Shown here in pieces: positions 1 to 64,000 of a DNA stretch of 64,000 nucleotides. The notes below the pieces were generated by a model. It was not told the origin of the DNA, made no database searches, and saw only the letters and a program-made list of their open reading frames with translations. The stretch comes from Bradymonadia bacterium. Lineage in GTDB: Bacteria > Myxococcota_A > Bradymonadia > UBA7976 > UBA1532. The translations under genes and the position numbers were made by a program. How positions within the stretch are numbered: the stretch's first letter is position 1; the number at the start of each line of letters is the position of its first letter. The stretch is taken from assembly GCA_046290225.1 (NCBI GenBank), contig JBKAGE010000036.1:300918-364917 (forward strand), written 5' to 3'.

Positions 1-2520
1 GATGGGGATCTCCACACCACCAGGCAGGCCATTGAGCTGGATGGCGGGGATGAGCCCCGAGGCAAACGCTGCATCATCGAAGATGCCATCGTTGTCGAAG
101 TCCCAGCCCACCGTCAGCACATCGCCACAGCTCTGGTTCGGATCAGAGACCTGACCATCGAGGATCAGCGGATCGCCGTCATCGAGGAAGTACGGACCAC
201 CCGCGACCACACCTGGGGGTGCGTTCGGCGCGCGGTCGACGATGACCCGGGTGACAGAGAGGGCGTCGAAGGGCTCGCCGGCGCCGAGATCGTTCTCTAC
301 GACGCGCAGCGTGACGTTGTAGCTGCCTGCGGCCAGGTATGTGTGCTGAATGCCCTGCTGGCGATCCCCCGAGACATAGTCTGGGGGTGCACCCGTCTCC
401 CACCAGAGGCCATCACTGTCGTCCACATCCCACTGGAAGAACTCGATGAAGGCGTCGCGGTTGGGGTGGAATGAGTCGCTGTGGTCGAGCGTCACCACAC
501 CAGCACCGCCGCCGGCGCAGCCCTCGATGACCCGTGAAGGCAGAGCCTGGGCGATGGCGATGGGCTTCGGGCGGAAGATGGTCGGCGTGAGCACGAGAGA
601 GCCCCACGCCGTACTCATCATGCCTGCGGAGTAACGACACACGATGGAAGCGTGAGGGATGTTCTCGCAGCGATCGTTGATGCTGCCGAAGTCGGCGTAG
701 TTGTCGAGGTAACGACTCTGAGCCCGCAGGTAGTAGGTGCTGAACTCACGGACCCAATCATGGCCGCCAACATCGAGGAGCTCCGGCTGCCCGGTGCGGT
801 AGGCCTTCTGGTGGGAGTACAGCGCGTAGGAGTTACCGCAAGGCGTCACATTGTAGACCCCTATGGGGGTACCACACAGATAGTCGCCGTCTTCGAAGAG
901 GCGGGACATGTTCCCCGCGGTCCCCATCATCTCGCCGCCGCCAAAGCCATTGTCGGCGCGCTCCCAGTTTCGAGCGGTGAAGGCCAAGTAGTTGTCGTAG
1001 GAGGTCTTCAGCTCCATACCGAGGTAGTCGGCATAGCCCATGAAGGGGATCATGGGATCAGCAGGATCGATGTTGTGCACACCGAGCCAGCGCATACCGA
1101 TGAGGGCGCCACCGGTCAGCTGGAAATCCCCCCACTCGATGGGCGTGCTCTGGGTGCGGTACTTCGCCGAGCCATTGGGGGCCTGGTTGTCGAGGAGGTG
1201 GATGGCCGTACGGTACTTGTGACGGTTGTTGACGATGACCCCATAGGGGGTGCCTGCCACAGCAGCACTCTCAAGACCGATGAAGGCCCACTGCGCTGCA
1301 GAAGAGTCACCGTTACTGCACGTGGAATCACCAATGACTGGCCGGTAGAAGTGGCTGCCGGTGGCGCACCCGCTGTCGTGCTGAGCGTAGCCGAGGAAGT
1401 CCACCATCTCCTGAACCACCCAATCCCAAGTCTCACCGACAGCTTCGGGATAGAACCTGGCGGTCTGGACCGGGATGCCCCTGAGGGCAGGCAACAGCGT
1501 GGCGATGGCACCGAGGGAGAGCCCGGTGAGGTAGACGTCCTGGCGGTAGTCATGCTGGAAGTAGAGGCCCAGCTCGTTGGTCGTGCCTTCGATGCGCGGG
1601 CAGAACTCCTCGATGCCTGCTTCCCCGAGGCCACAGGTCGTGCCTTCGTCCACAGCGGAGACAGGGACGTCCACAAGGACCCACCGGGTGTAGTTGAGGC
1701 CACGGAGCATCGTCTCTGCGTAGGGATCGTTTTCCCAGCGAGCGGCGTTCTGCTCAGCCCAGCCCTCGGGCATCTCGCGACCGTACATGTTGACGACCGG
1801 ATCACCGTTCTCGTCGAGCGGGAAGGCAGGCAAGTGTCCGTTGACGCTCATGGCCCACATCATCGAGATGTTGTTGGCGATGCGGTAGCCCGGGCCATAG
1901 CGCGGGTGAGGCGCGTAGCCTTCGATGGTGGAGCCGGTGCCGCCGTAGTTGCCCATCTGGCGGTGCTGCCACCACAAGGCCTCACGGACGGCGATGCTGC
2001 TCATCACCTCGATCTGGTCAGAGGTCCAGCGGGTGGGATCAGAGGAGGGCGTCCAGTCATAGACGTACAGACGATACGTACCGAAGGCGCGATCGTTGAC
2101 GTCGCATTTGCTGACGACGCGTACGTTGAGGGTGAGGTTCTTCCCACGATCGACCTCGGGGACCTCGTAGATCTTCCCGATGTCGTAGACCGTGTTGGTG
2201 GTGCCTCGAGGAAAAGCATTGAACGACGGATCGTCGTCGTAGTTGCCGTTCCGGTTCACATCCCACGAGATGGTGTACCCCGTGCCGCAGGGCGCATCTC
2301 GAATGATGCCCTTGAGGGTGATGCGCGCACGCTCGTGCACAGGGTGCGGCAGGTCGAGGTTGTTCGGTGCATAGGGCACGGTGATCACCGTCGGAGGGGC
2401 CGCGGCGGCTTGCCCGGCAATCAACACCCCACCCAGCAGGCTGAGCAGGGCCATTGGCCCTCGGAGGTTGGCCAGGCGCCAGGGGCTCTTCTTCGTGAGC
2501 GGCGTCAAAGACATCTTCAT
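1..2520 (-). CDS. Secreted repeat protein, 3' end cut by the window edge. It has a signal peptide, prenyltransferase/terpene-cyclase-like alpha/alpha-toroid repeats, then PKD-like domains.
   Basis: Absent from the ORF track because it has no stop inside the window. Hand translation of the minus strand from ATG 2520 (or ATG 2514, 6 nt after GGAGG) stays open to base 1 (840 codons) with GC-rich third positions. The N-terminus MKMSLTPLTKKSPWRLANLRGPMALLSLLGGVLIAGQAAAAPP is signal-peptide-like. GDSSAAQWAFIGLESAA resembles toroid repeats. WDFDNDG and FQWDVDDSDG are PKD-type motifs. The + ORF 652..2550 is its antisense shadow. Confidence 0.6.
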   Translation of the reverse strand, partial: MKMSLTPLTKKSPWRLANLRGPMALLSLLGGVLIAGQAAAAPPTVITVPYAPNNLDLPHPVHERARITLKGIIRDAPCGTGYTISWDVNRNGNYDDDPSFNAFPRGTTNTVYDIGKIYEVPEVDRGKNLTLNVRVVSKCDVNDRAFGTYRLYVYDWTPSSDPTRWTSDQIEVMSSIAVREALWWQHRQMGNYGGTGSTIEGYAPHPRYGPGYRIANNISMMWAMSVNGHLPAFPLDENGDPVVNMYGREMPEGWAEQNAARWENDPYAETMLRGLNYTRWVLVDVPVSAVDEGTTCGLGEAGIEEFCPRIEGTTNELGLYFQHDYRQDVYLTGLSLGAIATLLPALRGIPVQTARFYPEAVGETWDWVVQEMVDFLGYAQHDSGCATGSHFYRPVIGDSTCSNGDSSAAQWAFIGLESAAVAGTPYGVIVNNRHKYRTAIHLLDNQAPNGSAKYRTQSTPIEWGDFQLTGGALIGMRWLGVHNIDPADPMIPFMGYADYLGMELKTSYDNYLAFTARNWERADNGFGGGEMMGTAGNMSRLFEDGDYLCGTPIGVYNVTPCGNSYALYSHQKAYRTGQPELLDVGGHDWVREFSTYYLRAQSRYLDNYADFGSINDRCENIPHASIVCRYSAGMMSTAWGSLVLTPTIFRPKPIAIAQALPSRVIEGCAGGGAGVVTLDHSDSFHPNRDAFIEFFQWDVDDSDGLWWETGAPPDYVSGDRQQGIQHTYLAAGSYNVTLRVVENDLGAGEPFDALSVTRVIVDRAPNAPPGVVAGGPYFLDDGDPLILDGQVSDPNQSCGDVLTVGWDFDNDGIFDDAAFASGLIPAIQLNGLPGGVEIPI

Positions 2521-2941
2521 CCTCCGCACTGTGTGTTCCCTCTCTCCTGAGCAGTCAGTGAAGGCAACTTCATACACAAACATACATCATCTGACACTGT
2601 TTTCAGATGGGTCGATTCACACCCATCCACAGATGCAGACTCAAAGGCCCCACCCTTCGAGCCGTAGACGCGGTGGGGGTTTTCACCCGCTGCCGCCTCT
2701 CCAGTCAGTTGTATGTGTGTCAAGGGCCTACACCCAACGTCTCAGTTCACAGACCATCCAACGCACTCGTCTCCCGGGGGCATGGGACCACGGCCCCGGG
2801 GTCGGACGCAACATCGCCACCGTAGGTGTTTACGTACAAGGTGTGCTCGTAGTTACACCTACAGCGATCATCCCTCATGATAGCCGGGGACGAGGTGTAA
2901 TCAATGGTATGTCACTGAAGGAAAGGAAGCTGGGAGGGCAG

Positions 2942-3865
2942 TTACTGAAGATCTTTACGGATATCAGGCAGCAGTTTTAAGAGCGCCAGGGTGATCTCCT
3001 GGGCTTCCTTGCTGTGCTTGGCCTTCCATTCCGGGCTGATGAACAGCACGGCGTCGACAGAGGTCGTGTCCAAATCGTCATCGAGCAGGTTGTCGTATAC
3101 GTCTTCGTCCACCTCGGACTTCGCGTACACCGCGCGCCGCTCACGGCCCACCTTGCGGCTGAGCTGCTTGTCGCGCAGTCGCACCAGCTTGAGCTGATCG
3201 CCGAACTGGGCATCTGCAGTCTTGAGCACCTTGGGGCGGGCGCCAGAGACCATGACCATGCATTGTGCCTGCACTCCGTCGACCACCTTAAGCAATGCCT
3301 CTTCGTTGGAGGCCTCGGCATAGGGCAGTCGGGCGTAGAACGGGTTGAGGCGGGTGAACAACTTCCAGGTGATGTAGGTGCCCGAGCCGAAGGGCATGAT
3401 CAAGATACGGTGCTTGCTCGACCGCAGCTGTCGCACGTCGTCGATGCCGGCCTTGCGGTTGCACAGCAGATGAATCGACTCCGGGTACAGCGTGGTGATG
3501 CGCTCCATGGTGAGCGTGCTGTCGGGCTTCTCGAACTGATAGAGGGTGTACGCGTCGTCCTGGGCGATGATGGCGTCGCACCGTCGAGGCTGAGCGTCGA
3601 TGCCCTCGAGGTTGTCCCAGCTGCCCTTGGTCTCCACGACCTCGACGGCGACCTTGCCCTCGAGGGCCTTGGCGATGGCCATGCCCGCACGGTGATAGCT
3701 GTTGCCATGGGTACCCGTGCACAACTTCAAGGTGCCGGGCCCCTTCTTCTCAGGGGTATCGGCCTTGGCGGCAGGCTGGTTCTGCGGCTGACTCTGGGGT
3801 TGCCCCTGCGCACTGACAGAGTGGAGGGGGCCAAACGCCAGGAGAGCGATGATGATGATCCTCAT
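2942..3865 (-). CDS. Periplasmic solute-binding protein, TAXI/NMT1-like (TRAP-receptor family)
   Basis: 307-aa ORF with signal peptide MRIIIIALLAFGPLHSVSAQG and a Q/P-rich linker. LKLCTGTHGNSYHRAGMAIAKAL resembles the glycine-rich start of TAXI receptors. The family call rests on motif memory only. Confidence 0.5.
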   Translation of the reverse strand: MRIIIIALLAFGPLHSVSAQGQPQSQPQNQPAAKADTPEKKGPGTLKLCTGTHGNSYHRAGMAIAKALEGKVAVEVVETKGSWDNLEGIDAQPRRCDAIIAQDDAYTLYQFEKPDSTLTMERITTLYPESIHLLCNRKAGIDDVRQLRSSKHRILIMPFGSGTYITWKLFTRLNPFYARLPYAEASNEEALLKVVDGVQAQCMVMVSGARPKVLKTADAQFGDQLKLVRLRDKQLSRKVGRERRAVYAKSEVDEDVYDNLLDDDLDTTSVDAVLFISPEWKAKHSKEAQEITLALLKLLPDIRKDLQ

Positions 3866-3943
3866 GGTGAGGCTGCCCTTTTCTTCAGGTTCATGGGCGC
3901 GAGGCCCGGTACACAGACCGGTGTGACCGACGTGGGGGCCGGC

Positions 3944-5302
3944 TCATTCACCTCGCCCTTGTTGTCGCCACCACGGCACCAGAGCAGAGATGAGGCCGGG
4001 GACTGTATAGATTTGCGCCGTGAGCGCAACCTCGAGCCCAACCTCTCGAGCGGTCTTTTCAGTGATCGGTCCGATGCACGCGGCGCACACGCGCTTGGAG
4101 ATGGTGGACCACTGTGCCGCGTCGAACAAGCCCCGAAAATGAGTGGCCGTGGAGGAGGCGGTGAGCGTAATCACGTCGACCTCCCCAGCATTGAGGGCCT
4201 GTACGACGCTCTGCTCAGGTGTACCCGGTACGGTTCGGTACACAGGCACGACATCGACAATGGCGCCCCGAGCTCGGAGCGTCTCCGGCAAGATCTCCCG
4301 GGCCACTTCTGCCCTGGGGATCAAAATGGACGCCCCGTCGAGTGCGTGGGCTTCGAAGGCTTCGATGAGGCCCTCAGCCACATATCGCTCGGGGAGGAGA
4401 TCGGCTCGCAGGTTCCAACGCTTCAGCGCCCTTGCCGTGGCAGGGCCGATGCACGCGATCCGGCACGAAGCCAGGGCCCGGGCGTCGGCCACTGACGACA
4501 GGATCTCGAAGAACCGATCCACACCGTTGACGCTGGTGAAGACCACCCAGTCTCTCTCGGAGAGCCCCTCGATGGCGCTCAGGACATCTTCAGGTGACGG
4601 AGGTGGCTCGATGGCGATGACCGGGCACAGGATCGCCTCGGCGCCCAGCGCCTCAAGCGCCTCGATCATGTCGCCTGCTTGCGCCCTGGCTCGGGTCACG
4701 GCCACGCGCAAGCCGTGCAATGGCCTGTCCTCGAACCATGTCGAACGCCGAGAATCTGCACCTGCAACCTGAAGTGTCCCCTCCCCCAGGCCCACCATAC
4801 GTTGTCGTGGGTGGCCAGGCTCGGCCACTGACCAGCTCTGTGAGCCACAGGTCCCTTCCACTCGGGTGAGATCTCCAAGCTCGACTCGAAATGCGCTGCC
4901 CAGACTCACCCCGGCACGTGCGAGGGCGGTCAAGGTGACCGAAGGGGCAGTGAGCACAGTATGAGGGACTTCGAGTGCCGAGAGAGCGAGGGCGATCTCC
5001 GAAGCTCGGGACTCCACCCAGCCATCTCCAAAGCACAGACACACGACATCTTGGCCACCTTCGAGGAGACCCTTGATCACCTCTGCGGTGTCTTCGGGCT
5101 CGGACGGGCTGATGTGCCACTGGACGGTGGGTGGGGCGAGGGCCGAGATCATGGCAGTGAGGGCTTCGGGGCATACGACGTGCCCCGAGGTCATCTGTGA
5201 GATCAGCGCTCGAAGGCGTGCGCCGAGACAGGCCAGCTCACCTGTCCCCGCACCCGCGAGGTAGACCCTCGGAGCGAAGGGCCCGACCCGACGCTCACTC
5301 AA
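3944..5302 (-). CDS. hemD: Uroporphyrinogen-III synthase (HemD) with an N-terminal degenerate, truncated tetrapyrrole-methylase (CobA/SUMT)-like domain
   Basis: 452-aa ORF with a TTG start overlapping the hemC stop. The C-terminal roughly 250 aa is typical HEM4 (LHGLRVAVTRARAQAGDM...VVFTSVNGV...ITLTASSTA). The N-terminus reads VYLAGAGTGE...CLCFGDGW, versus canonical VYLVGAGPGD...RLKGGDP. It is the last gene of the hemA-hemC-hemD string. Confidence 0.75.
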   Translation of the reverse strand: MSERRVGPFAPRVYLAGAGTGELACLGARLRALISQMTSGHVVCPEALTAMISALAPPTVQWHISPSEPEDTAEVIKGLLEGGQDVVCLCFGDGWVESRASEIALALSALEVPHTVLTAPSVTLTALARAGVSLGSAFRVELGDLTRVEGTCGSQSWSVAEPGHPRQRMVGLGEGTLQVAGADSRRSTWFEDRPLHGLRVAVTRARAQAGDMIEALEALGAEAILCPVIAIEPPPSPEDVLSAIEGLSERDWVVFTSVNGVDRFFEILSSVADARALASCRIACIGPATARALKRWNLRADLLPERYVAEGLIEAFEAHALDGASILIPRAEVAREILPETLRARGAIVDVVPVYRTVPGTPEQSVVQALNAGEVDVITLTASSTATHFRGLFDAAQWSTISKRVCAACIGPITEKTAREVGLEVALTAQIYTVPGLISALVPWWRQQGRGE

Positions 5303-6240
5303 TGATCTGTGGCCTTGAGGGCTTGGAGGATCCCACGACCGCCGGCATCGAGGAGAGCCTGAGCCACGGTGGCACCCAAGGCCTCGGGGTCGGTGCCCAT
5401 GTCGGTGTGCACCACCATCTCGCTGCCATCCGGGGCGCCAACGAAGGCTTTGAGCCGGATGTTGCCCCTGTCGACGGTGGCATAGGCCCCCACAGGAATA
5501 CGGCAGTCACCTTCCACTGCGGCGAGGAAGGTCCGCTCTGCGGTGACACAGGTGGCCGTGTCGGCGTGGTGGATCGCTGACAGCATGCCCAGAATCTGCG
5601 CGTCGCCCGCCCGGGCCTCCACCGCGAGGGCGCCCTGGGCCACGGCGGGGATCCAGTGCTCGGGGTTGAGCGGCATGAACTCCACGTCTTCGCGCTCGGT
5701 GAATTCCAGCCGCAGCATGCCCGCCATGGCCAGGATCACAGTGTCGACCCGCCTCGGAGGCGGATCGATGAGCCGATTCACTCGGGTGTTGACGTTCCCA
5801 CGGATCGGCACGATCTCGGACTCGGGCCAACGACGCCGCGCCATGCAGGCGCGGCGCAGGCTGGAGGTACCCACGAGCGGGGGCGCCTCGGGGCTCTCCC
5901 CGATGCGGGTGATCAAGACATCGCGGACGTCGCCACGGACAGGGATCGCCCCCAGCGTGAGGCCCTCGGGCAACTTGGTGGGCATGTCCTTGAGGCTGTG
6001 CACGGCGATGTCGATCTCACCGGCGATCATGGCCTCCTCAAGCTCGTGGGTGAACAGGCCCTTACCGCCGAGCTCCGAGAGGGGCTGACCGAGGAAGCGA
6101 TCCCCTCGGGTCTTGAAGATGGTGCGCTCCACCTGCAAGCCAGGGTGGGCGGCCTTGAGCCGATCGGCGACATAGTCTGCTTGCCACAGGGCCAGGTCAG
6201 AGCCTCGGGTCCCAATGCGAATCACGGGATCGGCGCTCAT
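5299..6240 (-). CDS. hemC: Hydroxymethylbilane synthase (porphobilinogen deaminase)
   Basis: 313 aa. IRIGTRGSDLALWQADYV...FKTRGDR is the classic HemC N-terminus. ATGA overlap with the hemA stop at 6237-6240. Confidence 0.95.
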   Translation of the reverse strand: MSADPVIRIGTRGSDLALWQADYVADRLKAAHPGLQVERTIFKTRGDRFLGQPLSELGGKGLFTHELEEAMIAGEIDIAVHSLKDMPTKLPEGLTLGAIPVRGDVRDVLITRIGESPEAPPLVGTSSLRRACMARRRWPESEIVPIRGNVNTRVNRLIDPPPRRVDTVILAMAGMLRLEFTEREDVEFMPLNPEHWIPAVAQGALAVEARAGDAQILGMLSAIHHADTATCVTAERTFLAAVEGDCRIPVGAYATVDRGNIRLKAFVGAPDGSEMVVHTDMGTDPEALGATVAQALLDAGGRGILQALKATDH

Positions 6241-7619
6241 GTGCCCCTCCTGCCAGTGTTCGATGATGTGTTGACGGGTGTCTCGGATTTGACGGGCGCT
6301 GTGGGGGCGCCGTGGCCGTTCATCGGCGTCGGCTGCCCCTCGAGGCTGTCGATCTCGAGATTGAAGAGTTGTTGCACGAGGGCGATGGTCTGAGGGCCAC
6401 CCTCAGCGCTCTGGGATCGCTTCAAGCCGGTCTGCACACCATGGAGCAGCTTGTTGATCACCCCATCGACGAGACGCTCCACCGACTTCTGCTGTGCGGG
6501 CGTCAGATCGCCGAGCTTGCCCCCGGCGCGGCTGAGCTCTTCGGCCTTGATGTCGGCGGCCTTGCGCCTGAGGGCCTGAATCACGGGCTTCACCGCATTT
6601 TGTGTGCTCTGCGCTTGGACGAACCGGGTCACCTCGGAGGTGACCATCTGCTCTGCCTGCTCTGCCTCTCGCTGGCGACTGGCGAGGTTCTCCTGAGCGA
6701 TGGAGGAGAGGTCGTCCACGTCGTAGACGAAGACCGAGTCGAGGTTGTTGATCTTGGGATCGACGTTTCGAGGTACGGCGATGTCGATGAAGAACAACGG
6801 CCGGTATTTCCGGGCCTTGAGCACCCGCTTCACCTGCTTGGGACTGATGATATAGTCCCGAGCGCCGGTGCTGGTGATGACGATGTCGGTCCGCACCAGC
6901 AGCTCGTCGAGCTCGTCGAGACCCCGAGGGTGACCACCAAGGGCTTCGGCGAGACGTACAGCGCGATCGATGCTGCGGTTGGCCACCAGCAAGGTGTGCA
7001 CCCCGCCATCGACGAGGGCCTTGGCGGCGAGCTCCCCCATCTCACCAGCGCCCACCATGAGGGCGGTGCTGCGCTTGAGATCACCGAAGATCTGCCGCGC
7101 GAGATCGACGGCCACGCTGCTCACGGAGACAGCGTTGCGGGCGATGCCGGTCTCTGTACGGACCCGCTTGGCCACCCTCAGGGCCTGATCCATCGTGCGC
7201 TGTAGAAACGCCCCAGCAGCCCCGGACTGTCGACACAGATCGAAGGCGGTCTTGATCTGGCCCTGAATCTGAGGCTCACCCACCACCATGCTGTCGAGGC
7301 TCGCCGTCACCCGGAATAAATGCCGCACAGCATCTGAGCCCGCATGTACGTAGGCATGGCCATCGAGCAATCGCGCCGAGGCACCCCCGACGCTGGCGAG
7401 CACCTCGGGCAGCTGTCGACGGGCCTGGTCCACGTCTTCGGCAGCGGCGTAGACCTCTACCCGGTTACACGTGGAGAGCACAAAGGCTTCGGTGGTGCCA
7501 GGGATCGCGCTCACCGCAGCGGCGGTGTCGGGCACCTGCCCTGCAGGGATGGCGAACCGCTCTCGGATTTGCACGGGGGCGGTTCGATGGCTCAAGCCCA
7601 TGACGATGAGCTGCTTCAC
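6237..7619 (-). CDS. hemA: Glutamyl-tRNA reductase
   Basis: 460 aa with a GTG start. (V)KQLIVMGLSHRTAPVQIRERF...STCNRVEVY and the NAD-binding VGAGEMGE motif are present. Confidence 0.95.
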   Translation of the reverse strand: MKQLIVMGLSHRTAPVQIRERFAIPAGQVPDTAAAVSAIPGTTEAFVLSTCNRVEVYAAAEDVDQARRQLPEVLASVGGASARLLDGHAYVHAGSDAVRHLFRVTASLDSMVVGEPQIQGQIKTAFDLCRQSGAAGAFLQRTMDQALRVAKRVRTETGIARNAVSVSSVAVDLARQIFGDLKRSTALMVGAGEMGELAAKALVDGGVHTLLVANRSIDRAVRLAEALGGHPRGLDELDELLVRTDIVITSTGARDYIISPKQVKRVLKARKYRPLFFIDIAVPRNVDPKINNLDSVFVYDVDDLSSIAQENLASRQREAEQAEQMVTSEVTRFVQAQSTQNAVKPVIQALRRKAADIKAEELSRAGGKLGDLTPAQQKSVERLVDGVINKLLHGVQTGLKRSQSAEGGPQTIALVQQLFNLEIDSLEGQPTPMNGHGAPTAPVKSETPVNTSSNTGRRGT

Positions 7620-7640
7620 GAGAGGGGCACCTTCATCGCT

Positions 7641-8426
7641 TCAGGCAAAGCCGAGGGTGTACTGCGCCACCACGACCATGGCCAGGATCAGCCCCGCCGC
7701 GGTGAGCACGGCGGCCCGACGGCCACGCCAGCCTGCGGTGAGACGTGCCTGGAGCACGCCGCCGTAGATCAGCCATGACACCCCAGCGAAGATGTAGGCG
7801 CTCTTCAGACCCGCCTCGGGGCCGATCTTCAGGGCAAAGGCGCTGCCGAGGAGCAAGGCCAGCGTATAGAACGGAAACCCCACGACGATGCCCCGGAGCG
7901 AGAGCCGATCGAGGACCTCGAGGGGGGGCAGCTTCTTGCGCAGAGCCGAGCGCTTCTTGTCTTTGAGCAACCTCAGCTGCAGCAAATAGAGCAGCGATAC
8001 GGCTGTGGCGAACGTGAACGCGGTGATGCCGATGAAGGCCAGGGTGATGTGGATCACCAGCAACCCGTCCGACGTGCTGGCCATGAGGGCCGCCTCGGGG
8101 TTGGGGATCAGCAACGTGAACATGCCCAGCACGGTGGCCGGCGCGGTGACGAAGCTGCCCAGGGCGGTGATCGGGTGGCGCCGCAACAAGACGAGGTACA
8201 AGGCCCCCAGGCTCCAGGCAGAGCTGCCCAACAGCAGCCGGTTGCCTCCGGCGACGCCATGGCGGGTGGCCCAGATGATGAGGAGCACCCCCCACAGCGC
8301 GAGGGTGCCTCCGAGCATCCAGTGGGCGAGCGTGCCCTTGCCCTCCTGATGGCCCCAGAGGGCCGCCAGATAGGTCAATGTGGTCAGGGCAAAGAGCCCG
8401 ACACCGATGCCGAAGGCGATCTCCAC
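7641..8426 (-). CDS. Cytochrome c assembly family membrane protein (CcsA/HemX-type)
   Basis: 261-aa polytopic membrane protein immediately upstream of hemA, the position this family occupies in many bacteria. GTG start. Confidence 0.65.
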   Translation of the reverse strand: MEIAFGIGVGLFALTTLTYLAALWGHQEGKGTLAHWMLGGTLALWGVLLIIWATRHGVAGGNRLLLGSSAWSLGALYLVLLRRHPITALGSFVTAPATVLGMFTLLIPNPEAALMASTSDGLLVIHITLAFIGITAFTFATAVSLLYLLQLRLLKDKKRSALRKKLPPLEVLDRLSLRGIVVGFPFYTLALLLGSAFALKIGPEAGLKSAYIFAGVSWLIYGGVLQARLTAGWRGRRAAVLTAAGLILAMVVVAQYTLGFA

Positions 8427-8461
8427 ACGTATCTCTCAGGTAGGGGTTTGCGAAGCGTCTC

Positions 8462-8791
8462 TCAGAGGTTGTCGTCGATCATGCCCTTGAGGCGGGCCCG
8501 CACGTTGCCGGAGAAGCCCACGTGACGATCGACGAGCTTGCCACCCTTGAACAGCAACAGCGTGGGGATGCTCTGCACGCCATGCTGTGCGGCGACGGCC
8601 TGGCTCTCGTCGATGTTGAGCTTACCGACGACGGCCTTGTCCTTGTACTCGGTGGCCAGGGCCTCGATGTGGGGGGCGATCTGACGGCAGGGGCCGCACC
8701 AGGGGGCCCAGAAGTCCACGAGCACGGGCTTGTCGGAGCCGAGGACCTCAGATTCCCAGTTCTTGTTGTTCAAGGTGACGTAATCAGCCAT
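8462..8791 (-). CDS. trxA: Thioredoxin
   Basis: WCGPC active site in VLVDFWAPWCGPCRQIAP. I trimmed the track ORF (8462..8905) to the internal ATG at 8791 (MADYVTLNN...), which gives a normal 109-aa thioredoxin and removes the overlap with rodA. Confidence 0.9.
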   Translation of the reverse strand: MADYVTLNNKNWESEVLGSDKPVLVDFWAPWCGPCRQIAPHIEALATEYKDKAVVGKLNIDESQAVAAQHGVQSIPTLLLFKGGKLVDRHVGFSGNVRARLKGMIDDNL

Positions 8792-8861
8792 CAAAGGCCT
8801 CACTTTCTCTGTTGCCCGATGTGGGCGTTCATGTTGATTCAGTCTCTGCGGGGTGATGCCA

Positions 8862-10019
8862 TCAAAAGATGGTACGTCGCAATCTGATGTTGAGCAGCAG
8901 GCCAAAGGCGGCCATCACCGTCAACACAGAAGAGCCGCCATAGCTCATCAGCGGCAGCGTCACCCCGGTCACTGGCAAGATGTTGAGCACCATACCCACG
9001 TTCATGAACACCTGCCAGAACAGCAGCGCCGCCACCCCCACCGCCACGTGACCCCCGAACTTCTCCCGAGCCTGAACGGCGATGCGCAGGGCCCACAAGA
9101 TGATGGCCATGTACAGCAACAACACCCCAGCGGCGCCGATGAAGCCCTGCTCTTCGGCGAAGTTGGCGAAGACGAAGTCGGTGTGGTTCTCGGGGAGGAA
9201 GCCCCCGGAGACCTGCGTGCCCTGACCGTGCCCCTTGCCGAAAAACTGACCGCTGCCCACGGCCACTCGAGCCTGGAAAGCGTGCCAGCCAGATCCGAGG
9301 GTGTCGGTCTTGCCGTCGAGCAAGGTGAGGATGCGATCTTTCTGGTAGTCCCGGAGCACGAACATCCACATCAGAGGCATCGCCGCGATGCCTGCACCGA
9401 TGAGGCTCATGAGGGCTCGACGATCGAAGCGCTCGAAGGCCAGCATCGACATCCCGATGAACATGATCATCAGCGTGTGGCCGAGATCAGGCTCCTGTAG
9501 AATCAGGAACATGGGCATGCCGAGCAGGGCTGCGGCGGGTACGAGATCCCGCAGGCTGTACCCCCCAGGGCGCCGTACCTTGTTGAACCATGTGGCCAAC
9601 ATCAAGATGACTGCCAGCTTCGCAAGCTCGGAGGGCTGGAAGCTGGTGCCACCGAAGTCGAACCACCGCCGCGATCCGTTCACCTCCTTGCCCACGACGA
9701 GCACCAGGGCGAGCAGGACGACGACGCAGGTGTAGAAGATGGGGGCGTAGCGCTGCAGGCTGCGGTAGTTGATGGCCGCCACCACGGCCATCACCCCAGT
9801 GCCGATGAGCAGGAAGTACACCTGCTTCATGTAGATCTGACTGTTCGCTGCCGCAGAGGTGCTCTGCAGGTTGATTACGCCGATGCTGGCGAGCAGGGCC
9901 ACCATGCCCAGCAACGCCCAGTCGATCCGCCCGATGGCGGACTGTTGTCTTGAGACTGCCACCTCGAACTCACTGCACGGTGGGGCCGGCGGCCTCACCC
10001 TCACCTTCGTCCACGTCAT
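8862..10019 (-). CDS. rodA: Rod-shape peptidoglycan glycosyltransferase RodA (FtsW/RodA/SpoVE family)
   Basis: 385-aa polytopic membrane protein directly downstream of PBP2. It ends with the family signature LPVTGVTLPLMSYGGSS. ATG 10019 overlaps mrdA by 50 nt, and an alternative GTG at 9962 lies 8 nt after the mrdA stop. Confidence 0.9.
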   Translation of the reverse strand: MTWTKVRVRPPAPPCSEFEVAVSRQQSAIGRIDWALLGMVALLASIGVINLQSTSAAANSQIYMKQVYFLLIGTGVMAVVAAINYRSLQRYAPIFYTCVVVLLALVLVVGKEVNGSRRWFDFGGTSFQPSELAKLAVILMLATWFNKVRRPGGYSLRDLVPAAALLGMPMFLILQEPDLGHTLMIMFIGMSMLAFERFDRRALMSLIGAGIAAMPLMWMFVLRDYQKDRILTLLDGKTDTLGSGWHAFQARVAVGSGQFFGKGHGQGTQVSGGFLPENHTDFVFANFAEEQGFIGAAGVLLLYMAIILWALRIAVQAREKFGGHVAVGVAALLFWQVFMNVGMVLNILPVTGVTLPLMSYGGSSVLTVMAAFGLLLNIRLRRTIF

Positions 10020-11970
10020 TGCTCACGTGGGCGGTGAAGATGGGCTCGATGCGCTCGTGATACGCCTGCACAATCTTGGAGAACAGTGGGGCGGCGTCCT
10101 TGCCACCGCTGCCGCCGTGCTCCAGGAACACCACCACGGCAATTTTCGGGTTCTCTGCAGGGGCGTAGCCAGCGAACCAGGCATGGTTGCGATCGCGGAA
10201 CCGCTTCACTTTCTGGCGGTTTCCGTGACGGATGATCTTGCGCACCTGGGCGGTGCCTGTCTTGCCGGCAACTGGACCGTAGGGGACCTGGGCGAGATGG
10301 GCGGTGCCTCGCTCTTCGTCCATGATGGCTTGCTGCAAGGCCACCTGGATCGCATGCAGGTGCGCTTCGCTGGCCTGCAGGTTGCCGATGACCGTGGGCT
10401 CGTACCGACTCACCACCTTGCCATCACGGGTCTGAATGCGATCGACGATGCGGGGGGCGAACAGGCTACCCCCGTTGGCGAGAGCAGCGTAGGCCATGGC
10501 CATCTGCAGCGGGCTGGTGCGTACATCGCCCTGGCCCACTGCGGTAGAAAGCGCCAGACCATACTGGTAGCCGCCGTCGGTGTGCTCTTCGTGCCACTGC
10601 TTGGTGGGCACCAGCCCCGGGGATTCGCCGTTGATGCGCAGCGTGGTGCGCTTCCCGAAGCCAAAGCGCTTGGCATAAATCGACAACGTGTCGATCTGCA
10701 GCACCTCACCGAGCTTGTAGAAATACACGTCTGCCGAGGCGGCCATGGCCTGGGCGAGGTTGATCACCCCGTGGCCAGAGAGCTTGTGGCAGTGAAAGAT
10801 GCGGTTACCGAACTCGTACTTACCGGGGCTGTCGATCTCGGTCTCGGGGGTGATGATGCCTTCCTGCAGCGCAGCGAGGGCGGTGACCACCTTGTAGACA
10901 GATCCAGGGAAGTACGAGTGCACGCTCTTGTCGAGCATGGGGTTGAAGGGGTTCTCGTCGATGGCCCGCTTCACCTCACGGCTGAGGCGCCCTGACCACT
11001 GGTTCGGATCGAAGCCGGGCTTCGACACGATGCCCTTCACGGTGCCATCGTGTATGTCCACCACCACGGCGGCGCCTGAGTCATAACGCGCGAGGGTGGA
11101 CTCGAGCAGCTTCTGCACGTCTTTGTCGATGGTGAGCACGAGATCGAACCCCGGCTCAGGGTTCTTGATGATGTCGGTCTCCACCCGCTTGAGCACGCTC
11201 TGGTCGACCTCTTTGCTCCCTCGGGCGTCGACGACGTGACGCCAGAACCCGTCACGGCCGGCGAGGATCTCGTCGTACCGCCGCTCGAGGCCGGACCGAC
11301 CGATCATCGAGTCGGCCTCAATGCCCCGATCGGCCATGGCTCGGAGCTCTCGGGCGTTGGGCTTGCCCAGGTAGCCCAGCAGGTGAGCGCCGCTCTCTTT
11401 CTCGGGGTAGGTACGCTGATGGTGCACCTGCACCTCGAGGCCGTCGATGCGAGCCCGCAGCGCCTCGAGGCGTGCCACGCGGGTGCGATCGATGTCCCGC
11501 TTCACCCGAAACCCCTTGTGTCGCCAGATGCCCCGAGGGTGCTCGATGCGCTCCCTCAGCCGCTCCTGATCCAGGGCGTCGAGGCCGAGCACGTCACCGA
11601 GGCCCTTGAGCAGCGCGTCGATGTCGGTCACCTGAGCGGGCGTCACATAGAGATCGAAAGAGGGCCGATCATAGGCAAGCACATTGCCGTTGATGTCGTA
11701 GATCGAGCCACGGCTCGCGGGCCGATTCTCTTTGCGCATGAAGTTGCGCTCGGCCACCTCTCGGAGCTCATCGCCCTTGACGATCTGCAAATCGACGAGT
11801 CGGAGGATGAAGATGGAGAACACCCCGAGCACCGCCAGGACCAGGCGCCGCGCCCGCTGCCGATAACCGGCGGCGGAGGAGTCGAGGTAGACGTCGTTCT
11901 CCACAACCTGCTCCCCAGCCTTCGAGGGCTGTTCGCAGTGAGGGCCGAGATCGAAGATCCCAGGGCTCAA
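9970..11970 (-). CDS. mrdA: Penicillin-binding protein 2 (elongasome transpeptidase)
   Basis: 666 aa with an N-terminal membrane anchor, an SxxK motif (PGSVYKV) and KTGTA near the C-terminus. It lies upstream of rodA. The TTG start is uncertain. Confidence 0.9.
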   Translation of the reverse strand: MSPGIFDLGPHCEQPSKAGEQVVENDVYLDSSAAGYRQRARRLVLAVLGVFSIFILRLVDLQIVKGDELREVAERNFMRKENRPASRGSIYDINGNVLAYDRPSFDLYVTPAQVTDIDALLKGLGDVLGLDALDQERLRERIEHPRGIWRHKGFRVKRDIDRTRVARLEALRARIDGLEVQVHHQRTYPEKESGAHLLGYLGKPNARELRAMADRGIEADSMIGRSGLERRYDEILAGRDGFWRHVVDARGSKEVDQSVLKRVETDIIKNPEPGFDLVLTIDKDVQKLLESTLARYDSGAAVVVDIHDGTVKGIVSKPGFDPNQWSGRLSREVKRAIDENPFNPMLDKSVHSYFPGSVYKVVTALAALQEGIITPETEIDSPGKYEFGNRIFHCHKLSGHGVINLAQAMAASADVYFYKLGEVLQIDTLSIYAKRFGFGKRTTLRINGESPGLVPTKQWHEEHTDGGYQYGLALSTAVGQGDVRTSPLQMAMAYAALANGGSLFAPRIVDRIQTRDGKVVSRYEPTVIGNLQASEAHLHAIQVALQQAIMDEERGTAHLAQVPYGPVAGKTGTAQVRKIIRHGNRQKVKRFRDRNHAWFAGYAPAENPKIAVVVFLEHGGSGGKDAAPLFSKIVQAYHERIEPIFTAHVSNDVDEGEGEAAGPTVQ

Positions 11971-12156
11971 AGACGCGAAAGGCTAGCAGAACGCCCCTGA
12001 CCCCACAAGACGGGGCCATCTTGTGCAGCACGGTCATGACCCTCGAGGAATCCTCCCCGTCAGGGCCGGAATCCGTTATCTTGGCCGCCCCCAAGAGGGC
12101 CACCCTCCCCCCTCGGGACCAACTTCTAACCCCCCTCGCGACACGGGAGCCTCATC

Positions 12157-13410
12157 ATGTCCTTGCGTCGGCGCGCCTTCGTCCTCGGAGGCCACATCAC
12201 CCCCTTCATCGGCAAGCACCACCCCGACTTCATCTGGAAGCGCCATCCTGACTTCGGCACGCGGGAGAACCCCACCCTCGAGGACTACATCCTCAAGGCG
12301 GTGACCGGCGCCCTCGAGTCCACGGGCACCCCGGCGAGCGCCATCGAGAAGGGTTGGATCGGCAACTTCTGTGGTGAGCTGTTCAGCAACCAGGGCCACT
12401 TGGGGCCTGCCGTGGCCGGTGCCCACCCCGACTTGCTGTTCAAGCCCTTCATGCGCGTCGAAGGGGCCTGCGCCTCCGGCGGTCTGGCCTTTGTGAGCGC
12501 TCTGGAGTCGATCCAGGCCGGGACCGATGTCACCCTGGTGGTGGGCGCCGAGGTTCAGACCACCGTCTCCGCCCGTGAGGGTGGCGACTTCCTCGCTCGG
12601 GCCTCTCACTACCGGCGCCAGCGCCCCATCGACGACTTCACCTTCCCCGCCATGTTCGCCAACCGGAACATGCACTATCAGCAGGCCACCGATCTCACCG
12701 CCGCCGATCTGGCCAAGGTGAGCGCCAAGGCCTACGCCAACGCCAACAAGAATCCCCTGGCCCACATGCGGGCGGTCACCATGACCGAGACCGACATCCT
12801 CGAGGGCAAGAACCCGCAGTTCCTGAGCAACGAGGCCCTCAAGCCCTACCTGCACATGAGCGACTGCTCTCAGGTCTCCGATGGTGGCGCCGCCATGATC
12901 GTCGTGAGCGAGGAGGGACTGGCCAAGCTGGGCAAGACCCCCGCCGACGCCATCGAGGTCCTCTCCATAGGCCACGCCACGGGCAACCTCTTCGTCGACG
13001 CCGATCCGCTCCGTCTGCTCACCACCGAGGCCGCCGTGTCCAAGGCATATGAGGGCGCTGGCCTGAAGGCCGAGGATGTCCAGATCGCCGAGGTCCACGA
13101 CTGCTTCACCATCACCGAGGTGCTGATGTACGAGGCCATCGGCCTTGCAGCCCACGGCAAAGGCGCCCACTTGATCCGGGAGGGGCACACCAACCTCGAA
13201 GGCAAGATCCCCGTGAACACCGGCGGCGGCCTGGTGGGCTACGGTCACCCCGTGGGGGCCACAGGCATCAAGCAGGTGCTGGAGATCTTCCGCCAGATGA
13301 AGGGGCAGTGCGGCGACTATCAGGTGTCCAGCACTCCTGAGGTGGGCCTGTGCGCCAACATGGGCGGCGACGACAAGACCGCCGTGGTCACCGTGCTGGC
13401 CAACCGCTGA
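12157..13410 (+). CDS. Thiolase-family protein (SCP-x / thiolase-domain type acetyl-CoA acyltransferase)
   Basis: 417 aa with active-site region RVEGACASGG, HDCFT, and C-terminal GGGLVGYGHPVGATG. The opposing 12076..13248 ORF is its shadow. Confidence 0.85.
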   Translation: MSLRRRAFVLGGHITPFIGKHHPDFIWKRHPDFGTRENPTLEDYILKAVTGALESTGTPASAIEKGWIGNFCGELFSNQGHLGPAVAGAHPDLLFKPFMRVEGACASGGLAFVSALESIQAGTDVTLVVGAEVQTTVSAREGGDFLARASHYRRQRPIDDFTFPAMFANRNMHYQQATDLTAADLAKVSAKAYANANKNPLAHMRAVTMTETDILEGKNPQFLSNEALKPYLHMSDCSQVSDGGAAMIVVSEEGLAKLGKTPADAIEVLSIGHATGNLFVDADPLRLLTTEAAVSKAYEGAGLKAEDVQIAEVHDCFTITEVLMYEAIGLAAHGKGAHLIREGHTNLEGKIPVNTGGGLVGYGHPVGATGIKQVLEIFRQMKGQCGDYQVSSTPEVGLCANMGGDDKTAVVTVLANR

Positions 13411-13413
13411 AGC

Positions 13414-13441
13414 TGATGGTGGGCTCGACGGCCCACCATCA
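13414..13441. terminator. 11-bp-stem hairpin between convergent thiolase and mreD genes
   Basis: TGATGGTGGGC-tcgacg-GCCCACCATCA. It starts 4 nt after the thiolase stop, and its right arm contains the mreD stop codon. There is no U-tract, so its function as a terminator is inferred. Confidence 0.45.
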
Positions 13442-13948
13442 ACTCAACAGATCGTTCTCCACACGGCGCACCGCCAGCGACTGCACCCAATTGAAGATGG
13501 GGAACAAAATCGGCACGCAGATCAGCACCAGGGTGATGCGGGGGATCAACAATGCCCCCACCCTGGCGTTGAGGGCCGTATCTCCGAGGAACACCCTGCT
13601 GATCAGGGCCATGCACAACAGGCTGGCCAGCCCCCCGAGCCCTCCGAGCATCAGTCGCCCGAAGAATCCGCGAAAGGCCACCCGCTCGGCGAGCCCGCGG
13701 GCGAGGTAGTAGATCAACAAGCCATGGAGCATGTGCAGCCCCGCCGGGGCCGTGGTGATGCCGTCTTTGAGCAGCCCCACCAGCGTCGTGGTGAGTGGCC
13801 CCGAAGGCCCCTGGCGGGTGCTGCCCAGCCACAGGATCAACACCGTGGTGGTCTCCGGTGCCCAGGCATCGAGGGCCCAGGCCTCGCGGCAAAACAGATC
13901 GAAAGACAGGGTGACGAGACCCAGCAACAGGGCCACAAAGGCGCTCAT
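13439..13948 (-). CDS. mreD: Rod shape-determining protein MreD
   Basis: 169-aa hydrophobic protein. Its ATG overlaps the mreC stop (ATGA), and it is third in the mreBCD order. Confidence 0.75.
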   Translation of the reverse strand: MSAFVALLLGLVTLSFDLFCREAWALDAWAPETTTVLILWLGSTRQGPSGPLTTTLVGLLKDGITTAPAGLHMLHGLLIYYLARGLAERVAFRGFFGRLMLGGLGGLASLLCMALISRVFLGDTALNARVGALLIPRITLVLICVPILFPIFNWVQSLAVRRVENDLLS

Positions 13949-14841
13949 GGGCTGTCCTCTTCGGGCTCTGGCGGGGCCAGCTCCGACCCGTCGGGGGTGA
14001 GCCCCGTGGGACCGAGCACTACGAAGACCTCGTCGAGATCGCTCAGATCGACCATGGGCCGGGCCACTGCTTCTTGGAACATGCCGTGGCGGGTGCGGTT
14101 GACGTCGGCCACCTCACCGACCACCAGCCCACGTGGGTAACGGCCATCGTCGCCGGTGGTGACCACCCGCTCGCCGTGTACGGTCTCGATGTTGCGCTCG
14201 AGGTACTCCAGGCGCGCGGCATATCGGTCAGCCTCACCGGTGCCCACAGCGATGCCTCGGGCCTTGCTCTTCTCGAGCACCACGTCGATGGCGCTGCGGG
14301 GATCGGTGACCAGCATCACCTCGGCGCGATCGCCGTTGACCGTGCGCACCTGCCCCACCACACCGCCTTCGGCGATGACCGGCATGCCCTCTTCGATGTC
14401 GACCCCCTCACCGCTCACGTCGAGGGTGATGCGGATCACGCGGAAGTAGGCGCTCGTCGTGCGAGAGACCACCCGGGCTGCTCTCAAACGCAGATCTTTT
14501 CGGCGATCACCGAGCTGGAGCAGCCCACGCAAGCGCTCGTTCTCTGCACGCAGCTCGTCCACCTCGGCGAGTGTGGAGCGCAAACGCTTCAGCTCGCTCT
14601 TCAGTGCCTCGTGCTCTTCGCGCAGATCGAGCACGGCCACGTAGCCATCCCACCAGCCGCGAATGCCGGAAGCCGCCTGAACCACGGCGTCATGGAGCGG
14701 AGAGACCACCACTGAGAGCACCCGGCCCACGGGGCCTGGCGATCTGCCCTGACGATCGAGCTGCAGCAACAGAATGGCAGAGAGGATGAGGCCGATGCCG
14801 AGGAGCACACCGGCGAGAGGAGAGCGCTGTCGAGTTCTCAC
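13945..14841 (-). CDS. mreC: Rod shape-determining protein MreC
   Basis: 298 aa with an N-terminal anchor, a coiled coil (EHEALKSELKRLRSTLAEVDELRAENERLRGLL), then a beta-barrel region. It lies between mreB and mreD. Confidence 0.85.
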   Translation of the reverse strand: MRTRQRSPLAGVLLGIGLILSAILLLQLDRQGRSPGPVGRVLSVVVSPLHDAVVQAASGIRGWWDGYVAVLDLREEHEALKSELKRLRSTLAEVDELRAENERLRGLLQLGDRRKDLRLRAARVVSRTTSAYFRVIRITLDVSGEGVDIEEGMPVIAEGGVVGQVRTVNGDRAEVMLVTDPRSAIDVVLEKSKARGIAVGTGEADRYAARLEYLERNIETVHGERVVTTGDDGRYPRGLVVGEVADVNRTRHGMFQEAVARPMVDLSDLDEVFVVLGPTGLTPDGSELAPPEPEEDSP

Positions 14842-14865
14842 GATCGATTTGAGTGGCCGTCGAGA

Positions 14866-16023
<1,158 letters not shown>

Positions 16024-16050
16024 TCAACGAGCCAGAGCCCGGATCACGTT

Positions 16051-17871
16051 ATGCTGACCAATATGCGAGAGAAGTCTCAGAACTTCGGCATCTATTTCCT
16101 GTTCGCCATATTGATCTTCGTGTTCATTTTCCTGTTCGGCCCTCAAAGCGAAGGCTGTCAGGGCTCCTCTGCTGTACAGGCCCGCGTGGGCTGGGCCGCC
16201 ACGGTGGCCAACGCTGAGCTGACCCAGGAAGAAGTCGAAGTTCAGCTCAAGCGAAAGTATCGCAACCTGAGCGATCTCTCCGCCGCCGATCTCGCCCAGC
16301 TGCGCCGCGAGGTGCTGATGCAGCTGATCGACGTCACCCGCATGGCTCAGAAAGCTCAGTCCATGGGCCTGGCCATCGACAAGGAGACGATCACCAACTT
16401 CATCGTCAGCAAGGACAACCCCGACTTCTTCGCCTTCGCCATCAAGGTGGGCACGGGGAACACCAAGGACGACTTCCGGTTCGACGTCGACACCTACCGC
16501 TCTGTGGTGCGCCAAGTCTTCGGCATCAACGACGAGGAGTACCGCCGCATCATCGAGCAGGAGCTGCTCGTACAGCGCTACATGGAGTTCCTCACCGAGC
16601 AGGTGCAGGTGAGCAAGGCCGAGGCCCAGGAGGCCTACGAGCGCCGCGAGCGCAAGTGGAACCTCGAGTTCGTCACCTTCGACGCCGCCAAGGTCACCGA
16701 GCTGACCCCGGCCACCCCCGAAGAGGGTGCAGCCTACGCCAAGGCCAACGCCGACGAGATCTCGAAGTACTACGAGGACAACAAGGGCGTCTACGTGCAC
16801 GATAAAGAGGTGAAGGTCCGCCGGATCCTCCTGAAGCTGCCCAAGGGGGCCGACGACGCCAAGAAGGCCGAGCTGAAGAAGAAGGCTGAAGAGATCCTCG
16901 CCGAGGCAAAGGCCGAGGGCGCCGACTTCGAGGCCATCGCCCGGGAGAAGTCCGAGGGCTACTACAAGAACTTCGGTGGCGACATGGGCTGGCGCAGCTC
17001 CGACAACTCCCCTGCCGAGGACTACAAGGTCTACGCCGGCCTCGAGAAGGGTCAGATCTCCGCCGTGAGCGAGAACGCCTCCGGCTTCTGGATCGTGAAG
17101 GCCGACGACGTCAAGCCCGCCATCGACCGCAAGCTCGACGCCGTGCGCGATGAGATCGGTCAGATCCTCGCCTCGAAGACCAAGCGCCGCACCCAGGCCA
17201 AGGCCGACGCTGAGGCCCTCCTGGCCAAGGTCAAGGGTGGCAATGTGACCCTCGCCGAGCTCGCCAAGCCCGCCGAGGAAGCCACCCCCGAGATGCCCAA
17301 GCCGGAAATGCCCAAGCCCGAGATGCCCAAGCCCGAAAAAGAGGGCGACACCCCGGCGATGCCCAAGCCTGAGACCGCTCAGAACACGCCCAAGAAGCCG
17401 GCCTTCAAGGTGCAGGAGACGGGCATGTTCAACGACGATCGCCCCAACTGGGAGATCATCCCCAAGATGGGCAAGGTGCCCGAGCTCGCCGGCGTGCTCA
17501 ACAGCCTCACCAAGGAGAAGCCCCAACCTGGCCAGCTCTTCGAGGCCAACGACCGCTTCTTCGTCGTGCGGCTCAAAGATGCTCAGGATCCCAACATGGA
17601 GCTCTTCGAGAAAGAGGCCGACGATCTCACCAACCGCCTGCGGCGCCAGCGTCAGGGGCAGCTCGTGGGTCAGTGGCGGGGTTACCTCTTCGGTCAGGCC
17701 CAGTACCGCGACTTTGTCAAGCAGCGTGGCCTCGGCCTCCTGGCCCTGGCGCTGCCCGAGGTCGAGAAGGACAGCAGCATCAAGGTGAACACTCAGGCCT
17801 TCCCTGGTCCGCCTGCTCCTCCTGCGGCCCCCGGCACCGATGCCAAGGCCAACCCCACCAAGGGTGGCTGA
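16051..17871 (+). CDS. Periplasmic chaperone / parvulin-type peptidyl-prolyl isomerase (PpiD/SurA-like)
   Basis: Only the part from ATG 16051 (MLTNMREKSQNFGIYFLFAILIF, a TM anchor) is credible. The upstream 15211-16050 part of the 886-aa track ORF is antisense to mreB. It has a SurA-N-like region plus a rotamase domain (VKVRRILLKL...GGDMGW...GFWIVK). Confidence 0.75.
   Translation: MLTNMREKSQNFGIYFLFAILIFVFIFLFGPQSEGCQGSSAVQARVGWAATVANAELTQEEVEVQLKRKYRNLSDLSAADLAQLRREVLMQLIDVTRMAQKAQSMGLAIDKETITNFIVSKDNPDFFAFAIKVGTGNTKDDFRFDVDTYRSVVRQVFGINDEEYRRIIEQELLVQRYMEFLTEQVQVSKAEAQEAYERRERKWNLEFVTFDAAKVTELTPATPEEGAAYAKANADEISKYYEDNKGVYVHDKEVKVRRILLKLPKGADDAKKAELKKKAEEILAEAKAEGADFEAIAREKSEGYYKNFGGDMGWRSSDNSPAEDYKVYAGLEKGQISAVSENASGFWIVKADDVKPAIDRKLDAVRDEIGQILASKTKRRTQAKADAEALLAKVKGGNVTLAELAKPAEEATPEMPKPEMPKPEMPKPEKEGDTPAMPKPETAQNTPKKPAFKVQETGMFNDDRPNWEIIPKMGKVPELAGVLNSLTKEKPQPGQLFEANDRFFVVRLKDAQDPNMELFEKEADDLTNRLRRQRQGQLVGQWRGYLFGQAQYRDFVKQRGLGLLALALPEVEKDSSIKVNTQAFPGPPAPPAAPGTDAKANPTKGG
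17290..17334 (+). repeat. 3 x 15-bp in-frame tandem repeat (PEMPK) inside the PpiD-like gene
   Basis: gagatgcccaagccg / gaaatgcccaagccc / gagatgcccaagccc. Confidence 0.9.
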
Positions 17872-17909
17872 GCCATCATCGGCCTGACGATTCCAGGCCA
17901 GCACGCATG

Positions 17910-17938
17910 AAAAAGGCGCCCCTTGGGGCGCCTTTTTT
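17910..17938. terminator. Bidirectional intrinsic terminator between convergent genes
   Basis: AAAAA-GGCGCCCC-tt-GGGGCGCC-TTTTTT. This GC stem is flanked by an A-tract and a T-tract, 39 nt after the PpiD-like stop and 74 nt beyond the stop of the 18012..19214 gene. Confidence 0.7.
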
Positions 17939-17958
17939 GTTGGGCTCTTATGTGTATG

Positions 17959-18001
17959 GGCCCCTGTCTGGCCCCCCTATCTGGCCCCCCCTGTCTGGCC
18001 C
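17959..18001. repeat. Three tandem copies of a roughly 13-14 bp unit (CCCCTGTCTGGCC)
   Basis: cccctgtctggcc / cccctatctggcc / ccccctgtctggcc, in the intergenic tail next to the terminator. Confidence 0.8.
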
Positions 18002-18011
18002 AGAGTTGAAC

Positions 18012-19214
18012 TCAGCCGACGCGGTTCACACTCAACATCGCGTGTCGCATCTGGTTCAGCTCCACCATGTTGAGTGATCCAGAGCGCAGGTATGCGCGGC
18101 GAATCCCCCCCACCTGCTCGGCGAGCATGATCTCCGACAGCTCGTTGAGTCGCCGGGTCAGCCGCTCAAGTAGATTGCTCACTCGGCGGTGCTCTCCGTC
18201 AGCCTGGGCCCGACCCATGTCTTCCACCCATGACAGCAGCTCCACCCGATCCCGGGCAATGACGAGTGGGCTTTGGGCCATCAGACGCTGCTGGCCAGGC
18301 TGATCGACCGACACGACGATCTCGTGCTCAACCTCACTGGCGCGGCCTTGATCGCTCCAGCTCAACTTTGCAGTGCACACTCGATACATGCCAGCGACCC
18401 GTCGTGGGATCACCATGGTCATCAAAAACCGCGGTGTGCTCTGATCACCCATGGGGCCCGGATCGAGCATCAGTCGTCGCTCGGTGTGGCTGACCCGCAC
18501 CGCACCCAGGAATGCCCTGGTGGGTGCCAGGCGGAACATGTCTCCGGGCTGAACCCCGTGAGGGAAGCTCAGCTCGAGCTTGGGGTTGAGCACCCGCTGC
18601 CCCTGAAGCGCTGGCAAACGCCGTGCAAGTGGAGCACTGAGCTCATTGAGCTCCGTGGCCACCATGAGCGCCCCACCGCCGAGGTTGGCCAGGCGGTTGA
18701 GCAGGCCCAAATCGCTGGACATCGACACCACCAGGACGTCGATGCCGATGTTCGCCTGAGAGAGCTGGGTGGCCGCCCGAGTGAGTGCTTCGCCCCCTTC
18801 GTGGGTCATGCCGCTCACCACGAGGGTGACACGTCGGGCCACAGGTACCCCAGCAAAGGACTTCAGCGCTTCGTAGCCCGCCTCGAGGCCCTTGGTAATC
18901 GTGGGCTGAGGGCTCGACCACGCCATGCCTTCAGGATCCGCATCTACCGTGAGGCTGCGACCCCCTTCGCCGAGGATGACATCTTCGTCGCCCAGATGCG
19001 TGATGAGGCCAGCGATGGCCTGCCCGAGGTGAGCCTTGAGCGGACCATCGGGGTGAGCACACACAGGGATGACGGCCAGGACCAGAGGCGCTCGATCGGC
19101 GCCTTCGTGCCGCGCAGTGATGTCGAGGCTGAGGGTGAGGCTGGCCTCCTGCTCGGAGAGCGTGATCGCAGGTGGATCAACCCGCGCGTCGATGCTGATC
19201 TCAACAGCGCTCAC
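18012..19214 (-). CDS. vWA-fold protein with degenerate MIDAS plus a C-terminal beta-rich/helical domain
   Basis: 400 aa with a GTG start overlapping the upstream stop (GTGA). The strand pattern PLVLAVIPVCAHPDG ... VTLVVSGMTHEG ... IDVLVVSMSSDLGLLNRLANLGGGAL matches the vWA beta1/beta4/beta5 layout, but the DxSxS motif is missing. Confidence 0.5.
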   Translation of the reverse strand: MSAVEISIDARVDPPAITLSEQEASLTLSLDITARHEGADRAPLVLAVIPVCAHPDGPLKAHLGQAIAGLITHLGDEDVILGEGGRSLTVDADPEGMAWSSPQPTITKGLEAGYEALKSFAGVPVARRVTLVVSGMTHEGGEALTRAATQLSQANIGIDVLVVSMSSDLGLLNRLANLGGGALMVATELNELSAPLARRLPALQGQRVLNPKLELSFPHGVQPGDMFRLAPTRAFLGAVRVSHTERRLMLDPGPMGDQSTPRFLMTMVIPRRVAGMYRVCTAKLSWSDQGRASEVEHEIVVSVDQPGQQRLMAQSPLVIARDRVELLSWVEDMGRAQADGEHRRVSNLLERLTRRLNELSEIMLAEQVGGIRRAYLRSGSLNMVELNQMRHAMLSVNRVG

Positions 19215-21178
19215 TTGCCACGCCCCTTCCTCGGAATGCTCAAAGGCGTCGCGTCCCCCATGGGCAGAGGCGAGCCAAAGGAGAGCACCACACAGCTGAT
19301 GTTGTCGCCCCCTGCACCGCGGTTGGCGAGGACCATCAACTCAAAGGCTGCCCATGTGGCTCCGGGGGCCGACTCCACGATTTGCCTCATACGATCTTCT
19401 GCATCCTCTTCGTCGAGGCCTGCGTAGTCTGGGATGCCGTCGGAGCACAAGACGATGGTGTCGCCCGGCAACACCCTCAGCTCCCGAAAGTCGGGCTGGA
19501 GCGGCACCGGCACAAGTCGATCGCGATCGTTCTTCTCGAACTCGCCGACACACCGCACCAGGGCTCCGCCCCCGGCGACCTGACGCACCGTGGAGGGGGT
19601 GCGGCCGAACCTCAACAGCTGGGTGGCCAGATCGTGATCAGCCATCAGAGATGTGATGTGGCCATCGCGAATGAGGTAGATGCGGCTATCGCCGATGGAC
19701 ATCAGGGTCACCGCGTTGCCGTCCACCAGAGCAGCGACAGCCGTTGAGGCCATGATGCCCATGGGCTGAGCAGGGAACGTGGGCATGTCCTGGTGCACCC
19801 GCTCACCGATGCGGGCGTTGGCCTGATCGAGCATCTGGCGCATGATGGCCCGGCGGCCCTTGGGGTTGAGCGGCAACCCCGGACGACTGTAAGGCCCCGG
19901 CTCGAAGATGAGGCCCGTGGACTCTACGTTCTCGCGATCGGCAGCCTTGGGCGACTCTACCCGGCCACTTCTCAGGCGGCTCCAGAGGTTGAACGCCTCT
20001 TCTCGAACGCAGGCACTCGCCAAATCTCCAGTGCCGTACTCCGAGATGCTCACCCCATCAGCGATCAGGAACAGGCCCACACCCGTGAGGTGGTCCCATG
20101 CGAGGAACATGTCGTCCTGATTCTGGGGGTTGTACTGCCCTTTGAGCACGCCGATGTGCAGCTCGTGTCCGATCTCGAGCTTGAGCCTCTGGAACGGCAG
20201 CGTGCTCCGCTTCTCTTCTTGATGGAGTGCCCAGGCCAGCGCGGTACGCAAGGCAAGAGCGTCGGGATACCGCCTGCTGGGCACCGGCGAGGTGGCTCTG
20301 CGAATCACCGCCACCAGGTCAGGTGAAACATCGAGGCGATAGATGTTCGGGTTGGGCAGACGCTCGCTTGGCCAGACCGTCTCCTCGAAACGCTCCACAC
20401 CGGTGACGAGGTAGTACAGCACCATGCCGGCGAAGAAGACATCGGTGGCCGGCGTGATCACGCCGCCACAGTGTCCGACGACCTCAGGTGCCGAGAAGCC
20501 GGGGCTCACGGGCTGGGCCTCAGGGTGAAAGGGGCCATCAGCGATGTCGAGGGGTACAGGGATGTCGAGGAGGACGCATCGATCCTGAGGGGTGATCAAT
20601 ACTTCGTCGGGATCGACAGCGCCGAGGAACAACCCCTGATCGTGCAGCTGAGCGAGGAAGTTGATGACTGGCAGGGCCCATGTACGTACAGCCTGGGCAT
20701 AGACCACAGCGTCGCTGGACTCGGACATCCGCTCGATGGCCTCACCGAGCAGCGTGCCTTCAGGCAGCGCGGTGACGACGCATCTGCAGTCCGCCCAGTC
20801 TGCCACCCACGCTGGGCTCAAGGCAGCATCACCGAGGAGCGCCCGGGCTTCCGCTCGCCTTCGCCGGAGCGCTTGCACTGCATCGGCTGCGGTGATCACG
20901 ACTTCGTAGCGACGGCCTTCCTGACCGTCAGCGAGGAAGCGGCGCTCCTCCGAGCCATGTTTCAAGGCGCGCTTGAGGGTGATGCTCTCGCGGCCCCCTT
21001 CGATGATCTCACCGACGCCGGGCCAGCTGCGGGTGCTTTCTTCAGGGGGCGCAGCCCGCAGGCCACAATAACCACACCATGCACCGCTCACAGGGTGGCC
21101 ACAGCCTCGGCACTCGCTGGCAGGGGCCATGTGCTTCTTCTCGCCATCCTTCACTGGATGGTCCACTTCCTGGGTCAA
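19211..21178 (-). CDS. Zinc-ribbon / pseudokinase / PP2C phosphatase fusion protein
   Basis: 655 aa with a TTG start preceded by GAGGGAG. The N-terminus has CRGCGHPVSGAWCGYCG. The kinase fold is shown by SAPE and DVFFAGMVLYYLVTG, but VAIK reads VVIT, HRDLKPxN reads LGAVDPDE and DFG reads LDIPV. The C-terminal PP2C has intact metal motifs (LIADGVS, IGDSR, CSDGI, GGDNIS). Confidence 0.7.
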   Translation of the reverse strand: MTQEVDHPVKDGEKKHMAPASECRGCGHPVSGAWCGYCGLRAAPPEESTRSWPGVGEIIEGGRESITLKRALKHGSEERRFLADGQEGRRYEVVITAADAVQALRRRRAEARALLGDAALSPAWVADWADCRCVVTALPEGTLLGEAIERMSESSDAVVYAQAVRTWALPVINFLAQLHDQGLFLGAVDPDEVLITPQDRCVLLDIPVPLDIADGPFHPEAQPVSPGFSAPEVVGHCGGVITPATDVFFAGMVLYYLVTGVERFEETVWPSERLPNPNIYRLDVSPDLVAVIRRATSPVPSRRYPDALALRTALAWALHQEEKRSTLPFQRLKLEIGHELHIGVLKGQYNPQNQDDMFLAWDHLTGVGLFLIADGVSISEYGTGDLASACVREEAFNLWSRLRSGRVESPKAADRENVESTGLIFEPGPYSRPGLPLNPKGRRAIMRQMLDQANARIGERVHQDMPTFPAQPMGIMASTAVAALVDGNAVTLMSIGDSRIYLIRDGHITSLMADHDLATQLLRFGRTPSTVRQVAGGGALVRCVGEFEKNDRDRLVPVPLQPDFRELRVLPGDTIVLCSDGIPDYAGLDEEDAEDRMRQIVESAPGATWAAFELMVLANRGAGGDNISCVVLSFGSPLPMGDATPLSIPRKGRGK

Positions 21179-21278
21179 GATGACTCCCTCAGTCTGCCAT
21201 CAGAGAGGGCACAATATGACAAGGTGTCGGGGGGGGCAATGTCGACAGGATGACGCCGTTTTCTGAGTTCAACTGTTT

Positions 21279-21950
21279 TTAGAGCTCAACGAAGACGACT
21301 CGGGAACGCTGGAGGTGTTCGCCCGCCATGTTGTATGCGCGGATCATGAAGCCGTATCGCTCGCCGATCTCAAGTTCGACCTCAAAGCTGGGTGTCTTGA
21401 TGTTTTCCCACGACTCTTCGTCGGAGGGCACCTGAGCACCCTCGGGCCAGGTCTGGCTGATGACGGTGTAGCGATCAGCGCCGGCGAGGGCATCCCACTC
21501 GAGGCGCACCGTCTTTTCGTCGAGCACGTCGATCCGCAGACCGAGCACCGGCCGGAAACCGGTCTCACGAGAGCAGACATTGCACAGCTCGATGCCAGGC
21601 AGGTGGCGCTCGTCTTCATAGCTCTGCCGCTCTTCGCACACGGAGAGACAGATCGGATCAGCACCACACCGGGCCTCGCAGACATCGGCCTCGGGCTCGT
21701 CCCGATCGAAGATGGCCACTTGATGTACTGCGCCACGACGAGGCACGCCGATGACCTCCAGCGCAGTCTCGGGGAGCTCGGCCCGGGCCTGGATCCCCCG
21801 AAGTCGTTTTGGGGTCCACGTGGCCTCAGAGGCAGTAGATTCCACGACAGCGCGGTCATCCTGGCCATCGATGTCACCTTGCACCCCACACCCGGCGACG
21901 CCGAAGGCGGAGATGAGGCACAACAGGGAGACGCTCAAAAGCTTACGCAT
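21279..21950 (-). CDS. Lipoprotein with a Cys-rich segment and a C-terminal FN3-like domain
   Basis: Trimmed to ATG 21950, giving MRKLLSVSLLCLISAFGVAGC (lipobox). Also present are CEARCGADPICLSVCEE and CNVC motifs. The C-terminal VRLEWDALAGADRYTVISQ is FN3-like. Confidence 0.5.
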   Translation of the reverse strand: MRKLLSVSLLCLISAFGVAGCGVQGDIDGQDDRAVVESTASEATWTPKRLRGIQARAELPETALEVIGVPRRGAVHQVAIFDRDEPEADVCEARCGADPICLSVCEERQSYEDERHLPGIELCNVCSRETGFRPVLGLRIDVLDEKTVRLEWDALAGADRYTVISQTWPEGAQVPSDEESWENIKTPSFEVELEIGERYGFMIRAYNMAGEHLQRSRVVFVEL

Positions 21951-21954
21951 GGCT

Positions 21955-22728
21955 TCAGTCCTCCTCATCGCGCAGGCAGCTGCCGGTGTAGAGCCCATAC
22001 ACTCGGGACTCATCGGCCTCTTCAGCGGCTTCCTCAAGCTCGTGCACCCGAGCGCGGATGAAGTCGAGCAGCTCTTCCCGGAATGCCCGAGCATCTTCAG
22101 GTCGGGCCTTGAAGGCAAAGGTGCGGGCCGCAGCCTCGTCGGGCTCGTCGCCGATGAACCGCTGGAGGATCGTCTCGGTGAGCACCTCGAGGTGCTCGCT
22201 CAAACCATCGATGCGGGCTTCCCAGTTGGCGTCGCAGTAGAGGTTCCGGTGACCTGGGACGAGGCGGTAACGCACTTTACGGCCGGGGGTCCGCTCGTCT
22301 TCTTCGATCCGCCCCTCTTGCAGCAAGGTGCGCACCGCCAGCCGGGTGCTGTCGAACTCGTTGCTGTGGGGCAGACGCTCTGCGAGCTCGTCGATGGACA
22401 TGGGCCGCTGGCTCAACATGTCTTCGATGCGACGGGTGAGGTTGGTCTCGGTCTCCTCGAAGAACCCGCCTTTGTTGAACCGTGCAGAGAGCGCTTTGAT
22501 GGTGCGGGTGGACTTCCCGAAGATGAGAGAGATGACGTTGATGGTGGAGTGCTTGCGCTTGGCCTCTCGCCAGAGGGCGAGCGTCATCATGTCTTTGACG
22601 GTATCGAGCGGGTAGTTGAACTTCGCCGCTGTCTTCACCGCGGGGTAGAACATGGTGAACAGCATGCGCAACACATACTCGGAATAAGGGATTGTACCCT
22701 CTGTCGTGTCTTTGGCCTGTGACTCCAT
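21955..22728 (-). CDS. Putative DNA-binding protein (HTH plus winged-helix-like segments)
   Basis: Trimmed to ATG 22728 (MESQAKD...). STINVISLIFGKSTRTIKAL and MSIDELAERLP...LAVRTLLQEGRIEE look like HTH/wHTH units. It ends 4 nt before the lipoprotein gene. Confidence 0.45.
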   Translation of the reverse strand: MESQAKDTTEGTIPYSEYVLRMLFTMFYPAVKTAAKFNYPLDTVKDMMTLALWREAKRKHSTINVISLIFGKSTRTIKALSARFNKGGFFEETETNLTRRIEDMLSQRPMSIDELAERLPHSNEFDSTRLAVRTLLQEGRIEEDERTPGRKVRYRLVPGHRNLYCDANWEARIDGLSEHLEVLTETILQRFIGDEPDEAAARTFAFKARPEDARAFREELLDFIRARVHELEEAAEEADESRVYGLYTGSCLRDEED

Positions 22729-23044
22729 GCGTCCTCTCTGTCGATCCACTCTGGCGGTCTTCTCTCGCGGCGTTCTGCAACCTGATGAGGAGTTTAATGT
22801 GTCAGTACGGCAACATGCCAGTCTCAAGGGCACATTGCGATAAATTGGCCCTCGACTGATCCCCATGTTACCTCAAGGTGCAGGTGGAGACGCCGACACC
22901 AAACGCCTGAGTTCAGTGTCTGTACCCCTGTTGCCCTGAGCGCCCCTCGCCTCGACCAGTCAGTGTCGAACACGAGACCGGGCATTGACCGATCACCCAG
23001 AGATACCCCCGGTACATGGCCCTCCTATTCAAATGAGGGCACAA

Positions 23045-24007
23045 ATGAATACGATGGCTGTAGGTTCACCCCGTTTATTTACTGGAGAGGATGTCGCTCG
23101 TCTGTGTGGCGCCAGCCCTCAGCATGTGGCTCGGTGGACCCACATGGGCCTCTTGATTCCCCGCGCGCCGGGGTGTCATCGGTTTGCATTCCGAGATCTC
23201 ATTTCCGCCCGCACCGTGGTGGCTCTCATCGCCGAAGGGGTCTCTGCTCTGCGAATCAGCCAGGCGGTCATGGCTCTTCGGCGACTCAATCCCGAGATCC
23301 GCGAGCCCCTGGCCACCTGCTCTGTCTTTGCATTTGCCGGCCGGATGGTGGTGGCCCTCGACGGGGTGATGCTCGATCCCATCGATGGGCAATTGCTCCT
23401 CGTCGATGTCGTCGGGCCCATGAAGTCGGTTCGCCCGGCCCATGCCGGCCGCGTACTCGCCGCAGAGGGTTGGCGCGCAGGCCACCCCTGGCATCATCGG
23501 CGAGGCTGGACTGCCGATCAGTGGTGTCAGGCGGGCCGCTCCGCCCGTGCCGACGGTGTACCTCTGGCTGAAGTCGAAGCGCTGTATCAAAAAGCCCTGC
23601 GCGTCGATCCAGATCACCTCGAAGGGCTCACGGAGTTGGGCCACCTGCACTATGAGCAGGGGAGCTACCGCCGAGCGGTGGCATGCTACCGACGCGTCGT
23701 CAGGCGAGATGCCATGTGGGCCGAGGGACACTACAACCTCGCCAATGCCCTCGACGCCCTCGGGCAATGGCCCCGAGCCCGTGACGCCCACCGGCGAGCC
23801 CTTGCTCTGCAGGCCCACTTCGTCGGCGCCCACTTCAACCTCGCTCTGGTCCTCGAGAAGATGGAGGACCGCCTCACCGCGGCCGTTCACTGGCGTCGCG
23901 TCATCGACCTCGAGCCCGAGGGGGTGGAGGCAGCCATCGCCTGGGGCTTCTTGAGCGATCGCGGACCCAACCCCCGACTCCCCCTGGTGGCAGGCCACCG
24001 CCCCTGA
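23045..24007 (+). CDS. MerR-type HTH protein fused to TPR repeats
   Basis: FTGEDVARLCGASPQHVARWTHMGLL is a MerR-like HTH. C-terminal TPR units are present (ALYQKALRVDPDHLEGLTELGHLHYEQGSYRRAVACYRRVV...). The start was chosen at ATG 23045, 5 nt after GAGGG. The track ORF starts at TTG 22985. Confidence 0.6.
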   Translation: MNTMAVGSPRLFTGEDVARLCGASPQHVARWTHMGLLIPRAPGCHRFAFRDLISARTVVALIAEGVSALRISQAVMALRRLNPEIREPLATCSVFAFAGRMVVALDGVMLDPIDGQLLLVDVVGPMKSVRPAHAGRVLAAEGWRAGHPWHHRRGWTADQWCQAGRSARADGVPLAEVEALYQKALRVDPDHLEGLTELGHLHYEQGSYRRAVACYRRVVRRDAMWAEGHYNLANALDALGQWPRARDAHRRALALQAHFVGAHFNLALVLEKMEDRLTAAVHWRRVIDLEPEGVEAAIAWGFLSDRGPNPRLPLVAGHRP

Positions 24008-24072
24008 AGCAGCGGTCGATTGCCCTGGCAGGGCTACCCCTCCCCGTGATAGCAACAGACACTCACATGTAG

Positions 24073-27000
24073 ATGGAGACGTGCACCTTCATCGATGTGA
24101 GCCGCGCAACGAAACGTGAGCGAGTCGGAGTGTCCGAATCCAGCTTCATCGGCATCACCATCGCCCAGCGCTACCGGGTCGAGCGGAAGCTCGGCCAGGG
24201 TCCTGTGGGCACCTTGTATGCCGGCCGCCATCTCGACACCGATCAACAGGTGGCGATCAAAATTCTCAACCCGGACTTTGTCCCAGGTACACCTGAGGTC
24301 GATGCCGCCCTCGCCGATGGGCGAACAGCCTCCGAGCTGGCGCACCCTCACCTCGTGCCCATGCTCGATCAGGGCGTACACGAGTCCCGCTTCGTGTACA
24401 TCGTCGAGCCCCTGCTCGAGGGTCAGTCTCTCGCTGATCAGCTCGGTGATGGACCACTCCCGGTCGAAGACGTAGTGCGTATGGGGCGTGGGGTGCTTCG
24501 TGGCATCGGCGGTCTGCACGATGCGGGTTTGACGCACCTCGACCTCAAGCCATCGAACATCTTCCTCATCGACGAGGGCGACGGTCGGCAACGCCCGGTG
24601 GTGAGTGGCGTGGGCATCGCCCACCTGCTCCGCCTCGATGATGCCCGGAAGGGGGCTCGGGGCCGATGCCTCGCTCGGCCTGAGTACCTGGCCCCAGAGT
24701 GCATCAAACGCGGTGGCCAGCCCGACGCGCGCAGCGACATCTATGCCTTTGGCGTGTTGATGTACGAGGCCCTCACGGGCCGTCCGCCTTTCACGGGCAA
24801 CAACTTCTCCAGCACCGCCAAGCGCCATGTGTACGAGAAGCCCTTGAGCGTGCGTCTGGTCCGCCCTCAATCGGGGATCCCCGAGAACCTCGACGCGTTG
24901 GTCATGCAGTGCCTCGGCAAGGCCTTCAAGGATCGCTTCGAGACCGTCGCCGCGGTGGCCAGGGCATTGTACCAGCTGGTCGAATCAGGCCTTGGCGGTG
25001 ATGCCCTCAGGGCAGAGCCCTCTTTTGCAGGCCCTCCCCCGCTGGCGCTGATCGCCGCCGGCGCCACGCTCCTCGACCATCCTGCAGTGCCCACACCAGA
25101 GGAAGACGCTGGAGACGTTGAGCAAGGTGGGGAAGCGCCAGTCTCTGCAGACGGTGCGCCTACAGTGCTCGATGTGCCTGCAGTGAGCCTCCCCGCAGCA
25201 GAGCTGGAGGATACTGCAGAGCCTGAAGAGGCCGTGAAGCCTGAAGAGGCAGCAGAGCCAGAGGCTGACGCAGAAGAAGACACCTCTACGGAAGTGGCTG
25301 AGACTGCAAAGTCGCCTGAACCAGAGTCGCCTGAGCCAGAATCGCCTGAGCCAGAATCGCCTGCAGACAAGACTTCTGAGCAGGCTGAGGATGCTGAAGC
25401 CTCCACCGACGAGTCCGAGAGTGGCGTGCCCGACACGGCTGTTTCGGCGTCAGAGGTCGATGAAGACGAGGTCACAGAAGACGAGGTCAATGACTCGGAG
25501 GCTGCCGGCTCTGAAACCCATGAGCCAGACCCTCAACAGGGAGACACACAGACTCAGGCAGAGCAGGCGCCAGAGAGTACCGACGAGCCTGCCGCGGCAA
25601 CCATCGGAGCAGCTGCCGACACAGCGCCCGCAGAGGACGACACTTCAGAAGACGCCGAGGCAGCTTCTCCTGCGACCGAAGACAGCCCTTCTGAAAACGA
25701 GACAGCAGCCTCTGAAGACGAGCCCAGTGAAGAGGGGCTCACTCAAGAGGTCGCAGCAGCCAGTCCTGAAGAAGGCTCGGAGGCCGCTGAGGATGCGCCC
25801 TCCGCACAAGAAGCATCTGCTGATTCGAAGAGTGCACCCAACGCTTCAGACACAGAGTCCGGCTCGGAGACACCCGAGGCCAGCACTTCGACAACCGAAT
25901 CAGATGCAGACTCTGCATCTTCTGCCGAGCCAAGTGCCGAACCGGACACTGATGGTGATCCCGAAGAGCCCGCTGTAGTCGCAGCGGAGTCGCCCGAGAA
26001 GGCCGAAGCGGAGGCATACACCGAAGCGTCCGGACCTGCAGAGCAGACCGCTCAGTCCAACACCTCGCAGGGGCAGAGCAACCGGGGCAAGCGCAACAAG
26101 CGTGGCAAGAAGAAGAAGCGCGGCAAGCGGCGCTCCTCTCCTTCCCTGCCTGTTGTGCCTGCGGTCAAAGCCGACACTGCTCAAGAGGCAACAGCTCAGA
26201 AACAGGCCCAGGCCTCCACTGACGAGACAGTGGAAGAGCCCCAGCCAGCTCCAGAGAAGAAGGCTTCTGAAAAGTCAGGCCCAACAAAGGCGGCCCCTAC
26301 AAAGGCAGCTTCCAAGGACAAACAAGCTGCAGCGGCGCGACAGGCCACCGAGCCAGGCAAGGGTGACGAGACCAACCAGGAGAACGGGATCCATAAGGCC
26401 AGCGAGTCTGGCGTGCATCTCGACACCTGGTTCGTCGATGGTGACAGCGTCGAGCAGCTCGAAGAGCAGCAATCGAAGCTCTCCGTGTACCAGGTGCCCG
26501 AGGAGAAGGAGCGCAGCTTCTTCCTCCCTGTCCTCCTCTCCGTCGCTGCGCTCGTGGGCGGGCTCATGCTGTACTTCTCCAGCAGCACACAGCCCTCCAC
26601 CGATGCTCCAGACGCCGAGGCCACTGTCGCCGACCAGACACCCGAGCCCGTGAAGCCTCCAGGCGCCGACCCCAAACCCGAGGCCACACCTCCGAAACCT
26701 CCAGCAAACCCTGCTCTGCAGATCGAGCAAGCGGCGCGGCAGGCCTTCGAAGAGCAAAAGTGGTCCGGCAGTCAGGACGCCCTTGCTGAGCGCTTGCAGG
26801 CCCTACGCGCCTTGCAGCCCACCAACAAGGTGGCCAGCAGGCTGGAGAGTCGGGCCGTGAACCGTCTGCTCGCCGAGAGCGACGACGCCCAGAAGAAGGG
26901 CGACTGGACACTCGCCGAGACCCACCTTCGCCATGCTGGGCTGATCTCGCCCAAGAACCCCCTGATCAGCACGGCTCAGGAGAACCTGGCCAAAGCCCGC

Positions 27001-27855
27001 ACGATGGCTTCGAAGAATGCAGCCCAAGCAGCTGAACAAGCCGCCGCCCAAGCAGCAGCAGAGAAGGCTGCTGCTGAGCAAGCCGCCGCGGAGAAAGCTG
27101 CTGCCGAAAAGGCAGCTGCGGACAAGGCTGCCGCTGAGAAGGCCGCTGCAGACAAAGCCGCCGCCGAAAAAGCTGCTGCCGAAAAAGCTGCCGCTGAGAA
27201 AGCTGCCGCTGAGAAAGCTGCCGCTGAGAAAGCTGCCGCAGCAAAGGCCGCTGCAGATAAAGCAGCCGCAGACAAAGCAGCCGCAGACAAAGCTGCTCAG
27301 CTCGCGGCCTCTCAGAAGGCCGCCCAAGCACAGGCCCTCAAAGACAAGCGTGCAGCTGAGAAGGCCGCGGCAGCACGTAAGCGCCGTGAGGCCGCAGAGG
27401 CGCGTAAGAAGCGAGAGGCAGAGGCCAAGGCAAAGCGAGACGCCGCCAAGGCTGCTGAGCGAAAGGCAGCCACCGAGCGTAAAGCGGAAGCCAAACGCCT
27501 CGTGGGTGTAGGCAAGGTCCACATCCGCAATGCCAAATGGTCCGAAGCGCGCAAGAGCTACTCAGCAGCGATCAAGCTCGACAAGAGCAACGCTGCTGCA
27601 TATGCCGGGCTGGGCAAAGTGGCCTTCCAGGAGCAGAAGTTCTCCGAGTCGGTCCGCAACGCCGAGCGCAGCGTGAAGCTGTCTCCTCGCAACGCCGATT
27701 ACCGCGTCAGCCTCGGCCTCGCGTACTTCAAACTCAAGAAGTTCGGTCAGGCCAAGAGCGCTTGGGAAAAGGCTCTCACGCTCTCACCGAGTGCCTCGAC
27801 CAAGCAGACCGCCAACAAATATCTGAAGATTGTCGAGAAGCGCCTGAAGAACTGA
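24073..27855 (+). CDS. Giant membrane Ser/Thr protein-kinase-family protein with an acidic disordered linker, one TM segment, an (AAEKA)n coiled-coil-like region and C-terminal TPR
   Basis: 1260 aa. The kinase domain has LGQGPVGTLY, VAIKIL, HLDLKPSN and LAPE, but GVG occupies the DFG position. The TM segment is FFLPVLLSVAALVGGLMLYF. TPR repeats sit at the end. Confidence 0.8.
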   Translation: METCTFIDVSRATKRERVGVSESSFIGITIAQRYRVERKLGQGPVGTLYAGRHLDTDQQVAIKILNPDFVPGTPEVDAALADGRTASELAHPHLVPMLDQGVHESRFVYIVEPLLEGQSLADQLGDGPLPVEDVVRMGRGVLRGIGGLHDAGLTHLDLKPSNIFLIDEGDGRQRPVVSGVGIAHLLRLDDARKGARGRCLARPEYLAPECIKRGGQPDARSDIYAFGVLMYEALTGRPPFTGNNFSSTAKRHVYEKPLSVRLVRPQSGIPENLDALVMQCLGKAFKDRFETVAAVARALYQLVESGLGGDALRAEPSFAGPPPLALIAAGATLLDHPAVPTPEEDAGDVEQGGEAPVSADGAPTVLDVPAVSLPAAELEDTAEPEEAVKPEEAAEPEADAEEDTSTEVAETAKSPEPESPEPESPEPESPADKTSEQAEDAEASTDESESGVPDTAVSASEVDEDEVTEDEVNDSEAAGSETHEPDPQQGDTQTQAEQAPESTDEPAAATIGAAADTAPAEDDTSEDAEAASPATEDSPSENETAASEDEPSEEGLTQEVAAASPEEGSEAAEDAPSAQEASADSKSAPNASDTESGSETPEASTSTTESDADSASSAEPSAEPDTDGDPEEPAVVAAESPEKAEAEAYTEASGPAEQTAQSNTSQGQSNRGKRNKRGKKKKRGKRRSSPSLPVVPAVKADTAQEATAQKQAQASTDETVEEPQPAPEKKASEKSGPTKAAPTKAASKDKQAAAARQATEPGKGDETNQENGIHKASESGVHLDTWFVDGDSVEQLEEQQSKLSVYQVPEEKERSFFLPVLLSVAALVGGLMLYFSSSTQPSTDAPDAEATVADQTPEPVKPPGADPKPEATPPKPPANPALQIEQAARQAFEEQKWSGSQDALAERLQALRALQPTNKVASRLESRAVNRLLAESDDAQKKGDWTLAETHLRHAGLISPKNPLISTAQENLAKARTMASKNAAQAAEQAAAQAAAEKAAAEQAAAEKAAAEKAAADKAAAEKAAADKAAAEKAAAEKAAAEKAAAEKAAAEKAAAAKAAADKAAADKAAADKAAQLAASQKAAQAQALKDKRAAEKAAAARKRREAAEARKKREAEAKAKRDAAKAAERKAATERKAEAKRLVGVGKVHIRNAKWSEARKSYSAAIKLDKSNAAAYAGLGKVAFQEQKFSESVRNAERSVKLSPRNADYRVSLGLAYFKLKKFGQAKSAWEKALTLSPSASTKQTANKYLKIVEKRLKN
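25312..25365 (+). repeat. About 3.5 x 15-bp in-frame tandem repeat (SPEPE)
   Basis: tcgcctgaaccagag / tcgcctgagccagaa / tcgcctgagccagaa / tcgcctgca. Confidence 0.9.
27061..27300 (+). repeat. 16 x 15-bp in-frame tandem repeat encoding (E/D)KAAA pentapeptides
   Basis: Units such as gagaaagctgccgct are repeated perfectly three times at 27196-27240, with degenerate copies on both sides. Confidence 0.95.
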
Positions 27856-27964
27856 TCAGATCTTCTCTGGCAACATCTGCCATCTCACCCGACACACAAC
27901 AGGAAAATTTCGGTGACACGGCAGTGAGTACGCCACCCGCTGCGCCCGAAATAGATACTGCCTT

Positions 27965-28150
27965 CTACAGGCTGAAGTCTCTCTTCAGCTACAGAAGTCT
28001 CTCTTCAGCTACAGGCGCGTCAGCGCCGTCCGCTACAGCTCTCGCCTTCGGCGAGGCGTCCGCTACAGGCTGTCGCCAAAGGCGATGACCGTCCGCTACA
28101 GACGGCGCGCAGCGCGGTCGTCCGCTCAGGTGGCCCGAAGGGCGGCCGCT
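27965..28150. repeat. Array of about 7 short GC hairpins, each followed by CTACAG (four times as CGTCCGCTACAG/CGTCCGCTCAG)
   Basis: CTACAG occurs at 27965, 27989, 28009, 28033, 28063 and 28096, with the variant GCTCAG at 28124. The hairpins are ctgaag-tctct-cttcag, ggcgc-gtca-gcgcc, ctcgcc-ttcg-ggcgag, tcgcc-aaa-ggcga, cgcgc-a-gcgcg and gccc-gaa-gggc. A perfect 20-bp direct duplication spans 27975-28014. Confidence 0.8.
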
Positions 28151-28151
28151 C

Positions 28152-29216
28152 TCACCACCTACCCGACCAGTTGAACATGGCCCCCTGACCTGACGGCGTC
28201 GGGCTCACGCTGGGCGTCGGCTCAGTGGGCACACCGCCGGGATCGAGTACCAGAAGAGAAATGCCGACACCCAGGGCCGCAGCGCCGATGCCCAGGGCCC
28301 CTGCCCCTGCCCAGCGGGTGTCGTAGACATTGGGACACTCTGTACGGCCGCGGCCATCATCACAGGTGATGTCACCGTCGAGATCGATGAGCCAGATGCC
28401 ACCACCCACCAGCAGAGCACCACCGATGATGCTGCCCCAGCCGTACTGAGCGTAGCTGTCGGTGCGCTCGATGGTGCGCTCGGTCCGCGTCAATGCCGTC
28501 GTCGGCTCCGCCACCACCTTCAAGGGGATCTTCACCGTGATGGGGCCCTTGGCGTCAGCCTTCACCGTCACCGGTCGATCCTCGGGCTCGAAGCCTGCCT
28601 TGCTCAATTTGAGCACATGATCTCCGGGCTTCAGCTTCACCGTGAGGGGGGTCTTGCCCTGGAACACCTCGGCGACGTAGACATCCGCCCCTGGGGGGGT
28701 GCTTTGTACCTGCACATCCATCGGCGCGTCGGCGGGGGCCTTCTTCGGCGCAGGCGCCTTGAGCTGATCAGCGAGCCCCTTCACCGCCTTGGGGATGGTG
28801 ATCGATGCCACCTCGCCCACAGCGCACAGCTCACAGGTCTCGACCTTCGGCGCCCCGACCTTGCCCTGGGCCGCGTCGTAGACCACCACCGTGACCTTGT
28901 AGATTTCGTCTTCGCTGATCACGCTGCTCATGACCGCGAAGCGCGCCTTTGCCGCTTGAGTGAGCGCCGCCCCACACTCGGGGCCAGTACACTTGTCTGC
29001 GGTGATTTTTGCCGTGCCCATCGCCGCAGCAGTGCTGTCCCGGCCCACGACTTTACGGGTCCTGGCGACCGCCTTGCGCACAGCATCGTCGAACTTCGCA
29101 CGAATGGCGTCGGAGATGCCCGCGCCCACCCTCACGGGCGGACACACCACCTTGTCGGCGAAACTCTCGGTGGGCAGGGCGGCGAGAATGAGGCAGATGA
29201 TCGACGTCCGCAGCAT
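28152..29216 (-). CDS. PEGA-domain membrane protein
   Basis: Trimmed to ATG 29216 (MLRTSIICLILAAL). The PEGA motif VQSTPPGADVYVAEVFQGKTPLTVKLKPGDHVLKL is present, with C-terminal TM helices. Confidence 0.7.
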   Translation of the reverse strand: MLRTSIICLILAALPTESFADKVVCPPVRVGAGISDAIRAKFDDAVRKAVARTRKVVGRDSTAAAMGTAKITADKCTGPECGAALTQAAKARFAVMSSVISEDEIYKVTVVVYDAAQGKVGAPKVETCELCAVGEVASITIPKAVKGLADQLKAPAPKKAPADAPMDVQVQSTPPGADVYVAEVFQGKTPLTVKLKPGDHVLKLSKAGFEPEDRPVTVKADAKGPITVKIPLKVVAEPTTALTRTERTIERTDSYAQYGWGSIIGGALLVGGGIWLIDLDGDITCDDGRGRTECPNVYDTRWAGAGALGIGAAALGVGISLLVLDPGGVPTEPTPSVSPTPSGQGAMFNWSGRW

Positions 29217-29285
29217 GCGCTGGTGTTCTCCTGCTGATAGAGCACCCAGCGATACTGTATCCATCCTGCGACAATGTCGATGCTT

Positions 29286-30062
29286 TTACCGACTCTCACC
29301 CTCGAGAACATCCACCACCATGGCGGTGATGTTGTCGTGACCCCCGGCGGCGAGGGCATCTTCGGTGAGTACCCGGGCGGCCACGTTGGGTCGACGACAT
29401 GTGATGAGACGTTGACGAATGCTCTCGTCAGAGACGAGATCGGTGAGCCCATCCGTGCACAGCAAGAAGCGATCACCGGGCATCAGATCCACCTGCTCGA
29501 CGTCGACAGCGACGTTGGGCGAGAGGCCCAGGGCCCGCACGATGACGTTCTTGTAGGGGAAGCTCGACGCCTCATGGGGTTGCAACACCCCCAGGCGTAG
29601 ATACTCGTTCACCAGAGAGTGATCCCAGGTGATCTGCGTCAACCTGCCCCCTCTCAGGTGATAGACCCGGCTGTCACCCACATGGGCCACGTGAGCGATG
29701 TGCTGGTGCACCCAGATCGCCACGACGGTCGTGCCCATACCCTCGTAGTCAGGCCGCACACGTGCTGAAGCCAGAATCTCCTGGTTCGCGATGCGCACCG
29801 CATCGGCGAGGTAGAGGGCGCTCTGGGTCACCCATGATCCCTGCCCCTGCTGTGTATTGAACGTGGGACGGGTCTCGAACTGGTTGCGGACTGCTTCGAC
29901 TGCGAGCTGGCTGGCCACCTCGCCGGAGGCATGGCCACCCATACCGTCGGCGACGACAAAGACCCCCCCACGGGGCATCGCCATCCACGCGTCTTCGTTG
30001 TGATCTCTGACCCGGCCGACATCAGTGACGACGCCGAACCGGCACACGCCTGGCGCCGTCAT
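29286..30062 (-). CDS. PP2C-family Ser/Thr protein phosphatase
   Basis: 258 aa with TDVGRVRDHNEDAW, ADGMGGHASGEVAS, VGDSRVY, LCTDGL and GGHDNITAMVV. Confidence 0.9.
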   Translation of the reverse strand: MTAPGVCRFGVVTDVGRVRDHNEDAWMAMPRGGVFVVADGMGGHASGEVASQLAVEAVRNQFETRPTFNTQQGQGSWVTQSALYLADAVRIANQEILASARVRPDYEGMGTTVVAIWVHQHIAHVAHVGDSRVYHLRGGRLTQITWDHSLVNEYLRLGVLQPHEASSFPYKNVIVRALGLSPNVAVDVEQVDLMPGDRFLLCTDGLTDLVSDESIRQRLITCRRPNVAARVLTEDALAAGGHDNITAMVVDVLEGESR

Positions 30063-30661
30063 ACGTCGAGCTTTCGTGCCAGAGACTTCACTCCATCGTG
30101 CTCTGCATCGATGGCCATCAGGCGCTCAAGGTGCCGTTGGGCAATGGGCGCCCGGCCGATCTCGATGAGCTCGTCGGCGATCTCCAGTCTCAAGCGCACC
30201 ACCTGGGCGATGCCCTCAGCATCACCGGAGGCGGCTTTGCGCTCCGCCTCCCCCAATGACAGAAGTCGGCCGACCCGCTCTCTCAAGCGGCTGATGCGCA
30301 CCGGCTTGGTCATGTAGTCGTCTACACCCGATGCCTGAGCCTGACGCAAGCTCTCACCATCTTCCCGAGCGGTGATCACCATGACCGGCAGCTGCCCGGT
30401 GTAGTGCATCTTCAGGTAGCGGGTGGTCTCCAGACCGTCGAGACGGGGCATCATGATGTCCATGAGCACCAGGTCGGGCAGGTTGTTCTGGGTGATCAGG
30501 ATCGCGTGCTCACCATCGGCCACACGCTTGACCTTCAACCCCATGCTCGCCACCCCCCGAACGATCAGGGCCGCAGCGGCGTCATCATCTTCTACGAGTA
30601 GGATGTCGTAGGGATGATTCGGCGCTTGCCCCTCGCTCCTGGCGTTTATCGACTCACTCAC
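30059..30661 (-). CDS. Response regulator (receiver domain plus C-terminal helical extension)
   Basis: ILLVEDDD...DLVLMDIMMPRLDG...VMVITAR...MTKP are canonical receiver residues. Its stop overlaps the PP2C start. Confidence 0.85.
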   Translation of the reverse strand: MSESINARSEGQAPNHPYDILLVEDDDAAAALIVRGVASMGLKVKRVADGEHAILITQNNLPDLVLMDIMMPRLDGLETTRYLKMHYTGQLPVMVITAREDGESLRQAQASGVDDYMTKPVRISRLRERVGRLLSLGEAERKAASGDAEGIAQVVRLRLEIADELIEIGRAPIAQRHLERLMAIDAEHDGVKSLARKLDV

Positions 30662-30705
30662 GATCCCTCACTCCTCTCCACCTCAATGCGCTACGGCACC
30701 TATGC

Positions 30706-33087
30706 TCACCCTTCGGCGATCTCCCCCGATCGCTCAAGGGGTAGGCTCACTCGGAAGACACTTCCCTCCCCTTTTTGGGAAGACACCTTCACCGAGCCGC
30801 CCATGCTGTGACACAGCTCCTTGGTGATGGCCAGGCCCAAACCCGAGCCACTGTATCTGCGGGTGCGGGATCCATCTGCCTGACGAAACTTCTCGAAAAT
30901 CGCCGGCAACAGCTCGGTGTCGATGCCGATGCCGGTGTCTCGCACCTCTAGAAAGAGTCGGTCCTGATGGGGCCACAGCTTGACCCTCACCTCACCCTCT
31001 TCCGTGAACTTGATCGCGTTCGAGACCAGATTCTGCACGATGCGGGTGAACTTGTCCTGATCGATGAGGACCACCCCTACGGCTTCGTCGACCTCATGGG
31101 CCAGGGCGATGCCCTTGCTGTCGGCCATGGGCTTGAGGTGACCCGTGCACTCAGAGAGCAGCTCGCCCACATCGACAGGACGCACGTCGATGGTGATCTT
31201 GCCCGCCTCGATGCGCGACAGGTCGAGGATGTCCGTGATCAAGGCCAGCAGCTGCTCCGCGTTGCGCATCACCTTGCCGAGATTCTCCCGGCTCGTGTCC
31301 TTCATCTGACCATCACGGAGCATCACCAGCTCGGTGAACCCGATGATGGCGTTGAGCGGGGTCCGCAGCTCGTGGCTCACGGTGGCGAGGAACTCGCTCT
31401 TGAGCTGGTTCGCCTGCTCGAGTTCGGTGTTCACCTCTTCGAGCTCTCGGGTCTTTTGCTCCAGCGCCACCGCCGAGGTCCGGATGGTCTCCACGGATCG
31501 CGCGTTGTTCAGGGCCACGGCGATTTGGAAGATCGAGTCTTCGACGAAGTGGCGGACCTCTTCGTCGAAGGGGGTCATGCCCGCGAGCTCCACCACCCCC
31601 ATGAGCTCGTCCTGGAAGATCATGGGCACCACCAGGATCGAGCCGGTATGGGCTTCGATGACCCCGGTGATGATCTTGAGATCGGCGAGGGGCACATCGG
31701 CGAAGTGCAGGCTCTCGCGATCCCGGGCGGCCTGACCGACGAGCCCTTCTCCGAACCGGACGCGCTCGAGGAGCATGGCCCCTCGCAACACCGCAAAGCT
31801 CTCGGCGAGGAGCAGCTCCTCGCGGCCAGCCATCTTGAGATACATGCACCCCGCCTTCGCCCCCGTGGCCTGGGACAACGATTTCAGCGAGAGTCGCAAG
31901 ATGTCGGAGACGTGCACGCTCCGGTTGAGACCGGTGACGAGCTGATCACGGTGATGCTGTTGCTCTTTGACGCTGATGAGCGATCGCGCCAGGTGATTGA
32001 ACGCACCCCCGAGCTCGCCCAGCTCCGAGACGCCTCCGGGGAGCTTCACTTCGTCCCGAGGCGACTCGCCACGCTCCAGCCTGCGGGCCAGATCTTTGAG
32101 CGCCCAGAGGTCGCGCTCCATGCTGCCGATGAAGGCGCCCATCAGCAGAGCTGCGAGGCCGAACCCCACCACGGTCATGCCGATCAGCCAGATCAGGCTG
32201 TTGTAGCGGCGGTTCTGGATCTCCGTCATCCGCGTCTCTACGCGCTGACGCTCGTCTGCGGTGAGGGCGGCGGTGTACTCCCACAGCGTCTCGAAGTGCT
32301 CCAACCATGCGTACTCGAGGGCGATGAATCGCCGCTCCACCGACTCCCGCTTCACCACGTTCACCTGCATTTCAAGAAGCACCTTGCCGATGCTGTCGAT
32401 GAGGCCCAGGGTCGGGCGCCTCTGTGCTGATCCGGCCATCTCCCGTATCACTCTGCGGCGGAGCGACTTGAGGTGAGCAAGGTGCGTGTCCAGCGCCTCC
32501 TTCCATGGGGTGAGGGCCTCGGCGCTGGCATATCTCAGCAGTTCGAATGTCTGCAGCAGGTCGATGCTGAAGCGCTCGACGCGATCGGCGATTTCCTGGG
32601 GCAATGCCGACTCGCCCTGTTGGGAGACCAGACCGTTGGAGCGGCCGGCGATGAGCTGCACTTGCGATGCGAGGGTGGTGCTCAGCTTCTCGATCTGAAC
32701 CCGGTGAGCGCTGCGGTTTTCACTCAGCTTTTTGCTCAGATCGTCGAGATGGCTCAGCTCTTCCGAGACCACCACCTTCTTGATCTCGCTCTTCTCCCAG
32801 TGCTCCGAAGCTTGCTCGATGAGGCCTCGCAGCTGATCTCTCAGGCGCTGACTTTCAGCCTCGAAGGCCTCGCCAGCGCCGCTGTTGAAGCGCTCTTGAG
32901 CGATGCGGAGTCTGTGCATCGTGGTGCGGATCGCCGACTGCTGTCGCACGCTGTCGAACTCGGTGGCCACGAGGGCCTGAGCGCCTCGGTGCAGTTTGGC
33001 GATGTGATAATAGCTGGTGGCGATGAGGGCGCCGCCAGTGATCAGAATCACCAGGCCGATCAGCAGCAGCCGGATCCGCAGGGTCAT
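30706..33087 (-). CDS. Sensor histidine kinase (TM sensor region, HAMP, GAF, HisKA, HATPase_c)
   Basis: 793 aa with H-box FLATVSHELRTPLNAIIGF, N/G boxes (LVSNAIKFT, DTGIGI, GSGLGLAI) and a GAF-like segment upstream. Confidence 0.9.
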   Translation of the reverse strand: MTLRIRLLLIGLVILITGGALIATSYYHIAKLHRGAQALVATEFDSVRQQSAIRTTMHRLRIAQERFNSGAGEAFEAESQRLRDQLRGLIEQASEHWEKSEIKKVVVSEELSHLDDLSKKLSENRSAHRVQIEKLSTTLASQVQLIAGRSNGLVSQQGESALPQEIADRVERFSIDLLQTFELLRYASAEALTPWKEALDTHLAHLKSLRRRVIREMAGSAQRRPTLGLIDSIGKVLLEMQVNVVKRESVERRFIALEYAWLEHFETLWEYTAALTADERQRVETRMTEIQNRRYNSLIWLIGMTVVGFGLAALLMGAFIGSMERDLWALKDLARRLERGESPRDEVKLPGGVSELGELGGAFNHLARSLISVKEQQHHRDQLVTGLNRSVHVSDILRLSLKSLSQATGAKAGCMYLKMAGREELLLAESFAVLRGAMLLERVRFGEGLVGQAARDRESLHFADVPLADLKIITGVIEAHTGSILVVPMIFQDELMGVVELAGMTPFDEEVRHFVEDSIFQIAVALNNARSVETIRTSAVALEQKTRELEEVNTELEQANQLKSEFLATVSHELRTPLNAIIGFTELVMLRDGQMKDTSRENLGKVMRNAEQLLALITDILDLSRIEAGKITIDVRPVDVGELLSECTGHLKPMADSKGIALAHEVDEAVGVVLIDQDKFTRIVQNLVSNAIKFTEEGEVRVKLWPHQDRLFLEVRDTGIGIDTELLPAIFEKFRQADGSRTRRYSGSGLGLAITKELCHSMGGSVKVSSQKGEGSVFRVSLPLERSGEIAEG

Positions 33088-34859
33088 TTTTCAGCAGTCC
33101 ATGGGGGCGGCAGGAGCGGCGAGCGCCCCTTGTCTTTTTGAGTGCGCTGAAGCTCGATCTCTTCAAAGAGCATGGCCGGGGCCACTGCGCTCACGGGCAC
33201 ATACCCGCTCTCGGCACCGCAGAAACCATTGAAGGCGTCCATCTCCTCGCTGGCGGCGAGGATTTTGTTCATCGCCGTGAGCGGGGTACCCACCATCTCC
33301 ACCCCACGAACCAGCGTCTCCTCGCCGGTCCTGGCGTCGACGCGATACACGAGGCGGGGGGAGCCCTTGAAGGCCTGGTAACCGTAGTTGCTGGTGTTCG
33401 TGGATCCCCCGGTGATGTCCCGAATGACGAGGCCGTAAGGCTTGCCTTGCTTACGTGCTGCCTTGACGAGCATGTCGGTGAGCTTTTTCCGGGGCACGCG
33501 GCGGCTCGACTCCACGATCAAGTTGCCCATCCGGGCCATGGGGCTGCGCGTGCTCTGGGTCCGACCGTGGCCGTTGCTCTCCGGAGCACCCTCCACAGGG
33601 GTACGGCTGGTGAGGAATGTCTTGAGCACTCCGTCTTGCACCAGCACCACGTTTCGAGAAGGCACGCCTTGATCGTCGTGGGTGTAGTAGCCGTTGAGGG
33701 GCAGCGAGCCGATGGACTTCACCGTAGGATCATCTCGTACGGAGATGAAGGTGGGCAGGATCCGCGTACCCAGCTGTCCCTGGAAGGTACGACCCTCTTC
33801 CTCGTCGCTCTGACGCTCGCCTTCCAGTCGGTGACCGAGGGTTTCGTGGAAGAACACGCCGGTGGCCTGAGGCTCCAAGATCGCCGGACCGGTGTACGGA
33901 TCGGCCACGGGCGCATTCCTGAGGGCCTCGAGGTTCTTCAGGGCCTCGTCCACCTGGGCGAAGAGCGTGGCCTCGTCGGGCAGCGTGCTCCACTCGCGGC
34001 TGTAGTGCGTACGCCCCTGCTCCAGCAGCATGCCGTCGGGGGCCCGGGTGATGGCTTCGAAGGCCACAGTGTACAGACGCTGGTCCTTGACGATCTCAGT
34101 GCCTTCGCTGTTGACCAGGTACACCCGCCAGAGGGTGCCCTCGATGCGCACCGCCCCTTCGAGCAGCTTCGGATCAGCCTTGAACTTCGCCGAGAGCCTC
34201 CGGGCCAGATCGGCCCATCCCGCCCGATCAGTTTCCAGCTTCAGCGGCGTGTCACGGTGCTTGATCGCCTCTGCCTTGCTCAGGCTGCCCACCTTGCGAT
34301 CGTCGATCTCGCTCACCTTTTGAGCGCGCTTCTTCAGAAAGTTCGACAGAGCATTCTTGTAGGCCACGTCGGTGAGCAGCCAGAGCGTGGCCCTCAAGAT
34401 GGCGGCGGACCCCTCAATTGGGGCGTCCTGACTGGGCTCGAAAGCTGCGGGCTCGCCGAACAGATCGAAGTCGTTGGCCTTGAGGCTGCTGTCGAAGTCG
34501 TAGCTGCCCACCCGAACGTCCACGGCCACACGTCGGCGGCGATCGTCTTCGTCTTCGAGCAAGGCGCCGAAACGCGCCTGCACCCTCACGCTCCGAGCGT
34601 CGACGATGCGGTAGGCGATGAAATAGGGGTGCTCGTAGTCTTCGAGCTTGAGCTCTCCCTGACTGCGCTTCAGCTCGTCGGCCATAGCCTTGAGGATCAC
34701 CGTACGCTCGGCAGGATCCATGGGCTCGCCCCCGGCACCCGCCTGAGCAGGCGCCGCGATGGCGGAAGAGACCAGTCCGCCCGCACAGACAATGCCGAGG
34801 GTGAGGACGAAGAGAGCCTTTTGCGTGACCTTCGCTGTGATGTACACGTGTCGCTTCAC
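33084..34859 (-). CDS. TldD/PmbA-family metallopeptidase, secreted
   Basis: FFHETLGHRLEGE (HExxGH motif) and the C-terminal GFCGAESGYVPVS. The track ORF starts at GTG 34913, which would overlap the divergent pabB start. I chose GTG 34859 ((V)KRHVYITAKVTQKALFVLTLGIV signal peptide). The start is uncertain. Confidence 0.75.
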   Translation of the reverse strand: MKRHVYITAKVTQKALFVLTLGIVCAGGLVSSAIAAPAQAGAGGEPMDPAERTVILKAMADELKRSQGELKLEDYEHPYFIAYRIVDARSVRVQARFGALLEDEDDRRRRVAVDVRVGSYDFDSSLKANDFDLFGEPAAFEPSQDAPIEGSAAILRATLWLLTDVAYKNALSNFLKKRAQKVSEIDDRKVGSLSKAEAIKHRDTPLKLETDRAGWADLARRLSAKFKADPKLLEGAVRIEGTLWRVYLVNSEGTEIVKDQRLYTVAFEAITRAPDGMLLEQGRTHYSREWSTLPDEATLFAQVDEALKNLEALRNAPVADPYTGPAILEPQATGVFFHETLGHRLEGERQSDEEEGRTFQGQLGTRILPTFISVRDDPTVKSIGSLPLNGYYTHDDQGVPSRNVVLVQDGVLKTFLTSRTPVEGAPESNGHGRTQSTRSPMARMGNLIVESSRRVPRKKLTDMLVKAARKQGKPYGLVIRDITGGSTNTSNYGYQAFKGSPRLVYRVDARTGEETLVRGVEMVGTPLTAMNKILAASEEMDAFNGFCGAESGYVPVSAVAPAMLFEEIELQRTQKDKGRSPLLPPPWTAEK

Positions 34860-34864
34860 CTTGA

Positions 34865-36250
34865 ATGGGCACCCGTGAGCCGCGGCTTCAGGGTGCTGTT
34901 TTGATGTCTTCACACCCCGTAGAGCGCGTCGTCAACTTCGGATCGCCCCTTCGATGGGTCGAGACCCACGGACTGCCCGTGGGTGCCGCCCTCTTGGACA
35001 CTGATCCACGGGCCGGCGTTCCCGAAGATCTCACGCGCTTCTCGGCCCTGGGGCTCGACCCCGTCGAGGTGATCTCTCACACGTTGGGACCAGACCCGCT
35101 CTCAGAGGATCCGATCTCCGCGCTGGAGGCGTTGCACCAACGCAGCCTGCTCGAAGGCCTCGACGCGCGCCTGGGGCCGAGGCCCATGGTCATGTGCGCC
35201 CTCGCCTACGATCTCGGCCGTTGCTTCGAGCGCTTGCCGGCGCTTCGCCCTCGAGACCATACCCTGCCCGATCTGTGGGCCGCCCGCTATTCGGCGGTCT
35301 ACGTATGGGATCATTTGTGCCAGCGCGGTCGAATCACCGCCGAGTCTCCCGAGGCCGCCGCTCAACTGGCCCACCGGCTCGCAGCGCCGGCTTCACCCCC
35401 TGCCCCGCTCACCCCGGGCACCGCACGACCCGCCATGGACCGTGAGGCATATCTCGACGCCATCGCCCAAATTCGTGAGCACATCCGCCTCGGCGATGTC
35501 TACCAGGTGAACTTCACGCTGCGCTTCACCGCCACCCTCCCCACCTCGGGGTCCGATCCAGCAGCTCTGTTCTCTGCTCTGCGTCGAGAGACCTCGGCCC
35601 CCTTCGCCGTGGCCATGCGCCTCGACGCAGATCGCGCCATCCTCAGCGTGAGCCCGGAGCGCTATCTGAAGTGGCGCCCGGGCGGTGTGGTGGAGACCCG
35701 GCCGATCAAGGGCACCCGACCTCGTGGCGCCGATGCCCGAGAAGACGCCGCGCTCTCCGAGCAGCTGCAACACAGCGCCAAGGATCGCGCCGAGCACATC
35801 ATGATCGTCGATCTGGAGCGCAACGATCTCGGTCGATTGTGTGTGCCGGGCACAGTGCGCCCCAGCCGACTGCTGGCCCCTGAAGCGCACCCCACGGTGC
35901 ACCACCTCGTGAGCACGGTCGAAGGGGTGCTCCGCCCTCAGGTGGGGCTGAACGATCTCCTGCAGGCCACCTTCCCCGGCGGCAGCATCACCGGCGCGCC
36001 CAAAATCAGGGCCATGGAGATCATCGAGCAGCTGGAGCAGAGTCGCCGGGGCATCTACTGCGGAGCTCTGGGCTATCTCGATGCCCTCGGTGGAGGCGAT
36101 CTGAACCTGCCGATCCGCACCGCATGGGTCGACGGTGATCAGCTCGTGTACCCCGCTGGGGGCGGCATCGTCATCGACAGTGATGGTGAAGAAGAATGGG
36201 CTGAGGTGGCCGCCAAGGCGGCGGCCTTCACCCGCGCCTGCGGCGGGTGA
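34865..36250 (+). CDS. pabB: Aminodeoxychorismate synthase component I (chorismate-binding enzyme family)
   Basis: RPIKGTRPRG, IMIVDLERNDLGR and FPGGSITGAPK are signatures of the PabB/TrpE family. Size and motifs favour PabB. An alternative start is at ATG 34904. Confidence 0.75.
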   Translation: MGTREPRLQGAVLMSSHPVERVVNFGSPLRWVETHGLPVGAALLDTDPRAGVPEDLTRFSALGLDPVEVISHTLGPDPLSEDPISALEALHQRSLLEGLDARLGPRPMVMCALAYDLGRCFERLPALRPRDHTLPDLWAARYSAVYVWDHLCQRGRITAESPEAAAQLAHRLAAPASPPAPLTPGTARPAMDREAYLDAIAQIREHIRLGDVYQVNFTLRFTATLPTSGSDPAALFSALRRETSAPFAVAMRLDADRAILSVSPERYLKWRPGGVVETRPIKGTRPRGADAREDAALSEQLQHSAKDRAEHIMIVDLERNDLGRLCVPGTVRPSRLLAPEAHPTVHHLVSTVEGVLRPQVGLNDLLQATFPGGSITGAPKIRAMEIIEQLEQSRRGIYCGALGYLDALGGGDLNLPIRTAWVDGDQLVYPAGGGIVIDSDGEEEWAEVAAKAAAFTRACGG

Positions 36251-36273
36251 TCACGAGATCGAGTTTACTGCAG

Positions 36274-36717
36274 CTACTGCTGCTGGGACTTCTGGGCATT
36301 CCAGCGACCGCCCCCCTCTTCCGCCTGATCGTACCCCCAGGTGCCCTGCAGCTTCGTACCCGCGTGGGTGATGCGGAAGACGGCCTTGCCCCGCTTGGGG
36401 AAGATGGCCCTGGCGGTGTCGCCGGGCTCGATCCAGTCGATGCGCAACAGATCACCGTTGATCTTGCCCCGGAGGGTGCCGTCGTATTCTGGCCCTCGGG
36501 GGTTCTGATAGCTGCCCTGAACAGTGTCGCCCGACTGGATCAGCTTCATGTCGCCGAACTCCTGGCTGTACCAGAGCCCGTTGAGGTTGAGACCGGGGAT
36601 CGCTGGCCCTGGTTGCATTTTGGGCTTCTCGGGTGCGCCACCACAGCCTGCGAGGTTGCCAGTTGTACCGACAAGGGCCAGGGCGAGGACGATGCGCTTG
36701 ATCATGAAGCGGGACAT
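36274..36717 (-). CDS. Small lipoprotein, unknown function
   Basis: Trimmed to ATG 36717, giving MSRFMIKRIVLALALVGTTGNLAGC (lipobox). The upstream part of the track ORF is Arg/Pro-rich junk. Confidence 0.5.
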   Translation of the reverse strand: MSRFMIKRIVLALALVGTTGNLAGCGGAPEKPKMQPGPAIPGLNLNGLWYSQEFGDMKLIQSGDTVQGSYQNPRGPEYDGTLRGKINGDLLRIDWIEPGDTARAIFPKRGKAVFRITHAGTKLQGTWGYDQAEEGGGRWNAQKSQQQ

Positions 36718-36770
36718 TGTGGCTCCAGTGAAGTCATGACAGGGAACAAGTACCCGCCCCAGCGGCGCTG

Positions 36771-37604
36771 TCAAGCCTCGGCGATGGCGCTCAACAGCGC
36801 ATGGTGGAGGCGGTGCCCTGCGCATTGGGCCACGACACGTGCCTGAAGCGGACGCCCGAGACACATCAGATCACCGAGGAGATCGAGGGCCTTGTGACGC
36901 ACGGGCTCGTCAGGCCAGCGGAGCCCGTCGACGTTGAGGGGCACACCAGCGTCGTCGAAGACCACCGTGTTCTCCAAACTCACCCCACCGAGCACCCCAG
37001 CGGCAGCGAGGGCTTCTCGATCTCTCAAATGACCAAAGGTCCTGGCGTGGGCCACCGCGGCGATCATGTCGGATCCAGGCGGGCCACACTCGAGCACCAT
37101 GGGTTGCTGAGGCGGATAGTGCACCTCGACCCGTGCGCTGAAGCGCTCAGCGGGCGTGGCGACGATGCAGGCCTGCCCCTCGGCGACCTCGATTGTGCGC
37201 TCGAGCACAACCGGTGAATACGGCGGCTCCCCCTCAAGTTCCACCGCTGCGATGGCCTCGACCCATCGGCCCGCGCTCCCATCGAAGATTGGCGGCTCTC
37301 CGCCTTCGATGGCGATCTCGGCGTCGGTGATGCCCATCAACCAGAGCGCACCGAGCAGGTGCTCCACCAGAGCCACTGGGCCACGGGCGGTCATCACGGC
37401 GGTGGCGCGACTCACGTTCGGGATCAAGACACGAGGCGTCAGAGGAGTGTCATTGATCACCACCCCCCGCCGGCCAGGAGAGATGGTGGTGACACAGGGC
37501 GCACCACTCCTTAGCCCCACGCCGCTTTGAATCACGACATCGGCCACCGTGCGGCGTTTAAGCCAACTCTCGTCGTCGGTGCAAAAGCGTGCGCTGGAGT
37601 CCAT
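36771..37604 (-). CDS. lpxC: UDP-3-O-acyl-N-acetylglucosamine deacetylase
   Basis: GVGLRSG, LVEHLLGAL, PIFDGSA, ARTFG, VRHKALDLLGDL and AGHRLH cover the LpxC zinc and catalytic motifs. Trimmed from the 393-aa track ORF to ATG 37604 (277 aa). Confidence 0.85.
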   Translation of the reverse strand: MDSSARFCTDDESWLKRRTVADVVIQSGVGLRSGAPCVTTISPGRRGVVINDTPLTPRVLIPNVSRATAVMTARGPVALVEHLLGALWLMGITDAEIAIEGGEPPIFDGSAGRWVEAIAAVELEGEPPYSPVVLERTIEVAEGQACIVATPAERFSARVEVHYPPQQPMVLECGPPGSDMIAAVAHARTFGHLRDREALAAAGVLGGVSLENTVVFDDAGVPLNVDGLRWPDEPVRHKALDLLGDLMCLGRPLQARVVAQCAGHRLHHALLSAIAEA

Positions 37605-37677
37605 CGACCACTCCTGGCAGGATGAGCCCCTCTTCATCGTCGATGTGCAAGGTTCGATGCCAGTGTTCTCTGATCTC

Positions 37678-38550
37678 ATGCACCTTCTGCCGGCGCCCTC
37701 GGCCGCCCTGCTGTTCGCCCTCGCCGCCCTGTCCACCGGGTGTGGTGGTGACGACAGCAGCGGAGACGACAGCGAACCGGTGATGCCCGACGCCACCGTC
37801 GCCGACGCCTTCGTCATCACCGAGACCTCGTGCGACTCCGCCTCCGGCCGCGCCCTTGTGCCCGGAGGGCCCTTCACCTGTGAGGGCGAGCCCGAGTACG
37901 TCACCATCGAGACCCGACGTGACGGCGCCGCGTACCAGTACGACATCTTCACCTATGAGGCGAGCCACCCGCTCTCGACCGAGACCCTCGCGTTCCCGTG
38001 TGCCGGTGAGAGCGACGTCGAAGCCGGCATCGCCAACTTCGCGGCACCAGAGGGCGCAGAAGCGTGCTCCATCGCCGGCGTCCGCCCCTGGCACAGCGTC
38101 ACCTGGGAAGAAGCCCGTACAGCGTGTCAGGCCATCGGCTGGCGCATGTGCGACGACTTCGAGATCGAGCGCGGCTGTACCGGGGGCGATGGCCGCCGGT
38201 ACACCTACGGCGATCAGTTCCGCTCTGGCACTCAGGGCTGCAACGTACAGCAGTCCTACCTTGCTCCTGGCGCCGAGTTCACCAGCGAAGCCCCTACGGG
38301 CAGCTTCGAGTTCTGCGTGAGCGCCGATGGTGTCTTCGATCTCAACGGCAACCTCTGGGAATGGTCTGGCAGCCCCCTCGAAGACGACTCTCGAGGTCGA
38401 CGCTATGTCGGTGCAGGCTGGAAGATCATCGCCGAGCGCCACCAGGACGAAGAGCAAGCCTGTCAGGCTGAATCGCAGGTGCTGGGCTCTTTTGCCCGCA
38501 GCTTCAAGAGCCCCATCGTGGGTTTCCGCTGCTGCCGTGACGCCCAGTGA
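37678..38550 (+). CDS. Lipoprotein with an FGE-sulfatase (SUMF1/formylglycine-generating-enzyme-like) domain
   Basis: Trimmed to ATG 37678, giving MHLLPAPSAALLFALAALSTGC. Motifs WEEARTACQAIGWRMC, GNLWEWS and GFRCCR are present. Confidence 0.65.
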   Translation: MHLLPAPSAALLFALAALSTGCGGDDSSGDDSEPVMPDATVADAFVITETSCDSASGRALVPGGPFTCEGEPEYVTIETRRDGAAYQYDIFTYEASHPLSTETLAFPCAGESDVEAGIANFAAPEGAEACSIAGVRPWHSVTWEEARTACQAIGWRMCDDFEIERGCTGGDGRRYTYGDQFRSGTQGCNVQQSYLAPGAEFTSEAPTGSFEFCVSADGVFDLNGNLWEWSGSPLEDDSRGRRYVGAGWKIIAERHQDEEQACQAESQVLGSFARSFKSPIVGFRCCRDAQ

Positions 38551-39323
38551 GCGGCCCCAACACACGCCAGCAGCCTCAGCAAGGGGTGCAGATTCACCTG
38601 CGGTGGCTGGTCTTGCTGGCATCCATGATCGTCCTGGTGTTGCTCCGGCGGCACCGCGTGCTGCTCACCATCTACGTGGCGCTGTTCTGCACTGGCTCGC
38701 TGCTCTACCTGCTGTGGCTGCCCAAGTTCATGGCCAGCCAGGAGCGCAAGTTCACCCGCGAGGCCCTGAGGCTGATCACGTCGGGTGACATCAGCGGCCT
38801 CAAAGCCCTCGCCCAGCGTCAGGGTTTGATCCGACGATTCGGCCGGCGCCACGTGATCCCCGACACCCTCGCCATGGGCGCAGCCTCAGTGGGCGATCAC
38901 GAAGCTGCCTGCCACCTGTACGCCGAGGCCTTGCAACACGCGCCCCCTGAAGATCGGGTCCGCATCGAGCTGAACCTCGCCGCCGAGGAGGTCCAGACAG
39001 GCCGGCTCGACGCCGCTGAGGGCCGATACCGGGCCATTCTGCGCAAGCGACCCGGTCAGCTCATCGCCGTGGGCCAGCTTGGGCGGCTGTTGGTGAAGAA
39101 AGAGGCTTTCTCTGAAGCCATCGACCATCTGAAGCAGGCCTTGGAGATGGCCAACGGCAGCGAAGCGGCGGGGCTGAAGCTGGCCCTCGCCGAGGCCTTG
39201 ATTCTCACCGGCGACGCCTCAGGTCAGGCCCTCGCTCAGGAGGCGGGATCTGAAGGGGCCTCTTCTGAAGAGGTCTCTCGCGTGCTCGCCCTCTCCAGCA
39301 GCCAGCGCGACACCCGCGGGTAG
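38547..39323 (+). CDS. Membrane protein with TPR-like helical repeats
   Basis: 258 aa with a GTG start overlapping the upstream stop (GTGA). It has two TM helices and then helical repeats. Its last 88 nt overlap the convergent hydrolase gene. Confidence 0.45.
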   Translation: MSGPNTRQQPQQGVQIHLRWLVLLASMIVLVLLRRHRVLLTIYVALFCTGSLLYLLWLPKFMASQERKFTREALRLITSGDISGLKALAQRQGLIRRFGRRHVIPDTLAMGAASVGDHEAACHLYAEALQHAPPEDRVRIELNLAAEEVQTGRLDAAEGRYRAILRKRPGQLIAVGQLGRLLVKKEAFSEAIDHLKQALEMANGSEAAGLKLALAEALILTGDASGQALAQEAGSEGASSEEVSRVLALSSSQRDTRG

Positions 39324-40348
39324 ACCACCTCCGGGGCCCGATGCCCCAACACCAGATCCACGTGCCCCCAGTCGCCGTCGGCGCCGCCGAGGACCTCCAT
39401 GTGCTTGTGGGGGCTGCCCATGGCTTCGAAGCCCGCCTGTACCGAGGCGATGGGCGCCATGCGATCCAGGTTGCCGGCGATGGCCAGGTAGGGCCACTTC
39501 ACCCCTTCGAGGCGGGTCAGCGTCTGATCCGCGGGCCGACCATCGAGACCCTGGCGGTGCAGAATCGCGTCGACGAAGTTACGGATCACCTTCCGGGGCA
39601 CATCTTCGAGCACCTCGGCCATGAACGCTCGCTGCGTCGTGGGGCGCATGTGCTCTGGATGAAAGAACATGCGCTCCACAGGCCGCGCCGGCACTCGCCC
39701 TGCGAAGGGCAACACCAGCGCGCACCAGCGGGCGATGCGAGCCGAGGGCAGCCAGTCGAGGTAGCGCAGCCACCGGGCGATGCCGCCCCAGTGGGCCCGC
39801 ACCGGATCCGGGTGCGTGGGGGTGCCCAACGTGATGAGCCCGCCGAGATCGTCGATGCGGCCCTCCGCACCCGCGAGCAAGGCCACGAGGCCCCCCATGG
39901 AGTGGCCTACCCAGAGCACCTCGCGCTCACCCGTGAGCGTGCGCACGTGCTCAAGGGCTGCGGGCACGTCGAAGCGGGCATGATCGATGATGCCGTAGGT
40001 CCACCCCTTGCCGAAGAAGCCCGGCTTCTCGCTGCCGCCGGCCCCTCGCAGATCGAGCAGGAACACGTCGAACCCCTGCTCGGCAAGGTGACGGCCGAGG
40101 CTGTACTCGGCGTCGAGATCGAAGAAGCGGTGGTTGCACGCCAGGCCATGGCAACAAATGACCGGACGCCCGCCCCCCGGGCCCTCGGGGTTGGCTCGAA
40201 TGCGATTGAGCGCGATGCGCCAGCCGTCCTCCGTGGCGACGAAGTGGCGCTCGTCTGGCAGACGCAGACGGCTGTAGTGGCGCTTCCAGAACCAGATGTG
40301 GGCCACCACCAGCGCCACGATGGCCACGAGGTAGATCAAAATCTCCAT
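39236..40348 (-). CDS. Alpha/beta-fold hydrolase, membrane-anchored
   Basis: Trimmed to ATG 40348 (MEILIYLVAIVALVVAHIWFW). Oxyanion region CCHGLACNH and nucleophile elbow VGHSMGG are present. Confidence 0.8.
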   Translation of the reverse strand: MEILIYLVAIVALVVAHIWFWKRHYSRLRLPDERHFVATEDGWRIALNRIRANPEGPGGGRPVICCHGLACNHRFFDLDAEYSLGRHLAEQGFDVFLLDLRGAGGSEKPGFFGKGWTYGIIDHARFDVPAALEHVRTLTGEREVLWVGHSMGGLVALLAGAEGRIDDLGGLITLGTPTHPDPVRAHWGGIARWLRYLDWLPSARIARWCALVLPFAGRVPARPVERMFFHPEHMRPTTQRAFMAEVLEDVPRKVIRNFVDAILHRQGLDGRPADQTLTRLEGVKWPYLAIAGNLDRMAPIASVQAGFEAMGSPHKHMEVLGGADGDWGHVDLVLGHRAPEVVYPRVSRWLLERASTRETSSEEAPSDPAS

Positions 40349-40352
40349 CGAG

Positions 40353-41450
40353 TCACTCCTGGGCTGAGCCCACCACCACCATGAAGTTGAGGCGATCCCG
40401 CCCTCGGGCCACCCGCACCTGAGCGGCGCGGCCAGGCTTGGTGGCAGCGATGAGCCAGCTGAGCATGCGCGGATCTTCGATGGGCACCCCATCGTACGCC
40501 AGAATGATGTCACCGGGCTCCAGGCCCGCCAGATGGCCAGGCGCCTCCAAAACGACCCCCTTGACGAGGGCCCCTCGGCGAGTGCTCAGCCCGGAGGCCG
40601 CCACCTGATCCAGCGAAGGGCTTATGGTGACGAGGCCAGTGTACCCTCTCACAAAGCGGCCATCAGCCAGGATGCTCTCCACCACCACATTCACCATGTC
40701 GATGGGCGTCGCGAAGGAGACGCCCTGGCCGTGGCCGAGGACCGCGGTGTTCACCCCTACTACCCGCCCATCGATGTTCACCAGCGGTCCCCCCGAGTTG
40801 CCCGGATTGATGCTGGCATCGGTTTGAATGAAGTTCGCGTATCTCGGCGCCCCTGAGGGCAGATTCCGGCGACCCAGGGCGCTCACCACCCCCACAGTGA
40901 TCGAATGATCGAAGCCGTAGGGGCTGCCCAACGCCGCCACCCACTGCCCCGGCCGCAGCGGCTTCACCGAGCCCCGAGCGAGGGGAGGCAGCCGCCCACC
41001 GTCGAGCTTGAGCACAGCAAGGTCAGTTTTGGGATCACTGCCCACCAGGACAGCGGACAAGACTTGCCGATCGGCTGTACGCACCTGAAAAGCAGAGACA
41101 TTGTCGACGATGTGATCGTTGGTCACGAGGTGGCCCTGAGCGTCCCAAAGGAAGCCACTCCCCTGACGCACAGTGGCGAAGCCCGTCTCCTCCACGTGGC
41201 CGGCGAGCACGCTCACCACCGAGGGCGCCACGGTATCGAAGACATAGGTGAAGTCGGGGCCACGGCCGTCACACTGGCAATCACCAGATCGCTCGACCTT
41301 CTCGGGCTCAGGGGCTGGCTTTGGGGGCGGGGGCGCAGACACGGGTGCTTTTGACGGTGCCGGCCGTGCGTTTGCAGGCGGCGCAGGCTCCTGACATCCG
41401 AGAAGGGCCAGGAGGCAGCCCAGAGACCACCCAGGACGGCTGGCGGTCAC
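40353..41450 (-). CDS. HtrA/DegP-family serine protease with PDZ domain (lipoprotein signal)
   Basis: LLALLGC lipobox, the catalytic triad context (TNDHIV, D...AVLKL, GNSGGPLVN) and a C-terminal PDZ domain. Confidence 0.9.
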   Translation of the reverse strand: MTASRPGWSLGCLLALLGCQEPAPPANARPAPSKAPVSAPPPPKPAPEPEKVERSGDCQCDGRGPDFTYVFDTVAPSVVSVLAGHVEETGFATVRQGSGFLWDAQGHLVTNDHIVDNVSAFQVRTADRQVLSAVLVGSDPKTDLAVLKLDGGRLPPLARGSVKPLRPGQWVAALGSPYGFDHSITVGVVSALGRRNLPSGAPRYANFIQTDASINPGNSGGPLVNIDGRVVGVNTAVLGHGQGVSFATPIDMVNVVVESILADGRFVRGYTGLVTISPSLDQVAASGLSTRRGALVKGVVLEAPGHLAGLEPGDIILAYDGVPIEDPRMLSWLIAATKPGRAAQVRVARGRDRLNFMVVVGSAQE

Positions 41451-41785
41451 CGACGCGCTTTCTGGACGTACTTCACACGGAGTTCGTACAGCAGCGTATC
41501 GAGCAGCCTGCGCTCCTCGTCGTCGAGATTGCCTACGGTCTTGTTCTTGAGCATGCCCAGGGTGTCGATGACCTGAGCCGCCATGACGAGATCGGGCGCG
41601 CTCTCACCGGTCTCGCCGAGGTGCACCAGGGCGAGGTGGTTGAGAGACATCACGTGGTGGGCGAACGTCATGGTGGAGATCACCGGACGCTGTGTGCCCC
41701 CCTCGTCCTCGGCGGGCTTCACCTCAGGGGTGCCCTCCGGATCGACGTGGAACACCCGCTTGTCGTGCTGATCGCGATCGCCCAT
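41447..41785 (-). CDS. DUF1844-like small protein
   Basis: 112 aa. FAHHVMSLNHLALVHLGE...AAQVIDTLGMLKNKTVGNLDDEE..LL..LLYELR matches my recollection of the DUF1844 pattern. Confidence 0.6.
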   Translation of the reverse strand: MGDRDQHDKRVFHVDPEGTPEVKPAEDEGGTQRPVISTMTFAHHVMSLNHLALVHLGETGESAPDLVMAAQVIDTLGMLKNKTVGNLDDEERRLLDTLLYELRVKYVQKARR

Positions 41786-41809
41786 GGGGCCTCCTCGGGC
41801 CGAGCCCTT

Positions 41810-42031
41810 TTACATCGAGGTGGTCTCGTCTCCGGGCACCTGGTGGACCTCTTTCGAGCCCACTTTCTCCTTGAGGGACTCCATCTCGATGACCACAGCC
41901 TCGCTGTTGCCCTCGGCGTCTTCGAGGTTGGCGAGCCAGTCTTTGTGCTCGTCGGCGGTGACCACCCCCATCTCGACGTGGCGCTTCACCAGGCGAATAT
42001 CATAGAGGTATTCAGGGACCTTGCGGATCAT
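41810..42031 (-). CDS. Small hypothetical protein (73 aa)
   Basis: ATG 42031 is preceded by GGAG. The charged, helical-looking sequence MIRKVPEYLYDIRLVKRHVEMGVVTADEHKDWL matches no family I recognise. Confidence 0.4.
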   Translation of the reverse strand: MIRKVPEYLYDIRLVKRHVEMGVVTADEHKDWLANLEDAEGNSEAVVIEMESLKEKVGSKEVHQVPGDETTSM

Positions 42032-42220
42032 GAGGGGGCTCCAATGGCAGCATGTTTGAGGGGCCACTCCATCCAACGGGGCAGCCCGGACAGCGGCAAA
42101 TAGTGCTCAATGGCCCCGTCAGAGTCAATCTGCTAAGGTGCGCCGCTGCCAGCGACACTGTAGGTGTACCTGCCCGTGACGCGGCACACGACGCCCTCGA
42201 ACAGACCCATCCACAGGAAG

Positions 42221-43486
42221 ATGGCCATGACCGCTCAGCCCAAATCAGAGTTCCTCAACATCGTCCTCCGGCGTGGCTTCATGCACCAGTGCACCGATCT
42301 CGAGGCACTCGACGAAGCCTTCATGAAGGGACACGTGACGGGCTATGTGGGCTTCGATGCCACCGCAGACTCGCTCCACGCCGGCAGCCTCGTGTCGATC
42401 ATGTTGTTGTACTGGCTTCAGTACTGCGGCCACCGTCCTCTCGTGCTCATGGGCGGTGGCACCACCAAGGTGGGTGATCCCTCGGGCAAAGACGAAAGCC
42501 GTCAGCTGCTCACCGCCGATCGCATCGAGCAGAACATCGCCTCCATCAAGGGCATCTTCGACAAGGTCATCGACTTCAGGGGTGATGGTCCCGACAGCGG
42601 CATCTTCCTCAACAACGCCGAGTGGCTCGATGCCCTGGAGTACGTGCCCTTCTTGAGAGACGTGGGCCGCCACTTCACCATCAACCGCATGCTCACCATG
42701 GACTCGGTGCGGTTGCGCCTCGATCGCGAGCAGCCCCTGAGCTTCCTTGAGTTCAACTACATGCTGCTGCAGGCCTACGACTTCGCCGAGCTCAACAAGC
42801 GCTACGGCTGCACCCTGCAGATGGGCGGCTCTGATCAGTGGGGCAACATCACCCAAGGCATCGACCTCGGTCGCCGCATGCACGGCGCCAGCCTGTTCGG
42901 CCTCACCACCCCCCTCATCACCACCGCTTCTGGGGCGAAGATGGGGAAGACGGCCGCTGGCGCGGTGTGGCTCAACCCTGATCGACTCTCGGCCTACGAC
43001 TACTACCAGTACTGGCGCAACGTCGAAGACGCCGACGTGGGTCGGTTCCTGCGCCTGTTCACCATGGTGCGTCTCGAGGAGATCGAGCGCCTCGAGGCCC
43101 TCAAGGGTCAGGAGATCAACGAGGCCAAGAAGGTCCTCGCCCGTGAGGCCTGCGCCATCGTGCACGGCCGAGAAGCCGCAGTCGCCGCGGAGACCACCGC
43201 CCTGGAGACCTTCGAAAAGGGGGCCAGCGCCGCAGGTCTGCCCACCTTCGACGTACCTCAGGGCAACCTGGACGCCGGGGTGAAGATCATCGAGCTCTTC
43301 GTTCAGGCGGGGCTGGCGAAGTCCAACGGCGAGGCCCGACGCCTGATTCGTCAGGGCGGCGCCAAGGTGAACGACACTCAGTTCAAAGACGAGCACGGCA
43401 GCCTCACCGCCTCCGATCTCAACGGCGAGGGGGTCATCAAGCTCTCCGCCGGCAAGAAACGCCACGCCCTGATCCGCCCAGCCTGA
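42221..43486 (+). CDS. tyrS: Tyrosine--tRNA ligase
   Basis: [14 protein letters not shown] (HIGH-type), KMGKT (KMSKS-type) and a C-terminal S4 domain. The start is trimmed to ATG 42221 after AGGAAG. Confidence 0.95.
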
Positions 43487-43496
43487 GAGAGTACCC

Positions 43497-44531
43497 ATGC
43501 GACTGCTCGCCGGTGACGTCGGAGGCACCCACACCCGCCTCACGCTGTACGAAGGCCCCGCTGATCAGCCTCCCCAGGCATCGGCCACCGCGGTCTACAA
43601 GAGCCAGGAGTTCACCGATCTCGCCCCGGTGATCCGCGCCTTCCTCCGAGAGCACGCCCTGGCACCGCCAGAGGGCGCCTGCATCGGCGTCGCGGGCCCT
43701 GTCCGCCAGGGGCGGGTGCGGCTGACCAATGTGAACTGGCAGCTCGATGCGATCCGGCTCAGCGCCGACCTCGGGTTCCCTATCACGTTGATCAACGACT
43801 TCCACGCTCAGGCGGCGGCGATCCCTCACCTGGGGCCCCACGATCTCGTGGCTCTCGAGACCAACGGCTCTGCAGAGCCCGAGGCAGAAGAGGGCGCGCC
43901 CATCGCCATCCTCGGCCCAGGCACAGGTCTTGGTGAGGCGCTGCTGATTCCCGAAACGCACGGCGGCTACCGTGTACTGCCCACCGAGGGCGGCCACAGC
44001 CGGTTCGCCCCCCGGGACGAGCGGGAGATCGGCCTGCTCCGAAGCCTGTGGCAGACATTCCCGGAGCACGTGAGCGTAGAGCGCGTGCTCAGCGGCAATG
44101 GTCTGGTGGCCATCTACGACTACCTGCGGGGCGACACCCCCAGGCGGCCCGAGATGGCCACCACAGATCCTGCGGCGGTCATCACCACGCAGGCCCTCGC
44201 CCGTGGCTGCCCCATCTGCGTCGAGGCCGTGGAGATGTTCGTCGCCATCCTCGGCGACGAAGCTGCGAACCTCGCCCTCAAGAGCAACGCCGGCGGCGGT
44301 GTCTACATCGCAGGTGGCATCGGCCCCCGCATCGCCCCCCTGATGCAGGGCACCTTCCGTCGTGCCTTCATCACCAAGGGCCGTTTCGGCAGCTGGTTGA
44401 GGGGTGTGCCCACGTGGCTGATCATCCGCACCGACTCGGGCATGCTCGGCGCCTGGGCTGAGGCCCACCGGCTCGCGAGCCAGCCCCACGAGCAGTCGCC
44501 CGAGAGATCGCTGATGGAGAGCGAAGACTGA
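43497..44531 (+). CDS. glk: Glucokinase
   Basis: MRLLAGDVGGTHTRLTLY, NDFHAQA, EGGH and GGGVYIAGGI are Glk-family motifs. Confidence 0.9.
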   Translation: MRLLAGDVGGTHTRLTLYEGPADQPPQASATAVYKSQEFTDLAPVIRAFLREHALAPPEGACIGVAGPVRQGRVRLTNVNWQLDAIRLSADLGFPITLINDFHAQAAAIPHLGPHDLVALETNGSAEPEAEEGAPIAILGPGTGLGEALLIPETHGGYRVLPTEGGHSRFAPRDEREIGLLRSLWQTFPEHVSVERVLSGNGLVAIYDYLRGDTPRRPEMATTDPAAVITTQALARGCPICVEAVEMFVAILGDEAANLALKSNAGGGVYIAGGIGPRIAPLMQGTFRRAFITKGRFGSWLRGVPTWLIIRTDSGMLGAWAEAHRLASQPHEQSPERSLMESED

Positions 44532-46804
44532 TGCGGAATTCCGAGAGCCGATGGCTGACGGCCCCCACGCGCCTCGCCCAGGACCGACTCGTCGTCGGCG
44601 CCCTGCTCCTGGCGTTGCTGGCCCTCTACATGCCCAACCTCGGCGGCTATGGCCTCTATGACCCCTGGGAGACCCACTACGGTGAGGTGGCCCGGAACAT
44701 GGTCGAGACCGGAAACTACATCGATCCCTTCTGGGGCGCCCCCTGGGATCCGAACGGGGTGAAGCGCGAGCGCGCGGGCTTCTACAGCAAGCCGCCGCTG
44801 ACGATGTGGCTCATGGCCGCGGGCATGAACATCGCCGGCTACAACGAGTGGGGTGTGCGGCTGCTCTTCCCCGTACTGGCCATCATGGCCCTGCTGGCCA
44901 TCTACCTCGCCGTGTCGAGGCTGAAACATCGCCGGGCGGGGCTCATCGCCGTCACCGTCACCGGCACGATACCGTTCTATACATTCTTGAGTCGTCAGGC
45001 CGTCACCGATGGCCCCATGGTGTCCCTCATGGTGCTCGCCGCCATGGCTCTGGGGCTTGGCCTCTTCGCTTGCGAAGACGATGACAGCCCACCGAGCCCA
45101 GCGCTTTATTGGGGCACGCTCACCCTGGCCATGGTGGTCATGCTCGGCCAGCTGTGGGCCATGCTGCCCATGGATCGCAGCCCCGACACCATCCGACCCT
45201 ACCCGGGCGACGGCGGGTTCTTCATCGCCATCCAGTGGTTCTTCCGCGATCTCTTCTGGGTGGGCCGCGGCAAGGGTTGGGTCATCGCCCTGGTCTTGAT
45301 GCCCCTGGCGGTCTTCACCGCCCTGCGCATCGCCCGCCAGAGGCGCCGGCAGATGCTCTACATCTACCTGTTTTACATCTTCGTGGGCCTCGTGGTGCCG
45401 GCGAAGGGTTGGGTGGCCTGGGCCCCCCTCGGCGGGGCCATTGTCGGCTACCTGCTCATCACCGGCGAGTGGCATCGGCTCAAGCAGGTCGACATCCCTG
45501 GTGGGCTGCTCATCGTCTTCATGACTGGGCATCCGTGGATCATCGCCATGCTCGGAGGGCACCACCCGGGGTGGTACAACCGTTTTGTGGTGCACGATCA
45601 CTACAAGCGGCTCTTCGAGAAGGTGCACAGCACCGACGACGGCGCCTTCGAGTACTTCGTCAAGTGGATCGGCTACGGCTTGTTCCCCTGGATCGGGTTA
45701 CTGCCTGCAGCCATCGCCCGGATGGTGGGGTTGCGCAAGGGCCCCGACGGCTACACCAAACTGCAGAAGTTCGAGATCTTCATCTTTGTGTGGGCCATCT
45801 TCGGCTTCATGATGTTCTCCAAGTCGGGGACCAAGTTCCATCACTACATCTTCCCAGCGATCCCGCCCCTGTGCATCTTGCTGGCCCTCGCCCTCGACGA
45901 TCTCATCGACCGGGCCCCTCGAGGTGCTTCGGTGCTGCTCATGGGCGGCGCTCTGATCACTGTGTGGGTCGGTCAGGACCTCTATCGCATGCCCACCCGG
46001 CACGGTGAGGCCAGCCAGAACCTGGTGAACCTCTTCACCTACAAATATGACCGCGAGTGGCCCGAATACACTCCACCAGAAGAGCTCGCCGAAGCCCGTG
46101 CAGCCCTGGCCACTGCGCCCGATGCAGAGGGCCCAGATGTAGACAAAAAAGACAAACCACCCATGACTGCGGAGCAGCTGGCCTTCGCCGAAGAAGACAA
46201 TGCATTCCTCTTCGAGCTCTCGGGCCCACTGTTCTGGATGACCTGGATGGGGGCCATCGGCCTGGGCGCCATGGCGCTCTTCGGCGGTTGGATCAGAGAG
46301 TACGGTGGGGTCGTGGTGGCCCTCGGCGGGCTTTGGTGCGCCATGTATTGCCTGCACACCTATCTACCTGTGGTCTCACACCACTGGAGCCAGAAAGGCA
46401 TGTGGGACACGTACTACAGTCAGTGCACGCCTTTCGAAGAAGGCGACACTCTGGGCTATCGACAACACATGTTGGGCCATCTCGGTCGAGTCCCGAAGCG
46501 GGCAGACATGTTCCCCAGGGTGAAGTGCAAAGAGCCCATCATCGCCTTCCGAACCAACTGGCGCGGTGAGACTTTCTACTCCGCCAACACCACGCTGCCG
46601 GTCATCGAGACCAAGTTCATGAAGCAGTTCTTCGCCCAGTGGGGCGAGCACCAGCCCTTCTACCTCTTCACTGAGCGCAGCCGGGTGAAGTCGGAGCTGG
46701 AGCCCAATTTGCCCAAGCACCTCAAGGGCAAGGGACAAGAAGTCTTCGGTGCCAACCGCAAGTTCGTCCTGTTCCGCTTCGACCCCCCGCCGGCGTCACA
46801 GTAG
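44531..46804 (+). CDS. GT39/ArnT-like (PMT_2) membrane glycosyltransferase
   Basis: 757-aa polytopic protein. LYDPWETHYGEVARNM in the first loop resembles the DE-type motif of ArnT/PMT enzymes. Its ATG overlaps the glk stop (TGATG). Confidence 0.75.
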   Translation: MRNSESRWLTAPTRLAQDRLVVGALLLALLALYMPNLGGYGLYDPWETHYGEVARNMVETGNYIDPFWGAPWDPNGVKRERAGFYSKPPLTMWLMAAGMNIAGYNEWGVRLLFPVLAIMALLAIYLAVSRLKHRRAGLIAVTVTGTIPFYTFLSRQAVTDGPMVSLMVLAAMALGLGLFACEDDDSPPSPALYWGTLTLAMVVMLGQLWAMLPMDRSPDTIRPYPGDGGFFIAIQWFFRDLFWVGRGKGWVIALVLMPLAVFTALRIARQRRRQMLYIYLFYIFVGLVVPAKGWVAWAPLGGAIVGYLLITGEWHRLKQVDIPGGLLIVFMTGHPWIIAMLGGHHPGWYNRFVVHDHYKRLFEKVHSTDDGAFEYFVKWIGYGLFPWIGLLPAAIARMVGLRKGPDGYTKLQKFEIFIFVWAIFGFMMFSKSGTKFHHYIFPAIPPLCILLALALDDLIDRAPRGASVLLMGGALITVWVGQDLYRMPTRHGEASQNLVNLFTYKYDREWPEYTPPEELAEARAALATAPDAEGPDVDKKDKPPMTAEQLAFAEEDNAFLFELSGPLFWMTWMGAIGLGAMALFGGWIREYGGVVVALGGLWCAMYCLHTYLPVVSHHWSQKGMWDTYYSQCTPFEEGDTLGYRQHMLGHLGRVPKRADMFPRVKCKEPIIAFRTNWRGETFYSANTTLPVIETKFMKQFFAQWGEHQPFYLFTERSRVKSELEPNLPKHLKGKGQEVFGANRKFVLFRFDPPPASQ

Positions 46805-46831
46805 TCAACTCGCAGCGATGGTGAGTGTGGC

Positions 46832-47443
46832 CTACCCCGTGAGGCCGAACAGCATCTCACCGAGGCGTTGACGCAGGCTCTGGTAGGCAGAAGCCGCCAG
46901 GATGAACATCACATAGCCCTGACTCCGGCTCTCTTTGAGCGTGAAGTCGATCTGCACCATGATGAACTGTTGCCGCGCCCGGGATTTGATCTGGCCCATG
47001 AGCGTGTTGTTGTCGCCCTGGAACCAACGGGGCAACCCAGTTTGCAGCTCCATGCCGAAGGTGTCGGCAAAAGACGCCAGGCACGCGTTGAGGATGATGT
47101 TCCCCACCTCGCTCAAGGCTTCGAATTCCAGCTCGGTCAGCTCTTGTCCGCACTGATCGTTGAGCAGCGCGTGCACCAGACTGTGGCTGTTCTCATCGGG
47201 GAAGATGAGCAAGCCTTCGCCATCCAAAGGGCCATGGAACCCCTGTGAGATGGCAGTGATGTCATCGGGAAACTGGACTCGGGCGTAAGCCTCCACCTGA
47301 GCCTCGTCACAGATCTCCACCTGGGGGAGCGACAACAGCACCTCTTCCCGAGCCATCTGGCTCAGAGCGTCGGCGGCTTGCCCCAGGCCCATGTTCAAGA
47401 GCTCACCGAGGGCATCTTTGAACATGGCGTCGTCGAGGGCCAT
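46832..47443 (-). CDS. CheC-family CheY-P phosphatase
   Basis: Two copies of the CheC active-site pattern (D/S)x3Ex2Nx22P are present. They are DALGELLN...(22 aa)...P, and EALSEVGN...(22 aa)...P with E in the first position. Confidence 0.75.
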   Translation of the reverse strand: MALDDAMFKDALGELLNMGLGQAADALSQMAREEVLLSLPQVEICDEAQVEAYARVQFPDDITAISQGFHGPLDGEGLLIFPDENSHSLVHALLNDQCGQELTELEFEALSEVGNIILNACLASFADTFGMELQTGLPRWFQGDNNTLMGQIKSRARQQFIMVQIDFTLKESRSQGYVMFILAASAYQSLRQRLGEMLFGLTG

Positions 47444-47802
47444 CAGACACCCTCGATGAAGTGCTGCAACTTCGCCGGCGACACGGGCTTGCCGATGAAG
47501 GTGTACCCCTGCTCTGCAGCACGGTTCTGAATCCGCGCCTGCACATTTGCCGTGAGGAGGGCGATGGGTACCTCAGGGTACTTCTCTCTCACCTGTGCGG
47601 CCGTTTCGAAGCCGTCCAGACCCGGCATATTGATGTCGATGAGCAGGGCATCAGGTACCTGCTCCTCTGTCTTGTTGATGGCCTCTTCACCGTTACTCGC
47701 GTCAACCACTTGCCACTCGGGCTTCAAGTTGAGCAGCGCGCTCCGCGCCCACAGGCGTGCGGTCATGCTGTCGTCAACGATGTAGATGGTCTTCTCGCTC
47801 AT
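47443..47802 (-). CDS. CheY-like single-domain response regulator
   Basis: Trimmed to ATG 47802. IYIVDDS...LLIDINMPGLDG...LLTAN...GKP are canonical. Its stop overlaps the CheC-like start. Confidence 0.85.
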   Translation of the reverse strand: MSEKTIYIVDDSMTARLWARSALLNLKPEWQVVDASNGEEAINKTEEQVPDALLIDINMPGLDGFETAAQVREKYPEVPIALLTANVQARIQNRAAEQGYTFIGKPVSPAKLQHFIEGV

Positions 47803-47950
47803 CGCCGAGCCTCCTGCGTTGGGGGTGGATCGTTCATCGACCGGCAGGAGGCTCGACTTTACCTGGAGGCATGCACAGGCCTCATATTCTGGCTTTAGCG
47901 GCACCCTGCACGTGCCGAAAAATGGGCTATGTGATGGCAGGAGACATGTC

Positions 47951-49669
47951 TTGACGACCGACGAGCCCAGCCAGGAGCCCCCCCGCTCTCTGGCTCACAG
48001 CGCCCTCGACGTGCTCGATCTGGGGGTCTTCGTCCTCGACTCGGCGCAGCGGTTCACTGCGTGGAACGAGTGGATGAGCCGCCATGCCGACCGCGCAGAG
48101 CCCTCTGTGCTCGGGCAACAGTTTTTGTCGATCTTCCCTCAGATGGCCAGCCATCGACTGGGTCAGGCTGTGGAGCAGGCGCTCAAATACGGGATGTCTT
48201 CGAAGCTCTCCCAGGCGCTGCACATCGCCCCCTTGCCGCTCTACCCAGCCGACGCGCGGGGCTTCGGTGCTCGGCGCATCGATCAGATGATCCATGTGCG
48301 ACCTCTGGACACTGCCGAGGGGCGCCAGTGCATGGTGGAGGTGCACGACGTCACCGCCACAGCCCGCCGTGAGCGTCAGCTTCGACAGCAGGCGAAGCAC
48401 ATGGAGAGCCTCGCCCGCGAGGCAGAGCAGGCCCGTGACGATGCCAGGCTTCAAGCACGACAGCTCGAACAGACCAACGACGCCCTGAACCGCGCCCGGA
48501 ACGAAGCCATCAAGCTCAGTCAGGAGCACAATGACTTCCTGGCCATGATGAACCACGAGGTCCATGGGCCGCTCAACCAGGTCATGGCCGCCCTCAACGA
48601 TCTCGAAGCATCCGAACTCAAGCTACACCAGACGAAACGCCTCAACGGGGCCCGGCAGGCCACTGAAGATCTCAGTCGTCTCATCGGCGACGTGCTCGAA
48701 CTACATCAGCTCAAAGCGCAGAAACCTCAGGGTGTACGGGTGCCCTTCGAGCCTGAGCAGCTCAAGCAGCAACTGCTGACACAGTTTGCACCCATGGCAG
48801 GTGCCAAACATCTCAACCTGGACATCGAGATAGACCCTCATGTGCCTGGGGTGCTGCTCGGAGACTTGGATCGTCTCAGCCAAATCATGGAGCGGCTGAT
48901 CCACAACGCCATCCGCTTCACCACCACAGGCCGTGTGCAGGTGAGCTTCAAGAGCGTGGACGACATCGCTCCCGGGCAACTGCGTCTGCTTTGCTCAGTG
49001 GCCGACACCGGCCCTGGCATCCCCACGGATGCTCGACGAAAAATCTTCGATCCGTTCATTCAGTTGTCTTCTCGCGCCGGTGGAGCGGGCCTGGGGCTCG
49101 CTTTGGCGCGTCAACTCTCCACTGCCCTCAAAGGGCGCATCTGGGTCGAGAGCGAAGTCGACGAGGGGTCTTGCTTTCACGTGACCCTGCCCATGAAGCG
49201 CCCCCACACTCACGGGCTCAGCACGCACAACACGACCCGACACATCATGACGCCGCCGCCTCTGGAGCCTCTGGAGATCTTGTTGGCTCAGAGCGATTTG
49301 CTCGGACAGCAGGCACTGGAAGATCAGCTCACCCACCGCCAGCACAGCGTTGTGCTCGCTCCAGACATGCAGCGTGCCCTCGACAGCTTCGTCGACCACC
49401 GCTTCGACGTCATCCTGCTCGATGTGGCACTGCTGAACTCAGGAGAAGGCGCTCTGGGGATGATGCTCAAAAGAAGGGCGGGGCTCAGAGGATACGAGCC
49501 CCTCGTGGTGGTCTTCGACGTGCCGCAGAGCCGAATGACGGATGTGCGTGCGGATCGAGGCGTCGACCTGGTCATCGAACCCCCTTTATCCCTGCACAGA
49601 CTGGAGCGTGCGCTGCTTCAGTATCTGCCAAAGAAAGCCACCGCCGCAGGCCGGCGGCTGATGGGCTGA
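47951..49669 (+). CDS. Hybrid sensor histidine kinase (PAS, HisKA, HATPase_c, degenerate receiver)
   Basis: H-box FLAMMNHEVHGPLNQV and G-boxes DTGPGI, GGAGLGLALA. The track ORF has no ATG near its start and overlaps the divergent cheY-like gene. I chose TTG 47951, 7 nt after AGGAG. Confidence 0.8.
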   Translation: MTTDEPSQEPPRSLAHSALDVLDLGVFVLDSAQRFTAWNEWMSRHADRAEPSVLGQQFLSIFPQMASHRLGQAVEQALKYGMSSKLSQALHIAPLPLYPADARGFGARRIDQMIHVRPLDTAEGRQCMVEVHDVTATARRERQLRQQAKHMESLAREAEQARDDARLQARQLEQTNDALNRARNEAIKLSQEHNDFLAMMNHEVHGPLNQVMAALNDLEASELKLHQTKRLNGARQATEDLSRLIGDVLELHQLKAQKPQGVRVPFEPEQLKQQLLTQFAPMAGAKHLNLDIEIDPHVPGVLLGDLDRLSQIMERLIHNAIRFTTTGRVQVSFKSVDDIAPGQLRLLCSVADTGPGIPTDARRKIFDPFIQLSSRAGGAGLGLALARQLSTALKGRIWVESEVDEGSCFHVTLPMKRPHTHGLSTHNTTRHIMTPPPLEPLEILLAQSDLLGQQALEDQLTHRQHSVVLAPDMQRALDSFVDHRFDVILLDVALLNSGEGALGMMLKRRAGLRGYEPLVVVFDVPQSRMTDVRADRGVDLVIEPPLSLHRLERALLQYLPKKATAAGRRLMG

Positions 49670-49676
49670 GGCAAAC

Positions 49677-52103
49677 TCACTTCACGACGAAGTTGATCAT
49701 CCGACCCGGGACGAAGATCTCGCGCTTCAGGTCGCCACTGGCGAGGTGTTTGCCCACATTGGGCAGAGCCCGGGCTGCAGCGAGGGCGTCGTCCTTGGCG
49801 ACATCCTTGGCCAGCTCGAGCTGACCACGAACCTTGCCGTTGACCTGGATGGCGTAGCGCACAGTGTCATCGACGGTGAGCGCGGCGTCGAAGGCAGGCC
49901 ACGGCACGTAGCTGATGCTCTCGGCGTGACCCAGACGGGCCCAGAGTTCCTCGGCGATGTGCGGCGCGAACGGCGCCAGCAGCTGACAGAAAGGCGTCAG
50001 CACGCTGCGCGGGCGCACCTTCAACGGCGTCAGATGGTTCACCAGTTCCATCATGGCGGCGATGGCGGTGTTCAGCCGCAGGGCCTCGATGTCTTCGGTG
50101 ACCTTCTTGATGGTCTTGTGCAGCACCTTCAAGGTGGCCTTGTCCGGGGCGTCGTCTGTGACCACCAGAGCATCGGTCTCCTCGTCCACGTACAGACGCC
50201 ATGCCCGGTTGAGGAACTTCCGCACCCCCTCGACCCCCTTGGTGGCCCAGGGCTTGGTGGCCTCGAGGGGCCCCATGAACATCTCGTACAGGCGCAGGGC
50301 GTCGGCGCCGTGCTCGGCGATGACGTCGTCGGGGTTCACCACGTTGCCCCGGGACTTGGACATCTTCTGCCCGTCTTCGCCGAGGATCATGCCCTGGTGC
50401 ACCAGCTTCACGAAGGGCTCCAAGGTGCTCACAGCGCCCACGTCGTAGAGCACCTTGTGCCAGAAGCGCGCGTAGAGCAGGTGCAGCACCGCGTGCTCGG
50501 CGCCCCCGATGTAGAGATCGACGGGCATCCAGTGCTTCTCGAGCTCGGGATCGATGAGGGCGTCGTTGTTGTGGGGGTCGATGTACCGCAGGTAGTACCA
50601 GCACGATCCAGCCCACTGAGGCATGGTGTTGGTCTCTCGGCGACCCTTCCGGCCATCGGGCAGAGTGACGTTCACCCAGTCTTCGATGGTGGACAGCGGG
50701 CTCTCGCCGGTGCCCGAGGGCTGGTAAGACTCCACCTCGGGTAAACGCACGGGCAGGTCCGCGTCGTCCACCACCACGATCTCGCCATCCTCAGCGTGAA
50801 TCACCGGGAAGGGCTCACCCCAGTAGCGCTGGCGGCTGAACAGCCAGTCCCGCAGCTTGAAGTTGATGGTGCCCTTGCCCACCTTCTCACCCTCGAGCCA
50901 CTCGATGATCTTCGCCTTGGCGTCGGTCACGGCGAGCTCGTCGAGCATGCCGCTGTTGATGAGGGTGCCGTCACCGCTGTAGGCCGACTCGCTGATGTCG
51001 CCCCCACTGATGACCTGCACGATGGGCAGATCGAAGGCCTTGGCGAACTCGTAGTCGCGCTGATCGTGGGCGGGCACCGACATGATGGCCCCGGTGCCGT
51101 AGGTGGCCAGCACGTAGTCGCTGATCCACACGGGGATCTCGTTGCCGTTCACGGGGTTGATGGCGTACGCCCCCGTGAAGACCCCGGTCTTCTCCTTCAC
51201 CTCGGTCATGCGCTCCCGATCGCTCTTGCGGGCGGCAGCGGCGACATAACCTTCTACAGCCTCACGCTGGCTGTCGGTGGTGATGCGCTTCACCAGATCG
51301 TGCTCGGGGGCCAGCACCATGTAGGTGGCCCCAAAGAGCGTGTCTGGACGGGTGGTGAAGACCGTGATCACACCTGCTTCGTCGCCTTCAGTGGCAGCGA
51401 GCTTAAAGTCCACCTCGGCGCCGAAGGAGCGGCCGATCCACTCCTTCTGCATGGTCTTGGTGCTCTTGGGCCAGTCCACCTGCTCGAGATCGTCCATCAG
51501 GCGGTCGGCGTAGGCGGTGATCTTGAGCATCCACTGCTTCATGGGCTTGCGGATGACCGGGTGGCCACCACGCTCGCTCTTGCCGTCGATGACCTCTTCG
51601 TTGGCGAGCACGGTGCCCAGAGCAGGGCACCAGTTCACGGGCACCTCGGCGATGTAGGCCAGGCCCTTCTTGTAGAGCTGGGTGAAGATCCACTGGGTCC
51701 AACGGTAGTAGTTGGGATCAGTGGTGTTCACCATCCGGCTCCAGTCATAGCTGAAGCCCAGGGCCTTGAGCTGCTCGGTGAACCGCGCCACGTTCCGCTC
51801 AGTGGTGATGGCGGGGTGGGTGCCGGTCTGGATCGCGTACTGCTCTGCGGGCAGGCCAAAGGCGTCGTACCCCATGGGGTGCAGCACGTTGAAGCCCTGG
51901 GCCCGCTTGTACCGGCTCACGATGTCGGTGGCGGTGTACCCTTCGGGGTGGCCCACGTGAAGGCCGGCGCCGGAGGGGTACGGGAACATGTCAAGACAGT
52001 AGAACTTGGGCTTGGTGGTGTCGTTCGTGGTCTTGAAGGTCTCTTCGGCCGCCCAATACTTCTGCCACTTGGGCTCGATCTGGGCTGGGGTGTACCGGGA
52101 CAT
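49677..52103 (-). CDS. leuS: Leucine--tRNA ligase
   Basis: [29 protein letters not shown] (HIGH) and KMSKSRGN (KMSKS). Trimmed to ATG 52103. Confidence 0.97.
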
Positions 52104-52151
52104 GTCGCTGTCGCTCCGTCGCTTCACATGTGAGCGGCGGAGGATACACGA

Positions 52152-55100
52152 TCACGAGGACTCGGGCACGAAGCCTCGCCTCTGGGTGTTTTCGGTGATG
52201 GTCCGGGGGTTCAGACACTGCAGCAAATAGTCAGGCCCCCCGGCCTTCGTGCCGCCGCCGCTCATGGCAAAACCACCAAACGGCTGCCGACCCACGATGG
52301 CGCCGGTGATGCTGCGGTTGATGTAGAGATTGCCCACCCGATACTCCGTCCGGGCCCGGGCGATGTGCGCTGGCGATCGGCTGAACACCCCGCCGGTGAG
52401 GGCATAGGCGGTGCCGTGGGCGATCTCCAGAGCATGATCGAAATCTCGAGCCTTGATCACCGCGAGCACTGGGCCAAAGAGCTCGTCCTGCGCGATGGGA
52501 TCATCTGGGGCCACGCCGGTAAAGATCGTGGGCTCAATGAAGAACCCGGCGCCCTCCCTCACCCCGCCCACACGTCGTTCGGCATATCCATCGGCGGCCT
52601 CGATGGCTGCCTGCAGCCGATCCCGAGACTCCGTGTCGATGACTGGCCCCACATGACACGCGGGATCAGTGGGCGGCCCCACGTGCAGACTCTTCGTGGC
52701 CTCCACCAGCCGCTCCACGAAGGCGTCGTGGTGCTCTTCGAGTACGATGACCCGAGAGCACGCGCTGCACTTCTGACCTGCAAAGCCAAAGGCGCTGGAC
52801 ACCACACCCAACACCGCCTCATCGAGATCGGCGTCGCCGTCGACGATGATGGCGTTCTTGCCCCCCATCTCACAGACAACGCGCTTAAGGTGCATCTGGT
52901 CGGGTCCGGTGATCCCGCACTGGCGCCAGATCTCCAACCCAACGGCTCTGCTGCCGGTGAAGAGCACCGTGGCCACTCGCGGATCGGCCACCAGAGCCGC
53001 CCCCACTTCTTCGCCATAACCCTGGATGCACTGAAACACCCCAGGGTGAGCGCCGTGCTTGCGCATCACTGAATGCACCAGCGCCGTAAATCGGGCGCCG
53101 ATGACCGCTGATTGCTCTGCAGGCTTCACGATGGTGGGGTTCCCCGTGACCAGGGCCGCAGCGGTCATGCCCGTGAGGATCGCCAAGGGAAAATTCCAGG
53201 GAGCGATGACCACAGCGGGGCCTCGACCGATGTAGCCGAGGTGGTTGGTCTCTCCGGGCAGGTCCTGCATAAGCCTGGGCACGTCGAGGCGCATCATCTC
53301 CCGGCCGTAGTACTCGAGAAAATCGATGGCCTCGCACACGTCAGCATCTGCCGAGGCCCGGGCCTTGCCCACCTCTCGTAGGATGAGCGCGATCCAGGCG
53401 TCACGCTCAGCCCGCATGTCGGCGGCGATGTCGAAGAGCACCTGTGCCCGCTCTGCGGCGGGGGTGTCCCGCCATCCAGGGAACGCCTCCGCTGCATGAT
53501 CGAGGGCTTTCTGCGCGAGGGCCACGTCGGCCACAGCCACTGTGCCCACAATTGTCTGACCGTCAGCAGGATCGATGCTTGTGAGTTGCCGGCCCGTCTC
53601 GAGCACGAAGCTGCCACCCACGAGCGAGCCGGCATGGGCTGCGCCAGTCTTCAACGGCGTCCACTGCTGGAGCGCCCGCTCGATGGCCGCCCGTTGAGGG
53701 GCCTCGGTGAGCTCTCGAAGCGGCTCGTTGACGAACTCACCAGGGTCGGTGGCCAGAGTGCGAGGCCCCGGCACCCCTCGAAGCATCGGATCTGCGTCCA
53801 CCGGCTCTGGTTTGGCCAACAGCGTCGCAGTGTCGACGGCCTCGACAAAACCCATGCGTAGCCAGCTCTGGTTGCTGGTGTTCTCGAGCAGACGCCGCAC
53901 GAGGTAGGCCATACCAGGAATCAAATCACCCACGGGGGCATAGACCCGCACTCGATAGCCGAGGTTGACGCAGGCGGCCTTTATGGGCTCAGCCATGCCA
54001 TAGAGGCACTGCACCTCGAAGGCCTCTTTTGGGAGCTTCTCTCGCTCGGCGATGGCCATGGCGTGGGCGAGGCTGCGCACGTTGTGGCTGCCGATGGCGG
54101 TCTTGAGGTGTTTGTGGTTCTTGAGCAGTAACTCGGCGCAACGCTCAAAGCACGCGTCGGTGTCGCCCTTGTGCAACCACACCGGCGAGGCCCAGCCTTC
54201 TTGATGGGCCTTCACGGTCTCGTAGTCCCAGTAGGCCCCCTTCACCAGTCGAATGGTGATCCGCTTGCCGCTGCGCTTGGCCCACTGCACGAGGTCACGG
54301 GTGTCGGCCTCGGCAGAGCGCAGATAGGCCTGCACCACCACCCCGGCATCGGACCACCCCTCAAGGCTGGGATCGGACATCACCTGTTTGAAGATGGCGT
54401 ACGTGAGATCTTTGTAGGCGAACTGCTCCATGTCGACGTTGAGGAACACCCCCCGCCGTCTCGCCGCCTGAAACAGCGGCAGCAGCCGAGCGCTGGCCCG
54501 CTCGACGCTGTGGTCGAAGGCCTCGGCGCTCAGCTGGGAGTACATGGCGCTCACCTTCACCGAGACGTTCACTCTGGGGATGAGCCCCTTGTCGTCTCGC
54601 TCGAGCGTCTCGTCCTGGGTCCAATCCGCGCAGGCGTCGGCGAGGCCTTCAATCAGGGCGAGATACTTTGCGGCATACGCCTCGGCTTCTGCCTCACTGA
54701 CGGTGGCCTCGCCCAGCAAATCGACGGTGAAGCCCTGCCTGGCATCACGGAGCTGTTTCAGCGTGGACAGCGCGCTCTCGGCGTCGGTCCCCACGATGAA
54801 CCGCTTTGCCATACCTTCGAGATTCTTGGCGATCTGGCCTGCTGCGACCTTGGTGGCCATCTTGCCCAGCCCGGCGCCCTTGAGGGCCATCTTGATGACT
54901 GCAGGGGGCTTCACCCCGGGCCGCAGCAGGTATTCCTGAATGTGCCGCGCGATCTCTTCGGGGCTCTGCAGCACGGGGAAGACGTCGACAAACCGGAACA
55001 TCTCGGTTTTGAAGCCTTCGTCCTTCATGGCCCACTCAAGGACCTGGCCGCTCCACCACGCTTTGTTGAACAGGCCTGGGGTCTCCCCCTTCATCTCGGC

Positions 55101-55172
55101 GAAGAGCTGCTCGCCGATGGCCTGGATCCGCGACTCCAGGTTGGCTTTTGAACGAAAAAGCACCGCAGCCAC
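52152..55172 (-). CDS. putA: Bifunctional proline dehydrogenase / L-glutamate-gamma-semialdehyde dehydrogenase
   Basis: 1006 aa with an N-terminal PRODH barrel and a C-terminal ALDH carrying EMGGKN and FGFAGQKCSACSR. Confidence 0.92.
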   Translation of the reverse strand: MAAVLFRSKANLESRIQAIGEQLFAEMKGETPGLFNKAWWSGQVLEWAMKDEGFKTEMFRFVDVFPVLQSPEEIARHIQEYLLRPGVKPPAVIKMALKGAGLGKMATKVAAGQIAKNLEGMAKRFIVGTDAESALSTLKQLRDARQGFTVDLLGEATVSEAEAEAYAAKYLALIEGLADACADWTQDETLERDDKGLIPRVNVSVKVSAMYSQLSAEAFDHSVERASARLLPLFQAARRRGVFLNVDMEQFAYKDLTYAIFKQVMSDPSLEGWSDAGVVVQAYLRSAEADTRDLVQWAKRSGKRITIRLVKGAYWDYETVKAHQEGWASPVWLHKGDTDACFERCAELLLKNHKHLKTAIGSHNVRSLAHAMAIAEREKLPKEAFEVQCLYGMAEPIKAACVNLGYRVRVYAPVGDLIPGMAYLVRRLLENTSNQSWLRMGFVEAVDTATLLAKPEPVDADPMLRGVPGPRTLATDPGEFVNEPLRELTEAPQRAAIERALQQWTPLKTGAAHAGSLVGGSFVLETGRQLTSIDPADGQTIVGTVAVADVALAQKALDHAAEAFPGWRDTPAAERAQVLFDIAADMRAERDAWIALILREVGKARASADADVCEAIDFLEYYGREMMRLDVPRLMQDLPGETNHLGYIGRGPAVVIAPWNFPLAILTGMTAAALVTGNPTIVKPAEQSAVIGARFTALVHSVMRKHGAHPGVFQCIQGYGEEVGAALVADPRVATVLFTGSRAVGLEIWRQCGITGPDQMHLKRVVCEMGGKNAIIVDGDADLDEAVLGVVSSAFGFAGQKCSACSRVIVLEEHHDAFVERLVEATKSLHVGPPTDPACHVGPVIDTESRDRLQAAIEAADGYAERRVGGVREGAGFFIEPTIFTGVAPDDPIAQDELFGPVLAVIKARDFDHALEIAHGTAYALTGGVFSRSPAHIARARTEYRVGNLYINRSITGAIVGRQPFGGFAMSGGGTKAGGPDYLLQCLNPRTITENTQRRGFVPESS

Positions 55173-55480
55173 CTCCAGTGAGCGCCTCGACGGCCACCAA
55201 CCGCGAGCGCTCGGTTAGATGTGTCTCTTTCCCACTGGAGATGATAGCGCACTCCGAACAAAATCGAGTGATGGTGGATGGATATGGTGGTTGATGAAGC
55301 GGGCCTTGGACATGCTGACTTGCTCTGAGCCGCCCTCCCACCACCCTAAACATCTAGAACTTAAAAACATCACCATATAGAACGCCATAACACCGAAATA
55401 AAACGCACTGTTTTGCTGGCAGGGTGTGATCTATCTCTCGAGCGCTCTGGATGGTTTCAAAATGCCTGTGATTTCAGGGG

Positions 55481-55811
55481 TCGCTCCGCTGGCAAGAGAG
55501 TTTCGGGCACGGGCAAGGGCACGGGCACGGGCACGAGTTGATTCGGGTGTGGACCCGTGGTCCTGCATGATTCAGGACGAAGGTTGTCATTGAAGCTGAG
55601 ACGGTACGCTTCGAAATGGCCTGAGAGTTCAGATCTTGGGGTGTATGGACCTCAAAACCTCCACTGAGGAGAGCGTGGGGCCGAGCAAAGCCTCCAACAT
55701 CACAGACCCACGAGCGGAGTCATGCTGGGCCACGGGTCCACACCCGAATCAACTCGTGCCCGTGCCCGTGCCCTTGCCCGTGCCCGAAAACTGATCTGCG
55801 AGCGAAGCGAG
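55481..55811. repeat. Non-coding element copy A. It has about 90-bp terminal inverted repeats containing (GGGCAC)5 and a core of about 150 bp (MITE-like or long hairpin).
   Basis: The left arm 55481-55570 and right arm 55720-55811 are near-perfect reverse complements (…TTTCGGGCACGGGCAAGGGCACGGGCACGGGCACGAGTTGATTCGGGTGTGGACCCGTGG…). The hexamer tracts lie at 55505-55534 (+) and 55756-55785 (-). Confidence 0.85.
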
Positions 55812-55887
55812 GATCTCTTCCCCTCCCATGTGACACCCTGACCACAACCGGACTCTCCCCCAACACAAGCACAACACCGAGCCCTCC

Positions 55888-56526
55888 ATGCCCCAGGCCC
55901 CCGAGCACGCCGACATCGCCTTCGCCCACGCCCTCGCCAATGGCGAGCGCGAGGCCGTGGTGCGTTTCGAGGCGCAGTATCGACGGGTTATCCGGCATGC
56001 CCTCGGCGTGGCCATTCGGCGGTGGAAGCCCGAATCACCGGTGGAGCCCGAAGACTTCGTCCAGGACTTCATCGGCTTTTTGTTCACCGACAGAGGCCGT
56101 CGCCTGCGGAGCTTCGAGGGCCGTTCTTCCTTTGGTGGGTGGCTCTACACCGTAGCGTTGAGGCACTTCCAACGCGCCCTGTCCAAGCTCGCGAAGGACA
56201 GGCGCTCGGAGGTCGTCCTCACCCGGCTGCCCGAGCGCGAGGAGCGGCGACCTGACCACCTCGCAGCGGTGGCTGCCGACGCAGAGCGCTTGCGGGCGGT
56301 GGTGGGGCAGTTGCCAGAGCGTGATCGGCTTTATGTGCGCCTGTTCTATGTCGAAGGCCTCAACGCCAGCGAAGTGGCGCGCACCCTCGGCAAGCGACCC
56401 TCAGCAGTGCGCATGCACAAGATGAGACTCCTGGAACGCCTGCGGGTGATGCTCGACGAGCCCCCGGAGGAGACCACCTCGACGAGACCCGAGGCCACAC
56501 GCCGTCGGGTCGGGGAGGATCCATGA
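55888..56526 (+). CDS. ECF-type RNA polymerase sigma factor
   Basis: 212 aa with region 2 (EDFVQDFIGFLF...GWLYTVALRH) and region 4 (LPERDRLYVRLFYVEGLNASEVARTLGKRPSAVRMHKMRLLERLR). Confidence 0.9.
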   Translation: MPQAPEHADIAFAHALANGEREAVVRFEAQYRRVIRHALGVAIRRWKPESPVEPEDFVQDFIGFLFTDRGRRLRSFEGRSSFGGWLYTVALRHFQRALSKLAKDRRSEVVLTRLPEREERRPDHLAAVAADAERLRAVVGQLPERDRLYVRLFYVEGLNASEVARTLGKRPSAVRMHKMRLLERLRVMLDEPPEETTSTRPEATRRRVGEDP

Positions 56527-57626
56527 CCCACGAGCGACTGGAAGCTCGACTCAGAGTGCTCGACATGCAGTGGGACTCTGTGGGCGAGCACCTCGACGAG
56601 GCCGCGCTGCTCGAGATCGTCGGCGGGCGGGCGCCCGAGCCCCATGAAGCGGCCCACCTGGCCAGCTGCGACGAATGCACAGAGCTGCTCATCGTGCTCG
56701 GTGTTGGCCTCGAAGCCCTCGCTGCGGACATCCCCGAGGCCGCGGCCATGGTGCCGTTGGGCAACGCAGAGACACCCGTTGAGCCCCTGACAGAGGCACC
56801 CCTCGAGCATGCTGCTGGCCAGACGCCAGAATCACCTCCTGTATCTGGGGGCAAGCTCCTCTATCTCCCTCGGCCTGTGAAGTGGCTGATGATGGTGGCC
56901 ATCGTCGCTGGGGTGGCCTTTGCAGGACACTCCACGTTGTCACCCTCTGCAACGGTACAAAATCTCGCGACGGCGACCCGAGACCTGCCCACCCTCGAAG
57001 CGGCCCCAGCGCCATCAACCCAGATCGCCCCAGTACAACTCGCCCCAGTACAACTCGCCCCAGTACAACTCGCCACAGCACCCGCTCGACCTCTTCGTCC
57101 TGTGGAGGAGGTCGCCTCTCTGCCACATCCTCCGGTGCCTCGAGTCAAACGCTCCCTGGCCCTTCCCCCGCTTTCTCAACGCTCAGGTGTCGAAGATCTC
57201 ACCCCAGCACCGCCTTCAGGCTGGTCTCCGCCTCCTGCGGTTGAGACGCCCAAAGTGATTGCCGAGGTACAGGCGCCTCGGCGTCGGATACGCAGAGCTC
57301 GCCGAGTCGCTCCAGATGTCGTCGAGGACACACCATTTCGGCGTCCGGGGCCCTCTGCACCCATCTCGGGCCGTCCCAGAGCCTTTGGCCAGCTGCAGTT
57401 GATCAGCAAGCCCCCCTCACGGGTCTACATCGACGGGCGAGATCGGGGCTGGACCCCCATCGTGAATCTGCGGCTGCCCGAAGGCCCCCACGACATCCGG
57501 CTGGTGTACTCGCACCCTCGGGCACGACAGGCCGAGGAGACATTCCGGGTGGTGATTCCGCCAGATAAAACCTGGCGGATCTCGCGGGACAACCTCGGCC
57601 CTGCTCGTGGCGGTGTGGGGCCCTGA
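56523..57626 (+). CDS. Putative anti-sigma factor (zf-HC2-like N-terminus, TM helix, Pro-rich linker, C-terminal PEGA-like domain)
   Basis: Overlaps the sigma gene stop. HLASCDEC fits Hx3Cx2C. The TM helix is LMMVAIVAGVAFAG. The C-terminal QLQLISKPPSRVYIDGRDRGWTPIVNLRLPEGPHDIRLV is PEGA-like. Confidence 0.65.
   Translation: MTHERLEARLRVLDMQWDSVGEHLDEAALLEIVGGRAPEPHEAAHLASCDECTELLIVLGVGLEALAADIPEAAAMVPLGNAETPVEPLTEAPLEHAAGQTPESPPVSGGKLLYLPRPVKWLMMVAIVAGVAFAGHSTLSPSATVQNLATATRDLPTLEAAPAPSTQIAPVQLAPVQLAPVQLATAPARPLRPVEEVASLPHPPVPRVKRSLALPPLSQRSGVEDLTPAPPSGWSPPPAVETPKVIAEVQAPRRRIRRARRVAPDVVEDTPFRRPGPSAPISGRPRAFGQLQLISKPPSRVYIDGRDRGWTPIVNLRLPEGPHDIRLVYSHPRARQAEETFRVVIPPDKTWRISRDNLGPARGGVGP
57024..57080 (+). 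repeat. About 3.8 x 15-bp in-frame tandem repeat (APVQL)
   Basis: atcgccccagtacaa / ctcgccccagtacaa / ctcgccccagtacaa / ctcgccacagca. Confidence 0.9.
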
Positions 57627-57747
57627 CGCCCCGGGCGGAAGGGGCACTGGTCAGGACGCTTGTCACCAGCCACATCCCTGGGGCGGGCCCCGTCGCCTTG
57701 ATGCACCCGCAGGCCTTTGGCATTGTTTGTGAAGTTCGAGAGGCTCT

Positions 57748-57761
57748 CGGTACATGTACCG
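57748..57761. promoter_or_regulatory. Perfect 14-bp palindrome CGGTACATGTACCG upstream of the MYXO-CTERM protein gene
   Basis: Seen directly, 34 nt upstream of the GTG start at 57795. Its function as an operator is inferred only. Confidence 0.3.
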
Positions 57762-57794
57762 ATCCGAGCCGCTTCCCCTTCCAAGGAGTTCACA

Positions 57795-64000: not shown

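What the first reader, a model, noticed from the sequence alone, without database searches (positions are those of the whole stretch)
18012..21178. Translationally coupled pair: a zinc-ribbon/pseudokinase/PP2C fusion and a MIDAS-less vWA protein
The 655-aa protein combines three modules. It has a CxxC...CxxC ribbon. It has a kinase fold that has lost all the catalytic signatures I checked (VAIK Lys to T, HRD-loop to LGAVDPDE, no DFG) while keeping APE and subdomain IX. It also has an apparently active PP2C domain. Its stop overlaps (GTGA) the start of a 400-aa protein whose strand pattern looks like vWA but lacks DxSxS. Comparative-genomics literature describes vWA-centred multi-component systems that combine vWA, PP2C and Ser/Thr-kinase modules. 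A fused dead kinase plus live phosphatase with a degenerate vWA partner would be an unusual variant, suggesting a phospho-dependent sensor or scaffold rather than a kinase cascade. This is my best protein-level candidate for an undescribed module.
Basis: partly seen in the sequence, partly recalled or inferred. Interest (0 to 1): 0.65.

Follow-up and report, generated by a model that had tools for sequence, protein, structure and literature searches.

The report
Dead-kinase phosphatase with ArnB-like partner

Summary
Window 19211-21178 (-) encodes a 655-aa protein with a C-x2-C-x8-C-x2-C zinc ribbon, a kinase fold and a PP2C domain. The kinase fold lacks every catalytic residue across the family. 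The PP2C domain keeps all metal-binding aspartates. Its stop overlaps (GTGA) the start of a 400-aa protein at 18012-19214 (-).

The partner is more than a degenerate vWA protein. A confident model (pLDDT 92) shows a beta-sandwich split by a vWA domain, followed by a four-helix bundle. Its best structural matches are PDB 4fx5 and the archaeal ArnA-ArnB complex. The MIDAS metal site is lost family-wide.

The pair is adjacent in all 26 distinct evaluable loci, usually with a 4-nt overlap, and both genes occur in essentially every genome of the organism's own family. Sister families instead carry a MIDAS-intact relative, in an operon with a zinc-ribbon-FHA protein and an active kinase. That operon is a bacterial ArnA/ArnB/ArnC look-alike.

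Most likely this is a hard-wired eraser-scaffold phospho-switch. The zinc ribbon and the dead kinase would dock the phosphatase on the scaffold. The physical interaction, the phosphosite and the cellular output are inferred, not shown. It is not a TerY-P defence system. Verdict: new variant of a known kind, moderate interest.

The parts
19211..21178 (-). Gene for the 655-aa Zn-ribbon / pseudokinase / PP2C protein (P0001). TTG start, stop within GTGA.
21184..21190 (-). Shine-Dalgarno-like GAGGGAG, 5 nt upstream of the TTG start.
   Evidence: Read directly from the sequence. The database copy of the protein uses the same start (P0006).
21056..21115 (-). N-terminal zinc ribbon, residues ~22-41 (C23, C26, C35, C38).
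   Evidence: Model pLDDT is ~75 here.
20201..21001 (-). Pseudokinase domain, residues ~60-326. It has a bilobal kinase fold. HRD is replaced by LGA, KPEN by DPDE, and there is no VAIK Lys, Gly loop or DFG. APE and subdomain IX are kept.
19268..20185 (-). PP2C (PPM) phosphatase domain, residues ~332-637, with invariant D355, D374, D497, D580 and D625.
19211..19214 (-). GTGA: the stop of gene 1 overlaps the start of gene 2 (translational coupling).
   Evidence: An (A/G)TGA overlap is kept in 22 of 28 loci, and the genes abut in most of the rest.
18012..19214 (-). Gene for the 400-aa ArnB-like protein (P0002).
19110..19202 (-). N-terminal strands (residues 5-35) that complete the beta-sandwich.
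   Evidence: DSSP. The topology is as in ArnB/ArnE.
18600..19085 (-). vWA-like alpha/beta domain, residues 44-205, without MIDAS (DxSxS -> IPVCA, and the second Asp is also lost).
18303..18590 (-). Main part of the beta-sandwich, residues 209-304. It carries the conserved R228/P231 and R272-x2-G275-x2-R278 motifs.
18033..18269 (-). C-terminal four-helix bundle, residues 316-394. This is the position of ArnB's phosphorylated regulatory bundle. S378 (18081-18083) lies in the conserved loop R-x3-[FY]-L-R-[ST]-G.
17910..17938 (-). Intrinsic terminator hairpin with a U-run that ends the two-gene unit. It is shared with the convergent ppiD-like gene.
   Evidence: (dG -24 kcal/mol, z -4.6)
21279..21950 (-). 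Upstream co-directional lipoprotein gene (lipobox VAGC, Cys-rich, FN3-like C-terminus). It is a frequent but movable neighbour.
21955..22728 (-). Upstream co-directional gene for a highly conserved ~257-aa protein (wHTH-like, no Pfam hit). It lies within 6 kb of the pair in 25 loci and has paralogues in the genome.

Best explanation
The two genes form an obligate cytoplasmic 'eraser plus scaffold' Ser/Thr phospho-switch of the ArnA/ArnB and TerY-P kind.

Gene 2 encodes an ArnB-type hub: a beta-sandwich split by a vWA domain, followed by a regulatory four-helix bundle. Gene 1 encodes the phosphatase that works on or with it.

Proposed steps (all inferred):
1. The N-terminal zinc ribbon of gene 1 tethers it to the sandwich/bundle face of the hub, as the ArnA zinc finger does on ArnB.
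2. The dead kinase domain has lost ATP and Mg chemistry but keeps the substrate-binding C-lobe. It acts as a docking or recognition module.
3. The fused, intact PP2C removes phosphate. Its substrate would be either the hub's helical bundle (candidate site S378 in the conserved R-x3-[FY]-L-R-[ST]-G loop) or proteins held by the hub.
4. The writer kinases act in trans.

Because MIDAS is gone, the vWA face must bind partners without a metal.

Shown here: the domain identities, the dead and live catalytic sites, the ArnB-like fold, the loss of MIDAS, the conserved translational coupling, the taxonomic range, and the sister operon. Inferred: every binding and dephosphorylation step, and the cellular output.
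For: Fold of the partner.
- The P0002 model has pLDDT 92.3 and pTM 0.91.
- Its best structural matches are 4fx5 (E 1e-20, TM 0.72), the ArnA-ArnB complex 8s05 (4e-18) and the ArnB paralogue 5a8j, followed by Sec23/24.
- The family profile hits 4fx5 by sequence across the vWA, sandwich and bundle (2e-9).

Precedent in ArnA/ArnB.
- The ArnA zinc finger binds the ArnB sandwich and bundle.
- The ArnB bundle threonines are phosphorylated by ArnC and dephosphorylated by PP2A.

Features of P0001.
- It has an N-terminal zinc ribbon like ArnA.
- Its kinase catalytic residues are all lost family-wide, while the C-lobe motifs are invariant.
- Its PP2C metal ligands are invariant and the fold matches active PP2Cs.

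Conserved linkage.
- A partner gene lies directly downstream in all 26 distinct evaluable loci, including loci with unrelated flanks.
- 22 of 28 loci keep the 4-nt overlap.
- Full-length P0001 is present in 15 of 15 genomes of the organism's own family, and P0002 in 20 of 21, at adjacent coordinates.

Sister operon.
- The nearest MIDAS-intact relative (P0085) sits in a conserved operon with a zinc-ribbon-FHA protein and an active kinase in six genomes or contigs.
- So zinc-ribbon proteins recurrently accompany this type of hub.

Candidate site and experimental precedent.
- Only one Ser/Thr position in the bundle is conserved: S378, with 78% S/T, next to an invariant Gly.
- For a PP2C from a vWA/kinase/FHA/PP2C operon, a preprint shows Mn-dependent activity and a non-catalytic N-terminal docking domain that sets specificity (Deinococcus DRA0334).
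Against: - No interaction was tested. The structure tool cannot fold complexes.
- Bradymonadaceae-like sister families carry the zinc-ribbon/pseudokinase/PP2C orthologue with no ArnB-like gene beside it. About half of those genomes have no close ArnB-like relative at all. So the phosphatase must have hub-independent substrates, and the hub may be a lineage-specific add-on.
- The four zinc-ribbon-less loci still keep a partner, although a very divergent one. The ribbon is therefore not strictly required.
- S378 is Gly in 16% of members and is replaced in the ribbon-less clade.
- No writer kinase is in the operon. The syntenic neighbour 'kinase' (24073-27855) itself lacks the DFG Asp in all orthologues.
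- Homology of the Deinococcus DRA0334 docking domain to this pseudokinase was not checked here.
Confidence: 0.55

Rival explanations
1. The ArnB-like protein is a regulator or adaptor of the phosphatase, not its substrate. By binding the zinc ribbon and pseudokinase it would switch the PP2C on or off, or aim it at other targets. The real substrates would be Ser/Thr kinases or other phosphoproteins elsewhere in the cell.
For: - The phosphatase orthologue exists without an adjacent hub in sister families, and in genomes with no close hub relative.
- In Deinococcus, the PP2C encoded in a vWA/kinase/FHA/PP2C operon dephosphorylates kinases such as RqkA, and its N-terminal domain modulates catalysis.
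- The high pTM of the P0001 model (0.86) suggests a fixed pseudokinase-PP2C arrangement that an allosteric partner could act on.
Against: - In the solved archaeal analogue, the hub's own helical bundle is the phosphorylated element.
- The bundle is the best-conserved part of P0002 and carries a conserved [ST]-G loop.
- This reading is not exclusive of the best explanation.
Confidence: 0.27
2. A condensed TerY-P-type anti-phage defence module, with the vWA, PP2C and kinase-zinc-ribbon components reduced to two genes.
For: - The same four domain types as the TerY-P triad are present.
- The kinase domain gives weak hits to defence kinase models PD-T4-6, MkoA and mad6.
Against: - Neither protein, nor nine relatives of the partner, hits a TerY-P model in PADLOC.
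- The kinase is dead and MIDAS is lost.
- The pair is single-copy. It is present in essentially all genomes of the family and sits in a stable core neighbourhood (mreBCD, ppiD-like) with no effector or mobile genes.
- That is the pattern of a vertically inherited housekeeping regulator, not a defence island.
Confidence: 0.05
3. There is no functional link. The partner would be a decaying vWA relic that merely sits downstream of a phosphatase gene.
For: - MIDAS is lost.
- The partner evolves faster than the phosphatase: 35% versus 49% mean column identity.
Against: - The reading frame is intact and 344-430 aa long across 24 ribbon-bearing loci.
- The family alignment yields a very confident fold.
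- Family-wide invariant motifs are present.
- Start/stop coupling is conserved even where the flanks differ.
Confidence: 0.03

Closest known systems
ArnA-ArnB motility-repression module of Sulfolobus acidocaldarius, with kinases ArnC/ArnD and phosphatase PP2A (PDB 8s05, 5a8j; PMC12852372, PMC6509490)
   Same: - The hub has the same tripartite architecture: a beta-sandwich split by a vWA domain, then a C-terminal four-helix bundle.
- The partner protein begins with a C4 zinc ribbon.
- The logic is reversible Ser/Thr phosphorylation.
   Different: - This is bacterial and there is no detectable sequence family link (no ArnB_C Pfam hit).
- MIDAS is lost, whereas ArnB keeps a metal site.
- The zinc-ribbon partner carries a pseudokinase plus PP2C instead of an FHA reader.
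- No kinase lies in the operon, and the output is unknown.
PDB 4fx5, vWA-type protein Caci_2163 of Catenulispora acidiphila (structural genomics, function unknown)
   Same: It is the best structural match (TM 0.72) and the best sequence-profile match (2e-9), across all three domains.
   Different: 4fx5 aligns like the MIDAS-bearing relatives. Identity is only 15%. No function is known for it, and I did not examine its gene context.
TerY-P triad: TerY-like vWA, PP2C, and a Ser/Thr kinase with a C-terminal zinc ribbon or OB fold (Anantharaman 2012; Gao 2020; as summarised in PMC11090510)
   Same: The same set of four domain types is encoded together.
   Different: - There are three separate genes with an active kinase and a MIDAS-type vWA, and the ribbon is C-terminal to the kinase.
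- The triad is found in Ter and defence islands.
- PADLOC models give no hit here.
Deinococcus radiodurans DRA0331-DRA0334 operon: vWA, kinase, FHA protein, and a PP2C with a non-catalytic N-terminal docking domain (bioRxiv 10.64898/2026.01.23.701218)
   Same: - A vWA protein is co-encoded with a two-part PP2C.
- That PP2C's N-terminal domain docks substrates and tunes catalysis.
- Mn-dependent activity was shown experimentally.
   Different: - That operon keeps an active kinase and an FHA reader.
- Its authors call the docking domain KI-FHA.
- Homology to this family was not tested here.
Sister operon in other Bradymonadia families, found here: ArnB-like vWA (MIDAS intact), a 451-aa protein, a zinc-ribbon-FHA protein, and an active kinase
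   Same: - It contains the closest MIDAS-bearing relative of P0002 (P0085).
- It is in the same bacterial class.
- A zinc-ribbon protein accompanies the hub.
   Different: - It has a reader and a writer instead of an eraser.
- The hub keeps DxSxS.
- The window's own genome has no counterpart of the zinc-ribbon-FHA or 451-aa genes.

Membership tests
ArnA/ArnB-type phospho-switch | The hub has a vWA domain inserted in a beta-sandwich, followed by a C-terminal four-helix bundle. | tested here: met
   AF2 model pLDDT 92. Foldseek hits 8s05 at E 4e-18, 5a8j at 2e-16 and 4fx5 at 1e-20.
ArnA/ArnB-type phospho-switch | The partner protein has an N-terminal C4 zinc ribbon. | tested here: met
   C23/C26/C35/C38. 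The ribbon is conserved in 23-24 of 28 loci.
ArnA/ArnB-type phospho-switch | The partner carries an FHA phosphothreonine reader. | tested here: not met
   No FHA hit. The region is a pseudokinase plus PP2C.
ArnA/ArnB-type phospho-switch | The zinc ribbon contacts the hub's sandwich/bundle, and the bundle is phosphorylated on Thr/Ser. | not testable with these tools
   No complex prediction or phosphoproteomics was available. The only supporting observation is a conserved [ST]-G loop at S378.
TerY-P triad | A TerY-like vWA with an intact MIDAS. | tested here: not met
   No PADLOC or Pfam hit. DxSxS and the second Asp are absent family-wide.
TerY-P triad | A separate PP2C gene and an active Ser/Thr kinase with a C-terminal zinc ribbon or OB fold. 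| tested here: not met
   There is a single fused polypeptide, the kinase is dead, and the ribbon is N-terminal.
TerY-P triad | Location in variable defence, Ter or restriction islands. | tested here: not met
   Stable core synteny with mreBCD and ppiD. Near-universal and single-copy within the family.
MoxR-vWA ternary conflict systems (Kaur et al. 2020) | A MoxR AAA+ ATPase is encoded with the vWA protein. | tested here: not met
   No AAA+ gene lies in the window neighbourhood or in the related loci. System definition taken.
Active Hanks-type Ser/Thr kinase | Gly-rich loop, VAIK Lys, HRD Asp, KPxN Asn and DFG Asp. | tested here: not met
   hhalign gives D->A186, K->D188 and N->E191. There is no conserved Lys, Gly loop or DFG Asp in 32 sequences.
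PPM/PP2C phosphatase (catalytically competent) | The metal-binding aspartates of motifs 1, 2, 8 and 11. | tested here: met
   D355, D374, D497, D580 and D625 are invariant. They align to tPphA D18, D34, D119, D193 and D231. TM to tPphA is ~0.84. Enzymatic activity itself was not assayed.
vWA domain | Rossmann-like alpha/beta fold. | tested here: met
vWA domain | MIDAS (DxSxS...T...D) metal site. | tested here: not met
   only the outgroup P0085 keeps LDVSSS and TDG.

The most novel reading that the evidence does not exclude
The small C4 zinc ribbon would be a general docking tag that brings readers (ZnR-FHA), writers (kinase-ZnR in TerY-P) or erasers (ZnR-pseudokinase-PP2C) onto ArnB / Sec23-24-core-like hubs in bacteria and archaea. 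In this Bradymonadia family the switch would then have been rewired. The FHA reader and operon kinase were dropped, a kinase fossil took over as the recognition domain, and the hub gave up its metal site. The result would be a constitutive eraser-hub complex, perhaps controlling envelope or cell-shape functions, since it lies beside mreBCD and ppiD.
Probability: 0.2. Interest if true: 0.65.

Novelty: new variant of a known kind. Interest (0 to 1): 0.42.

Why it matters
Bacterial Ser/Thr signalling has few cases where a phosphatase's targeting mechanism is understood. This pair offers a compact two-protein system that could be expressed in E. coli. It would allow three questions to be tested:
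- How a pseudokinase domain and a zinc ribbon aim a PP2C.
- Whether the ArnB / Sec23-24-core architecture is a general phospho-regulated hub shared by archaea and bacteria.
- What a vWA domain does once it has lost its metal site.

Reader/writer and eraser versions of the module coexist in sister families. That gives a natural comparison for how such switches are rewired.

The cellular output is unknown, and the organisms appear to be known mostly from metagenomes. Immediate impact is therefore moderate.

Tried and rejected
- The search for related loci with the partner alignment failed because it had no stretch conserved enough. I used the phosphatase alignment instead.
- PADLOC scans of both proteins and of nine partner relatives gave no TerY-P or other vWA-system hit. 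I rejected the defence reading.
- In Bradymonadaceae-like and other sister-family loci, I compared the ORFs next to the phosphatase orthologue with the partner profile. There was no similarity: hhalign probability 0.1%, and the neighbours are an epimerase and Ig-like proteins.
- Context look-ups for the distant vWA relatives P0090, P0101 and P0096 returned short, uninformative contigs.
- I asked whether the conserved Pro in the beta1-beta2 turn of the partner co-varies with presence of the ribbon. It is not clean, because the ribbon-less partners also have a Pro nearby. It is also a single evolutionary event, so I do not use it as evidence.
- I considered the syntenic neighbour kinase (24073-27855) as the writer. 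I rejected it as a good candidate because the DFG Asp is missing in all orthologues.
- The sigma-70 promoter scan found nothing. The terminator scan missed the real hairpin because of its short loop, and folding confirmed the hairpin.
- Literature searches found no description of a pseudokinase-PP2C fusion paired with a MIDAS-less ArnB-like protein.


Full report
OBSERVATION

The two ORFs lie on the minus strand exactly as reported. One is 19211-21178 (655 aa, TTG start preceded by GAGGGAG). The other is 18012-19214 (400 aa, GTG start). The four bases GTGA at 19211-19214 serve as stop and start. A strong hairpin with a U-run at 17910-17938 closes the unit (dG -24 kcal/mol, z -4.6). A 100-nt gap separates it from two co-directional upstream genes.

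THE FIRST PROTEIN

Residues 23-38 form a C-x2-C-x8-C-x2-C zinc ribbon.

Residues ~60-326 have a kinase fold.
- Pfam Pkinase is sub-threshold.
- The family profile hits PknB, Stk1 and StkP at 1e-11 to 1e-13.
- Foldseek on the AF2 model (pLDDT 84, pTM 0.86) recovers Stk1 and PknB.

The kinase is catalytically dead.
- Profile-profile alignment with a kinase from the same window places LHDQGLFLGAVDPDE on LHDAGLTHLDLKPSN.
- The catalytic Asp is therefore Ala, the Lys is Asp and the Asn is Glu.
- In 32 family members there is no conserved N-lobe Lys, no Gly-rich loop and no DFG Asp.
- G227/P231/E232 (APE), D246 (subdomain IX) and R302/R303 are invariant.
- So the substrate-binding lobe is under selection while the chemistry is gone.

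Residues ~332-637 are a PP2C domain. NCBIfam Stp1 scores 1e-23 and TM to tPphA is ~0.84. D355, D374, D497, D580 and D625 are invariant and align with the tPphA metal ligands.

THE SECOND PROTEIN

P0002 has no hit in Pfam, NCBIfam or PADLOC. An exhaustive phmmer search found 69 relatives.
- The distant relatives are bona fide Pfam VWA proteins.
- The family profile hits PDB 4fx5 at 2e-9 over profile positions 75-368.

The AF2 model is very confident (pLDDT 92.3, pTM 0.91). It shows:
- N-terminal strands 5-35;
- a vWA-like alpha/beta domain, residues 44-205;
- a beta-sandwich, residues 209-304;
- a four-helix bundle, residues 316-394.

The Foldseek ranking is:
- 4fx5, E 1e-20, TM 0.72;
- the ArnA-ArnB complex 8s05, 4e-18;
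- the ArnB paralogue 5a8j, 2e-16;
- then Sec23/24.

This is the tripartite ArnB architecture described in PMC6509490 and PMC12852372. Across 50 non-redundant sequences, only the outgroup P0085 keeps DxSxS and the second MIDAS Asp.

CONSERVATION OF THE PAIR

- In 33 fetched loci (26 distinct and evaluable), a partner-family ORF lies directly downstream on the same strand.
- 22 of 28 junctions are (A/G)TGA overlaps. Most others abut (TAATG, TGATG).
- The flanks are not always the same. L003 and L005 lack the mreBCD/ppiD context, so the pair itself is the conserved unit.
- Whole-genome searches found the full-length phosphatase in 15 of 15 sampled genomes of the organism's own family and the partner in 20 of 21, at adjacent coordinates. 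The exception is a genome whose phosphatase hit is truncated.
- Both genes are single-copy in the window's genome.
- Record titles of the fetched loci name Myxococcota, Bradymonadia and Myxococcales MAGs.
- Four loci lack the zinc ribbon. These carry the most divergent, longer partners. This fits ribbon-hub docking but is a single clade.

WIDER EVOLUTIONARY CONTEXT

Sister families of the same class have an orthologous zinc-ribbon/pseudokinase/PP2C protein (HRD -> HLR or LAV). No ArnB-like gene lies beside it.

Many of those genomes carry a separate conserved operon:
- an ArnB-like vWA with intact MIDAS (P0085 type);
- a 451-aa protein;
- a protein with an N-terminal zinc ribbon and a C-terminal FHA domain;
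- an active kinase (LIK, YQDLKPAN, DFG).

That operon is a bacterial look-alike of ArnB/ArnA/ArnC. The window's genome has no counterpart of the ZnR-FHA or 451-aa genes.

So in this family the hub is coupled to the eraser. In the sister families a related hub is coupled to a reader and a writer.

MECHANISM

By analogy with the solved ArnA-ArnB complex, I propose the following:
- The ribbon tethers the phosphatase to the hub.
- The fossil kinase domain acts as a docking module.
- The PP2C dephosphorylates the hub's helical bundle or proteins bound to it.

In that complex the zinc finger sits on the sandwich and bundle, and the bundle threonines are the regulated sites.

The only conserved Ser/Thr in the bundle is S378, in the loop R-x3-[FY]-L-R-[ST]-G (78% S/T, invariant Gly). 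This is a candidate site, not a demonstrated one.

A preprint on the Deinococcus DRA0331-0334 operon shows experimentally that a PP2C from a vWA/kinase/FHA/PP2C operon is Mn-dependent. It also shows that its non-catalytic N-terminal domain sets specificity. I did not test whether that domain is homologous to this pseudokinase.

The main rival reading is that the hub regulates or aims the phosphatase rather than being its substrate. The hub-independent occurrence of the phosphatase in sister families favours this rival. The two readings are not exclusive.

A TerY-P-like defence role is unlikely:
- there are no PADLOC hits;
- the kinase is dead and the MIDAS site is missing;
- the pair is single-copy and near-universal in the family;
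- the core synteny is stable and contains no effectors.

COMPARISON WITH WHAT IS KNOWN, AND NOVELTY

The closest known systems are:
- ArnA/ArnB (architecture and logic);
- 4fx5 (fold);
- the TerY-P triad, and an actinobacterial ZnR-kinase/PP2C/vWA theme (same domain set);
- the Deinococcus operon.

PP2C proteins with zinc-ribbon or Pkinase domains are already catalogued, though not recognised as pseudokinases.

Earlier notes of this scan report the same ArnB-like reading for related pairs in other genomes. I reached the reading independently, before those look-ups, and I treat the notes as leads only.

The features specific to this case are:
- the three-way fusion;
- the family-wide loss of MIDAS;
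- the absence of reader and writer genes from the operon.

This makes it a new variant of a known kind, of moderate interest.

LIMITS

- No complex prediction was possible.
- The cellular output of the module is unknown.

Noticed in passing
window 24073-27855 (+): The neighbouring 1260-aa 'kinase'-TPR protein keeps VAIK and HLDLKPSN but has SGVG in place of DFG. All syntenic orthologues also lack the DFG Asp (GGVG, GGYG, DGIG), and some also lack the HxD Asp. It is therefore a second conserved pseudokinase or atypical kinase in the locus.
   Followed up: partly
L034 5001-9967; also L053-L057: Other Bradymonadia families have a conserved operon: ArnB-like vWA (MIDAS intact), a 451-aa protein, a Zn-ribbon-FHA protein, and an active Ser/Thr kinase. 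It often follows ftsK. It is a bacterial look-alike of the archaeal ArnB/ArnA/ArnC set.
   Followed up: partly
window 21955-22728 (-) and 21279-21950 (-): The upstream wHTH-like protein is far better conserved than the pair's partner (E ~1e-110). It stays within 6 kb in 25 loci, sometimes inverted. A Cys-rich FN3-like lipoprotein follows it. The wHTH-like protein has paralogues on contigs C7 (51% identity) and C35.
   Followed up: partly
L014 2455-5871 (+): In many related loci, two sensor histidine kinase genes (GAF-HK and HAMP-PAS-PAS-HK) are inserted co-directionally between the lipoprotein gene and the phosphatase gene.
   Followed up: partly
window 28152-33087 (-): There is a string of GAF histidine kinase, receiver-only response regulator, stand-alone PP2C (258 aa) and PEGA-domain protein, with 4-nt overlaps. 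This is a second phosphatase-containing signalling cluster 7 kb away.
   Followed up: no
L038 3425-9393; L045; L047: In other Myxococcota families, 800-1000-aa proteins match only the kinase C-lobe remnant plus PP2C (E 1e-40 to 1e-64). They are followed directly by an active kinase fused to an AAA_16 (STAND-like) domain.
   Followed up: no
window 17961-18005 (-): Three tandem copies of a ~14-nt G-rich unit (GGGGCCAGA[CT]AGGGG) lie between the partner's stop codon and the terminator.
   Followed up: no
window 16024-17904 (-): A 626-aa open frame here is antisense to the ppiD-like gene (15211-17871 +), has a low-complexity G/L/E-rich translation, and is almost certainly not a gene. The ppiD-like ORF as listed (886 aa) starts too far upstream, because homology begins near residue 275.
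   Followed up: partly
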